Source of the DNA: Macrostomum hystrix
Lineage: Eukaryota > Animalia > Platyhelminthes
DNA length: 64,000 nucleotides
Direction of reading: 5' to 3'
Assembly: GCA_950097015.1 (NCBI GenBank)
Contig: CATNEN010000001.1
Location: 18,042,001-18,106,000 of the forward strand
Position numbers and translations under genes: made by a program. Within the stretch, counting starts at the first letter, position 1. The number at the start of each line of letters is the position of its first letter. Below are positions 1-64,000 of this stretch, piece by piece. Under the pieces are notes generated by a model. That model was given only the letters and a program-made list of their open reading frames with translations. It was not told the DNA's origin and did not search any database.

Positions 1-1
1 G

Positions 2-3000
2 CTAGCAGCTGGTGGCGGAATGACTCAGCAGATGCCACATTTTCCGCAACAGACGGGAAATTCCGTCGGGGGATTCCCACAGCATTTTGGATCCGTTAAC
101 GGTGGAATCTCTCAGCAACCAGCAGCTCCGGTGGGATTCCACCAGCAGCCAGTGACTTCAGCTGCGGGATTCCATCAGCAGCCAGTGACATCAGCTGTGG
201 GATTCCACCAGCAGCCAGTGACTTCAGCTGTGGGATTCCACCAGCAGCCAGTGACTTCAGCTGCGGGATTCCACCAGCAGCCACAGTCATCAAGTTCTGG
301 ATTTCCCCAGCAGCCACCGTCATCAAGTTTGGGATTTCCTCAGCAGCCACGGTCATCAAGCGCGGGATTTCCCCAGCAGCCAATATCATCAAGCGCCGGA
401 TTTCCCCAGCAGCCACAGTCATCAAGCGCCGGATTTCCCCAGCAGCCACTATCATCAAGTTCGGGATTTCCCCAGCAGCCACCGTCATCAAGTTCGGGAT
501 TTCCCCTGCAGCCACCGTCATCAAGTGCGGGATTTCCCCAGCAGCCACCGTCATCAAGTGCGGGATTTCCCCAGCAGCCACAGTCATCAAGTTCGGGATT
601 TCCCCAGCAGCCACCGTCATCAAGTTCGGGATTTCCCCAGCAGCCACCGTCATCAAGTGCGGGATTTCCCCAGCAGCCACAGTCATCAAGTTCGGGATTT
701 CCCCAGCAGCCACAGTCATCAAGTTCGGGATTTCCCCAGCAGCCACCGTCATCAAGTGCGGGATTTCCCCAGCAGCCACAGTCATCAAGTTCGGGATTTC
801 CCCAGCAGCCACCGTCATCAAGCGCGGGATTTCCCCAGCAGCCAACATCATCAAGCGCCGGATTTCCCCAGCAGCCACCATCATCATGTGCAGGATTTCC
901 CCAGCAGCCACCATCATCATGTGCAGGATTTCCCCAGCAGCAAATCATTTCGAATTCGGGATTTCCACAGCAGTCAGCTTCCATGACAGCGGGACATTCG
1001 CAGCAGCTAGCAGTATCTATGATGGGATTCTCCCAGCAACAGGGAGCTACACCTGGATTTCCGCAGTTTCCCGAATCTTCTTTGGGAAGATTTAGTGGTG
1101 TCTCTCAACAGCAGGCCAACTCCTCAGCAGGATTTCCTCAGCGTCAGCAGCTTTCCTCTTGGGGATTTTCCCAGCTTCCTGAAACATCGACTGGCGCGTT
1201 TTCTCAGCCTATGCAAACGGTTTTTGCTGCCAATGCGTCGCCCCAGCAACCCAGCGTGTCAGGGCTTCGATTTCCTCAGCAGCCAGGAACGTCCAGTGCA
1301 GGACTTCCTGGAAATTCCTCAGGTTCTCAACAGCCAGCACCCGAAAAGTCTAGTTACCCCCAGCAACCAGGACCTTCTGTTGGAGCATTTCCACAACAAC
1401 AGTCAGTTTCGACCGGAGGATTCCCCCAGCAACCGTCAGTTTCGACCTGGGGATTCCCACAGCAACCAGCAGCATCAATCGGAGGATTCCCCCAGCAACC
1501 GTCAGTTTCGACCGCGGGTTTCCCCCAACAACAGTCAATATCGAACGGAGAATTCCGCCAGCAAGCGTCAGTATCGACCGGGGGATTCCCCCCGCAACCG
1601 TCAGTTTCGACCGGGGGATTCCCCCAGCAACCGTCAGTTTCGACCGCGGGGTTCCCCCAGAAACCGTCAGTATCGACCGGGGCATTCCCCCAGCAACAGT
1701 CAGTTTCGACGGGAGGATTCTCTCAGCAACCGGGAAATTTCGTTAATAACTATCCCCAACAACCAGCCGGTTTTTCATCTGTGCCGAACCAGTTTGTTCA
1801 GCCGCAGCAGCCACCACTTGTCGAGCCACTGAAACCTCAGCAGCAACAGCAGCAGCAGCAGCAGCCTTGCAGCCTTCCAGCAGTGCGACCCACAGGGTTT
1901 GCCCAGCAGCCAGTATTAAACACTGAGGCAGCCAAGCCATCTTCTGGTGCCTCAACACCCCAGCAGCAGCAGCAGCAGCAGCAGCATCAGCAGCAGCAAG
2001 TGAGTAGCGATAGCCAGCAAGCAACCAAAAACAACAGCAGCAACGGTAGCCGCAGCCTGTTGGACTCAGTAGCTGATGACTCGGCCGCAGCTGCTGCGGC
2101 AGTGCTGAAGCCGTCTGTGCTAACCAGCGCCGAGCGGGAACTGCAAGTAGCCGAGGCTCAGCTGCGCAAACAGAGCGGAGTGGACCGGCTGTCAGATAAT
2201 CTGCTGTTCAATCAGCTGATTGCCGACACGGAGCGGTTGGGTCGCAGGCTGCCCGTGCCCGACGCCTGGCAGCTGCACCAAGCGGCCCTAAAAGCTCTAC
2301 TTGGAGGCCATCAGCGTCGCCCGGCAACCGTTGCTATGTGCCATCCTATGCAGAATCGATCCCCAGAGTGCGTGCCCTACGATTCCAATCGGGTGATAGT
2401 GGGCGACGATTCTGCCTACCTGAACGCCAGCCTTGTCCACTGGCAGAGCACTAGGCTCATACTGGCTCAGCAGCCAACCAAATCTCAGCTGGCCTCATTC
2501 TATCGCATGCTGGTCCAATACGGCTGCGAGCTGATGTGCCAGCTGGGGCCGTCCGTGCCCGGGCTGGCTCCCTATTGGCCAGATGCCAAAGGAGAATCGG
2601 CCAACTACGGCCCGGTTGAGGTGACCGTGCGGGCCTTGCACCCTGGAGAGGCCGACTGCACGGAACGTGTCATCGCCGTGCGGGTTGGTGATGCGTCCCG
2701 CACACTGGTCATGCTGCAGGTAGGCCTTCCTAACCTTATTCTTGTTACCGATGTACTTGGGGTAATGCCCGATTGATCTGGTAGGGTAATGACAGATTGA
2801 TATACTAGGGACATGATGACAGATTGATATACTAGGGACATGATGACAGATTGATATACTAGGACATGATGACAGATTGATATACTAGGACATGATGACA
2901 GATTGATATACTAGGGACATGATGACAGATTGATATACTAGGACATGATGACAGATTGATATACTAGGGACATGATGACAGATTGATATACTAGGGACAT

Positions 3001-5214
3001 GATGACAGATTGATATACTAGGGACATGATGACAGATTGATATACTAGGGACATGATGACAGATTGATATACTAGGGACATGATGACAGATTGATATTCT
3101 AGGACATGATGACGGATTGATCTAGTAGGGTAATGACGGATTGATCTAGTAGGGTAATGACGGATTGATCTAGTAGGGTAATGACGGATTGATCTAGTAG
3201 GGTAATGACGGATTGATCTAGTAGGGTAATGACGGATTGATCTAGTAGGGTAATGACGGATTGATCTAGTAGGGTAATGACGGATTGATCTAGTAGGGTA
3301 ATGACGGATTGATCTAGTAGGGTAATGACGGATTGATCTAGTAGGGTAATGACGGATTGATCTGTCCCATCGCAGGTGCACTCGGACTACCCGGCAGCAG
3401 TTGAGCGCGCCTGTCAGGTGCTGAGCGATCAGCGCTCTCCGCTGCGTCCCGTCTGCTTGGTCTGCCCGGACGGGTCGACCAAGTGCGGCCTGTTTGGCGC
3501 CCTCCTGGCCGCCAGGCATCAGCTCAAACTGGACGGCAAAATGCCGCCTCTGGTTGACATCGCAGCCTCCCTTGCCAGCCAACGGCCCTGCGTACTGTCC
3601 GACCCGCAGCAGCTGCAACATTTGTACGCCAACTTTCACGAGATCTGCCAGATACTGCTTCGAAAGAAGGGCGTTCTGGTGCGCCAGTCGTCTACCGCAG
3701 CCGCTGCCTCCGCCGCTGTCGCCGCCGCGGCCGCTGCAGCTGCGGCTAAGTCCACATCTCGAGTAGCTAGCAGCGAGAGATCCTCGCCTACTCAAGGCAC
3801 AAGCTGCGGTGAGTTTTGTGAGGCTACAAACACTTTAAGGGGGTGATTAAAATATGGTTACCTGGACATTGCATCCTTGAGTTTGTGATTTCCTGGAATG
3901 GACATCCTCGGGGGTCAGTGGCCTACGCGTTTGCCTCTCGCACCGAGGCGAGGCCACATTAATTTGGGGCGCAGTCGCTGAAAGTGTCACTAGTGTCACT
4001 AAATGATGTGCCATGCCCGCAGCCCTCCTGCAATTATATACATGTATAATGACATTCTCAGGTATGCGATTTCCGGGAAATAGTATACTCGTACTTCAGG
4101 GATCGGGTTTCCTGGAAAAGTATACCGAGTTTTCCGGGAAACTGTTTTCTTGGTGCTTAGGTTTCCTTGATATCGTAACCTATAAGACAATCTTTGCCTA
4201 AAATAATTCTCAAGGGCCATAATTTCCAGTAAATTATATCCTACTTACTGAATGAGATTTCCTGCAAAAAATATTGGATTCTTTTTAATAAATAGAAAAT
4301 AGCTTTAATTTTCTTTACTTGCCTACTTACAGTAGTGTAGGGGGCGAGTGGGTCAGCGGCTAACGTCGCTGCCTCGCACTCCAAAGGACGCTAGTTCGAT
4401 TCACCCTTCAAGTCACGATTAATTTCGGGACTTGTTGGGGGGTTTGGACAGTAGCGACCGGCGGAGGTGCACCATATTTCGTGCAATCAAAGCTTGAAAT
4501 AATAGCTTCGCTCCTACCTTCTGTGTGCCTGTTCTGCGTTGTGTGAGTTGTGTGCGTTGGCGCTGGGGCCTGAGACCTTGCGGGGGGGGGGTGGCTGGAG
4601 GGCGGGTGTACACCGCCGCGCGCTTTCTGGACTTCCGTCAGCGCGATTGGATAAGTGTACACTTATCACCCGGCCCCCCTGAGGACTGATTTCTTATCAG
4701 CCTTCCGCGCCCCGGCTTGGTCTGCTATGTGCGTGTGGGGCTGGGGTGGGGGGGCACTGCTGCCTATTCTGGGTGCCTCCTGCCCTCCCCGGCTGGTCTG
4801 TGCTGCTGTGTGTGGTGCCTGCTCAGGGGAGGCGGCGCGATGGGCGCAAAAGCGCCTAGTTCGCCGGTCTGGGGGCGTGCCGCTCCGTCGCTTGTGCGAC
4901 AAGTGCCCCGGGCCCCCTGCAGATAGATAGAGATACAGTAGTGTAAATTTCTCGAAACTCGAAATTTCTCCGCTGCTTCAGAGCCATCCAAGCCTGAGGC
5001 GGCTGGTGGTGCGTCAAGCAATGGGTCGCCAGCCAAGGACTTTCTGCAGTCGCTGGACGCGAAGAACATCCGTATCGAACCGGTGCCAGAGGACAAGCGA
5101 CGCATTCGACGCGAAGATTTCAACAGCGGCCGAGAGAGTCGACTAAAACCGGAGCAGGTGCCGAACGATCCATTCAGCTCGCTGGATCCGCTCTGGTCGC
5201 ATCATAAGCAATGA
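2..5214 (+). CDS. PTPN23: PTPN23/HD-PTP-like pseudophosphatase, 3' part (exons <2..2719, 3376..3808, 4982..5214; 5' part outside window)
   Basis: Pro/Gln-rich region followed by PTP motifs (NRSPECVPYDSNRV, YLNAS, AQQP, YWP, degenerate VCPDGSTKCG, QR..L). GT-AG junctions keep frame (phase 0, then phase 1). Last exon ends DPFSSLDPLWSHHKQ*, matching the DPL..LDPLW C-terminus of HD-PTP. Confidence 0.85.
130..940 (+). repeat. Coding 33-bp tandem repeat (11-aa unit GFPQQPPSSSA)
   Basis: Repeated ggatttccccagcagccaccgtcatcaagt.. units in frame. Confidence 0.95.
2778..3363. repeat. Intronic minisatellite, 26-27 bp unit switching to a related 24 bp unit
   Basis: gatgacagattgatatactagggacat xN, then aatgacggattgatctagtagggt xN. 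Confidence 0.95.
4340..4933 (+). mobile_element. tRNA-derived SINE in PTPN23 intron
   Basis: A-box-like TGGGTCAGCGG, B-box-like GTTCGATTC, (AGAT)n tail, 12-bp TSD TACAGTAGTGTA at 4328-4339 and 4934-4945. Confidence 0.8.
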
Positions 5215-6355
5215 ATGCGGATTTGGACTAAGTATTTTTCTTATCAATTTAGCAAGGAAAAATTTACTTTCTTTTGGCAATTTCATTTCCGAAAATACAT
5301 TTTACGTTCAGATGTCGACTGTTCTACTTACAGCGAATCTATCAGTAGTGTGAACGTGCACTTTTGTTAAAATTTACATAGAAAACAGTAAATTCAATGT
5401 AATTAATTAAGAAACATTTTCGCTTTTTTAATTTAATTCAATCCATGATATTAATTTGCGTATTCAGTTATCTTTGCTTTTTGATAAGCAATTTTCTACT
5501 TCTCTACTCAACCATAAAGGGCGTCTCTTTGATTTAATGTCCAAAAGCACATTACTTATGAAAGCTTTCATGACTGTCTCGGTGATGCACGGATGCTGTC
5601 AGTGAATTCAAGTAAAAACAAGGCCCAAATACTCCTCTTTATAAATTGAAGTTTTTTGCGTTATCCGGGTGAATACAAAGAAAATGTGACTACCTTTAAT
5701 TTCCTTTTATTGCTTTACTATCTATCTCTTTCTTTTCGTGATTGTGATCCATTGCTTTTCTAATCAGTTTGTACATTATATAAATGATTTTTCATGCTTA
5801 AACCTCCACTTCAGTTTGTTCAGTTATTTGCCACAGATCTCGTTTTCGGTTTCTGAAGATATTCAGCAAAATAAATGTTCGATTCACTGTGCAAGGAGAA
5901 ACGAACAGAAGGTTTAACACATTCTATTGCTTTCGATTTGTGTTTCCAAGCAATTGTAAAATAAAATGTGTTTTATCTCATTTAGATTCTTTGCGAATTG
6001 GTACGTACATAACTACTGTTAGTAGAGTAAGTTAAATCCACTTCCATTTAGCTTTCCACTAGCTATGTAAGCGCAGAGAAGCATGCATTTTTCGATACAT
6101 ATAGGCATTAATATCTCTTATTTACATAATTACTTCGAATACAATATTCTATTTAGTTATTCTATTCGGGAGCGCTTTTATTTTTATTTTTATATGTATT
6201 AAAAAAAAAATTTAAAGCTACATGTCAACTAGCATCCCCAGATGGTTTTGGAATAAAATAAGAAACAGATGCTAAGAAAATAAATTTCGCTTACTGTATG
6301 TATAGCCTAGTCCTAGTTTAGAAAACCTTCACAAAACCTTATCAAAAGCAAAAGT

Positions 6356-6426
6356 TGCATCGGCCGGGAATCGAACCCGGGCCGCCCGCGTGGCAGGCGA
6401 GCATTCTACCACTGAACCACCGATGC
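6356..6426 (-). tRNA. tRNA-Gly (GCC)
   Basis: Reverse complement GCATCGGTGGTTCAGTGGTAGAATGCTCGCCTGCCACGCGGGCGGCCCGGGTTCGATTCCCGGCCGATGCA, followed by a TTTT Pol III terminator. Confidence 0.97.
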
Positions 6427-6691
6427 TTACCTCCGAATAGACAACTGTCCTCCTTTGTACGAGAAGCCGAAAAAGTTACGACCACATTCACATGGCACGT
6501 ATCAGAGGCCATGGAAGAGATTATAGTGGATTTGATCAGGTTGAAATTGCAGAAATATTAGGGCAGTGCTTTTTTAAATATCGCTTGACATCAAAATGTA
6601 TCAACTGCTATGTGCTCATACGTTACTCAATTAATATCAATATGGCATGACAAGAACGAAACACGCAATTTCCATACACTCCATCAACATG

Positions 6692-7337
6692 CTCTCCCGT
6701 GTCTCATCTCTCCCGTGTCTCATCTCTCCGGTGTCTCATCTCTCCCGTATCTCATCTCTCCCGTGTCTCATGTCTCCCTTGTCTCATGTCTCCCGTGTCT
6801 CATGTCTCCCGTGTCTCATCTCTCCCGTGTCTCATCTCTCCGGTGTCTCATCTCTCCCGTGTCTCATCTCTCCGGTGTCTCATCTCTCCCGTGTCTCATC
6901 TCTCCCGTGTCTCATGTCTCCCGTGTCTCATCTCTCCCGTGTCTCATCTCTCCCGTGTCTCATCTCTCCCGTGTCTCATCTCTCCCGTGTCTCATCTCTC
7001 CCGTGTCTCATGTCTCCCGTATCTCATCTCTCCCGTGTCTCATCTCTCCCGTGTCTCATCTCTCCCGTGTCTCATCTCTCCCGTATCTCATCTCTCCCGT
7101 ATCTCATCTCTCCCGTGTCTCATGTCTCCCGTGTCTCATCTCTCCCGTGTCTCATCTCTCCCGTATCTCATCTCTCCCGTGTCTCATCTCTCCCGTGTCT
7201 CATGTCTCCCGTGTCTCATCTCTCCCGTGTCTCATCTCTCCCGTGTCTCATCTCTCCCGTGTCTCATCTCTCACGTATCTCATCTCTCCCGTGTCTCATC
7301 TCTCCCGTGTCTCATCTCTCCCGTGTCTCATCTCTCC
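6692..7337. repeat. ~17-bp minisatellite (ctcccgtgtctcatctc)
   Basis: Direct tandem units; same family inverted at 17367-17770. Confidence 0.95.
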
Positions 7338-7574
7338 ACTCTTTCATCATCCTTTGTCGACACTTTAAGTTAGGGCAAGTCCTGCTCAGTAGAATCAGAT
7401 AATATTAAGCCATTATTTGAGTTGGAAATTGCAAATAATTTTATTCCAGCCACAGCAGCTTGACTGACTGTGCGATATGCAAATCGAATTAAAAATCCAA
7501 TTTTTTAAATTGGGAAATTAGGCTGCCTGAATATAGCTTTAAATTAAACGGGCTGAATGCTCAGTTCCAAACAT

Positions 7575-8826
7575 CTATTCCTTCACCATCATGGCCATGA
7601 ACTCTTTTAAGTCGATCTCGCCGTCGCCATTCAGGTCGGCCTCGCGAATCATCCCCTCCACATCCTCGTCTGTGAGCTGCTCGCCCAGGTTGCCCATGAA
7701 GTCTTTGAGCTCTGCCGCGGAGATGGATCCGCTGCCATCTGTGTCCAATATCTGCCCAGATAGGGAGGCTTGTGGTCTCAACAACCAGTGGAAGAGACAG
7801 TAGATGGGTGTGGGACAGTAGATGGGTGTGGGACAGTAGATGGGTGTGGGACAGTAGATGGGTGTGGAACAGTAGATGGGTGTGGGACAGTAGACGGGTG
7901 TGGGACAGTAGATGGGTGTGGAACAGTAGATGGGTGTGGGACAGTAGACGGGTGTGGGACAGTAGATGGGTGTGGGACAGTAGATGGGTGTGTGACAGTA
8001 GATGGGTGTGGGACAGTAGACGGGTGTGGGACAGTAGATGGGTGTGGGACAGTAGATGGGTGTGAGACAGTAGATGGGTGTGGGACAGTAGATGGGTGTG
8101 GGACAGTAGACGGGTGTGGGACAGTAGATGGGTGTGGGACAGTAGATGAGTGTGGGACAGTAGATGGGTGTGGGACAGTAGATGGGTGTGGGACAGTAGA
8201 TGAGTGTGGGACAGTAGATGGGTGTGGGACAGTAGATGGGTGTGGGACAGTAGATGAGTGTGGGACAGTAGATGGGTGTGGGACAGTAGATGGGTGTGGG
8301 ACAGTAGATGGGTGTGGGACAGTAGATGGGTGTGGGACAGTAGATGGGTGTGGGACAGTAGATAGGTGTGGGACAGTAGATAGGTGTGGGACAGTAGATA
8401 GGTGTGGGACAGTAGATGGGTGTGGGACAGTAGATGGGTGTGGGACAGTAGATGGGTGTGGGACAGTAGATGGGTGTGGGACAGTAGATGGGTGTGGGTG
8501 AATGTGTCAGTGATTAACTAGATGATCCGCCGACTCACCCGGAAGGCCTCCTTGAGCTCGGCCTCAATGTCCGTGTCGTTGATTCGCTTGCCCATGAGGA
8601 TGCAGAATTCGTTAAAGTCGATGATGCCGTTGCCGTCCAGGTCGATTTCTCTGATCATGTCCTGCAGCTCGGCTTCGGTTGGATTCTGTCCCAGCGCTCG
8701 CATGACCGTGCCCAGCTCCCGGGTGGAGATGTAGCCAGTGTTGCCCATGTCGAACAGGCCGAAGATCTCCTTTATTTCATTTATCTGGTCCTCAGTCATG
8801 TCCACGATGCCATCGCGGGTTGCCAT
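7575..8826 (-). CDS. Calmodulin-like protein, 154 aa (exons 8826..8539, 7751..7575)
   Basis: Four EF-hands, [21 protein letters not shown] motif, phase-0 GTGAGT/CAG intron joins ELKEAFR|ILDTDGSG. Confidence 0.93.
7796..8497. repeat. Intronic 15-bp minisatellite (gacagtagatgggtgtgg-type)
   Basis: Tandem units fill nearly the whole calmodulin-like intron. Confidence 0.9.
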
Positions 8827-10103
8827 TTTATTTGCTATATGCAGTGTAATTATTTAACTGGGCTCCCATGAGTAATCCTAGTTGCTTGCGATAAGCAATA
8901 TAGCTACTTCATGTAGATGTCTATGGTAAGACTCAAAAAAATATACTCGGTTGAGCACTCGGCCGTCACGACTAACGACCGTCTGGTTGGACTTATTTGC
9001 TCCAAGGAACACTAGAAGAAGGGTGGGACACTTCGTTTATTTGAAAAAATATAAAATGCAGCTTTTCACGGATAAATGCACTGCGGCATTGTTCAATGCT
9101 GTTTTTTAATATATTTTAGCGTCTCGCAAAATGAAATGCGGCGAGGAAGATGCATACACAAATTTATTATCAAAATTTCTTTACATATTGAGCGTGGGGA
9201 GGTGCGAGAGCGTGGCGTGAGTCAAAACACCCGGCTTAGCGCGCCGGCTTGCGGTACTCCCACCCCTCGGCTAGGCGGCCGGAGTTTGAGTGTGACTGCA
9301 CCGCAGACGGCGCTGCGTGCCGCCACCACAATATTCAAATAAATAAATTTTGCTTCGACGAATTTTAGAATGGTTTAGAATGAATAATTTGATCTTCACT
9401 TTATTTTCGTTTATTTATCATGAAGCACAATAGCGCCATACCTAGACGAGCGCAAGTGTATTCTATTCTATGATTAGAAAGTAGAACCTGGCACTGACCT
9501 TGACCCTGCATTCTGATTGGCTTATTTCTCTTTCGTTCGGGTATTATTGCACGACATGTATTCAACACACAGACTTCGGATAGTATCCCAAGATAATAAT
9601 AGCACGTAAGCAAAACGTAGTCAGCTAACATTCAGCTAATATTAATGCTCCCGACAGTGAATTAAGCCATTCGGTTGGCAGTGCACACGACTGATTACCA
9701 CTTATCCCCCAGAGTGCATACCCCCACACATCAATTGAGTTTATTCGTCTCCGTTCCTTCGAGTCATGCTAAGAAGAGAGATAATGAACTCACGATTGCA
9801 GTCATTGTTTTGCCAAACGGCCGGTCATGCAGTTTAGCGCGAAATTTGGTATTCACGCAAACAAAAAACCGCTCTAAGCTAGCTTTTATTAATGACGATT
9901 ACCTTTATTAATTAGTGTTCCTCCTCGACTAAGGAATGATTAAACTTGTTTTCACTTTATTTCCGCTTCCTCGTCAACAAATAATATTATGCTAATACAT
10001 TAGGTATATATATATTAAGAACGCCAACACTTTCTTAAATTTGTATTTACGATCATTCAGGGCATAATCTTGTAAAATATTTAATTTTCTTTGACCTTCT
10101 GAA

Positions 10104-10612
10104 ATGATCAGAACAGAGCTATTCGCCACTGCTGCTATTGTCGTGGCTTTTGCCAGTGTAGCGAGCTGTACGGTGAACTCATGCTCAGGCTCCGACTGCA
10201 TTATCTACGACTTGTTTAGCACGCAGTCCCAGTGCGTGGAAGTTCAAAATGAGGCTCCACTCGGTGGCTGTGTTTGGTATGCTGGCATGAGCGCCTTTGT
10301 GGACCAGGTAGCTAAAGGTGGTCGCATCATCGCGTATAAGATCCAGTGGTTCAACGGTCGATGGAGTGGTTGGTAAGTTTCTGGCGTTTGACTTAACAAA
10401 CAAATTGAATCGACTTTTAGACAAATGGAATACAACATTTCCTTTTTACTTGTTCACATTGCAGGTATGTTCCAGGGGTGAACGACATTGATTGGAAGTT
10501 CAACACCAACTCGGTTTCGTGCAGCGTGCCATCAGCGGCTAATAGCATGCGTCGTGTTTGGTCGTACTTCACTGACCACACCCATAGCTACATCATCTGC
10601 AAGTCGCCCTGA
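10104..10612 (+). CDS. Small secreted protein, 138 aa, resembling Hydra nematoblast-specific nb001 family; copy 1 (exons 10104..10372, 10465..10612)
   Basis: Signal-peptide-like N-terminus. TG|GTAAG..CAG|G splice restores AYKIQWFNGRWSGWYVPGVNDIDWKFN..RRVWSYFTDHTHSYIIC. Family assignment is from recall. Confidence 0.8.
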
Positions 10613-12348
10613 ATGTCGCCATGAACTCAAACTGACGCACTGTGACGAAATTGTTACTAACAAGTTTGAGAGGTTTTCGGAAAAATTTATTCAGAAAATT
10701 TGAAACCAACACTATTCACGCCTTGCCCTTATTTTGTGGTAAAACTAAAGTTTCAGGTGCTTTTACCCATACACCTCATGATTTAGAAATTCCAACGTAA
10801 TATTACGACAGAAGAACACGCAATTACGAGCTACAATTACGTTTCGCGTGCAAAACTAAAGAAATGCTACGCTCGTAATAAAACCTGTCAGTTTTAGTAA
10901 ATTCGTTGATTTTGTTTGAGTAGCACCTTCACAACTGATGAAGCACTGAAATAAATACACGGAATACATAAGTAGACTTCTCCTCCTTCACTAGAACCTG
11001 GACTTCATACTTAAACTCAAAGCGCATGCAGTTTCAAGATTTAACTCTGAGTCTACTTCGCTATTGCCATGCTAAGCTTGCTTTATAGAGATATCACTGG
11101 ATCCAAATCCAATCAAGACGGTCTAAGGGGCCCTTATTGTAAGCGGTCCAAACCGTCGAACACGTTAAATGCATTGTCTGTGGGTACACCGACTAGAGCT
11201 CGCGTCGGCCAAGCGAGTGCCATGAAGCTTTAATACTGTCATGCAATTTCCAGTGGAAGCCAGACAGCCGATCAGATTGGTTTATGCGGATACCAATCGG
11301 ACGGCACACCCTGGCTGACACAGTCAAAGTCGTTCGTCAACGAGGTTGCGCACGACAACAGTACACCCAAATCGAAGCCTACGTAAAGCCTGCGCTATAC
11401 CAGTCTTCACGAAGCCGGTGTGCAACGAGTTACGGGAAAAAGCAGCACCGCTTTAGAGTTTAACATAGGAGTTTCTATAAGTCTACAGAAGAATTTCAGT
11501 GCCATCCTATCGGGTTCTGTAGTTACAGGCAACAAACAGGAATGTGTTGCAACTTCGGAACCGGGTGGGGCTGGAGACAATATGGATGGCGGCGCTGACT
11601 GCAGTGATCGTCCAAGGAAGAGAATGCGCTTGGAGGTTTGCGGGGACACAAACAAAAGTGACCATCTATTTCGAATGATTACCTGTTGGATTGAAACAAA
11701 CTAACTTCTTCGACGTTCAAGTATATTTTTTCAGAAATATATTGTTGCTGTTGCGTGTTGATTTATCTGGCCCGGATATGGTAACTTCTTTGGCCGGGCC
11801 ATAGTCATTCGATAATATAATTTTCTTCAGCATCCCTAATCCCCGCTCTTACTCGAAAACGATGGACGCTTGTGATCTGCATGCTGTTCCAGTCAAGGCC
11901 CGACAAAGTAATGATAATGTGTGCCGAAAAATACAGTACGAATCGATATGTTTAACAAATACACCCGATATAGCACAGCCTATGTGACACTGTAAGTGTT
12001 ACAGTGTTACAGTTCTTGGTGTGTTAAATGTACTAACTGGGCTAGGGGAATAAGGCGTCCATTTATTTTGTGTTCCAAAACGGACGGCACCAACTGTCAT
12101 GCGCGAGTGCCGAGAGCCCTGGTCTGCAAATAGAAGTTAATAATTATAATCATTAAGTACAGTGGGACATTATAAAGGGGTTAAAGCTTTTACAATGACA
12201 CTTCTACAAACCACGACTTCGTTTTCATGTAATTAAAAATATAGAATACAAACTAGCAAGTTTTGCCCCCCCCTTCAGGAAGCGGAAATATTTTTAATTC
12301 GTCCAGTATATACTTTTTAGCAGCTGTATTTTCAGCTTTTTAAAGCTA

Positions 12349-12822
12349 CAATGATCCCCAGTTGACAATGATCCCCCCAGTTGACAATGATCCCCCAGTT
12401 GACAATGATCCCCCAGTTGACAATGATCCCCCAGTTGACAATGATCCCCCAGTTGACAATGATCCCCAGTTGACAATGATCCCCCAGTTGACAATGATCC
12501 CCAGTTGACAATGATCCCCCAGTTGACAATGATCCCCCAGTTGACAATGATCCCCCAGTTGACAATGATCCCCCCAGTTGACAATGATCCCCCAGTTGAC
12601 AATGATCCCCCAGTTGACCATGATCCCCCCATTTGATGATGACTCCCCATTGATGATGATCCCAAGTTGACAATGTTCCCCCAGTTGACAATGCTCCCCC
12701 AGTTGACAATGTTCCCCCAGGTTGACAATGATCCCCAAGTTGACAATTATCCCCCATTTGACCATGATACCCAATTTGATGATGACTCCCCATTGATGAT
12801 GATCCCAGTTGACAATGATCCT
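12349..12822. repeat. 18-19 bp minisatellite (gttgacaatgatccccca)
   Basis: Tandem units. Confidence 0.95.
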
Positions 12823-12983
12823 CAGTTTAATTTTTATATTAGCTGCTTTTGTAGAAAATTGAGCAGAACAACATGAAATGAATATTAGGCAAAATTATTA
12901 TCATACAAATATACATCATTATGACGTTATAAGATAACAAAATCTAAATGTAGAGAATTCGATTCAATGACAAAAGAAACATT

Positions 12984-14137
12984 TTGCCATGATTGAAACT
13001 CTGGTTTAGCCATGATTCAAACTCTGGTTTTGCCATGATTCAAACTCTGGTTTAGCCATGATTCAAACTCTGGTTTAGCCATGATTCAGACTCTGGTTGG
13101 CTATGATTAAAACTCTGGTTTAGCCATGATTCAAACTCTGGTCTAGCCATGATTCAAAATCTGGTTTAGCCATGATTCAGACTCTGGTTTAGCCATGATT
13201 CAGACTCTGGTTGGCTATGATTCAAACTCTGGTTGGCTATGATTCAAAATCTGGTTTAGCCATAATTTAAACTTGGGTTTAGCCATGATTCAAACTCTGG
13301 TTTAGCCATGATTCAAACTCTGGTTTTGCCATGATTCAGACTCTAGTTTAGCCATGATTCAAACTCTGGTTGGCTATGATTCAAACTCTGGTTGGCTATG
13401 ATTCAAAATCTGGTTTAGCCATGATTCAAACTCTGGTTGGCTATTGATTCAAACTCTGGTTTAGCCATGATTCAGACTCTGGTTGGCTATGATTAAAACT
13501 CTGGTTTAGCCATGATTCAAACTCTGGTCTAGCCATGATTCAAAATCTGGTTTAGCCATGATTCAGACTATGGTTTAGCCATGATTCAGACTCTGGTTGG
13601 CTATGACTCAAACTCTGGTTTAGCCATGATTCAAACTCTGTTTGGCTATGATTCAAACTCTGGTTGGCTATGATTCAAAATCTGGTTTAGCCATAATTTA
13701 AACTTGGGTTTAGCCATGATTCAAACTCTGGTTTAGCCATGATTCAAACTCTGGTTTTGCCATGATTCAGACTCTAGTTTAGCCATGATTCAAACTCTGG
13801 TTGGCTATGATTCAAACTCTGGTTGGCTATGATTCAAAATCTGGTTTAGCCATGATTCAAACTCTGGTTGGCTATTGATTCAAAATCTGGTTTAGCCATG
13901 ATTCAAACTCTGGTTAAGCCATGATTCAAACTCTGGTTGGCTATGATTCAAACTCTGGTTGGCTATGATTCAAAATCTGGTTTAGCCATGATTCAAACTC
14001 TGGTTGGCTATTGATTCAAAATCTGGTTTAGCCATGATTCAAACTCTGGTTGGCTATGATTCAAACTCTGTTTGGCTATGATTCAAACTCTGGTTGGCTA
14101 TGATTCAAAATCTGGTTTAGCCATGATTCAAACTCTC
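12984..14137. repeat. 22-23 bp minisatellite (gccatgattcaaactctggttta)
   Basis: Tandem units with higher-order variant pattern. Confidence 0.95.
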
Positions 14138-15166
14138 GTTTTGTTAACGTTTTGTCTCGTCTCGTAACTGGTACAGAATGTATATATATATTCTTTGATA
14201 TAGTTTGTAATTAAATACATAGAATGGTTATGGGTGAGAGCAGCCTTGGGAATCAAATGAATGCTCCATCAGCAGCATATATAACTATTAGTTAAGACCT
14301 GTACGATTTGATTCGATAGACCTTGTGACATAAGTGATTGTCAATGAATGGTAACAGGTGATTGGGAATCAAGAAGTTATGAATATTTGATGCAAGGTAC
14401 ATTATGAACTAACTAATTAGCCATTGCTACTAGCAATACAGCTGTTTACATACATGTCTCATTAGGCTATCGAATTTCAGTCACTGGAATTCGGAATCGG
14501 AAACAAAATTCAATCTATGGCTTCAATGTCATTGTCTTTATTGTGAAAACTTATGGCCCGTAAGGCATATACACTAACGATTTTGTTACGCGTTTTGATT
14601 GAAGTTTAATTTCGCTATATCCTGCCATTGCTCCCATATATTATATTTTAAACTTATAAACATAACATTATAAACTTTTAAACTTATTTTATTAAACATT
14701 AAACGCATATTAAACGAATATTAAACGCATTTAAGTCTGATTTACATTTATAATTAGGACACAGAATTTTATGTGCTTTACACAATTACCAAAGTACAAA
14801 ATATTATTGTGTGGAGGACGTCAAAACACGCGTGTTTGATAACTTAAAATAATCCGAATAATCCAAAATTTAATTTGCGCGCGTCTGCAAATTAAAACTA
14901 AATTAGTATTGACGTTGCAATATTTCTTACAAATTTCCCTATGTTACAAGAATCATATTTATTATATTATTTTCGTAATTTACCTCAAATAGCAATTTTA
15001 CGGTCAATTTTGTTCGATTTCCGCTTCGACGTCAACAAATAATATTATGCTAGTTCTAGGGTAATACGAGCGTATATATAACAGATACGTAAACACTTTA
15101 TATTTGTATTTACGATCATTCAGGGCATAATCTAGCAATAGATTTAATTTTCTTTGACCTTCTGAA

Positions 15167-15675
15167 ATGATCAGAACAGAGCTATTCACCACTGCTGCTC
15201 TTGTCGTGGCTTTTGCAAGTGTAGCGAGCTGTACGGTGAACTCATGCTCAGGCTCCGACTGCATTATCTACGACTTGTTTAGCACGCAGTCCCAGTGCGT
15301 GGAAGTTCAAAATGAGGCTCCACTCGGTGGCTGTGTTTGGTATGCTGGCATGAGCGCCTTTGTGGACCAGGTAGCTAAAGGTGGTCGCATCATCGCGTAT
15401 AAGATCCAGTGGTTCAACGGTCGATGGAGTGGTTGGTAAGTTTCTGGCGTTTGACTTAACAAAGAAATTGAATCGACTTTTAGACAAATTGAATACAACA
15501 TTTCCTTTTTACTTGTTCACATTGCAGGTATGTTCCAGGGGTGAACGACATTGATTGGAAGTTCAACACCAACTCGGTTTCGTGCAGCGTGCCATCAGCG
15601 GCTAATAGCATGCGTCGTGTTTGGTCGTACTTCACTGACCACACCCATAGCTACATCATCTGCAAGTCGCCCTGA
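15167..15675 (+). CDS. Small secreted nb001-like protein, copy 2 (exons 15167..15435, 15528..15675)
   Basis: Near-identical to copy 1 at offset 5063; two substitutions seen in the signal peptide. Confidence 0.8.
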
Positions 15676-16110
15676 ATGTCGCCATGAACTCAAACTGACG
15701 CACTAAAATGTTTTCTTTTAGAGTGAGGCATATACACTCATATCTAAGGATTTAGAAACATTCATTTAGAAAATGTAAATCAATACCACTCACGTCATCT
15801 ATAAGCTCCTATGGTGAAAATGCAGTTTAAAGTGTAAATACTGACATACCGTACGTATGATATGCCGACGTAAACTCTGTAAAACGATAGAAACGCTAAT
15901 AGAACCTGTCTTAGTTGTAGTAATTTGTTATTTTGATCACCGTCACTTTCACATCTTTTGTATGACTATTAAATGGAATAGATTCGTAGGCTTTACCACT
16001 TAGGCTTTTACGCAGGCTTCTAGAACTGGCACTATATTCTATGAAGTGCGGTCAAGTTCAAGTGAGACAGTCTCGGCAGCGCAGGCTTCTAGAACTGGCA
16101 CTATATTCTA

Positions 16111-17165
16111 TGAAGTGCGGTCAAGTTCAAGTGAGACAGTCTCGGCAGCCTCGTTATTAAACACTAGAAGAAAGCAGATGATTTTAAAAGAGCATGAATT
16201 TTAACATACAATTAGCAAAACTTCAGTTAAAAAAACTAGCAACAACTGTACCCTTTCTCATTGAACAAAAGTGCAGGTCGAGAGACCCGAAAATGGGGTA
16301 CTATTGCCCTGAAATATTGGATGTTCTTGTCGCTTCTTCAATTTTCAAAATGTCAACGTCAGAAAAGGCCTCATCTTCGTCCTCTGCTATCTTCGAGCCC
16401 TTCTCGACGTAGTTGCCCTTCATCTCGACACACTTCTTGAGCCGCTCGATCCACTTGTCAAAGGCTGAGGCGAAGGCACCTGGCGAAAGGCGGCTGCAGG
16501 CTCGCTCCCACTCCACCTTGACGGTGTCTCCGCTGATGGAGACGCCCCCCAGCTCCCCCTTAATCGTTGGGAAGAGGAAATAGTCAGCTGGTGCCAGGTC
16601 TGGGGAGTAGGGAGGATGAGGGACAACCTGTTAGGCCGCTCTGCATTTTTTTTGGTTCTTGTGGCTGATGCACTTTATCAAGTTGTAGCTAAGGCAGAAG
16701 TCGATGAAAAAGGCTGATTTTTTGTCACTGATTGTCTACTACAATGATCACCCAGTTGACAATGATCCCCCAGTTGACAATCATCCCCCATCAAAGATGG
16801 ATGCATATGAGCAGACTTGTTCCCATAGACAGCGAGACAAAGGCATTGGTTTGTAACCCAGTGTCAGAATCGAATGCCCGATGTCATAGTTGCTTGCAAA
16901 GTGTCAACAAAGCTTGAAGTTTGTCAATATCGGATGCAAATTGTCAGAAGTGAACCAAAGTTTGTCAAAATAGGTTGAACATTTTAGCTAGCGCTGCCAC
17001 AGACTGTCAAAATTGGATGCAACGATGTCAATATCGAGTGCACCTTTTCCAAAATAGAAAGTAAAAAGGTGTAGTCTAGCTAAAATATGAAACACTTGCG
17101 AAGATGATCGGGTGGGATTTACCATAGATATTGCGTTTGTCTCACTTGAACTTGACCGCACCTCG
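16111..17165 (-). mobile_element. Internally deleted mariner element
   Basis: TIRs tgaagtgcggtcaagttcaagtgagaca / tgtctcacttgaacttgaccgcacctcg, flanked by TA. Left end region tandemly duplicated (69 bp, ~16012-16149). Confidence 0.85.
16301..16630 (-). pseudogene. Mariner transposase C-terminal fragment
   Basis: VVPHPPYSPDLAPADYFLFPTIK...WIERLKKCVEMKGNYVEK (YSPDLAP motif). Confidence 0.9.
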
Positions 17166-17366
17166 TAACTCAAGCGCAGCGCTCAAGAATTAAAATTGTT
17201 GTCTACTTTGCTAGAGCCCAGGGGGGTGTTTCATAGAAGTGACAGCTAGTTACAAGTGACTAGCGACAAGTCGACAAGCTACAAGTTACAAGTGCAAGTT
17301 ACAAGTGTAAGGCTCTTCATTCCACTTAGGTATCTGTTGTCTTGCTTCACATCAGTTTAAGAACTG

Positions 17367-17770
17367 AGAGATGAGACACAGGAGAGATGAGACTCGGGAG
17401 AGATGAGACACGGGAGAGATGAGACACGGGAGAGATGAGACACAGGAGAAATGAGACACAGGAGAGATGAGACACAGGAGAGATGAGACACAGGAGAGAT
17501 GAGACACAGGAGAGATGAGACACAGGAGAGATGAGACACGAGAGAGATGAGTCACAGGAGAAATGAGACACGGGAGAGATGAGATACGGGAGAGATGAGA
17601 CACGCGAGAGATGAGACTCGGGAGAGATGAGACACAGGAGAGATGAGACTCGGGAGAGATGAGACACGGGAGAGATGAGACACGGGAGAGATGGTACACA
17701 GGAGAGATGAGACATAAGAGAGATGAGACACAGGAGAGATGAGACACGGGAGAGATGAGACATGTGAGAG
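17367..17770. repeat. ~17-bp minisatellite (gagagatgagacacgg), inverse of the 6692-7337 family
   Basis: Tandem units. Confidence 0.93.
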
Positions 17771-18284
17771 ACGAGTTGAGTGTCTCTCCTAATTGATTTC
17801 GAGTGCAAAACCTATAAACTCACCTGTCAAAAAATGACAAGTTTTGAAGACAAGCAGAAAACTTTTGCAATGCGAGTTATATGTTTAATGAATTACTCGT
17901 ACTTTCGCTTCTTCATTGTCTATTTACCTAAATCAATTTCTGTGATTCGCAATAAAAAAGCGACAAGACATTAAAATAAACTACATTTACAACATTTACA
18001 AACGCAACAAATCTTTAATTAAAATTCAGTCGCCAAAACAAGCCAAATAACATTGCCAATTTAAATTAAATGAGCATCCAGCGTGTCGTTAGAACACTTA
18101 GTCAAAACAAGTCAGAGTTTTGCCGTTTGCATAACTGGACAGCAATGAGCGGCAGGGAGCATTACAGTACGGTATTTGTCAAACAGGAAAGTGCAGAGGA
18201 ATTAAATAAGGGGATTGAAGCGTTGGCCAATTAACTTCTGCCAACTGCATTAAACGTTTTACTAATACAATTGCCTTGGATAAT

Positions 18285-18810
18285 AAACTCAGGAGGAGAA
18301 AGAGACTCAGGGAAGAAACAGACTCAGAGGAGGACACAGACTCAGGGGAAAAACAGACTCCTGGAAAGACACAGACTCAGGGGAAGAAACAGACTCAGGG
18401 GAAGAAACAGACTCAGAGAGGAAGAAACAGACTCAGGGGAAGAAACAGACTCACGGGAAGACAAAGACTCAAGGGAAGAAACAGACTCAGGGGAAGAAAC
18501 AGACTCAAGGGAAGAAACAGACTCAGGGGAAACACAGACTCAAGGGAAGAAACAGACTCAAAGAGGAAGAAACAGACTCAGAGTTGAGAAACAGACTCAG
18601 GAAGGAAGATAAACAGACCCAGAGCTGAGAAACAGACTCAGGAAGGAAGATAAACAGACTCAGAGTTGAGAAACAGACTCAGGAAGGAAGATAAACAGAC
18701 TCAGAGTTGAGAAACAGACTCAGGAAGGAAGATAAACAGACTCAGAGTTGAGAAACAGACTCAGGAAGGAAGATAAACTGACTCACAGAGCAGGATAAAC
18801 TGACTCGGGA
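18285..18810. repeat. 18-21 bp minisatellite (aaacagactcagg..)
   Basis: Tandem units with a 40-bp dimer in the distal half. Confidence 0.9.
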
Positions 18811-18829
18811 AACTGAGGAAAGGCAGCCC

Positions 18830-21141
18830 TCACTGCCGCCTCGGCAGCAGTTCCTCCGAGCGCAGTTTGTCGAGCAGTTCAGCGAGCATTGGGCGCACAA
18901 AAGTGCAAGCCGGGCCGGCCATGAAGCGGTCAGTCTCGGCGAAGGCCAGCTGTCGCCCAATGGAGCTAAGGCGGGTGTCCACAATGGGACAGGCAGTCCT
19001 CAGTTCCTGTTTAAACATCAGCGGCATGCAGTCGTGCAGCGGCATGATGGCTCGACGCCAGCGATCAACCGACGCCATCTGGACGCCCAGGAAGGCTTCG
19101 ATAGCGTTAAGAAAGTACACGGCGCACTTGCTGCGATAGGCGGCCGAAGGAGCACTGCCGCACAGCTCGCCCAGGTAGGCCACAAACTTCTCATCGAAGC
19201 CGGTCACAAAGTTTTGAGTCCGGCTGCGATCAGCCCGACTCTGCAGTGCTCGCAGGCGGAGCATCAGGAGGCAGTCCAGCCTGTGCTGAAAAGGCGCACC
19301 GTAGGCTGTCAGCAGTGCCACAGAGACTGCGGCCGGGTCCACCTGGCCTAGAAGGCTGAGCTGTGAGTGGCCTTCCTCAGTGGCTTTCACAGTGAGCTTG
19401 GCCAGCTCTTCTAGCTGGGCGTCAGTCAGCTCCGGGTGCTTGGCGCGCAACTGCTCAGCCGCTTGAGCACTGCTCGGTGTTATTTAATGAGTGAGATGCT
19501 TCATTGGGAGCTTTCGGTTTTTTCCCGAAGCTGTATAGTTAACCACAAAGTAAACGTGTGAATCAAGAGTTTGAGGTGTTACGTATGAATGTGTGAATCA
19601 CTGTGATTTACTTGTGAGTCACTGAGATCAGGGTGTTAATCACTGGGATAAAGGTGAGAATCACTGGCATTAAGGTAAGAAGGGATAAAGGTGAGAATCA
19701 CTGGCATTAAGGTAAGAAGGGATTAAGGTGAGAATCACTGGAACTGGGATAAAGGTGAGAATCACTGGGATTAAGGTGAGAATCACTGTGATTAAGCTAA
19801 GAAGGGATTAAGGTGAGAGTCACTGGGAATAAGGTGTAAATCACAGTGATTTACTTCTGAGTCACTGGGATAAAGGTGAGAATCACTGGGACTGGGATAA
19901 AGGTGAGAATCACTGGGATTATGGTGAAAATCACTGGGATTGAGGTGATAATCACTGGGATTAAGGTGAGAATCACTGTGATTAAGGTGAGAATCACTGT
20001 GATTAAGCTAAGAAGGGATTAAGGTGAGAGTCACTGGGAATAGGGTAAGAATCAATGGGAATAAGGTGTGAATCACTGTGATTTACTTGTGAGTCACTGG
20101 GATAAAAGTGAGAATCACTGGGACTGGGATAAAGGTGAGAATCACTGGGATTATGGTGAAAATCACCGGGATTGAGGTGATAATCACTGGGATTAAGGTG
20201 AGAATCACTGGGATTAAGGTGAGAATCACTGGGATTAAGGTGAGAATCACTGTGATTAAGCTAAGAAGGGATTAAGGTGAGAGTCACTGGGAATAGGGTA
20301 AGAATCACTGGGAATAAGGTGTGAATCACTGTGATTTACTTGTGAGTCACTGGGATAAAAGTGAGAATCACTGGGACTGGGATAAAGGTGAGAATCACTG
20401 GGAGTATGGTGAAAATCACTGGGATTGAGGTGATAATCACTGGGATTAAGCTAAGAAGGGACTAAGGTGAGAGTCACTGGGAATAGGGTAAGAATCACTG
20501 GGAATAAGGTGTAAATCACTGTGATTTACTTCTGAGTCACTGGGATAAAGGTGTGAATCACTGTGATTTACTTGTGAGTCACTGGGATAAAGGTGAGAAT
20601 CACTGGGATTATGGTGAAAATCACTGGGATTAAGGTGAGAATCACTGGGATTAAGGTGAGAATCACTGGGATTAAGGTGAGAATCACTGGGATTAAGGTC
20701 CGAATGACTTGAGTTAATGTGTGCGAATTACAAAGCTGTCTGTGAATTCGAGAGATTTATTCAAATAAGGCCGCTAGCGAGACCCGAAATTAGTCGGCAG
20801 AATGCATACCCAGAACCCGACATTGTGTAGACATCGGCCAGCAGCTGCCTGTGCTGTTCAAAAGCTTCTCCGAGTTCAATTTTTTGCTCAGCCTCTGGCA
20901 AATCGGCCGGGGAGTCGCTAGTTGAGTTTGAGCACGAAGATGAGGAATCCCAGCCGCGCTGATGATTTGGTCTCCATGGTTTCTGCTTCTGGCTATGGTT
21001 CTGATACGGCTGCTGCTGCTGCTGCGTCTGCTGCGAGCTCCAGTCGGATCGTTTAGTGACCGCGCGACCTTGCTTGGAGTTGGCCGCGCCGTCTAATCTG
21101 TTATTTATCTGATTTCCATTGGCTACTGGTGTGAAGCTCAT
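18830..21141 (-). CDS. Hypothetical protein (exons ~21141..20810 and 19469..18830), possible MIF4G-like helical domain
   Basis: Two GC-rich ORFs joinable by a phase-2 GTATGC/CAG intron; helical segment with FVAYLGEL and RPMLAELLDKLR. 3' end uncertain (stop vs donor at 18833). Confidence 0.55.
19590..20698. repeat. Intronic ~20-bp minisatellite (gggattaaggtgagaatcact)
   Basis: Tandem units with higher-order blocks. Confidence 0.93.
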
Positions 21142-21484
21142 TGTGCTAGCTTATCTGCTGCTAGAATAATACAATAAACATAAATCTAGCTTTATTATCA
21201 TATTAATAAATGTTTAAGTTAACAAAGGTTGATATTTTAAGATCACTTAAAAAGCAAAACGATTACAGACTGATTTGGCATTGATTTCATTGAAATCAAA
21301 GGATTTGAGTTTGAATAAAACTTACAGTTTTATACCAAGTTTGTATACGATACACAGAAGTGCTCTTATATTCTTTATAAAACATATGATGACAAATACT
21401 AAGAAGGGTTCAAGAGAGAGAGAGAGAAGTAGAAAGTATTGCTATATACTTGAGATCATTGGCAATGCTCTTTGGAAAGCTTAA

Positions 21485-24135
21485 CCTCTTCAAACCTAAG
21501 CTCAAACACCTACACAGTCAGTTCTGCTAGATGGCCAGCAGGACTGGCCATAGACTGTTTTTGCTCGCTTCTTCACTCTCTTAACCTCCGGTAAACAAAA
21601 ATAAGCCCAGACCTTCCCTATTTTCAGTTTCTCTCTCTCCAACAAATGGCTTTAGCCCCCAGGTGCTCTTTAAGAGTTGCGGCCTTAGAAGCCAGACGTG
21701 CTCTAGGCTTGCAAAGTGATTCAGAAAGCAGCTCAGACGGAAAAACGGAATCTGACAATTCTGAATTTGAAGAAGGCACTGGAGATGAAGGAATGGACGA
21801 AACAGAGCAGACTCCAGAGGTTCAAGCAACACCATGGCAAATCGTAAATGAACATACCGATGCAATTCATGTCCAACAGCGAGAGTTTTTGGGCACCCCG
21901 GGAATCAACCCTGGCTTGAATCCATCGGACAACTTTGAAGACAACTTAAATCTTTTTTAACACCAGAGTTGTTTGAGCATCTGGCCCACTGGACCAACAA
22001 CCGAGCTCAGGGAGCTAGACAAGAATTTGAATCTCATCAGGATGCTGAAGATCCACTCCCAGCTAAATTGAGCGCATGGTACAACTGCACAGCAAACAAG
22101 ATGAGGAAGTATGTTGGCATGGTGCTCTACATGGGGCTTAACAGAAGGGTAGAATTACGGCAGTACTGGTTTATTGATGCGTTCTATGCTACTCTGTACT
22201 TTTAACTACCCTGTTGTCTGTCGCGGGATTGCTTTGCAAACATCTCATTGTTTCTGCGATTTTACGACTGCCAATCAGAGGATGAGGAAGATGTCCTGGG
22301 GAAAATCTGACCGTTCATGAACATCCTGCAGGGCTGCTTCATGAGTGTATATGCCAGAGTGAGAAGTCGCTGTTGATGAAACCCTGGTGCACTTCAGGGG
22401 ATGATTCAAGTGCAAGCAGTACATAACAACCAAGCGAGCCCACTATGGTATTAAGATGTACTGCTTGTGTGAGTTGTCAACAGGCTACCTCAGCAATTTC
22501 GAGGTTCACTCCACGTTGGAAGCGAATCAGCAAGTAGGGGTGGAGCTTAATGACGGAACACTAACCTTTGGCGGAAGGGTTGTTGCCAAGCTCTGCCAAG
22601 AGATCTTGGGCCTGGGATACCATGTCTACTGCGACAGCTACTTTGGCTCCTTGTCCCTAGCAGAGTTCCTGGACACCAGAGGCACCCTGCTAACTGCAAC
22701 AGTTAGGGCCGATAGCGGAATTCCAACAGAGCTCAGGGACTTAAGGCTTACTGCGCCGGGCACTGCCTTCATGCGCAACGAATCCATACTCGCCAAAAAA
22801 TCACGGATAGGAAAGCCAGCGGAGTCAAGCAGCTCTACATGCTGGACTCAGCGAATGTCGCCGCAGAACGTGATCGAAGTAACACGGGTTGGACATGGTG
22901 AACGCCAAGAACGAGTGCGGAAATCACGGTCTGTGCTGGACTACAACAAGCATATGGGTGGTGTGGACCGCCTAGATGCAACTGTGCAACCCTACAGACC
23001 TGATCGAAAGACCTTCCACTGGTTTATGCGCTTCGGTGTCCACATGATGTTGGTATCATGCAGGAATGATTGGGTAGTGTAAACGCGCTGTGGAGGAAAA
23101 AAGGTTTTTGGGCAGTTTCTGGACTCAGCAGTGTGATACATGATCGAATCGACTGGTCCCGGTCGTAAGAGGAAGCTTCACCTGGGTCCTGTGAGAGTCG
23201 GAACCAGGCACCTGCCAAGAAAGTTGCTGCCAACAGACAAGCAAGCTCACCCGACAAAGCAATGCCGAGTGTGCTTCAAAGGTCAGTCTGCCAGGAAAAC
23301 AGTTTTCTGCTGCCCCGAATGCGTTGGCCAGCCTGGGTTGTGTCTTGAAGGCTGTTTTGAACATTGGCATGTGGCGGCTGAGACATCAGGACAAACACTT
23401 TTTTCTATTAAATACTTTCACATCTGGAAAAGCGTACAGTCTAGGGCACACATTTTTAGTCAACTTTTTTATTTTGCGCATGCACACATGAAAACATGTT
23501 TAAAATGAAAAACAACTGTAGCAACGTTACTGCTTCATGTGTTTTTGTTCAGTTTTTTTGTATATTGTTAAATGCCCATCAAATTTTGAAATTTCTCCCA
23601 CTAGAAGATGATCTAGTGGGAGAGAAGATGATGATGAGAAGATGATTAGACCATTTTATTATGTCTTAAAAGTTATAGTCGTATCATCTAGCATATTTAT
23701 ATTTTTGGAATTAAAATATGATTGTGATGAGTCTTTATCTGTAAATATTTGTGCATTTACTGGTAATAGCTGCGTAATGTCTCAAAATATATGGAGAAAA
23801 AACTATTCTTGTACATGTGTCTCCTTAATACAGAATTTTAAACATCATGTTCTACATGTACAGATGTATTAAGTATTTAAATTTAGCCACAGCAAAACTA
23901 TTCCAAAATGTTTTTTGTTTGTAATATATGCCCAAAATCAACCGTTTTGTTAGAGGTTGTCTGAACAAAAAAAGCATAATATTTTATACACCTATATTAG
24001 CACTTGTTGATTTACATGTAATAAACAGTATACCACTGTTAAATATCTTTTGTCTGAGAGGTTACGCTAAGAAATGCAAAGCTATTTTTGATTTTGTTTC
24101 ATGACCAGCTGTGCTGGCCATTCGGGTTTTTGGGG
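21485..24135 (+). mobile_element. piggyBac element (degenerate)
   Basis: TTAA at 21481 and 24136, CC../..GG ends, subterminal atggccagca inverted motif, internal transposase relic. Ends approximate. Confidence 0.65.
21646..23400 (+). pseudogene. piggyBac (PGBD-like) transposase with stops and frameshifts
   Basis: VDETLVHFRG, YGIKMYCLC, YCDSYFGSL, YNKHMGGVDRLD, C-terminal CRVC..CPEC..LC..CFEHWH. Confidence 0.9.
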
Positions 24136-24167
24136 TTAAACTCAGAAATATAGACATAGGATTAAAG

Positions 24168-25726
24168 TATACCTTTTTATGTTCTTTGAAAAAAAAATTG
24201 CAACCAATTTGGCCACGGCTCAGCCTGACGCAGCCGCAGCAATTTTCCATAGACAGCAGCTGCTAGCAGCAACCAATTTGGTAAAAACTGCGAGCTATTT
24301 TGCCAGCTTGAAGATATCATCTTATCATTCTTATCATCACTCTGATGGCGAATTGTGGGCCGTACCAAAAGATAAGTCAGCTGGATCGAGAGCGAATCGT
24401 GAGAGCGTACAGGAATGGCGAAGACTGGAGAGAGCTTGGCAGAATGATGGGGATGAAGAAACCGACAGTGAGGAACATCGTGATCACGTATGAACAAACT
24501 GGTAGAGTTGGCACTCTGCCAAAAGGAGGAGTGAAGAGGATGGTGCTGACGGAGGCTATGGTGGACACCATTGTTCAATTTGTTGAAGGTCAACCTACTG
24601 CAACGCTGCAACAAATGAGAGAGCACCTGCTACACCAACACAATGACGTTGCCAACGTGAGTCTGACCACTATCAGTCGTGCTCTGGATGGTCGCCTCAT
24701 CACCCTGAAGTTGCTGCGCCAGGTACCTGTGAACTGGAACATGCCTGTTACAAAGGAGGCGCAAAGGATGCACGTCGAATGGATGCTGGACGAGGGAAGC
24801 CAGGTGAACACAATTTTCATGGACGAGTTTGGGGTGAACATCTGGACGGCGAGGACTCAAAGCCGCTCTGCGAAGGGGCTCCCAGCTGTGACTGTCGTCA
24901 GTGGACAGCGTGGGCAGAATCTCACCATCTGCCTGGCCATCTCGCAACTCGGCCTCGTTCACAGCACTCTCGTTGAAGGAGGCTTTAAGAACGAGCACTT
25001 CGTGGAATTCCTCTCTGAGATTGATGTTCTGATGGAAGAGGAGTTTGTACTACTGTCCAATGGGGCACGCACTCACCTAGGTGTCCCTGGGATGTCTGAA
25101 GGTCATGCTCACCGATTCCTGCCTCCATACTCGCCGTTCATCAACCCGGCGGAGTACGCAGGCTCAGCGCTGAAGGCCAAGCTGAAAAGGCAACTGCAAT
25201 CACCTGCCATTCAGCGCGAGGTGGCAGATACTGGACTGGCTGCTGCAGAAGGTGCGAGACTGCATCAGCACAGGGTGCGCATTCTTAAGAGAGAAGTGCA
25301 GCAAGCACTGAACTGCATCACGCCTCTTAAGTGCCTGCGCTGGATCAACCACTCCCAGACGTACTTCAATCGGTGCTTGAATGCTGAGGACATATTATGA
25401 ATTCGTGTTCTGACTTCTGAGTGAGGACATATTGTTATCATTCTTAATGTTATGAATTCGTGTTCTGACTTCTGACTGAGGACATACTGTTATCATTCTT
25501 TATCGTTATTGTTATGCTATCGCTCCCTATTTCGCTACTGCTGTTGACAGGGCAGGTCAAATATAGCAGTGAGCTGCTATCTTCAAGCTGGCAAAATAGC
25601 TCGCAGTTTTTACCAAATTGGTTGCTGCTAGCGGCGGCTGTCTATGGAAAATTGCTGCGGCTGCATCTGGCTGAGCCGTGGCCAAATTGGTTGCAGTTTT
25701 TATCAAATAGAATGTAAAAAGGTATA
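24168..25726 (+). mobile_element. IS630/Tc1-like DNA transposon with ~150-bp TIRs
   Basis: tatacctttt..gcttgaagata mirrored by tatcttcaagc..aaaaaggtata. Confidence 0.92.
24345..25400 (+). CDS. IS630/Tc1-family transposase, 351 aa
   Basis: N-terminal HTH, FMDEFG, LSNGARTH, FLPPYSPFINPAE. Confidence 0.9.
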   Translation: MANCGPYQKISQLDRERIVRAYRNGEDWRELGRMMGMKKPTVRNIVITYEQTGRVGTLPKGGVKRMVLTEAMVDTIVQFVEGQPTATLQQMREHLLHQHNDVANVSLTTISRALDGRLITLKLLRQVPVNWNMPVTKEAQRMHVEWMLDEGSQVNTIFMDEFGVNIWTARTQSRSAKGLPAVTVVSGQRGQNLTICLAISQLGLVHSTLVEGGFKNEHFVEFLSEIDVLMEEEFVLLSNGARTHLGVPGMSEGHAHRFLPPYSPFINPAEYAGSALKAKLKRQLQSPAIQREVADTGLAAAEGARLHQHRVRILKREVQQALNCITPLKCLRWINHSQTYFNRCLNAEDIL

Positions 25727-25844
25727 ATCGGCCAGAATAATTAAATATTCTACCTAGACTAACTAAATGTGCTACTCAGAATAACTAAATACCCTACCTA
25801 GACTAACTAAATATGCTACCCAGAATAACTAAATACAATACTTA

Positions 25845-26398
25845 CCATAGTCCGGATCATGCTGGACTTACGCCGGAGGAAAAATCCAACATTTTTTGGC
25901 ACTTACGCCAACCAAAAAAGGTCCCTCTGCCTTACGCCACCCAAAATAAGGTCCTTCACAAATCATGTTAATCGGTGATTAATTAAATTTAGAAGTTGCA
26001 ACTGTTTAAAAATCTCACAAGTTGCAAATTCTGAATCAAGTATCAAAGTAAGCATCTTAAAGCTAAAAAAACTTTTGCTATCCTACAATAGATATTCTGC
26101 TATCTCATTTATACGAACTGCAATATTTTAATGAACTTTGTTTTAATGCTGCTCCTAATTAACGCAAACATCATAATTAACGCAAATGTGTTATGTTCTA
26201 TAGTAATACATTTGATCATGAATGATCTCATTTGTGCTAACATTTACGCCACTTGATTTATGCCATGTACTTACGCCAAGCACTTACGCCAAGGCACATT
26301 TTGGCCTATACTTACGCCAAGCACTTACGCCAGCCTCCGATCCCAAACCAGATTTACGCCGGAGATCTCCGGCATTAACGACATGATCCGGACTATGG
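25845..26398. mobile_element. hAT-type MITE (554 bp)
   Basis: TIR ccatagtccggatcatg / catgatccggactatgg, 8-bp TSD AATACTTA (25837-25844, 26399-26406), subterminal ttacgcca repeats. Confidence 0.9.
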
Positions 26399-29340
26399 AA
26401 TACTTAGAGTTAGACTAACTAAATACATTACCAGACTATATACACTATCAAGAAATTCTTTGATATTTATAGAATACATTCTCAGAGACTAATTCTAAGA
26501 AAGTATCGAAATTACTTAGACATTATATTGAAATACCTCTATAAACATATTTTATAGGATATAAAAAGTTAGAAATATAACAACTTTGGTTGCATTGTGA
26601 AAATGAAGTTAGAATAGTAATTAACCTTAGGACACCTTTAGTGAGATTATATTAAAGAGAGAAGCATTAGGACAACTTTAGTAGCATCATTGGGATAAAG
26701 ACTTTACTAATAGTTAGGCCTATATCAACCTTGGTGTCATTCAGTGGGATCTTAATTATAAAAAATAACCCTACATTCCCTACAACACAGCCTTATTAGA
26801 ATATTGGGAAAATAAAGCTTAGAAGCTGAAGGTTGAATAGACACTGGGATCATTATCACAGTTAACTAACCTTTTAATTGGTGGATAAAATTTAAATGAT
26901 TCGCATATAGAAAGGCCTAAAACAGTAAAACAATAGTTAAGAAAATAAAAACTAAGATGAATATATACATCTTTTGGTAAAAAATACAAATTTGTACAGC
27001 TTGGATGACACTTGTTTTGGTATAAATAATAGGTCAAATTGACTGATAGCATTAGGCTAAATATGTTAAATGACCAAAGTCTTGGTTTGGTTGATCTTGT
27101 TTTACTACCCATAAAGCATGAAACAATGAAACATGTTTGTTAGGAGAGATTTAATCTTGCATTCTGTAACAGACATTAGATGAGAAAAGATTATTAAATG
27201 AGAAAAAGAACATTAAATGAGAAAAGAAAGGGATTAAAATATGCAGTTTTTTGCAATAATATATAGTTATAGTCTCGCAATCCTAGTTACTTGGTAAAAT
27301 ACAGTTTCCTCGACGCATATCGATTCCAGCATTTCATCTAATTAACTTTGCCGTTTCCTGCTTTGTCCCATCTAAATAAAAAATAAAGCCAATGCCGAAA
27401 ATCTGTCCATTCGTAATCAGCCCGGTTCAGTCACTCTTTAGTAACTTCGAAATATGTAATCTGTATGCAGTTGGCGTGAAAAATGAGAATCTTATCTGCA
27501 TGGTGTTAAGAGTAATATTTGTAAACACGTGTAGAGTTGATTTCTTAGAACTCAAGTTCATGTTCAATTTAATGCTTAAATATGATAATTGTCTATTTCA
27601 CTTCGTTACATTCTTTTTTTGCCTTCCTAAGCTTTTTTTCTCGTTATTTTGCTCGCCCCTTCTCCCCATGTGCTCCTATTATTTGCATTTGCATTGCTGC
27701 TAATATAATATTTAGTTTCTTACATCGTTATTGTAATAGGCGAATAATTATACTATATTTTTCTTTTAAATTTACGCGAAAAGTAAGGAAATTAATATTT
27801 GTTTTAATGCACCCTTTGTTTTAATACACCGTTTGTTATAATGCACCGGGGAACCACCCCCCGCCAATCTATATATATATACACGTATTTTGGAGGAGAA
27901 AGATCAACCGTCTCTCGACCGTTCATACCATTAACTGTTTATTCGGTTTGTGCAACTAGACTTGAAAAGCTTAGAAGAGGCAGAATTTTGAAGATCAAGC
28001 TTTGTCAAGCTGGAAAGCTATAAATTTAGACGAACAATTCGTATTGAACAGTAAAAGCAAAAGAAGGGTTGGATCCGAATTAAGTGTTTAAAAGCCTGTA
28101 AAGGGTGTGATAAAGGAATTACCTGTAAAAGGAGTGTATTTGATGAATAAAGCCTGAACAGGGTGAGAAAGACAAAGTAAAATTCATAAGTGAGTGCGTG
28201 GGTAACTGATACCCTCCGATCCATTGGAAGCCCTATATTGGGACTGGAAATTTAATAAGACTGTGTGTTACTAAAATAATACTCATAAAAAATTCGTTGT
28301 ATTAGTTATTTGCCTGTTAACTTTAATCGTTCGCCACGTCCGTTTGCAAATCTGGATTCCATACTCTTGTACGGCACAAATATGCAAAGGACTCACGTGT
28401 ATCACTCCGTTAGCGTCCATCGGTGCTGCCCTGGACTCATAATTTAGATTATCCGGACTTGTGTTTGCTGTCCATGTCGTGGTGCAAGCTACTTTAACTA
28501 ACGGTTTGTCGGGTTGTTTGTTACTGCAGCACTCGGAAGCAATGCCTCTCGACTTATGTAAAACAAATCGCACCACTGGTAAATGGAGCATAATCTTAAT
28601 CTGTCTACATTTGGTTCGATTCTTGGCGTTTTTCTGAAGAAATTGACGATAAAAAAATATCAATATTGCTTTTGGTCCTTTGCGAGTCCAATACCGCTAA
28701 CTAAAAAGTATACCCTGGTTCATATGTTTATTGTTGAAAGGGTCATTCATAGAACATGATTTGAATTCTTAAAAAGTATTTTAGTAACTCTCCGAGTCAA
28801 CGACGCAGTTGAATTTTTTGTATTGATTTACACTTGTGAACATTGTCCCTATGCACGAGACCATTTTGTATAGGCCATTATGCCGCGAAAAACATCTTGG
28901 ACTTTAATCTCTGCGGGCTTACCCAGCCTATCCGGAAAACCATTTAGAAATATAAATCACTTAAGCTTGCACAATCAGGAACATTGAATTATCGACAAAA
29001 TAGAAGAGACGCGATTTGGAAAACTAAATCAGGGCAATTATAAGACAACATACCTCTACCATGCTGATTTTATTAAGGTGCTCGAAGTACGCAGTACGCA
29101 GTTATATGCTTCGGCGCATTCGGTGTAATCGATCGACTAAAGCACGGGGTTTGCCAACAGGGTAAAGGATTTGAACTACAACTAGCCCCAGTGGTTGCAG
29201 GGATGAAAATTGTATTAAAATGCAAAAATCGTGTTTTAACACACACAGACAATTTCTATGCAATCTGATTTCAATTTTGCTACGAGTAAATTGAGACCAT
29301 GTGATTCACATAGTCACATAGGTAAACTGCGACAAGAAAG

Positions 29341-29908
29341 GAAACAGTCCATTTCGGCGACATACCATTTCGGCGACAACCATTTCGGCGACAAGTCATT
29401 TCGGCGACAACCATTTCGGTGACAATACTTTTGAAGCCGTGGAACAAATTTATTTTATTTATATATTTTTTACATTTATTTAAATCAAATAAAAGAAGCC
29501 ACAAATCGGCAGAAGCGCGGAACAAATAGGCAACAAATGCACTGTTGCATCTAATGCATCTCGATTAGATCTATAAGTTCGATTAAAAGTAAAAGACCTT
29601 ACTGTCCCACAGGGGCATTCATGTGGCGGCAAGCGAGTCACCAAAATATTTGCCGTCACAAAAATATTAGTGACGCAAACGATGCTACTTATAAGTAAGA
29701 CAGGTGAGGTTGACGCACAGCGCGGACCAAACTGATCCAAACTCGCTATTTATATTACATGTTAAAACAAATACTATAACAGGAATACATTAACAAGTAG
29801 AAGAATCAAATACATTACATACTCAATAAGCAAACACTATCAGATCCATTATTACTGCGGTTTCGATGTTTGTCGCCGAAGTGGTTGTCGCCGAAATGGA
29901 CCGGATTC
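29341..29908. mobile_element. MITE/foldback-like element with TIRs made of ccatttcggcgaca repeats
   Basis: Tandem 15-16 bp units at 29348-29423, inverted at 29871-29902; no clear TSD. Confidence 0.6.
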
Positions 29909-31204
29909 GTTGTAGCAGTATCTGGTGAATTAATTGACCCATGCCTTTCTGTGAGGCGGAAATAGAATCATAAGTCGCATCCAAAAAGCCGTCAGAACAC
30001 ACTTTACAAGTTTCTACAGTAGCAAATCATTGGCGAAACAGTTCGTCCCCCATATTTTTTAAAACCTTGTTTGGCATCATTGTCAGACGTACACTCTGGC
30101 TCGAGATTTCTTATTTTTGTTTAATTTTCGCTTGAAGTAAAAAAAGATACGGTCTGTCGAAATGTCTGGGACATCGGGTAACGGGTTAACCCATACATAA
30201 CCAGACATGTGTGGCGGTCATGGATTTTCCGACACCTTTATTTGCTTATATTACCCAAGTCTAAGTGAGTTAATTAGTTACCTAAATTGTATTGTTATTT
30301 CTTTTTTTTTTCATTCCAGATCATTTCAAAGATTTGGAATTTTTTCTTAATTATGTCTTTTTTAGCTTTGTGGCACGGCACCTAGCTACTGTGTCATTGC
30401 TTTCAAGAGTATGTGTGATATTAACATAAAATTAGCAAGTTTTTGAGGCCTCTTTCTTTATCAAAAACTCTTTACTAATATGTATGTATGATTATGTATA
30501 TTTATTTTCTTTTGGACAAAATTGCTTTGTTCAAATAAAACAATTAATATGTATTTATGCCCTTTGCCTGAATTAACTTTTGGTCTTTATATCCTGGTAG
30601 CATATGTTTGACTGTGTCTGAGCAGCAAGACACTTCAACTATAATTCTATAACTATTGGCAATTTATCCACTTCTTTCAGGCTTCCAATTGAATAAAATT
30701 TGATGCTCCATGCATGGATAGGACCTAATTCTAGAATTTAATTTCTTTTTAGTTTGAATATCTCTTTTATTTGATATTGTGATGGGGCCACCTAATGTGG
30801 TTCCCTTAATGGATAATGTATTTTGTTATAATATTTCAAACTTGTCCTAGGCTTGTCACCTTGGACAACTGGAGTCGACATTGGAGCTTTGAAGCTTACA
30901 TCTTCACTGCTGATTGAAACATGGGTGATCCTTCTGTACCCAATAGTAAGAAAGGTGGCAGAGTGTGCGCCAAAACAAATTTTGGCGTGGCGTCGCCTGT
31001 CAAGCTGTTTCCCTGCTTGTCCAATCAGATCTTCCAGGTGGTGCCGGCGATCTGATGCTCCTGGAGGTTGTCAACAGCAACCTACTGCAACTTCTGATGC
31101 GGAGAATATAGAAGACTCACATTCGGACTTGCAGAGTGGACTTTTTTGAGTTCAGTAACTTCAGTTCCTATCCCTATAAGTTTAATGCACTGTAATAAAT
31201 CTGA

Positions 31205-31420
31205 TTGCGACTTACCTCCCCTGAATGTGACTTACTTCCCTCTGAATGCGACTTACTTCCCTCTGATTGCGACTTACTTACCTTGGAATGCGACTTACTT
31301 CCCTCTGATTGCGACTTACTTCCCTCTGAATGCGACTTACTTCCCTCTGAATGCGACTTACTTCCCTCTGAATGCGACTTACTTCCCTCTGAATGCAACT
31401 TACTTCCCTTGGAATGCAAC
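31205..31420. repeat. 21-bp minisatellite (gcgacttacttccctctgaat)
   Basis: Tandem units. Confidence 0.9.
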
Positions 31421-31735
31421 TAAGTTGCCTCTGATTGCAGATTTTGTCATGTTTTTGCTTCTTTCCCCATTTGCTTTCCTTTCTTTCTTCTTTCCTTTCT
31501 CTGCTTTCCTCCTTTTCCTGCCTTCTTTTCTTTTTTTCTGCTCGTTTTTTTTCTGTCCGATTTTTTTCTCGGGTGGCCATTTTTGCGACTTACCTTGCTC
31601 GGCCGCTCGTCACCCGGCCGGATCGGCCGGGTGTTGCGCATGTATGTGTGCACCGTTGTGTGCCTGTCACCCATAGTTAGGAAGGTGGCATGTGTACGCC
31701 GGAATGAAATTCGGGCAGGGCTACCTATGTATGCC

Positions 31736-32619
31736 CCATAGTCCGGATCATGCTGGGCTTATGCCAGAGGTAAAATCTAGCTTTTTTGGGACTTATGCCA
31801 GCAGTTACTCCCATTTTGTCCCCTAAAAATGACGCCAACAGAAAAACGCCCCCAATGGCTAAAATGAGCAATAGAAATGTAAGCAAAAGTAATTACAAGT
31901 AAAAAAATAAAACAAGTTAAGTGAAATATGAGTTAGGAGTTGTGGGCCGAGTTGCCAATGAAAGGGCAAAGCATAGTTGCCACTGGCAAGCAATGAAATA
32001 TTAGCGCTGGATGAAAAACTTAGTGCAGCATTAGATAATTTGTTTAAAACTTGAATAAATGGTAAAATAAATAGCAAAGGAAGCTTTTACTTACCCCACA
32101 TTGTATTGCATGAGTCAGTCATCACCGAGAGAATGTGCTCAACAGGTATCCTGCCTTCATGCAGTAGTTCCTTAATAACTGCCTTAAATCCTTCGGCAGT
32201 ACTGTCCATAAGCTCTTTGATGCCAATCAGTACAATTATGACATGCTGATGCTCAGTGGAAAAAACTCTCGCGAGTACTGCCAGGTAGGACTGATCACGC
32301 TTTGTACACTTGTCCAGCATAATGGAGAAATGCAACTTGCGAAGAAGGTCAAACATTTGCTCCTTTGCGAATGGTGCCAATGCCTCATTAACAAGGTAAG
32401 TCATCTTAGTCCTGCAGCATGCAAATTCCTGAGCAATACGGCTGTCTGGAAATGCAACTGGAAGCAGTGATGTAAACTGGTCCATAAGATTGAATGACAA
32501 ATCCTTTTGAGCCACAAGAATTGAAAAATGCAAATTGGCTACCATTGCTTGCTCGCTGACAGCAGTTGAACTCGCAGCTTGCTTTGCTGTAGTGTCATCT
32601 ATAACAGAGAAGAAGCTTG
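31736..32619 (-). mobile_element. hAT remnant: TIR plus transposase fragment (32087-32619), cut by LTR insertion
   Basis: Same TIR as the MITE at 25845; peptide FPDSRIAQEFACCRTKMTYL..FSIMLD..SVMTDSCNTM. Confidence 0.75.
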
Positions 32620-35600
32620 TGATGTGGAGTGTGCTACGGGAATCGAGTGGGAATGTGTGCCAGCAGAATTTTTCAAATTTTAGGCAGTTAATAATCACGA
32701 CCCACCTAGCAGCTGGCCGGGTTTGGGGCGGCGGTGAATTAAGTAGCCGTCAAATCCCCTCTCCCTGGATCTGTTCTAGCCCCCTGTAGGAATGACTGAT
32801 CGCGGGCCATAACTTTACTGTATGAGCTAGTTTAGGTCATAATTCCCCTCCAAACCGCGATCAGATATTGGGAATCACTCGGGCATTATGAGTGATCATT
32901 TATTCTTCATGTCCCCACTTCTTTACAGTATTGGAGCCCAGCTCGACTTTATAACCTCCTCTCTTAGATACATGTAAATGTCACTGTAGGCAGGTCGGCG
33001 CCTGCGCTTCCCATTGTCCCGGCGGAGTAACAATTATTGGCCGACTGCCGGCGGCTGCTCGTAAAGGAGCATCTGTCGTTTTTTGCCGCCGGTTCATTGG
33101 GTAATCGGGGTGGCCATCGCCGCTTCGATTCCTCGATGACAGGCTGGCGCGAATGTGGGTTATTTTGATGAATGTCGAGGTTGGCGTGCTGCAGGACTAT
33201 TTAAGAAAGCGCGCTGCGCTGCTCCCCCCAGGACCTCGGCCCAGAGACTTCTCTCCAGAGACTCGGCCCAGGACCTCTCCCACTTAGGGCTTAGACCCTC
33301 GAGCTTTGAGTTCATTTTAGCGCTCACAGGCTCATTGCCTGCCTATAAGCCTTCTTATAGCCTTCTAGCCTTCCCCTCCTCTGCCTTTGCTGATTTTGCC
33401 CTACCCTCCCTCGAGAACGACAGGACTGCAGCACGCGGCCGATCGGCGTTAAGATAAGTAACCCGCGCAGCGGTTTTCCATTGTTACTCCTAAGGGACTT
33501 ATCCTACTAGTTAAGCGGCATAATAGTGGGAAAGGGCATCGGGATTTTTAGCCTAATAAACTTTCATCATTAGCCAGTTAATTTCACATTAGGCCAATTT
33601 TAACTAAATTTTAAATCCTTTCACACTTTGTTCGCCTCCATGTTTATTTTCACTACTAGACAGCCCTCAGCTATGAGTGGCTAATCTCCTAGGGGGGTGG
33701 GCTCTGGTGATGCCGAGCTGAAAGTGGCGCAGGAAGGCAACTGTAAGCGCGCACAAAGGTGATAAGAAGCTAGGGATTTGCAAGCAGATGCGGAGGTAGT
33801 ATGTGCATTTCTTCCCATGGGGGTTGGGGGAATCCTTGGCCGGCTTTCCTTCTCCCTCTTGGGCGGGCTCAAAGTGTACGTGTCGAACTCCCTTTCCAAT
33901 GGAGTTTTCCCTTATCCCCCTCTCGCAACTGCGGCCAAGGGAGCGAGAGTGATGACTTAATAATCGTTCGCTTGCATAATCACTCAGCCAGTGTTCTGCT
34001 TAATCTCTCCAGCCTCTGGTTTCCTCAACTCACACAGATTCGGTTTGTTGTTTACTTAATGTGTAGGCTGCTGTCAAATGTATAGGATGTGTCTGATGTC
34101 TTATGAGTAGGATTTTGGCTATGGATCCTCATTCAAGTTCTTAGTACCACCTTTCTAGACCCCTGTAGCGCGAATCCCCTTTTGAGGCGTTGATGTGGAG
34201 TGTGCTGCGGGAATCGAGTGGGAGTGTGAGCCAGCATAATTTTTCAAATTTTTTAAGTGTCTAATAATTGCGACCCACATAGCAGCTGGCCGCAAACACG
34301 ATCATTAATCTTAGGGCCGGGTTTTGGGCGGCGGTGAATTAAGTAGCCGTCGACTCCCTTCTCCCTGGATCTGTCTAGACCCCCGTAGGAATGACTGATC
34401 GCGGCCATAACTTTTATTGTACGAGTAGTTTAGGTCATAATTCTCCTCCAAACCGCGATCAGATATTGGGGATCACTCGGGCGTTATGAGTGATCATTAA
34501 TTCTTCATGTCCCCTCTTCTTTACAGTATTCGAGCTCAGCTCGACTTTATGACCTCCCTCCTTTAGATACATGTAAATGTCACTGTAGGCAGGTCGGCGC
34601 CTGCGCTTCCCATTGTCCCGGCGGAGTAACAATCGCTGGCTGACTGCCGACGGCTGTTCGCGCAGGACATCTGTCGTTTCCCGCCGCCGGTTCGTTGGGC
34701 AATTGGGGCGGCAATCGCCGCTTCAATTCCTCGATGACAGGCTGGCGCGAATGTGGGTTATTTTGATGGATGTCGGGGTTGGCGTGCTGCAAGACTATTT
34801 AAGCAAGCGCGCTGCGCTGCTCCCTCTAGGACCTCTTTTCTCCCACCGGCTCTTCCCCTTCTCCCTGCCGGTTTACCTTTGCCGGGCCGGAATCCCACCG
34901 GACCCAGGACTTATCCCCCAGACCCATTTAGGGCTTAGACCCTAGAGCCTAGAGCTCCACGGCTAGCGCAGGCCCATTGCCTGTCCCCATTCCCCCTGAG
35001 CGCGAGCCACCTCTTTAGGTGCGCCGTTGAATCGAGCCTTGAGCTCCAAGCGTGTTGGCCCCCTTGCCGACTCGCAGCATTTTCCCTTCCCGGTCTTTGC
35101 TGTCTTACCCCGCCCTCTTCCCCGAGAACAACGGGATTGCAGCACGCGGCCGAAGCGACCCCAGATAAGTAATCCGCGCAGCGGTTTGCAATTATTGCTC
35201 CTAAGGGGCTTTCTATTAGTTAGGCGGCATTTAGTGGGGGGGAGCTAGGAATTGCTCAGCCTAATAAACTATCTAATTTATAGCCATCATTTAACTTATT
35301 GGGCTTACTTTTATAACAACTTAATTCCTTTTGCTATGCCTCCTTTTCACGTTTATTTTATCGTTAGACAGCCCTCTGTCATGAGTGGCTAATCGCCTAG
35401 GGGGCGGGCTCTGGCACAGCCGAGCTGAAAGCTGCGGCAGGAAGGCAATTGTGAGCGCGCATAAGAGTAATGAGGAGCTAGGGATTTGCAGGTAAAAATG
35501 CGGAGTGTAAGCATGTGCATCTCTTTCCTGAGGGTTGGGGGAATTCTTAGCCGGTTTTCCTTTTTCCTCTTGGGAGGGTTCAACGGTGTGCGTGTCGAAC

Positions 35601-37130
35601 TCCTTTGCCAATGAAGTTTTCCCCTATCCCCCTCTCGCGACTGCGGCTACGGGAGCGAGAGTGATGATCTAAGAATCTTTCGCTTGCGTAATCACTCAGC
35701 CAGTGTTCTGCTTAATCTCTCCTGCCTCTGATTTCCTCATCTCACACAGGTTCGGATTTTTTAGTTATTTCATGTGTAGGCTGCAGTCTAATGTAAAGAA
35801 TGTGCCTGATGTTTCATGAGTAGGATTCCGGCTATGGATTTTCATTCGAGTTCTTAGTACCACCTCTCTAGACCCCTGTGGCGCAAATTCAGGAATCCCC
35901 TTTTGAGGCGTGTCTCGATCCATTCTGGGGCTCTCACCCCAGCCTAAAACGGAAGTTGCAGAATGCCCTATTTTTCGGCTTGTCTAGATCTGCGTGATAA
36001 ACTAGGAGCTGTGTACTCCGGGAACCCAAGTTCCAAAATGTCTGCGGTGGCAACGTAGGCGCATTGGGTGGTGGCGCTACCTGAGATCATTTTCCGCTTT
36101 GCCAATAGCCTTTCCGCATTTCTGTGACAAGAGCCTGGGCCGTTTCGACCACCGCTACCAAGGTTAGGAGTCAGTTACTTACACGCTACTGACGGCAGTA
36201 GACTAGTTAGCCCTGCCCTGTCCGATTCCGGGCAGTCCGACCCTCTTCTTAGACTTTTAGCCGGTTTCGAGCACTGCTTGGGGTAGGCACGGCAGTCATG
36301 CCTGTGGCCTATGGGACGAGTGGGACTGGCCAGCCTGAGGCCGATAGGACCACTCCCTGCATCCGCTGAACCTCCCTTCATCTCATCTCTCTTTCCGCGA
36401 AATCTCGCGTGTAGCTAAGCGGTCATTAAGTCGACTCTGTCGCCCGCCCTGAATCCAATTTCATGAGTGCAGTTCAGCGCTTGCAACGCCCACCCACTTC
36501 AGCGTGTCTCGATCCATTCTGGGGCTCTCACCCCAGTCTAAAACGGAAGTTGCAGAATGCCCTATTTTTCGGCTTGTCTAGATTTGCGTGATAAACTAGG
36601 AGCTGTGTACTCCGGGGACCCAAGTTCCCAAATGCCTGCGGTGGCAACGTAGGCGCATTGGGTGGTGGCGCTACCCTAGATTATATATCCGCTTTGCCGA
36701 TAGCCTTTCCGCAGTTCTGTGACAAGAGCCTAGGCCGATTCAACCACCGCTACCAAGGTTAGGAGTCAGTTGCGCACGCACTGTCTAGCCCTGTCCTGTC
36801 CGATTCCGGATAGTCCGAAGCCTCTCTCTTTAGACTTTTAGCCGGTTTCGAGCATTGCTTGGGGTAGGCACGGCAGTCATGCCTGTGGCCTATGGGACGA
36901 GTGGGACTGGCTAGCCTGAGGCCGATAGGACCACTCCCTGCATCTACTGAACCTCCTCATCTCTCCCTTCATCTCCTCTCTCTCACTCCGCGACATCTCG
37001 CGAGTTGCTAGGCGGATATTAAATCGACTATGTCGCCCGCCTTTAGAAATGAACTCTCATGAGGGCAGGTCAGCGGTTGCAAAACACCCAAACCATGTCA
37101 GGATGGTCTTCTCCATGACTAACTATTTCA
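32620..37130 (+). repeat. 5' LTR of element A (~2.2 kb net), split by a solo LTR
   Basis: Starts TGATGTGGAG, ends ..ctatttCA; pieces 32620-34190 and 36506-37130 join at gaggcgt|gtctcgatcc. Confidence 0.85.
34191..36501 (+). mobile_element. Solo LTR (2311 bp) of the same family inserted in A's LTR
   Basis: TG..CA ends, 4-bp TSD GCGT at 34187-34190 and 36502-36505. Confidence 0.88.
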
Positions 37131-37132
37131 AA

Positions 37133-37153
37133 TGGTGGCACCGGGGTGGGATC
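37133..37153 (+). promoter_or_regulatory. Primer binding site of A (tRNA-Leu-like)
   Basis: TGGTGGCACCGGGGTGGGATC, 2 nt after the LTR. Confidence 0.75.
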
Positions 37154-38470
37154 TAGAGAGGGCGCGAAACGAACTTGAAAATTTCAATTGTTAGTTTAGC
37201 GCTGCAGATTTCTGTGGTAGCTAGCCGAAAGGGCTCCTTCTAGATTTCATTTTCCGTATGCCGAAATCTTATCTCGAGAGAGTGAATCTCAGTTCGGGTG
37301 ACCGTCATTAAATTTTCGAACAGTCGCAATTTGATTTCAATTTAATTTAGCTTTTTGCTAGAACTTCCAAAATGCTGATTAGTGACTTTCTACTATGAGT
37401 AGGCTGTGTGAGCCGATTTCATGTTAGAGTGTCTTCGGGTTATGTGGTTACCGTAGGCTGCCTTGTACTGCCTGATGGGTTCCTAGTATAAACGCCGACT
37501 ATTGGTGTCGCGGGGGGCCTGCTTCCGAGGACTCGCGTTTGAAAGTGCCGCATAACTTTGACCAAGTCCGACTTAGGCAAGGACCTGTTAGGGGGCTGGG
37601 ATTCGGCGACCATACCGCTTCCCAGAAAGCAGCCGTTCCAGTCTAACGACACCCGCGCTAGCGCCCCGAAGCTGTACATAGTCTCTTGTTCGACCCTAAG
37701 GACGGGCTAGAATTTGGTCGGCATGGCTCTCTTAGGTTACAGGGAGTCTGGGTTGGGCCAGTCTTAACAAAGGACCGGGCAATGTCCCTACGGCCTTCTA
37801 ACCGAGCGAGGGGGCCCCCGGCAATGCAGCCGGGAATCGATGACTCGCCGAGCACCGGGGATTGACCCTTCCTAGTGAGCCCTATTGGGTCTGTACTTTC
37901 CGAGGTGGGGTGGGTAGGCCAAAGGCCTTTGACAGAGCACCCCATAGAGTCTACCCAAAGAGGTGACATGAGGGTGATATGGTAATTCTGCTATAAGAAG
38001 TAAATCCGGCTAGTCTTAGGTCGGCTGTTGACCCTGGGCAGGCTGTGGTGGTGCTGACTCCGCCGTACCTATAGTGTAACAGTCCGCTATAGGGTTGCAG
38101 AATGAGTGCTAAGTTAAAATCTAGACTTCTATGTCCCAAACTTTAGTGCGCGCAGGCAGTTGTTGGTAGCCAAGGCTGGAAGCAAAAGCTAGCCAGGGCC
38201 CCAGACCCTTTCTCTCCCCTCATTCTTTTCCTTTGTTTGCTTATCGGCCACTGCATCGCAGTGATTATTTATTAGGCCGGGAATTTCTCTGTGATCTTTT
38301 CTAGGTTGGGTGACGTAAGTCAGCCGGGCCTTTCTTCTTTGTTTAATTCCCACGGCCCCTGGTCGTGCTCTGAGCACTGCTCCACTCCCACCCCTCTCTC
38401 CCTCATTGTTGCAGTAGCGACAAACCCCCCATTTTTCAAAGCAAAATCCTCATACCTCTTTTGGCCGAAA

Positions 38471-41400
38471 ATGTCCGACCAGGAGGGTGAGGTCGTCGAG
38501 GAAATCGGCGCCCCCCGCCCAACAAGAGGCAGGGCCGTCTCCGCAGAGAGGTGCTGGGAAAGGCGGCCTCTGCCCGCGCCCGCAGCCACTGACACGCCTA
38601 GAACGGATCCTTGGAAGGTCCATCAGCACCTCCTTGCGGTACTGCAGTCAGTAAGGTCCGACTTACAGTCGCTGGGCAGTTCAGTCCCCTCCCCAGCGTT
38701 GAAACACTCAGTCGCCACCCAGACAGAGGGCGAACGCTCGCCGGTGGCTAAACCCTTCGACCGGGACAGATCCGACATCGCCTCCTGGATGCTCCGGCTG
38801 GAGGCAAAGTTCCAGTTCGAGGAGGTCAGCGATGACCGGGCGAGGAGCGTGATCTGTTACGGTCTGCTTCCGGAGGAAATGCAGTTGGAGTGCCTCCTGG
38901 CCATCGACTTCGATGCGCCTTTTCAACACCTTTTCAACAGTAGGCTGCTGGATGGCTGCCTAGACTCCAGATTGCCGTGCACCAAGAGGCGGACGGTGGA
39001 AAGCCAGCAGCCGCGGCCAGGCGAAACTCCTGGGGTGTCCCTAGTCCGGATGAGAAAACTTGTCGAATGGGCCTACGCCGATCAGCCGGAAGCCTGGCGG
39101 CAGGCGGAGCTCAAAAAGCTCTAACTGCAGAATGGGCAATTCGACCGGAGCTTCGCCTTCGAGGCTTTCTTGGCAAAGGGCTGGACGGCGGAGGACACGG
39201 TGTTCGAGCAGAGGCGAGCTGAGGAGGCTAACCGCGTCGCGCATGAGATCGAGCGCGAGCGACGGAGCTCGGCCGTGGAGGATACCTCGGGATACCAGAG
39301 CGGCGCACCCCCGGTGGACAGTTCGCCCAAGGCCGTGGTCAGAACGGCAACCGCCGAGCGCGGCCCCGTAGAGTTTCCCAACTGCGTGGACAAGGTGGAG
39401 GTGGGGTCTCAGCTGCAAGCCGAACAGAGGGCGCAACTAGAGGATCTGCTGCGCGCTAATGCCGACCTTTTTGCCGATCAGGAGGAGGGCTTGACGGTCA
39501 CCGACGTGGTGCGGCATGAGATCACGCTGACCGACCCGCGGCCCGTGAAGTCGGCGCGGCGGAGGATCCCTCAGGCCTACCTTGAGGAGGTACAGCAGAT
39601 GGCCAGGGACTGGCTGGAGACCGGTAAGGTCAGTCGCTCATCCAGCCCGTACTGTTCGCCATTGGTGCTGGTGAAAAAGAAAGATGGTTCGCTACGTGTG
39701 TGCATCGATTACCGTGAGCTCAACGAGCGCAGCGTGTCCGAAGTCACGCCGTTGCCGCGCATTGATGAGCTGCTGGCATCCTTACACGGTTCATCGTACT
39801 TTACCACCTTAGATCTCCGCAGTGGGTACCATCAGGTGCCCATGAAGGAGGCGTGCAAGCAGTGTACTGCGTTCGCTGTCCCCGGCGTAGGGCTGTCACA
39901 GTGGAACGTAATGCCGTTCAGGTTGAAGGGCGCGCCGAGCACCTTCTCACGACTGATGAATGTGGTGCTGGCGGACGTACCGCAGCATGAGGCCATGGCG
40001 TATATCGATGACGTCATTGTACATTCCGCCACCTTTGAGCAGCACCTGGTCCGGCTCCAAAAGACCTTTGTTCGGCTTCGGGCTGCCAACCTGAAAATGA
40101 AGCCGTCCAAATGTTTCCTCGCGCAACCGGAAATATCTTTCCTTGGTCACACCGTGTCGGGCAGCGGCCTCGCGACTGACCCGCACAAGACGTGTGCGCT
40201 GTCTACATGGCCGCGGCCGCGCACTGCCACTAATGTCAGGTCATTTTTAGGCGCGGTAGGCTACTATCAAGAATTCGTGCCAGATTACAGCCGCCTCTCA
40301 GCCCCGTTGTGCGAGCTCACGAAGAAGGGCCTCACCGAACGTGACGCCCCTCTGGAACGATAACCATGAAGCCGCCTTCGAGGAGCTGAAGACACGAATG
40401 GTAGAAGCCCCCGTGCTGGCTCACCCCAGTTTTGTTGTAGGCGCAGGAAGATTCATCCTCGATTGCGATGCTAGCCTGGACTCCTTGGGCGCCGTGCTGA
40501 GTCAAGAGCAGCCTGACGGCACGGAAAGAGTCCTGGCTTACGACAGCAAGGTTTTGACCGCCGCGCAACGCAACTACTGCGTCACCAAACTGGAGATGAT
40601 GAGCCTGGTCTATTTCACCAGAAAGTACCGGTACTACATGTTGGGCCGCCGGTTCTTGGTCCGAACCGACCATAGCTCCCTCCAGTGGTTCAGGAGTTTC
40701 AAGGAGCCTACCGGTATGTACGCGCGATGGGTGCAACACTTGTCGCTGTACGAGTTCGACTTGGAGTACCGGAAGGGCAGCCTCCACACCAACGCCGATG
40801 CGCTGAGCCGTCGACCCAGGCAGAGGCACGGCGATTGCCCCACTTGTCGGCCGCTGGAACCCGACAGCGAAGAGGATAGCGACGACGATGGGGTGGTGGT
40901 CAACGTGGTTGCAGCGAAAGCGAGGAGGGACCCGCCTCTGCCGCGCGAGGAGCTGTTGGCCCAGCAGGCTGCTGAACCGTTGATTCATTGTGTGGTGCAG
41001 GCCAAGACCCGCGGCCTGGCTGCTCCTGACCCGGCCACAGTCCCGGAGTTGTCCGCCTCCGATAAGGTCGCGCTGAAAAAGATCGTGCCCTTCTGGGACC
41101 TCCTAAGGGTAGAGGAGCAATTGTTAAAGATCCAGTTGCACGCTCCTCCCCTACCGCCACGGTGGGTGCTTCCGGCGAGCAGGCCTTCCGGGCGTGCCAC
41201 AACGGAGACCTGGCCGGGCACTTCGGACGCCAGAAAACCCTCGCGCGCATCGAACAGCGGTTCTGGAGGCCGGGTCTTCGCGCATCGATGGTGAGACTGT
41301 GTGCGCAATGCCATGTGTGCTTGTGCAGTAAGAAGGGCCGCAGAACTCGAGCCCCGCCGCAGGCATGGGAGAAGAGTCCGAAGTTCTCTATAATCCACCT

Positions 41401-42329
41401 GGACTTCGTCGGCCCCCTGGGTCGGGGAGGTCAGAGCGTCCTCACCATCGTGGACAGCTACTCAGGTTGGATCGAGGCTTTCCCGGTGGTCAGCCAGACG
41501 GCTCTGGCAGTCACTCGGATCCTGGTCAGGGAATTCATCCCCAGGTTCGGTGTGCCCGACTGGATCCATAGTGATCAAGGGGCGCAGTTTGAGTCGAGAC
41601 ATTTTCGCGAGTTCTGCCAGAAGCTGGGCATCCGCAAATCTCGCACCACGCCCTACCACCCCCAAGGCAACGGGATGGCGGAGAGTCAGCACCGCACCCT
41701 GAAGACCTTGCTGACCGCGGCAGTGGGTCGCAACCCGGAGGGGTGGAAGTCTCATCTGGCTACCTGCCATGCGGCCATGAGGTCCGCCCAGCACACTCGG
41801 ACCGGGTTCTCGCCGTTCTTCCTAGTGCACGGGCAGGAAGCCAGGCTGCCTGTGGATGTGGCTCTTGCCGCGCCGGCCGAGGTACCCAGGCCGCACCAGT
41901 ACGTGGATCAGCTCCTGCAGACCATGGAGAAGGCGCAGGTGCAGCTGCAGGAGCAGTTTAATCAGAAGCTCCAGGCGCAGGCTCGAATGGAGGACAGACG
42001 AAGGAAGACGGAGCTTGAGGTGGGAGCAGTAGTGTACCTGGCCCGCCACCATATCGAGGGCTGGGAGATCCCGAAATTTCACCAGGCCTACTCGGGACCA
42101 TGGAGGGTGGTCGCTAAGCCGGGTGTCGATCTACGACATCGCGCCAGTAGTTCCACAGCCCGGTCGACAGCAGACCTACCGGGTGCACCGTGACAATCTG
42201 CGGGCCGTCCCTAAGGAGGCTGGGGAGGTCGAGCCAGTCCATGTGGCTCAGGAAGACCGGACTAGGCAAGAGCGATGTCGACCGGGCCGTCCGCCGGTAA
42301 GACCGAGGCCAGCATCACCTCCGCGGTGA
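38471..42329 (+). pseudogene. Gag-like + RT + RNase H + integrase polyprotein of A (in-frame stop 39122; frameshifts ~40335, ~41175, ~42125)
   Basis: WMLRLEAKF gag-like, LRVCIDYRELN, LDLRSGYHQV, YIDD, CDAS..TDH..NADALSR, HHCC, LDFVGP/SDQG/GMAE, YSGPW; no protease motif. Confidence 0.9.
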
Positions 42330-43409
42330 ATGGTGCAGTTGGAGGTCGGCCCGGACAGCGAGTGGAGTGACGACTCCTCCGACTCAGGAGACTATTGGGC
42401 CGACGCAGAAGAGCCCCCGCAACCAATAGTCGACGAGGGGCCGCGAGTGCTCCGTCCTCGGGAAGGTATCCGACCCCCCGAGCGCTGGGGCTATGCCAGG
42501 AGGATCTGCCTCTGTGGTTCCGAGGGCGGTTCCGAGTCCTGGGGTACCTCGAGCGATGATGACCCGGACTGAGGGCAGGTAGAGCCCGGCTGCGCGCGCC
42601 CAGGTGCACCCACGCGATCGTGTTAGGGGACAAAGTCCTCCTCCGAATCATTTCTCTTAGCGAAGCTACATTTTTCCTTAACTGTTCGTTGTTTTTCTCT
42701 TTTTCATCTAAAGCCATCTTGGCGCCAAAGTCCTCTTAAAAATTATTATAATTTAGCCAAAATCACAAAAACATACATAGTGGGGTGAAACTCCCCTGGT
42801 AGAGTTTTCGTAGGGGATGTCCTCTAATTGCAGCAAACTAGGATGTGCACCTTCTCTTTCTCAACATTCAACCTTATTTGCACTGCTTCATGAATGGCAC
42901 TTGTTATCTCTCGTTCCTTGCATGGGTTTTCGGGAGTTTAGCTTATGTCGGCTTCTATCTTAGGAGGGATACCAACCCGCCAAAGTGAGCGGGGTGGTAT
43001 GCATATGGGAATTCAATGTTTGATTAGAAGTTGGCGGTAGCAAATCAAGAGGCCGACAGGGTCACCTAGCTGAAATCTGTGTGAGACGATCTGTTATTTC
43101 CACGGACCGCAGATTTCGAACAATGTGGGCTCTTTATCCTCTGGGAATATAAAAAAAGAAAACCATATTTCGGGGAAGTAGTATTTGCTTGCTTTGTTCA
43201 TGGTGGGCACCGGAGTCGGGGTTTCGCAATAGATCGTACCTGGTTGGGAGCCTAGGCCTACTGCAAATGTAGATTAGCAGTCAGAATTGATTTTGCTATT
43301 TTAGTCGCCAGGCGGAAAAATTTGAGCGGCATAAATTAGAAAATAATTTCAATAAAAAGACAGCAAGGAGTTAATCAGTATTCAGACAGATGGTGTTCAT
43401 GGCCCTTGA

Positions 43410-46400
43410 TCAGTGGAGATCAATCTGATCAGAGAACTTGATCAGAGCCGCACCGGTGAGGGTGGCCATGCTGGCCACCACCGCCAGGTGATGTGGAGTG
43501 TGCTGCGGGAATCGAGTGGGAATGTGAGCCAGCATAATTTTTTCAAATTTTTAAGTAACTAATAATTGCGACCCACATAGCAGCTGGCCACAAAACAAGA
43601 TCATTAATCTTAGGGCCGGGTTTGAGGCGGCGGTGAATCAAGTAGCTGTCGAATCCTCTCTCTCCGGAGTTGTCTAGACTCCCCGTAGGAATGACTGATC
43701 GCGGCCATAATGTTACTGTATGAACTAGTTTAGGTCATAATTCCCCTCCAAACCGCGATCAGATATAGGGGCTCACTCACGCGTTATGAGTGATCGTAAA
43801 ATTCTTCATGTCCCCGCTTCTTTACAGTATTCGAGCCCAGCTCGACTTTATGACCTCCTTCCTTTAGATACATGTAAATACCACTGTAGGCAGGTCGGCG
43901 CCTGCGCTTCCATTGTCCCGGCGGAGTAACAATCGCTGGCTGACTGCCGACGGCTGTTCGCGCAGAACATCTGTCGTTTCCCGCCGCCGGTTCATTGGGC
44001 AATTGGGGCGGCAATCGCCGCTTCAATTCCTCGATGACAGGCTGGCGCGAATGTGGGTTGCTTTGATGGATGTCGGGGTTGGCGTGCTGCAAAGCCTATT
44101 TAAGCAAGCGCGCGGCGCTGCTCCCTCTAGGACCTCTTTTCTCCCACCGGCTCTTCCCCTTCTCCCCTGCCGGACTTACTTTTGCCGGGCCGGACTCCCA
44201 CCGGACCCAGGACTTATCCCCCAGACCCATTTAGGGCATAGACCCTAGAGCTCATAGCTCCACAGCTAGCGCAGGCCCATTGCCTGTCCCCATTCCCCCT
44301 GAGCGCGAGCCACCTCTTTAGGTGAGCTGCTAAATTGAGCTTTGAGCTCCAAGCGTGTTGGCCCCCTTGCCGACTCGCAGCATCTTTCCCTTCCCGGCTT
44401 TTGCTATCTTACCCCATCCTCTTCCCCGCGAACAACGGGATTGCAGCACGCGGCCGAAGCGACTCCAGATAAGTAATCCGCGCAGCGGTTTGTAATTATT
44501 GCTCCTAAGGGGCTTTCTATTAGTTAGGCGGCATTTTAGTGGGAGGGAAGCTAGGGATTGTTTCGCCTAATAAACTATCCAATCTAAGCACTTTTAACTT
44601 ATCGGGCTTAACTTTATAACAATTTAATTTCTTTCATTATGTCTCCTTTTCACCTTTATTTTAACCTTAGACAGCCCTCTACCATGAGTGGCTAATCTAT
44701 TAGGGGAATGGGCTCTGGCACAGCCGAGCTGAAAGCTGCGGCAGGAAGGCAATTGTAAGCGCGTATGAGAGCAATAGGGAGCTAGGGATTTGCAAGTAAA
44801 ATGCGGAGTGTAGCGCGTGTTGTCTTTCTGCCCAGGGGTGGGGAATTCCCTGGCGGGTTTTCCTCGTTTTCTGGCGGAACTGGGAATGCGTGTCAAGCTC
44901 CCCTGCCAATTGAGCTTCCCTTCCGTTCCCCCTCTCGCTTCCACCGCCAGGGAAGTGGGGGGTGATGATCTTTTAATCTTACGCTCGCATAATCACTCAG
45001 CCAGTGTTCAGCTTAACCTCTCCTGCCTCTGTTTTCCTCAACTCACACAGACCGGATTGCTAGTTACCTAATGTGTAGGCTGCAGTCTAATGTACCGAAT
45101 GTGTCTGATGTTTCATGAGTAGGACTCTGGCTATGGATTTCTCTTTCGGGTTCGGAGTACCACCTTTCTAGACCACTGTAGCGCAAATTCAGGAATCCCC
45201 TGGTGAGGCGTGTCTCGATCCATTCTGGGGTCTTCACCCTAGTCTAAAACGGAAGTTACAGAAGGCTCTATTTTTTTCGGCTTGTCTAAGATCTGTGTGA
45301 CAAACTAGGAGCCGCGAGCTCCGGGGACCCAAGTTCCCAAATGTCTGCGGTGGCAACGTAGGCGCATTGGGTGGTGGCGCTACCCTAGATCATTTTCCGC
45401 TTTGCCGATAGCCTTTCCGCATTTCTAAGACAAGAGCCTAGGCCGAGTCGACCACTGCTACCAAGTTTAGGAGTCAGTTACGAACATGCTACTGATGACA
45501 GTAGGCTACCTAGCCCTGTCCTATCCGCTTGCGGGTAGTCCGACATCTATTTAGACTTTTAGCCGGTTTCGAGCACTGCTTGGGGTAGGCACGGCAGTCA
45601 TGCCTGTGGCCTATGGGTTGAGTGGGACTGGCCAGCCTGAGGCCGAGAGGACCACTCCCTGCATCCACTGTCTCTCCCTTCATCTCTCCCTTCATCCCTC
45701 TTTCCGCGGCAACTCGCGAACCTTTGCGGTATGACTTCCGACTCTATCGCCATCCCCACACTCCTTTCCTTCACGAGGACAGATCATCGGATTGCAAACC
45801 CGCAGCTATTTCAATGGTGGCATCGAGGTGGGATCTAGAAAGGGCGCGAAACGAACTTGAAATTTCAATTGTTAGCTTAGCGCTGCAGATTTCTGTAGTA
45901 GCTAGCCGAAAGGGCTCCTTCTAGATTTCATTTTCCGTATGCCGAAATCTTATCTCTGGAGACTGGACTTCAGTTCCGAGTAACTGTCAATTAATTTTCT
46001 TTGAACAGTTTCAATTTGATTCGGACTTTAATGTAAGGTTTTGTTAGAGTTTCTAAAAATTCTGATTAGTGACTTTCTACTATGAGTAGGCTGTGTGAGT
46101 GGACTTCATGCTAGAGTGTCTTCGGGTTATGTGGCTACTGCAGGAGTCGGGGACTGTCTGCGGGGTTTTCCTGCGTGATTGTTCTAGGCGAGGGTAATCT
46201 AAACGGAGTAACCGGGCTCTGAGCCACGGACCCCTAAGCCGAAGCGAGGCTCCAGAGGAGAAATACCTGGACTTCCCAGCCTTGTGAATCGCAGAGGCGA
46301 AGCCCCTGGCCACCCCCCAGGAAGGGCCCTCTGAGCGAATCGGGGATTAGCCTTTCCTTGGGCGTCGCGCAAGGCCCGTTTTCATGTTCCTGATTCTGAA

Positions 46401-49400
46401 GGTGCCACATAACTTTGACTAAGTCTAACTTAGGGGCGGAATAGTTAAGGGTCGGGACCCCGAGGGAGTCTAAGGACGCCCGTGCCCGCGCCCTGAAACT
46501 GCCGACCTTGGGGATAGGCTAGAAATCGGTCGGCATGTCCTTTTCTAAGAAGCTCTCTGAAGGGTAGTCTAAACGCAGTAACCGGGCTTTTGCCCTACGG
46601 ACTCCTAAGCCGAAGCGAGGCTCCAGATGTAAAATACCTGGACTTCCCAGCCTTGTAAATCGCAGAGGCGAAGCCCCTGGCCACCCCCCCAGGAAGGGCC
46701 CTCTGAGCGAATCGGGGATTAGCCTTCTTTGAGTAACTTATTGAAGTCGTGTACTTTCCAAGGTAGGGCGATAGGCTGCTGCAGGCGCAAGCTTGCAGTA
46801 GTACTGGCCCCGCCGTACCTATAGTGTAACAGTCCGCTATAGGGTTGCTGAATGAGTGCTAAGTTAAAACCTAGACTCCTATGTCCCAAGTTCGAGTGCG
46901 CGCAAGCAGTTGTCGGAAGCCAAGGCTGGAAGTAGAGCTAGCCAGGGCCCCGGGCCCTTTTTCTCTCCTATCAGTTTTTCATTTATCGCTTTATCGGCCG
47001 CTGCATCGCAGTCTTTGTTCGCTAGGGCCGGGTTTTTCAATTGCTTATTCTCCGCGGCCACTGCCGTGTGCAGCACCCCGCTTAGCCCACTTTTTCTCAT
47101 CCCCAGTGTTGCTTTAGCGACAAACCCCCTCTTAACTCGCAAAATCCTCATTCCCTCTGTGGCCAACATGTCTGACCAGGAGGATGAGGTGGTGGAGGCC
47201 GTTGGCAGTGCCCGTCCACCCAGAGGCCGCGCTGCGGCAGCAGCGCGAGCCGAACCCCCAGCAACTGCGGCAGCCCAGCCGGCAGACCCAGTGGAGCGCT
47301 TAGCCTCCCTGATGGAGCGTTTAGAGCCGCGACGGGCTAGGACCCACCGAGTAAAAATTGCTTTAGAACCGTTCGAGTCGGCGAAGGACTCTTCCCCGCT
47401 GGCTGCGCAGGTTTAATTTGAAGGTCGAGGCCGAGGGTCTTGAGACGGAGGAGGAGAAAATCCTCACCCTCCTGGCTCACTTAGGGGGCGAACCCTTGAC
47501 CCAGGCCATGAGCCTGCCGCGCCGAGTGACCTACCCGCGGTTTGTGCAAGACCTGACCGAGGCCCTCAGCGGCGCCTGCACACCCTATGCCCGGCTCCTT
47601 AGCGGGCGCAACCTTAAGCAGGACAGAGGCGAGTCATACGCCTCGTTCGCTGACCGCCTGCGATCTGTGGCCACCCAGGTCAACCCCAATGGCCGCGGCC
47701 CACCCTTTGAACAAGCCCTCCTGGCCTCCTTCCTAGAAGGTATCACGGCCCCCCCGGAGGTGTTGGCGCCCATGATGCGGATAGAATTCGCCACGGTAGA
47801 GGCGGCTGCCGCTGAGCTGCGCGCCGCCACCCAGGCATTTGAGATGGCCGCTGAGCGCGACCCCCGACGCCGAGTGCGCCAGGTCAGGGCCGGGCTAGCC
47901 GAGGAGCAAGAACCCCCCGGCGAGATTCAAGCCGTCCGCCGTGAGCAGCAGCACTTGGCCCAGGAACTGGCCAAAGTTTCCCAGCAGCTCGCGGAAGTCA
48001 CGCGGCAGCTGCGCGAATCACAGCCAACCCCGGCCCGCCCGCCCCATCCGCACCTGCCCGGGCACCAGTGGTACCCCAGGGTAGCAACGGGGCCGCGGAA
48101 GAAGTACCGTGGGAACTATGCCGCGGGAAACGGGAGTGGGGCCGCCGACTGGAGGCAGCCAGACTATCCGGATGCGCCCCACGCAGCTCGGGCGATCGAG
48201 GCCCCCCCCACTGATGCCTCCCTCATCAAAGTCCGAGTGAATTCACTCGGCCGAGTCCCCGCCCGAGTGCGCACCCGCCCCAACCGCTCTGAGAAGCTTA
48301 GTGAGGTGTGGGTCGCCTTGGAGGTGGACGGGACACCCCTCGACCTGTTGATCGACACTGGATCTATGGTCAATGTGCTCCCGGACTCGCTATCATCCAT
48401 CATCCGACAGTTCCCATTCGAACCCCCTCAATTTTCACTAATTGCGTACAATGGCACACCAATTGTTGCACTCGCGCAGGTCAGGATCAAATTACAGGTT
48501 GGCGCCGAAGCACTGGATACTCTATTCCTTGTGGTCGAGGGCGACTGCTCCCCCCTGCTAGGCGCCTCCTGGTTGGCTCACCATCACGCCATTCTCGATT
48601 TTGACTCGCGAAATCTAATAATCTACAGCCAATCCATCCCTTTCTCGCTCAGGCGGAAGCCTGCCTTTTAGGGCTGAGGAACTCCCCTCCCCTTTCCTTC
48701 CCCCCCTCTCCCCCCCTTGGGGATATTTAGACTGGAGGTTAGTGGAGGAGCCGGGAAGTTTAGAAGGGACGCAGTCAGTTCATTTTAACAAAGATTGTCG
48801 ACATGGCTGGCCTGAGCATCACTGTGGCCTGGTGGCTGGAGACGGTCGCCACCGACTATCGGCGAGAGTTGGCCGGCAGGAGTACCTGGATTATGGTCCG
48901 CCTGTGGCTACTCCCTGCGTTGGGCCGTGCGGCACAGGCCGGAATCGATCTCGCCCTGGCATGCAGGCTAGCCGAAGCCCGGTGGTTGGCGCAGGCATGG
49001 GTCGAGGAACGGGACCCGAGCCCGCCAAGAGGTGAGGACGAGGAGACCCTGCCTTGGAATCTCCGGTGGCCGCATTACTGTCCGCCAGAAGACTGGGGCA
49101 TGGCAGTGCCCGAAGCCCTCATGTCCTGGCTACAGGCTACCCGGATACCTGGCAGGTGGGATCTCGAGCACCAGCTGGTGGGAGAGCTAGTTGGCGAAGC
49201 CGTCTGGAGGCAATCTTCCGGGCTAGCCTCCACGCCATGGAGAAGCTGGGCGGTAGAGGCATCAACCATCGAGGAGACGCCACCAGGCGACAGCACGCTC
49301 GGCCAAATGGTAAGGCAGATGGAAGGGGAAGATGATGGTGAGAGCCTGGTAGGGAGTACTCCCATCAAGAATGGAGGCGAGGAATAGGGGCCCAGGATCC

Positions 49401-52400
49401 GAGTAAGGGCACGATAATGCGCGAAAAGCATCCATGGTAAGCCCTACCCACTGAGTTGTTCCTTCGTTCCCCTCGTCCTTTTTCCCTCTATTAATCATTC
49501 GCACTATGCACCTTTTGCTCTCTTCCTATTGTGCATACCTTCCTTTCTTTCATTTAAAGCCGTCTTGGCACAAAAGTCTTATTCTAAAAACTCTTATAAT
49601 TTTTAGTCAAAAACCCAAAAACATACATAGTGGGGCGAAACTCCCCTGGTAAACTTTTCGCTTGAGATAATTTCTAACTGCAGCAGTCTAGGGCGTGCAC
49701 CCCTCTTTTCTCAAACATTTAATATTACCCGCACCACATTTTAAACAGCACCCTCTATATCGCTTTGTTTCGGGTAGGCCCGGGAGTTGGTTCATCTGGG
49801 GACAGATTTCTATATTAGGAGGGATACCAACCCGCCAAAGTGAGCGGGGTGGTATGATGGGCACTCTAAGTTTGGAGTGGGGTGGGTGATTGAACAAGGA
49901 CTGGCAGGCTTTTAGCTCAGGTTGAGAGGAGTTTTCTTATTGGTTTAGAAGGCAGTGGGCATTTCAATGGTGGCTCCTTTTCTAAGGGAGGTGAGAAGTG
50001 ACTGTGAGGCACCGCGAAAAGGACAGGGTTGTTTACGTAGATGGATCAACTGGATTGCGGGCGCCTAAACAAGCCTTTCTGTTGTGATTTTTCAATTTAG
50101 TTCCATGTTCACCTTACTATTATTGAGGAAGCACATTTTAGTGGTAGATTTGGAATGACGCGTTGTCCTTTAGAATTTTCTAGCATCGTTCTTTTAAAGG
50201 AAGAAGGCCTAGCGAGAGAAATCATGTAAACGGCACATAGCATGTTCGGAATAAGAGTAATTTATTAATAGTAAAGGTAATTAGTAAGTAATTAGTGGTC
50301 TATTTACAATTTATATACAAGCAAGCAAAACATGCATCAAAAAAAAATAAGCAAAGGAAGGGTAGGGGAAATAAAAATTGGGATTATATACAGTGGCTCT
50401 GGGGTCAATGTCTTTGTAAAAAAAACCCCAGAGCCCGTCCTTTTCGGCCTCTCTTTTCCTTCAACGGCGCTGGCGGAGGCAGGCGGCCATCAGGGTCCCT
50501 GCGACGGCCAAGAGGCCGGCCGCAGCGATTGGGCCGATCGGTCCCGATAGTATGCTTTCTCCAATGTCGCGCGCGGCCTGCACAAGGTGGCCGGGCGCCA
50601 CGTCAATATCTGTGGAAGATGGAATGGGTTGTTTTATGAAGAAGTGGGTAGTTAAGCAGCTGCGGCTGGGGGTGAATGCAGGGATTCAGTGATTTCGTTC
50701 GAATAATATTTCACTGGTGGCTAATTCAGGATGAGAGGCAAAGTTGGATTACGGCAACTTACTAATAGCAAATTCCACTCGCACTGGCGGCGGCGGCACG
50801 GGAACTCTGAAATATTGAGGGCAGGAATGGCGGCAATCAATCACGACGGCAGCAAATTCACGTAATCTCTGTGCCAAACACACAATTAAGACTTAAGCCA
50901 ATTTATTTCTAATCTAGGTTTTCACTGGAACTTCTCAACTTATCGGGCGGAGGGATGGGGGCTCAGGTTAAGACCTGTCATATATAATAATCAGGCTGGG
51001 GTGCCGGGAACTGCTGTAATTATCCTAGTTAGTCTAATTATTATTCAATCACTTTAATCGCCCCTCAATAACCGGCCTTGGGAGGCCGAGTAGAAGCAAT
51101 AACTCACCTTTCTTCAACAGGCAGCAGCTGGGCCAGGCCCACGGCATCGACCAGCGGCGCAGATGGCTGGGTGGTTACTTTCATGTCGAGAAATTTAGAA
51201 ATTCCTTGATATTTCGATGGTAGGCAGGTCTAATTGTTAGTCAGATAACAGGCGTAAAAGCTAATGGAGCATCAAGTGGTCATTTTTTTATAATAGTTTG
51301 CTTAGGGGTTTTGGTGGCCGGGGCGCCAGCCAATAGGAAGGCTCGGGAAGGATTGTGGGAAATTCCACGAGTAAGGGGGCCATAGTTGTTTAGTTATTGT
51401 AGTTTAGTGGTAGTAGTTTAGTTATTGGGGCCTTGATCTTTTCGGAGGAGGTATCGCGGCCGGCAGCAGCGAAACTGAGCGGCCTGAGCAGCGGTTTTCT
51501 CCGGCTGCGACCAGCTGCAGCACCGATCGGACCGCGCGCAACGGCTCGGCACCCGGCCCGGCGAGCATTTTCGGGCACGGCCAGCTGTGAACACCGACGC
51601 GCGGCGAATCAGAGGCCACCAAGGCCCGGCAACAGGATCGGCAAGGGCGCAAACGGGCTGAACAACCTGGACCCACCTGGGGAGAGCACGGCCGGACCCC
51701 TCGGACTCAAGGCAAGACGGCCGGGGCCTCCCAGGTTTGCGCAACCGAGACCAAGCCGGGCAGGGAGAACTGGGACGAGCTGCAACCACCTGGAGAAGAA
51801 GGCGAGCCGGGACGAGGCACCCCCTGGGCAACGAGAACAACATCGCCGCGACCGGAATGCGCACCCACCTCCCCTCAGGACTCTATCCCTTAGTCGCTAG
51901 GGGCGCCGACCGTTTGTACTCTCGCACCAATCTATTTATAGCCGTACGTACGTACGCATTAGGATTTCTTCTCTAGCGGAATTCTTCCTAGGGTTCTCTA
52001 CGGTATGTTGTAGGTAATTTTTTTTATCCCCTCGATTCTCGAGACACCCCGCTACTACTGTCAGTAGGCACGTAAGTGTCTTACGTGAAAGTGAGCGAAG
52101 GAGGAGTGATGTGGAGTGTGCTGCGGGAATCGAGTGGGAATGTGAGCCAGCATAATTTTTTCAAATTTTTAAGTAACTAATAATTGCGACCCACATAGCA
52201 GCTGGCCACAAAACAAGATCATTAATCTTAGGGCCGGGTTTGAGGCGGCGGTGAATCAAGTAGCTGTCGAATCCTCTCTCTCCGGAGTTGTCTAGACTCC
52301 CCGTAGGAATGACTGATCGCGGCCATAATGTTACTGTATGAACTAGTTTAGGTCATAATTCCCCTCCAAACCGCGATCAGATATAGGGGCTCACTCACGC

Positions 52401-54637
52401 GTTATGAGTGATCGTAAAATTCTTCATGTCCCCGCTTCTTTACAGTATTCGAGCCCAGCTCGACTTTATGACCTCCTTCCTTTAGATACATGTAAATACC
52501 ACTGTAGGCAGGTCGGCGCCTGCGCTTCCATTGTCCCGGCGGAGTAACAATCGCTGGCTGACTGCCGACGGCTGTTCGCGCAGAACATCTGTCGTTTCCC
52601 GCCGCCGGTTCATTGGGCAATTGGGGCGGCAATCGCCGCTTCAATTCCTCGATGACAGGCTGGCGCGAATGTGGGTTGCTTTGATGGATGTCGGGGTTGG
52701 CGTGCTGCAAAGCCTATTTAAGCAAGCGCGCGGCGCTGCTCCCTCTAGGACCTCTTTTCTCCCACCGGCTCTTCCCCTTCTCCCCTGCCGGACTTACTTT
52801 TGCCGGGCCGGACTCCCACCGGACCCAGGACTTATCCCCCAGACCCATTTAGGGCATAGACCCTAGAGCTCATAGCTCCACAGCTAGCGCAGGCCCATTG
52901 CCTGTCCCCATTCCCCCTGAGCGCGAGCCACCTCTTTAGGTGAGCTGCTAAATTGAGCTTTGAGCTCCAAGCGTGTTGGCCCCCTTGCCGACTCGCAGCA
53001 TCTTTCCCTTCCCGGCTTTTGCTATCTTACCCCATCCTCTTCCCCGCGAACAACGGGATTGCAGCACGCGGCCGAAGCGACTCCAGATAAGTAATCCGCG
53101 CAGCGGTTTGTAATTATTGCTCCTAAGGGGCTTTCTATTAGTTAGGCGGCATTTTAGTGGGAGGGAAGCTAGGGATTGTTTCGCCTAATAAACTATCCAA
53201 TCTAAGCACTTTTAACTTATCGGGCTTAACTTTATAACAATTTAATTTCTTTCATTATGTCTCCTTTTCACCTTTATTTTAACCTTAGACAGCCCTCTAC
53301 CATGAGTGGCTAATCTATTAGGGGAATGGGCTCTGGCACAGCCGAGCTGAAAGCTGCGGCAGGAAGGCAATTGTAAGCGCGTATGAGAGCAATAGGGAGC
53401 TAGGGATTTGCAAGTAAAATGCGGAGTGTAGCGCGTGTTGTCTTTCTGCCCAGGGGTGGGGAATTCCCTGGCGGGTTTTCCTCGTTTTCTGGCGGAACTG
53501 GGAATGCGTGTCAAGCTCCCCTGCCAATTGAGCTTCCCTTCCGTTCCCCCTCTCGCTTCCACCGCCAGGGAAGTGGGGGGTGATGATCTTTTAATCTTAC
53601 GCTCGCATAATCACTCAGCCAGTGTTCAGCTTAACCTCTCCTGCCTCTGTTTTCCTCAACTCACACAGACCGGATTGCTAGTTACCTAATGTGTAGGCTG
53701 CAGTCTAATGTACCGAATGTGTCTGATGTTTCATGAGTAGGACTCTGGCTATGGATTTCTCTTTCGGGTTCGGAGTACCACCTTTCTAGACCACTGTAGC
53801 GCAAATTCAGGAATCCCCTGGTGAGGCGTGTCTCGATCCATTCTGGGGTCTTCACCCTAGTCTAAAACGGAAGTTACAGAAGGCTCTATTTTTTTCGGCT
53901 TGTCTAAGATCTGTGTGACAAACTAGGAGCCGCGAGCTCCGGGGACCCAAGTTCCCAAATGTCTGCGGTGGCAACGTAGGCGCATTGGGTGGTGGCGCTA
54001 CCCTAGATCATTTTCCGCTTTGCCGATAGCCTTTCCGCATTTCTAAGACAAGAGCCTAGGCCGAGTCGACCACTGCTACCAAGTTTAGGAGTCAGTTACG
54101 AACATGCTACTGATGACAGTAGGCTACCTAGCCCTGTCCTATCCGCTTGCGGGTAGTCCGACATCTATTTAGACTTTTAGCCGGTTTCGAGCACTGCTTG
54201 GGGTAGGCACGGCAGTCATGCCTGTGGCCTATGGGTTGAGTGGGACTGGCCAGCCTGAGGCCGAGAGGACCACTCCCTGCATCCACTGTCTCTCCCTTCA
54301 TCTCTCCCTTCATCCCTCTTTCCGCGGCAACTCGCGAACCTTTGCGGTATGACTTCCGACTCTATCGCCATCCCCACACTCCTTTCCTTCACGAGGACAG
54401 ATCATCGGATTGCAAACCCGCAGCTATTTCACAGGCCAATAGGGCCCTTCAGAGTGTTGACCAGAACTGTCCCAGCGTCCTCCGGTCCAAGAGGCAGTTC
54501 GATGTCTGCGGACAGGGGGAGCAGGTTTTGTTCTTATTAGCGGGGATTAATAGATGTTGTACCTGTGGTAGCGTGGCACACACAAATGGTGAAAATAACC
54601 AAGACAAGAACTAGATTCAGAGAGGAAAGTATCCGGC
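43410..54637 (-). CDS. Antisense spliced small membrane protein gene of element A, interrupted by element B (exons ~54637..54563; 54505..54432 + 43484..43410)
   Basis: Removing B and one CAGG restores ..LNLVLVLVIFTICVCHATT|DIELPLGPEDAGTVLVNTLKGPIGLAVVASMATLTGAALIKFSDQIDLH*; 57-nt GT-AG intron with CTAAT. Start codon unresolved. Confidence 0.6.
43489..45813 (+). repeat. 5' LTR of B
   Basis: TG..CA; TATTTAA ~44097, AATAAA ~44569. Confidence 0.95.
45815..45835 (+). promoter_or_regulatory. Primer binding site of B (tRNA-Leu-like)
   Basis: TGGTGGCATCGAGGTGGGATC. Confidence 0.75.
47169..48671 (+). CDS. Gag + aspartic protease of B (one +1 frameshift near 47390)
   Basis: MSDQEDEVVE start like A; WLRRF, QDRGESYASFADRL gag motifs; coiled coil; LLIDTGS..PLLGASWL; stop directly after the protease. 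Confidence 0.85.
48803..49387 (+). CDS. Orphan Trp-rich ORF (194 aa) in place of pol in element B
   Basis: Intact ATG ORF after gag-PR; no recognised motif. Confidence 0.55.
   Translation: MAGLSITVAWWLETVATDYRRELAGRSTWIMVRLWLLPALGRAAQAGIDLALACRLAEARWLAQAWVEERDPSPPRGEDEETLPWNLRWPHYCPPEDWGMAVPEALMSWLQATRIPGRWDLEHQLVGELVGEAVWRQSSGLASTPWRSWAVEASTIEETPPGDSTLGQMVRQMEGEDDGESLVGSTPIKNGGEE
50461..51147 (-). CDS. Antisense spliced small membrane protein gene of element B (last exon 50609..50461; candidate first exon 51147..51108)
   Basis: Pyrimidine-rich acceptor ttccacag; phase-1 exon xIDVAPGHLVQAARDIGESILSGPIGPIAAAGLLAVAGTLMAACLRQRR*; GTGAGT donor after MPWAWPSCCLLKK. Confidence 0.6.
51931..51940 (-). 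promoter_or_regulatory. Candidate antisense TATA box
   Basis: TATAAATAGA on - strand; similar tctacttatag in A at ~54900. Confidence 0.4.
52087..52106 (+). promoter_or_regulatory. Polypurine tract of B
   Basis: gaaagtgagcgaaggaggag directly before the 3' LTR. Confidence 0.8.
52107..54431 (+). repeat. 3' LTR of B
   Basis: Same length as the 5' LTR; spurious ORFs identical at constant offset 8618. Confidence 0.95.
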
Positions 54638-57349
54638 CTCAACTCTAGTGCTTCGTTGCAGTGGAAGCAACCCGGTAGTCAGGCTCCGATTGCTAAGTTT
54701 TCTCGTATTTCCCTTGTGTTCGGACTACGTCCTGCGACAATAAGTTCTAAAGTCTCAAGAGACAATTGTAAATGAGATGCAAACGCAAACACACAAGGTC
54801 GCAAAAGCATGAAGAAAAACAGTCCACACAGTGCCATCAAAGTAGAGAAGTTGTGCTACCATAATGCTAACACAACCCCGCGTATTCGTCAGACTGTGCT
54901 CTACTTATAGTAGGAGCATTTGAGCGATATTCTGCCAGTTTTCTTCCGAACCGAAGCGCTTGCACTATGGCGTGCAATGTGACTCAGTGCGCAGACAGAG
55001 CTGGAACGAGAGAGAGAAAGAGGAGGGGGTGGTGAGCGGAGGTAAATGTGCACGGGAACCACAAACTACCTACACCCCAGTCCTCCCACAGACCTAGAAC
55101 AGCCTGACTCACCGATTGCCTGGAGGCTGCTCAGCAGTCTACAGCACATCACTCTCCTCCAGCTAAAGGATGGCGGACAACACCGGCTGGCCGTCAGCCG
55201 CACTTAATCAAAATCAGGTACGAACCTTCTCCTTTTTTATTTCTCATAATCATACAAATGCGAATCGCGCTAAGAAATCAACAAAACAGTACCGACTGGA
55301 TAACAAAAAATCAACAAACACAAACTAACAAAACTCAAATTAATCATACCAGAATTTTCACTCACTGGATAAACATACACATCGGGAGCAACAACGAAAA
55401 CAAGATTCTTTACTGTGCACTGCACCCGGCCGTACTGGCCTATTCTCGAGTTATACCTTCTTACAGGCGCCTGCCCACGTCTCCTGTCAGATGGTTTTCT
55501 CTGACTCTCAGTGTGAAGGGTAGGCAAATTTGAGGTTGTCTTTCACCTCTCTCAGTGCACGCCAGCTGTTGTGTTGTCTCAGAGGGCCAATTAAATCAGC
55601 CAGTGAGCTAATCTAAACTATCAAGAAAAGCAACAAGACTGCATGTTTTTGATTGGCTGGGAGCTCAATTGAGACAGTCAGCACACTTCAGAGGGTTGCC
55701 GATTTGGCGTGCTTTCATAGTGAACACGAGTAAAAAAATTGCGCATTTTCTCTCACAACTTTGTCCTGAATCGTTCCGCAAGCTACACAGCGCCTTTCGA
55801 AGTTTCTTCTACTGTTGTGTGAGTATATTTCCTTTCTTTTCTTGACTGATCTTTATTTTTTCAATCGGAGCAATCGTCTCATTCAAACTATCATTAGTGT
55901 AAGCTGACTGAAGCTAAGCTCATCTCTGAATAACTTTACTCTTAATTCAATTTCTATTCCTGCACTATTTAACGAGCAATGGAGTCACAACACAAGAAGA
56001 CGACACACAGACGAGACGAGCGACACAGAGTGCTCCACATGAGCAGCAGGCAACACGGAATGACGAAATAGAACTGCGGTACCCAGAGGGCATGTTCCGC
56101 GCAGATTGATGGCTTGCGAAGAATTCGAGTCTACGTACTCGTAGGGAACAAAGTGATGCGTTTCTGTCAAAAATGCATTTTTTTCCTATCGTAATGATAA
56201 AGGGATGAACAATTACTTTCTCTCCAGACCTCAAGCTGTGCACGCTGCAGGATCTAAAAATAGTACAATAGTAGATCAATGTGGTATTCCTAATAGTGCC
56301 TACAATTTTCGCTGCCAAATAGTCATTAAAATGACTTCAAATTTTTTTTTCACCGGCCCACAATTTCGTTTCGCAGAAAACATTCTCGCTAGGCTGTGAC
56401 AGCTGGAGCCAGCAGGTCACTGTGGCATCTACACCAATGGCACAGTATTTGGGCAAGGTGACTTCAAATACTGACGACTCACAGATGCCCACAACAGAGT
56501 GAACTACACTGGGATTCAGAATTGTTCTTTGAGATAGGAAATATATGTTCCTACTTCGTAATGCCATCACAAGTAGACAGGAATATGATATGCAAATGAT
56601 GTCATACATCATTGGCCCACCGATGCATGTCAGATTAAATCCTCTTGCAGTGTCAGCTAGAAAATTTTCAATAATTTTTTTTTAAATAAGTTGTTAAAAC
56701 TGAATCCTGAAATGTATTTTAAGCAGCACTGCAGAAGGTTGGTTGCAATCAATGGGCCACCGTTGAGTGTTTGAAATTCATGTTCGCTGCTTTGTCATGA
56801 GAAAAGGTTTTTACACTCTATTTTTTAGGGTACGCAACCATGGTCTAAAGCAGCCTTGGAGACCTGAGAGTTCTCTAGTGATGGCTAAGTAAAGGACTCT
56901 CAAAGCACGGCGAACAGAACTCAGACTCTAAGACTTCAGACTCAGAACTCTGAAAATTTTCCTCTGTTTTTGTCGCAATCAATGCCTGGTAATAATGGGT
57001 TAATCGATGAAGTGTAAGTTAATGCTCTTGGACGTAATTTGGTAACATAATTCGCTCTTTATAGCTACGGTGCAGTTTAACGTCATGCCTCCAGGACGTT
57101 ACCTATACTTTATAGTTATGGTGCAGTTTAACGTCTTGCCTCCAGGACGTGAAGTATACTGTATTCTTCTGTAATTCCGGTTATGTATGCGAGAATTTAG
57201 TCAACTCAAAACAGCTCTTCATTTTTCGATTATAATTTATCTCGCAACGCAGTGCGACTCTTAAGTTGGTTCAGTATATTTGTTCATGACCGACTGACGA
57301 GCACTTCCCCTTCTACGCATTCACGCCTGTCAATCGTAATGTCGTGTCG

Positions 57350-58214
57350 TTATTGCTGCCGCTTGGCCCCGGGCGACGGCGCGTGCATGTAAACGCACTT
57401 GAACCGATCGCCCCGCGTGTCGCGGTCGACCCGAAACCCTACAGCGCTACGGACCGTCACCGAGCCGTCCTTCTCCAGTTGCCGGCGGTAGCCCTCATTG
57501 AATAGTGACCGAAACTCGGTTCTCTCGAGAGCTCCACGAATGTGGAGTATCGCGAACCGGTCTTGGGCCGGCGGGCGCGACGGTTGCGCCCGAACCGGTG
57601 TTGGTGGCGGAGGTGGTGGCGCAGTGGTACGTGGCGGTGGTGGCGCCGTGGCACTTGGGTCCGGGCCCCACCCGATCAGAGGCACTAGTTCCTGTGCACA
57701 CACCGTACGGATGAGGTCGATGGCCTCGTTTGGCATGCGTCGCCGCGGTGTAAAAGCTACCGCTGTACTGATAGCTTCGCTCAGCGTCCGCTGGAGGTCG
57801 GGAAACGGTACACCGGCGCGTTGCCCTCGAGTACGATGCCGACGGATCGCCGCCCGCATGTTTGACACGGATTTCTGACGCCCTTGAAAGGCGCCGTCAC
57901 CGCTGCCGTAGTGGGACCATTCGTTCCGTATCAATGTCTTGAGGGACTGGAAGACATTTCGCCGTGCGGCGTCGATAGCCTCCGGCTGAGGCGCTACCGC
58001 TCTCTTCACGGCGCTGTTCTCGTTCCTGGAAAAACCTCTGAGCGCGTTGTTGGCGACGCTCCCTTCGCGTCAGCCTGGGTGTTATCTCTGCGGGCCCCTC
58101 ATTAGTGACGTCGACGACGCTCATCGGTTCGTCGGCACAAAGATCCAGAATGTCGGCCGGGCCATATGTCATTGATTCACCGTCGGCGATTTCGCCGTCC
58201 TCGAGGTCGGCCAT
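57350..58214 (-). CDS. Orphan intronless ORF (MADLEDGEI..), one frameshift near 58000
   Basis: Overlapping GC-rich ORFs 58214-57897 and 58009-57350; 3' end duplicated at 58825-58958. Confidence 0.45.
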
Positions 58215-58958
58215 TGCTGCAATGTGGCGGTGCGGTTCATGCTATACGCTAAAGACAACGCGACCCGTGCCAACATATAAGTTATTTTAGCATTTGACTA
58301 TAATGCTCTTAGATGAATCCAGTCTGATATGATGTGTGCATTGGCCCGATTCCCTGGCAGTGAATGTCTACTAATATATATAAGTAGTAATAAGTAGTAA
58401 TTTACAACTTAACTTGCTTTGATCGTTAACTTTTCTGGTAGTGCCACGCGTCCATGGCAACCATCATGAATGACTTCTATATTCTCCAGACTGCAGACTA
58501 AATCTGAGGCGAATTTTTATCTTAAAATATTCATAACAAATACTACAAGCTGGCCGATCTTCCTGACCACAGCTTTGAATATAGCTGTATTAACCTAGTA
58601 GTATTAGCATACCGTAACAATGTCTCATAATCATAACTCCCTTAAAATTCAATTAAAATCTAACTCATGGGTCTGACACTCACATAAACTAAATTCTCAG
58701 TTAACAAATTCGTAGCAATAAAACAGAGTCAATTCTCTCAGTTAACTCTCTTACTTCTTCTCACTTTCACTTTCTCGTCATTTAACCATCCTGGTCTCAG
58801 CGGATTTTTTGTCACTTAGTCGCCGTGCGACTTTTAAGTTGGTTCATTATATTTGTTCATGACCGCCTGACGAGCACTTCCCCTTGTACGCATTCACGCC
58901 TGTCAATCGTAATGTCGCGTCGTTATTGCTGACGCTCGGCCCCGGGCGCCGGCGCGTG

Positions 58959-60320
58959 ATGGCCGGGTAGTGAGGCCGGGTCGTTTGCTGATTGGCCGGG
59001 ACTGTAGCCCAGGGGGTAGCGCTCGCGGGGTGGTGGGTGTCCGCTACCCCGGCTGGTCCGGCCCGGCTTGGCGTGGGTGACTTAGCTTAAAAAAACAAGA
59101 TCAATATAAAGATAAAAAAATCAAGGTTTGATGATTTATATATATTGTATTAAGAAAGGAGTGGGTGTCTCGCTCTTGTATTGAGCAATATATCGTTGAA
59201 TTGAAGACTACTATGCACATTTAAACACCTATTTAAACACACCGGAGGGATCAAAAGCGAGGAAGACAGCGATTGCGAAAGGCAGGCAGCGGCCGAACAA
59301 AAGATCCCCAAAGGATCGGAACGAATGCGGAGTATATTTGGCGAATCAGAGAATTAAAACAGAATTAAAACAGATTAGGGAAAAAAAATTAAACGAATAG
59401 CGGCAGAGGTGAGACGGCAGGAGCGCGGGGGCTTAAAGCGAGCCGGGGCAGCCAGCCACCCCACGCCCACCGCCTCCAGAGTACACGCACGCATGCACAA
59501 AGCACCACCCCCCAGTGTGTCTAACACACCTTACTCAGAGAGTAACGAACGCATTAAACACACCGGAGGGACCAAAAGCGAGGAAGACAGCGAGTGCGAA
59601 AGGCAGGCAGCGGCCGAACAAAAGATCCCAACCCCCAAGCGATGGGGAAGGGGAGAAAAGAAAGGGGGATAAGCAGTTACAGGCAGGCGGCCTGAACTTG
59701 AGAAGCATTAAAAACAGCGGAGCGCTTGCGGCGCGACAAAGCAGAGTTGGCAGAAAAGTAACGGAGGACAGCGTCCGATCGCCAGCCACCGACAGTCCGA
59801 GTGTCCGATTCTGACAAGCCAACTTGATTGCAGAAGCTGGCTCCTCCTCGCCGAATGCTGTGGCCGGAGAAACCAGCCGGTGGGATGCCACAAGCAGCTA
59901 GGCACGTGCGGAGGCAGCTGATGAACTGGCTGGCCGAGAGCTCACATCCTTGGCTCAAGCTAAACAGCGGTTCTCTTGGATCGTCGGCAGGTGACAGGCG
60001 CAGATGCTATCACAGAGCGCGCACTGGGCAAAGCGAAGGTTCTTGGAGGTTCTAGCGTCGCCCCGAATTGGTTGGTCTTGACGCGGGAGGGCCAGCTTCC
60101 AGCGGCTAGAAGAAGCAGACAGGCAAGCCCTCAATACCGGGCAGCTGAGGCGCAACATGCCCCACCAGCCCACCAGAAGAGCGGCCCAGAAGGCGGCCTG
60201 GAGGTCAAGCCGAGGGATGGTGCGCTCCAGAGTAAGCGGCTCTGCCTGCTTGCAGCGCAGGCCAAGGAGGCGGTTTGCACCACGAAGGGCCAGTTGAACA
60301 GCAAAGGCTTTTACCGGGTC
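58959..60320 (-). mobile_element. DIRS/Ngaro-like tyrosine-recombinase retrotransposon 3' fragment
   Basis: GWWGMLR, FSGHSIRRGGASF..GGWRSDAVLRY; ~76-bp direct repeats 59233-59308 and 59554-59629. Confidence 0.8.
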
Positions 60321-60339
60321 AGGGGCGCCAGTGGCTTGA

Positions 60340-61800
60340 TGCAGAAACGAGACGGCATGGACATAGGCTGCACTTGCCGTTCTCCATGCAGGAACAGCGC
60401 GGGTTCACTTTGCCACACGGCCCGTGAATCATGTGGGTCTTGACCAGCTCGTGCAGCACTGGCTGAGTTCGAGGATCCGGAATCTCCGCGGAGACGATCG
60501 CATCGTATCGGTCAGGAGTAACACGATGCCCACTGGCCAGCCACAGCAATATGTGGACATGTGGGAGACCTGAGTTACAATAGCAGAACCAGTATAAATC
60601 ACCATCTCCCGTTAGTTTACAGGGTAGGAAATTAGAATCTTCATTTTCATCTAGCAACTTGAATGAATTAATTGAAATAAAAAGTACGCACATCTTTAAA
60701 GCCGACATAAATCAAGGCAGAGCCAGAAAAGCAATCAAAATAGCTTCATAAAAAATAATTTTCTATAACAACGGGCTCACCGCACTTCTGGTACTCTAGT
60801 AAACACACATGCGCGGAGACCTGACCACATAGTTTCTTCAGTCGCGCCATCAGAGCCTTCTTCAGCTCAAACACGCGGCTGACAATGTCTGGCCGGTCCT
60901 CCGGCTTCTGTCCCGGCAGCAGCTCGTCGCTGATCTCCTGCCACTTCGGGTTGCAGGTGGCCGTCACAAACAGGTCCGGCTTACCAAATTTTTGGACGTA
61001 GGCCATTGCATCCTGCAGCCGCTCCATCATGTACCGGGGACCGCCCACGAAACTTGATGACAGAAACACTGGCTTGCCGACCTCATTAGGATCCGCTGCT
61101 TTCCGCAGCCCGTCCTCTGCAAACAGGGCATCGCGCAGGCCGCTGTACGTCTCGCTGCTGAGGTCATCCTGGTGGGTGCGGAGATAGGTCAGTCTTTCGC
61201 ACTCGATTTTCGAGCATTGATCAACCAGGTACTGCTGAAGCAGGCGGCGGCCGTAGTGAAGCGCGTTGAACTGGCCGGGCCGCACCATGATCTCGCTGGC
61301 GTAGTATTTGCGAGGCGTCAGCTTGCCCCCGTTCGTCATCCTCAACTCTGGGTGCCACCCGTCCTGTCCATACGGCAAGAACAGCACGTACTGCAGGGCA
61401 TCGTATGATCGATGCGTCACAGACACTGAGAGCAGACAGACGCCTGCGGTCTTCATCAGGACTTTGAAGCTCAATAACTACGTCACGAGAAGTCATGGCC
61501 CCGTCGGAAGCATCTCCAACAACGAGTATGCCAACTTCGCTTGCTTCGGGCAGATTATAGCGCCTTGGGGTTAACGATCGCAACTTTGCCTTCAGCGAGG
61601 TGAGGTGCAGAACGGCATTGTAGCTCCTGATGTTGGTCAAGAAATCAGGGTTCTCAGGGTGGCGACCAAGGAACAAATCCAGCAGGACCTGCGGCACCGT
61701 CTTTGCAGGCACCTTCACCTTGCCGGCTGCACAGCAGATTCCTGGCGGCTCTCCCTTCCAGACCAAGGCGTGGCAGTTCTGGCATGGCTTGCTCATGCGG
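60340..61800 (-). pseudogene. Helitron Rep (HUH endonuclease) fragment with intron 60570-60780
   Basis: C..C..CC..GKV, YDALQYVL, SSFVGGPRYM, GKPDLFVTATCNPKWQEI, EYQKCG|[18 protein letters not shown]. Confidence 0.9.
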
Positions 61801-62463
61801 CCGAGCTGATGAGTCTGGGGTTCTAGCCTGGCTGCGGCATGGGCTCTGTGGTGTATGGGGAAAGTCTATTTGATATCAGAAGAATAAAATGCATTCCTAA
61901 AGTTTTACTTCTTATAAATTATCCCATGCAATTAACCTACTAAGTTTTGCAAAGAAATAAAGAGTACAAAGCAAGTAAAAAAGCAAAATCTATCAACGAT
62001 GGTTTTGAAGCGATGCACACCCACCCAGCATCATCATCTGACAACTCGGGAATATCGGATGTGACACTGGCATCCGGCAGCTCCGAATTCCCCTCAGCGC
62101 CGGCACGCAGTGGTGTCGAGTGGGCCCAGCTGTTGGGTGAAGTGAAAGAGGGGTAGGAATTGCCTGCTGTTATGATTACTTGTACACCTTATTTACACCT
62201 GAATTTCCCACAAATTAGAATCAATTTATTCACCCAGGGTCATCAGCCGAATGATCTGGAACAGCTGATCCTGCACTGAATTCACCGGTAGGCTTCTGGG
62301 AATTCCCAACAGAAGCACATGGCGGCGCCGGACTCAATGAGTTCTCGGCTCTTGATTTCAATAAACAAAAAGTTGGATAGTCCTTTTGGATGTGATTGTC
62401 GTACTCATCATTGTCATCATTAGGCTGATTTTGAAAGCGAAAAACTCCAGAACTGAACTCACC

Positions 62464-62897
62464 CAGCAGTCACGAAGCGCAGAGACTCGTAGTGTTCACC
62501 ATGGCGATCATAGAGAAGCCGCACCACAGCAGCCGCAGGCCTCCTAGCAGCTGAAACTTGCTGAACCTGCTGGAGCTGACTTCTGTCACCGTCAGCATAC
62601 TGATAGATGACATAGTCCACATCCAGCAGCTGGTTCAATATGGGTGCAATGTGCTCATGCACATTAACTCTAGCGCGCTGAGTCTCAGCTACCACTCTGT
62701 CCACTGTCAGCCCAATAGCCTTCAGTGTGATCTGCTGAGCTTCCAGCAGCGGTCTCGCATTGGCAGCTATGGTGCGCCGGAGTTGCTGGTGGTCCATGTA
62801 GATTGGAGTGCCAATCAGCTGGTCAGAGATGGCGTGAAACCAGCAGTTGCCATCACCGCGGACCCTGGTAACCTGAGTTGCACTTAGTGGCAAACTC
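62464..62897 (-). CDS. OTU-like cysteine protease exon within the Helitron
   Basis: VRGDGNCWFHAISDQL...HYESL; bounded by CAG acceptor and GTGAGT donor. Confidence 0.8.
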
Positions 62898-63867
62898 TGA
62901 GGCAGTGGCTGAAGGCTGCGAAATCAAAATTATCGAAAATAAATGGATTACTGGTATGTAAAATATGAAAAAGTCATTAAAAGGTTATCAAACCGCATAC
63001 AAATGCATTTGATGTATTTGCATGGCACTTTCTGAAATCTGAAATCCTTGCTTATGACAATTTTACTAAAAAACTAACGAAATATTTGTGCATAAAAGTC
63101 GTTGACTGAAAAAATATTGCACGTAAACTATTCTGAAACAAAAAATACTAAAAGCACTTAACAAATTTAATCTGCATGTATATACTCAGCAACAGTTTAA
63201 ACTCTCCCTCTTAAAATCGTGCGCTGGTTATGTGTGCGTCCCGTAAACCTTTCGGATGCATTAAAGTTCTGAAAACTTCATAAATGAGCAGCAGATATGT
63301 TCAACGTTACGGATCTACCATGTACCCATGAAGCCCTTGGGGGATTTCAATCTGCAGATAAAAAAACCATAAATGGCGAGCTCTTTAGTTAATTAAATTT
63401 CTATATCTCAATATTAATCTCAAAAGTTTCTAATTCAAAACCAATTTCATCGTCTTACCTGAAGCTTTGCTCCGGCTCAAGTGATGTCCGATAGTACGAG
63501 GGATTCGAGCTTAGTCGATCGTCTCGCTGCGATTCAGATTCTTCAGCCCTTCGCTGACTCGAGCGCTCTTTGTCGGCCTGCAGGCGGGCGACTCGCTCGG
63601 CTTCTGTCTCGGCAGACCTGCGCAGCTCCGAACGCTCTTTGTCGGCCTGCAGGCGAGCGTTCTTTTCTTCTGGCTTGACTTACTTTGACTTAGCGGCAGG
63701 GAGCCTCCTTTCTTCTGGCGATTCACAAGTCCTGCGCCGAGCCAACCGCTCTTTGTCCTTCTGCAGGCGCTGCTCTCGGGACTCAGCGGTCTCTTCTCGA
63801 CGACGTCGCTTTGCCTCGCGACTCTTCTGCAATGCACTTTTGGCACCACGCTTTACCATTGTAACAA

Positions 63868-63939
63868 CTGACTGACTGACTGACTAAATGACTGACTGAC
63901 TGACTGACTGACTGACTGACTGACTGACTGACTGACTGA
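63868..63939. repeat. (ACTG)n microsatellite
   Basis: Direct reading. Confidence 0.95.
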
Positions 63940-64000
63940 ATATGGATAGATTGTACTTTAAGATACGAGTAGATAAGAGCACGAGGGCGTACAAATATTA

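Follow-up and report, generated by a model that had tools for sequence, protein, structure and literature searches.

Results

Layout of the locus

The window is a 64,000-nt stretch of the Macrostomum hystrix genome. Four pieces in it, between 32620 and 54431, come from a single LTR family of 2.3 kb. Target-site duplications (TSDs) show that these are nested insertions and not a tandem array, and they rule out a LTR-A-LTR-B-LTR arrangement. Element A starts at 32620, and its interior runs from the primer-binding site (PBS) at 37133 to 43488. A solo LTR (34191-36501, TSD GCGT) sits within the A 5' LTR, and element B (43489-54431, 10,943 nt, TSD CAGG) sits within the A 3' region, which likely continues beyond B to about 55040. 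A blastn search for the A 3' LTR gave no LTR match downstream of B inside the window. Helitron, piggyBac-like and Tc1-like elements neighbour the locus. The features are as follows.

32620..34190, + strand: element A 5' LTR, left part, with the TG start; 83.8% (653 nt) and 75.1% (852 nt) identical to the B LTR in blastn, delimited by the junctions
34191..36501, + strand: solo LTR with TG...CA ends, 87.7% identical to the B LTR; 4-bp TSD GCGT in the flanks
36502..37130, + strand: element A 5' LTR, right part, with the CA end; 84.7% identical to the B LTR over 524 nt
37133..38470, + strand: A PBS and 1338-nt leader, with three blocks in common with B
38471..39124, + strand: A Gag-like ORF, 217 codons and then a stop; N-terminal peptide as in B, weakly capsid-like
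39125..39376, + strand: A linker, two predicted helices and coil, no protease; relatives have a protease and a spacer there
39377..40360, + strand: A reverse transcriptase (RT), YIDD at 40001; Pfam RVT_1 E 1.6e-31, frameshift near 40,350
40260..41291, + strand: A RNase H (RH) frame; Pfam RT_RNaseH E 3e-30, frameshift near 41,175
41066..42190, + strand: A integrase (IN), with zinc-binding domain, D-D-E core and GPW at 42095; C-terminus frameshifted
42191..43488, + strand: A 3' region, first part, with the block shared with B
43489..45813, + strand: element B 5' LTR, 2325 nt; TSD CAGG at 43485-43488
45815..47167, + strand: B PBS and 1353-nt leader
47168..48311, + strand: B Gag, capsid-like, with a predicted coiled coil and a basic tail; Gag profile 8.5 bits
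48312..48671, + strand: aspartic protease of B with DTG at 48354-48362 and a terminal stop; profile E 3e-11
48803..49387, + strand: B ORF3, 194 aa, no Pfam match; present in diverged B subfamilies
50460..51184, - strand: predicted three-exon antisense mini-gene with a hydrophobic segment at its end, from splice-like sites and hydropathy
52090..54431, + strand: B polypurine tract (PPT) and 3' LTR (LTR = 52107-54431); TSD CAGG at 54432-54435
54432..55040, + strand: likely remainder of the A 3' region past B, from the TSD; purine tract near 55,010-55,040

The first-pass annotation proposed that A and B share an LTR family, a PBS, leader blocks, 3' motifs and a Gag N-terminus, and these common parts are confirmed. 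The A 5' LTR pieces are 75-85% identical to the B LTR, and the solo LTR 87.7% (blastn). Three leader blocks correspond (37133-37457 to 45815-46144, 86.7% identity; 38048-38287 to 46798-47038, 83.1%; 38395-38530 to 47095-47227, 73.5%), as does one block near the 3' end (42694-43022 to 49540-49874, 73.7%), and the leaders are near-equal in length, 1338 nt in A and 1353 nt in B. The PBS matches in both elements (TGGTGGCA.CG.GGTGGGAT); its putative primer is tRNA-Leu. The N-terminal peptides of the two Gag ORFs are identical at 20 of 42 residues (48%), and past the first 25-40 residues a comparison of the two Gags gave no similarity (best E 1.2). Since the Gags are unlike past the N-terminus while LTRs and leaders are 74-88% alike, neither element can have come from the other by simple deletion. 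Between the antisense mini-ORFs of the two elements the similarity is weak (202/5000 and 2100/5000 shuffles scored as high). The ends of B and of the solo LTR are TG...CA, flanked by 4-bp TSDs, both A and B have a PBS, and a PPT precedes the B 3' LTR; by these features the family belongs to Ty3/gypsy (Metaviridae).

Element A encodes enzymes without a protease

The A ORF begins with an ATG at 38471, is interrupted by a single stop (39122-39124) and continues into RT, RNase H and integrase, all recognized by Pfam (for integrase, rve E 8e-18 and Integrase_H2C2 E 5e-15). The best solved-structure match of the RT is Ty3 RT (4ol8, E 3e-55), and the catalytic motifs are present. The RT-RH-IN order, the Ty3-type RT and the GPW motif in IN identify A as Ty3/gypsy; an RT tree put it on a long branch and assigned it to no clade within gypsy. 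The copy in the window is dead, with one stop and at least three frameshifts, near 40,350, near 41,175 and in the IN C-terminus.

Pfam found no protease family in A, and D[ST]G is absent from every frame of 38471-39700. A profile built from the proteases of 37 relatives, and run unfiltered on six frames of 32600-55100, had the B protease as its sole match (48312-48623, E 3e-11). The same profile gave nothing in A. As a control it was run on 30 relatives that have 250 aa or more before RT, and it detected a protease in 27 of them; these include 12 of the 15 outside the profile, and cases that have no D[ST]G. Relatives P0013, P0079 and P0037 gave no match. P0013 was considered as a second protease-less Gag-RT and rejected: its gene model restarts in the post-protease spacer of relatives, which we read as a gene-model skip. 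In 39 relatives 128-389 aa separate the catalytic D[ST]G from the RT SP motif downstream of it. At the corresponding place in A, a single-sequence model (pLDDT 64) of the 102 linker residues after the stop predicts two helices and coil but no strand, and the spacer that follows the protease in animal-type relatives is likewise missing. The first-pass annotation had allowed for a cryptic protease fold in 39125-39420; none was found there by profile, D[ST]G scan or model.

It had also described a capsid-like domain running in frame, with one stop and no protease, into RT-RH-IN. This arrangement holds; the term capsid-like fits less securely. Scored with a Gag profile of 55 relatives, the A ORF outranks 289 of 300 shuffles, the other 11 doing as well; its hhalign match, 32 columns long, has E 0.036. 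HMMER searches with the Gag-like ORF returned no match among 1.84 billion proteins and chance matches only among PDB sequences, and its single-sequence model has a pLDDT of 38. The ORF has no zinc knuckle and 38471-39500 has no slippery heptamer, which leaves A without an evident way to make excess Gag alone. A Gag identity is weakly indicated, mainly by position, the common N-terminus and a weak profile match. The search with A Gag-RT gave 2014 matches; those listed are to RT at 32-49% identity, and none comes from the A/B family. Viral contigs contained no relative, and metagenome contigs yielded five distant loci (39-50% identity).

Element A recurs in sequencing-run contigs

Nine sequencing runs from three studies contain parts of the region. 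The A region (38200-43480) was compared with contigs of four runs and the B region (47330-49450) with contigs of three, and matches were accepted at 80% identity or more. Record 1 of run X1, a run that may come from the source sample, equals 38471-40671 with zero differences; this is a short-read contig, so the A junction is not a long-read error. Record 2 of the same run is another A copy; it aligns in three pieces, at 83.2, 80.8 and 84.8% identity. From the end of its Gag-like region to the start of RT there are 361 nt (337 nt in A), which leaves no room for a protease. That A might be a one-off deletion, as the first-pass annotation had considered, is contradicted by this second copy, 81-85% identical, which spans the same short protease-less junction. 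Record 2 is also dead, with a 684-nt deletion in RT. The Gag-like region measures 768 nt in A and 827 nt in record 2; the difference is not a multiple of three, so one of the two is frameshifted there. No young A-type copy is among the copies seen in the window and the contigs.

The difference rows listed favour changes found in several runs, and in this biased sample 16 of 23 RT differences (39469-39682) affect the third base of a codon (p 4e-4), as do 7 of 15 in the Gag-like region. Row 38861 was counted in the latter tally, rows 38454 and 43041 lie outside the coding tally, and duplicates of the 38842 type were set apart. Summed contig depth in X1, which does not equal copy number, is 730-890 over RT versus 125-200 over the junction. 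In X2 record 10 the RT is preceded by 291 nt without a match to the A linker at 80%. In X3 an A-type Gag contig has a depth of 10.7, in line with the 9.8-11.8 of the RT, RH and IN contigs; this hints weakly that an A-type Gag belongs to the main RT family of the run, the junction itself being unseen there. Other contigs connect 43004 directly to 43334 in the A 3' region. A third type, in which the Gag start is joined to the 3' region (38576 connected to 42456), is present in X1 and X3.

Element B encodes Gag and protease and then stops

No difference separates the two 2325-nt LTRs of B (divergence at most about 0.13%, 95% bound), and B is a very young insertion. It was first described as a Gag unlike that of A, an intact protease ending in a stop and a non-pol ORF. 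We find the same order, except that the Gag of the window copy carries a frameshift near 47,400, which does not occur in the contigs covering that site. The protease stops at 48669-48671 and is followed by the 194-aa ORF3, which has no Pfam match. Pfam gives the protease E 2e-4, below the Pfam cut-off; our own profile gives E 3e-11, and a comparison with ASPRV1 chain 27jq E 0.006. The Gag scores 8.5 bits with the profile of 55 relatives (0/300 shuffles as high), with an hhalign E of 0.0097, and has no zinc knuckle. A search for homologs of the B Gag-protease found none among 7997 candidates of 238-760 aa at E 1e-3.

Record 16 of X3 (95%) carries an unbroken Gag, protease and ORF3, and record 18 (79-86%) has the same order as B, with a Gag-to-protease spacing of 604 versus 620 nt. 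The protease is also connected to ORF3 in X1 record 4 and X2 record 11. In X3 the depth over the protease comes wholly from records 16 and 18 (12 + 21.4 = 33.4). Among the contigs listed for three runs none runs from the protease into RT-like sequence, in a comparison to which a full-length master with a protease less than 80% like that of B is invisible. Within the rows listed for the protease region (48347-48641), the same biased kind of sample, 19 of 26 differences are at third positions (p 4e-5). The B layout is stable and recurrent, being seen in B and in diverged contigs (4 contigs, three runs, two subfamilies).

A slippery heptamer, G GGA AAC, lies in the B Gag frame at 48125-48131, and downstream of it the -1 frame stays open. 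In the contigs of X2, X3 and part of X1 one base fewer lies between heptamer and protease, which puts the protease in the -1 frame, and the 16 bases missing from the Gag-to-protease interval of X3 record 18 have the same effect. The B layout is most likely gag, -1 frameshift, pro and stop, and the in-frame fusion would then be particular to the window copy. No unusually stable hairpin was found 3' of the heptamer (z 0.3-1.0).

An autonomous element would hold Gag, PR, RT, RH and IN together. A is without PR and B is without RT, RH and IN. The complementary coding content of A and B is confirmed and is not limited to two copies; both layouts are families, which makes the observation stronger than in the first reading. 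Each layout recurs in diverged copies, two copies for A and four contigs for B, and the third-position bias points to selection on them.

Discussion

We give even chances to the reading that A and B are complementary types of one Ty3/gypsy LTR family that likely move only together. This two-partner interpretation, already put forward in the first-pass annotation, is favoured by the absence of a cryptic protease, by the recurrent A junction and by the B layout in three runs and two subfamilies; the weak capsid likeness of A counts against it. B would make mostly Gag, plus a little Gag-protease through a -1 frameshift at G GGA AAC, and A would make one fusion of its Gag-like domain with RT-RH-IN. 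The A fusion could enter B particles via the Gag-like domain or via its own RNA, and the B protease would free RT and IN from it. Either RNA would then enter the particle, with priming at the common PBS and integration via the common LTR ends. Co-packaging and template switching would keep LTRs and leaders alike while the Gag-like regions diverge, and the short third type may ride on A and B. Obligate mutual dependence of A and B is plausible. In its fullest form the proposal is a split gypsy genome, consisting of a gag-pro segment and a capsid-tag-RT-RH-IN segment that depend on each other, a split old enough for each segment to have subfamilies 15-20% apart, with a third non-coding passenger on both, no complete element left in the host and a cycle like that of multipartite viruses; to this we give slightly less than an even chance.

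An unseen full-length master could instead drive both types, with B as its Gag-protease partner (like Sabrina_SA and WHAM) and A as an old deletion lineage, without protease, mobilized in trans as IAP 1-delta-1 is. Precedents are known for both halves. What lies upstream of the deeper RT and IN contigs of X1 is unseen; X1, X2 and X3 contain an A-like Gag variant whose connection to the junction is not visible; and no young A-type copy was seen. The two-partner reading has to accommodate that both junction-spanning A copies are dead, that X1 RT depth exceeds junction depth with the sequence upstream of the deeper RT contigs unseen, and that plant Gag-protease elements are attributed to full-length partners in the available part of one report (PMC9744471). 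B is brand new, and its working source of Pol is therefore not among the elements seen. Because B moved recently and neither A copy seen could supply the enzymes, we regard a master as the main rival explanation, serious if somewhat doubtful. It is opposed by the protease-less junction, which is common to copies about 19% apart right there. This junction in diverged copies, together with the third-position bias in RT, suggests that selection has maintained RT in the A lineage, something not required of a pure passenger. Moreover, every protease-like contig of X3, among those listed, is of the B type.

It is improbable that A is independent of B, either using an uncleaved polyprotein or taking protease and capsid from any gypsy family, with B as a one-way parasite of the A enzymes. 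DIRS elements are not known to carry a protease, which counts for this view. Sugar beet data, as far as the available text goes, suggest generalist mobilization (PMC13570524). However, A has neither a slippery heptamer nor a zinc knuckle, and LTR, PBS, leader and N-terminal peptide are common specifically to A and B. The B protease also appears to be under purifying selection in an element with no Pol, where it may cut B Gag. Least credible of all is that an assembly error, or a chance deletion in this one copy, explains the lack of protease. The window copy of A is degraded, and at a few positions no X1 contig that covers them agrees with the window B, but a short-read contig equals 38471-40671 and the junction recurs in a second, diverged copy, so that this explanation is largely refuted.

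LTR retrotransposons are generally considered to depend on an element that carries every gene of the set, and the helper systems known to us are one-way. If no element of the family is complete, a retroelement genome can segment, as those of multipartite viruses do. If the two-partner reading is true, the Gag-to-Pol ratio would be set by two transcripts, replacing frameshift control, and the entry of Pol into the particle in trans could be tested directly. Annotation tools would miss such families, taking one half for a dead gypsy and the other for a non-autonomous repeat. Our literature search, which lay outside subscription journals, Repbase Reports and supplements, found no report of a mutually dependent pair of gag-pro and RT-IN elements. 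Nor did it find a gypsy RT-RH-IN lineage without a protease alone, so that even with a master the old A lineage, lacking only the protease, has a layout that we did not find described.

Comparison with known systems

The reports compared here were available in part, and what we say of them refers to those parts. Troyka is an unusual LTR retroelement lineage of aquatic animals with CG...CG termini, a 3-bp TSD, LTRs of 100-400 bp and a protease (PMC12440569); the TG...CA ends, 4-bp TSD and 2.3-kb LTRs found here exclude A and B from it. Barley BARE-2 lacks Gag only, and its helper BARE-1 is autonomous (PMC4350172). It resembles A in having enzymes and taking its structural protein from another element. 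BARE-2 is a Copia element, however, whereas A keeps a Gag-like ORF and is missing the protease, and A is not of the BARE-2 type. Mouse IAP 1-delta-1 encodes a Gag-Pol fusion and needs both proteins in trans (PMC6466679). Like A it has an in-frame fusion that arose by internal loss; it is mobile in trans and its fusion acts in cis. It lost parts of gag and pol and needs full-length IAP, whereas A keeps complete RT, RH and IN domains.

B-type elements are already known, from plants. TR-GAG elements, the 28 sugar beet families that keep only GAG/PROT (PMC13570524) and RLG_Quinta/Cereba, a similar structural-gene-only case (PMC11302176), are like B in having structural genes only and still being mobile; the available parts of these reports show no mutual pair. 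The TR-GAG paper speculates that TR-GAG Gag could drive Gag-less elements (PMC4350172). TR-GAGs are shorter than 4 kb and were chosen as protease-less, whereas B is 10.9 kb long, with a protease, a likely frameshift and extra ORFs; at 10,943 nt, with protease and ORF3, it is not a TR-GAG. The wheat elements RLG_Sabrina_SA and RLG_WHAM contain Gag and protease only and are attributed to autonomous RLG_Wilma in a cooperative complex (PMC9744471). Gag and protease without RT or IN is also what B and its diverged contigs from three runs contain, and, as in B, PBS and LTR termini are held in common with the Pol-bearing partner. Two differences separate the systems, as far as the wheat report was available. 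Wilma has the full canonical set, whereas A, the Pol-bearing type here, is without protease, and the wheat families share almost nothing, whereas in A and B the whole LTRs and the leader blocks are alike at 74-88%.

Insertions of the LTR family into element A

Element A, the protease-less Ty3/gypsy copy that begins at 32620, hosts two independent insertions of its own LTR family, one at 34191-36501 (a solo LTR) and the other at 43489-54431 (element B, which carries Gag, protease and ORF3). This double insertion may reflect a preference of the family for inserting into its own members. Among the matches listed over 47330-49450, the B copy in the window differs at a few places from every contig of sequencing run X1 that covers them, in contrast to A, which matches X1 exactly. 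Either a new, polymorphic insertion of B or local errors in the assembly may account for this.

A third, non-coding type of the family was observed in contigs of runs X1 and X3; in it, 38576 is joined to 42456, which leaves just the start of Gag plus the 3' region. A second such joint, 38493 to 42752, occurs in X3 contigs.

ORF3 and predicted antisense mini-ORFs

The following features lie in B or are split by it:
48803-49387, ORF3 of B, 194 aa, Trp-rich
50460-51184, minus strand, antisense mini-gene of three exons, predicted in the B 3' region from splice-like sites and hydropathy
43410-43488 + 54432-54506, minus strand, short antisense ORF of A, split by the B insertion

ORF3 had no match in Pfam and is retained across diverged B subfamilies, judging by the run contigs compared with B. 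The B leader contains a 166-nt direct duplication (46191-46354 and 46561-46726, 92%).

Read along the minus strand, a GC-rich block (51400-51900) precedes the predicted mini-gene of B, which has predicted donors at 51107 and 50762 and a predicted acceptor at 50610; its predicted product ends in a hydrophobic segment. GPIG and a hydrophobic segment are common to this product and the short antisense ORF of A. The similarity between the two is weak: 202/5000 and 2100/5000 shuffles score as high.

Repeats and other transposon sequences

Numerous minisatellite arrays lie within 1-21000 and 31197-31469, with units of 16, 18, 21, 23, 24, 27 and 33 nt. The 16-nt array is present in both orientations (about 6,500-7,400 and 17,300-17,850). 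A 138-nt direct repeat (57248-57385 and 58821-58958, 93%) flanks a minus-strand ORF for which a family search gave no convincing match. Other features are:
6356-6426, minus strand, tRNA-Gly(GCC) gene or head of a tRNA-derived repeat, adjoining the 16-nt array
57353-58069, minus strand, the 239-aa ORF flanked by the direct repeat
22405-23079, piggyBac-like transposase fragment (DDE_Tnp_1_7, E 3e-28)
24312-25397, Tc1/mariner-like transposase ORF, 362 aa (DDE_3, E 1e-13)
60749-62923, minus strand, Helitron fragments (Helitron_like_N, E 1e-45; OTU-like protease, E 1e-5)
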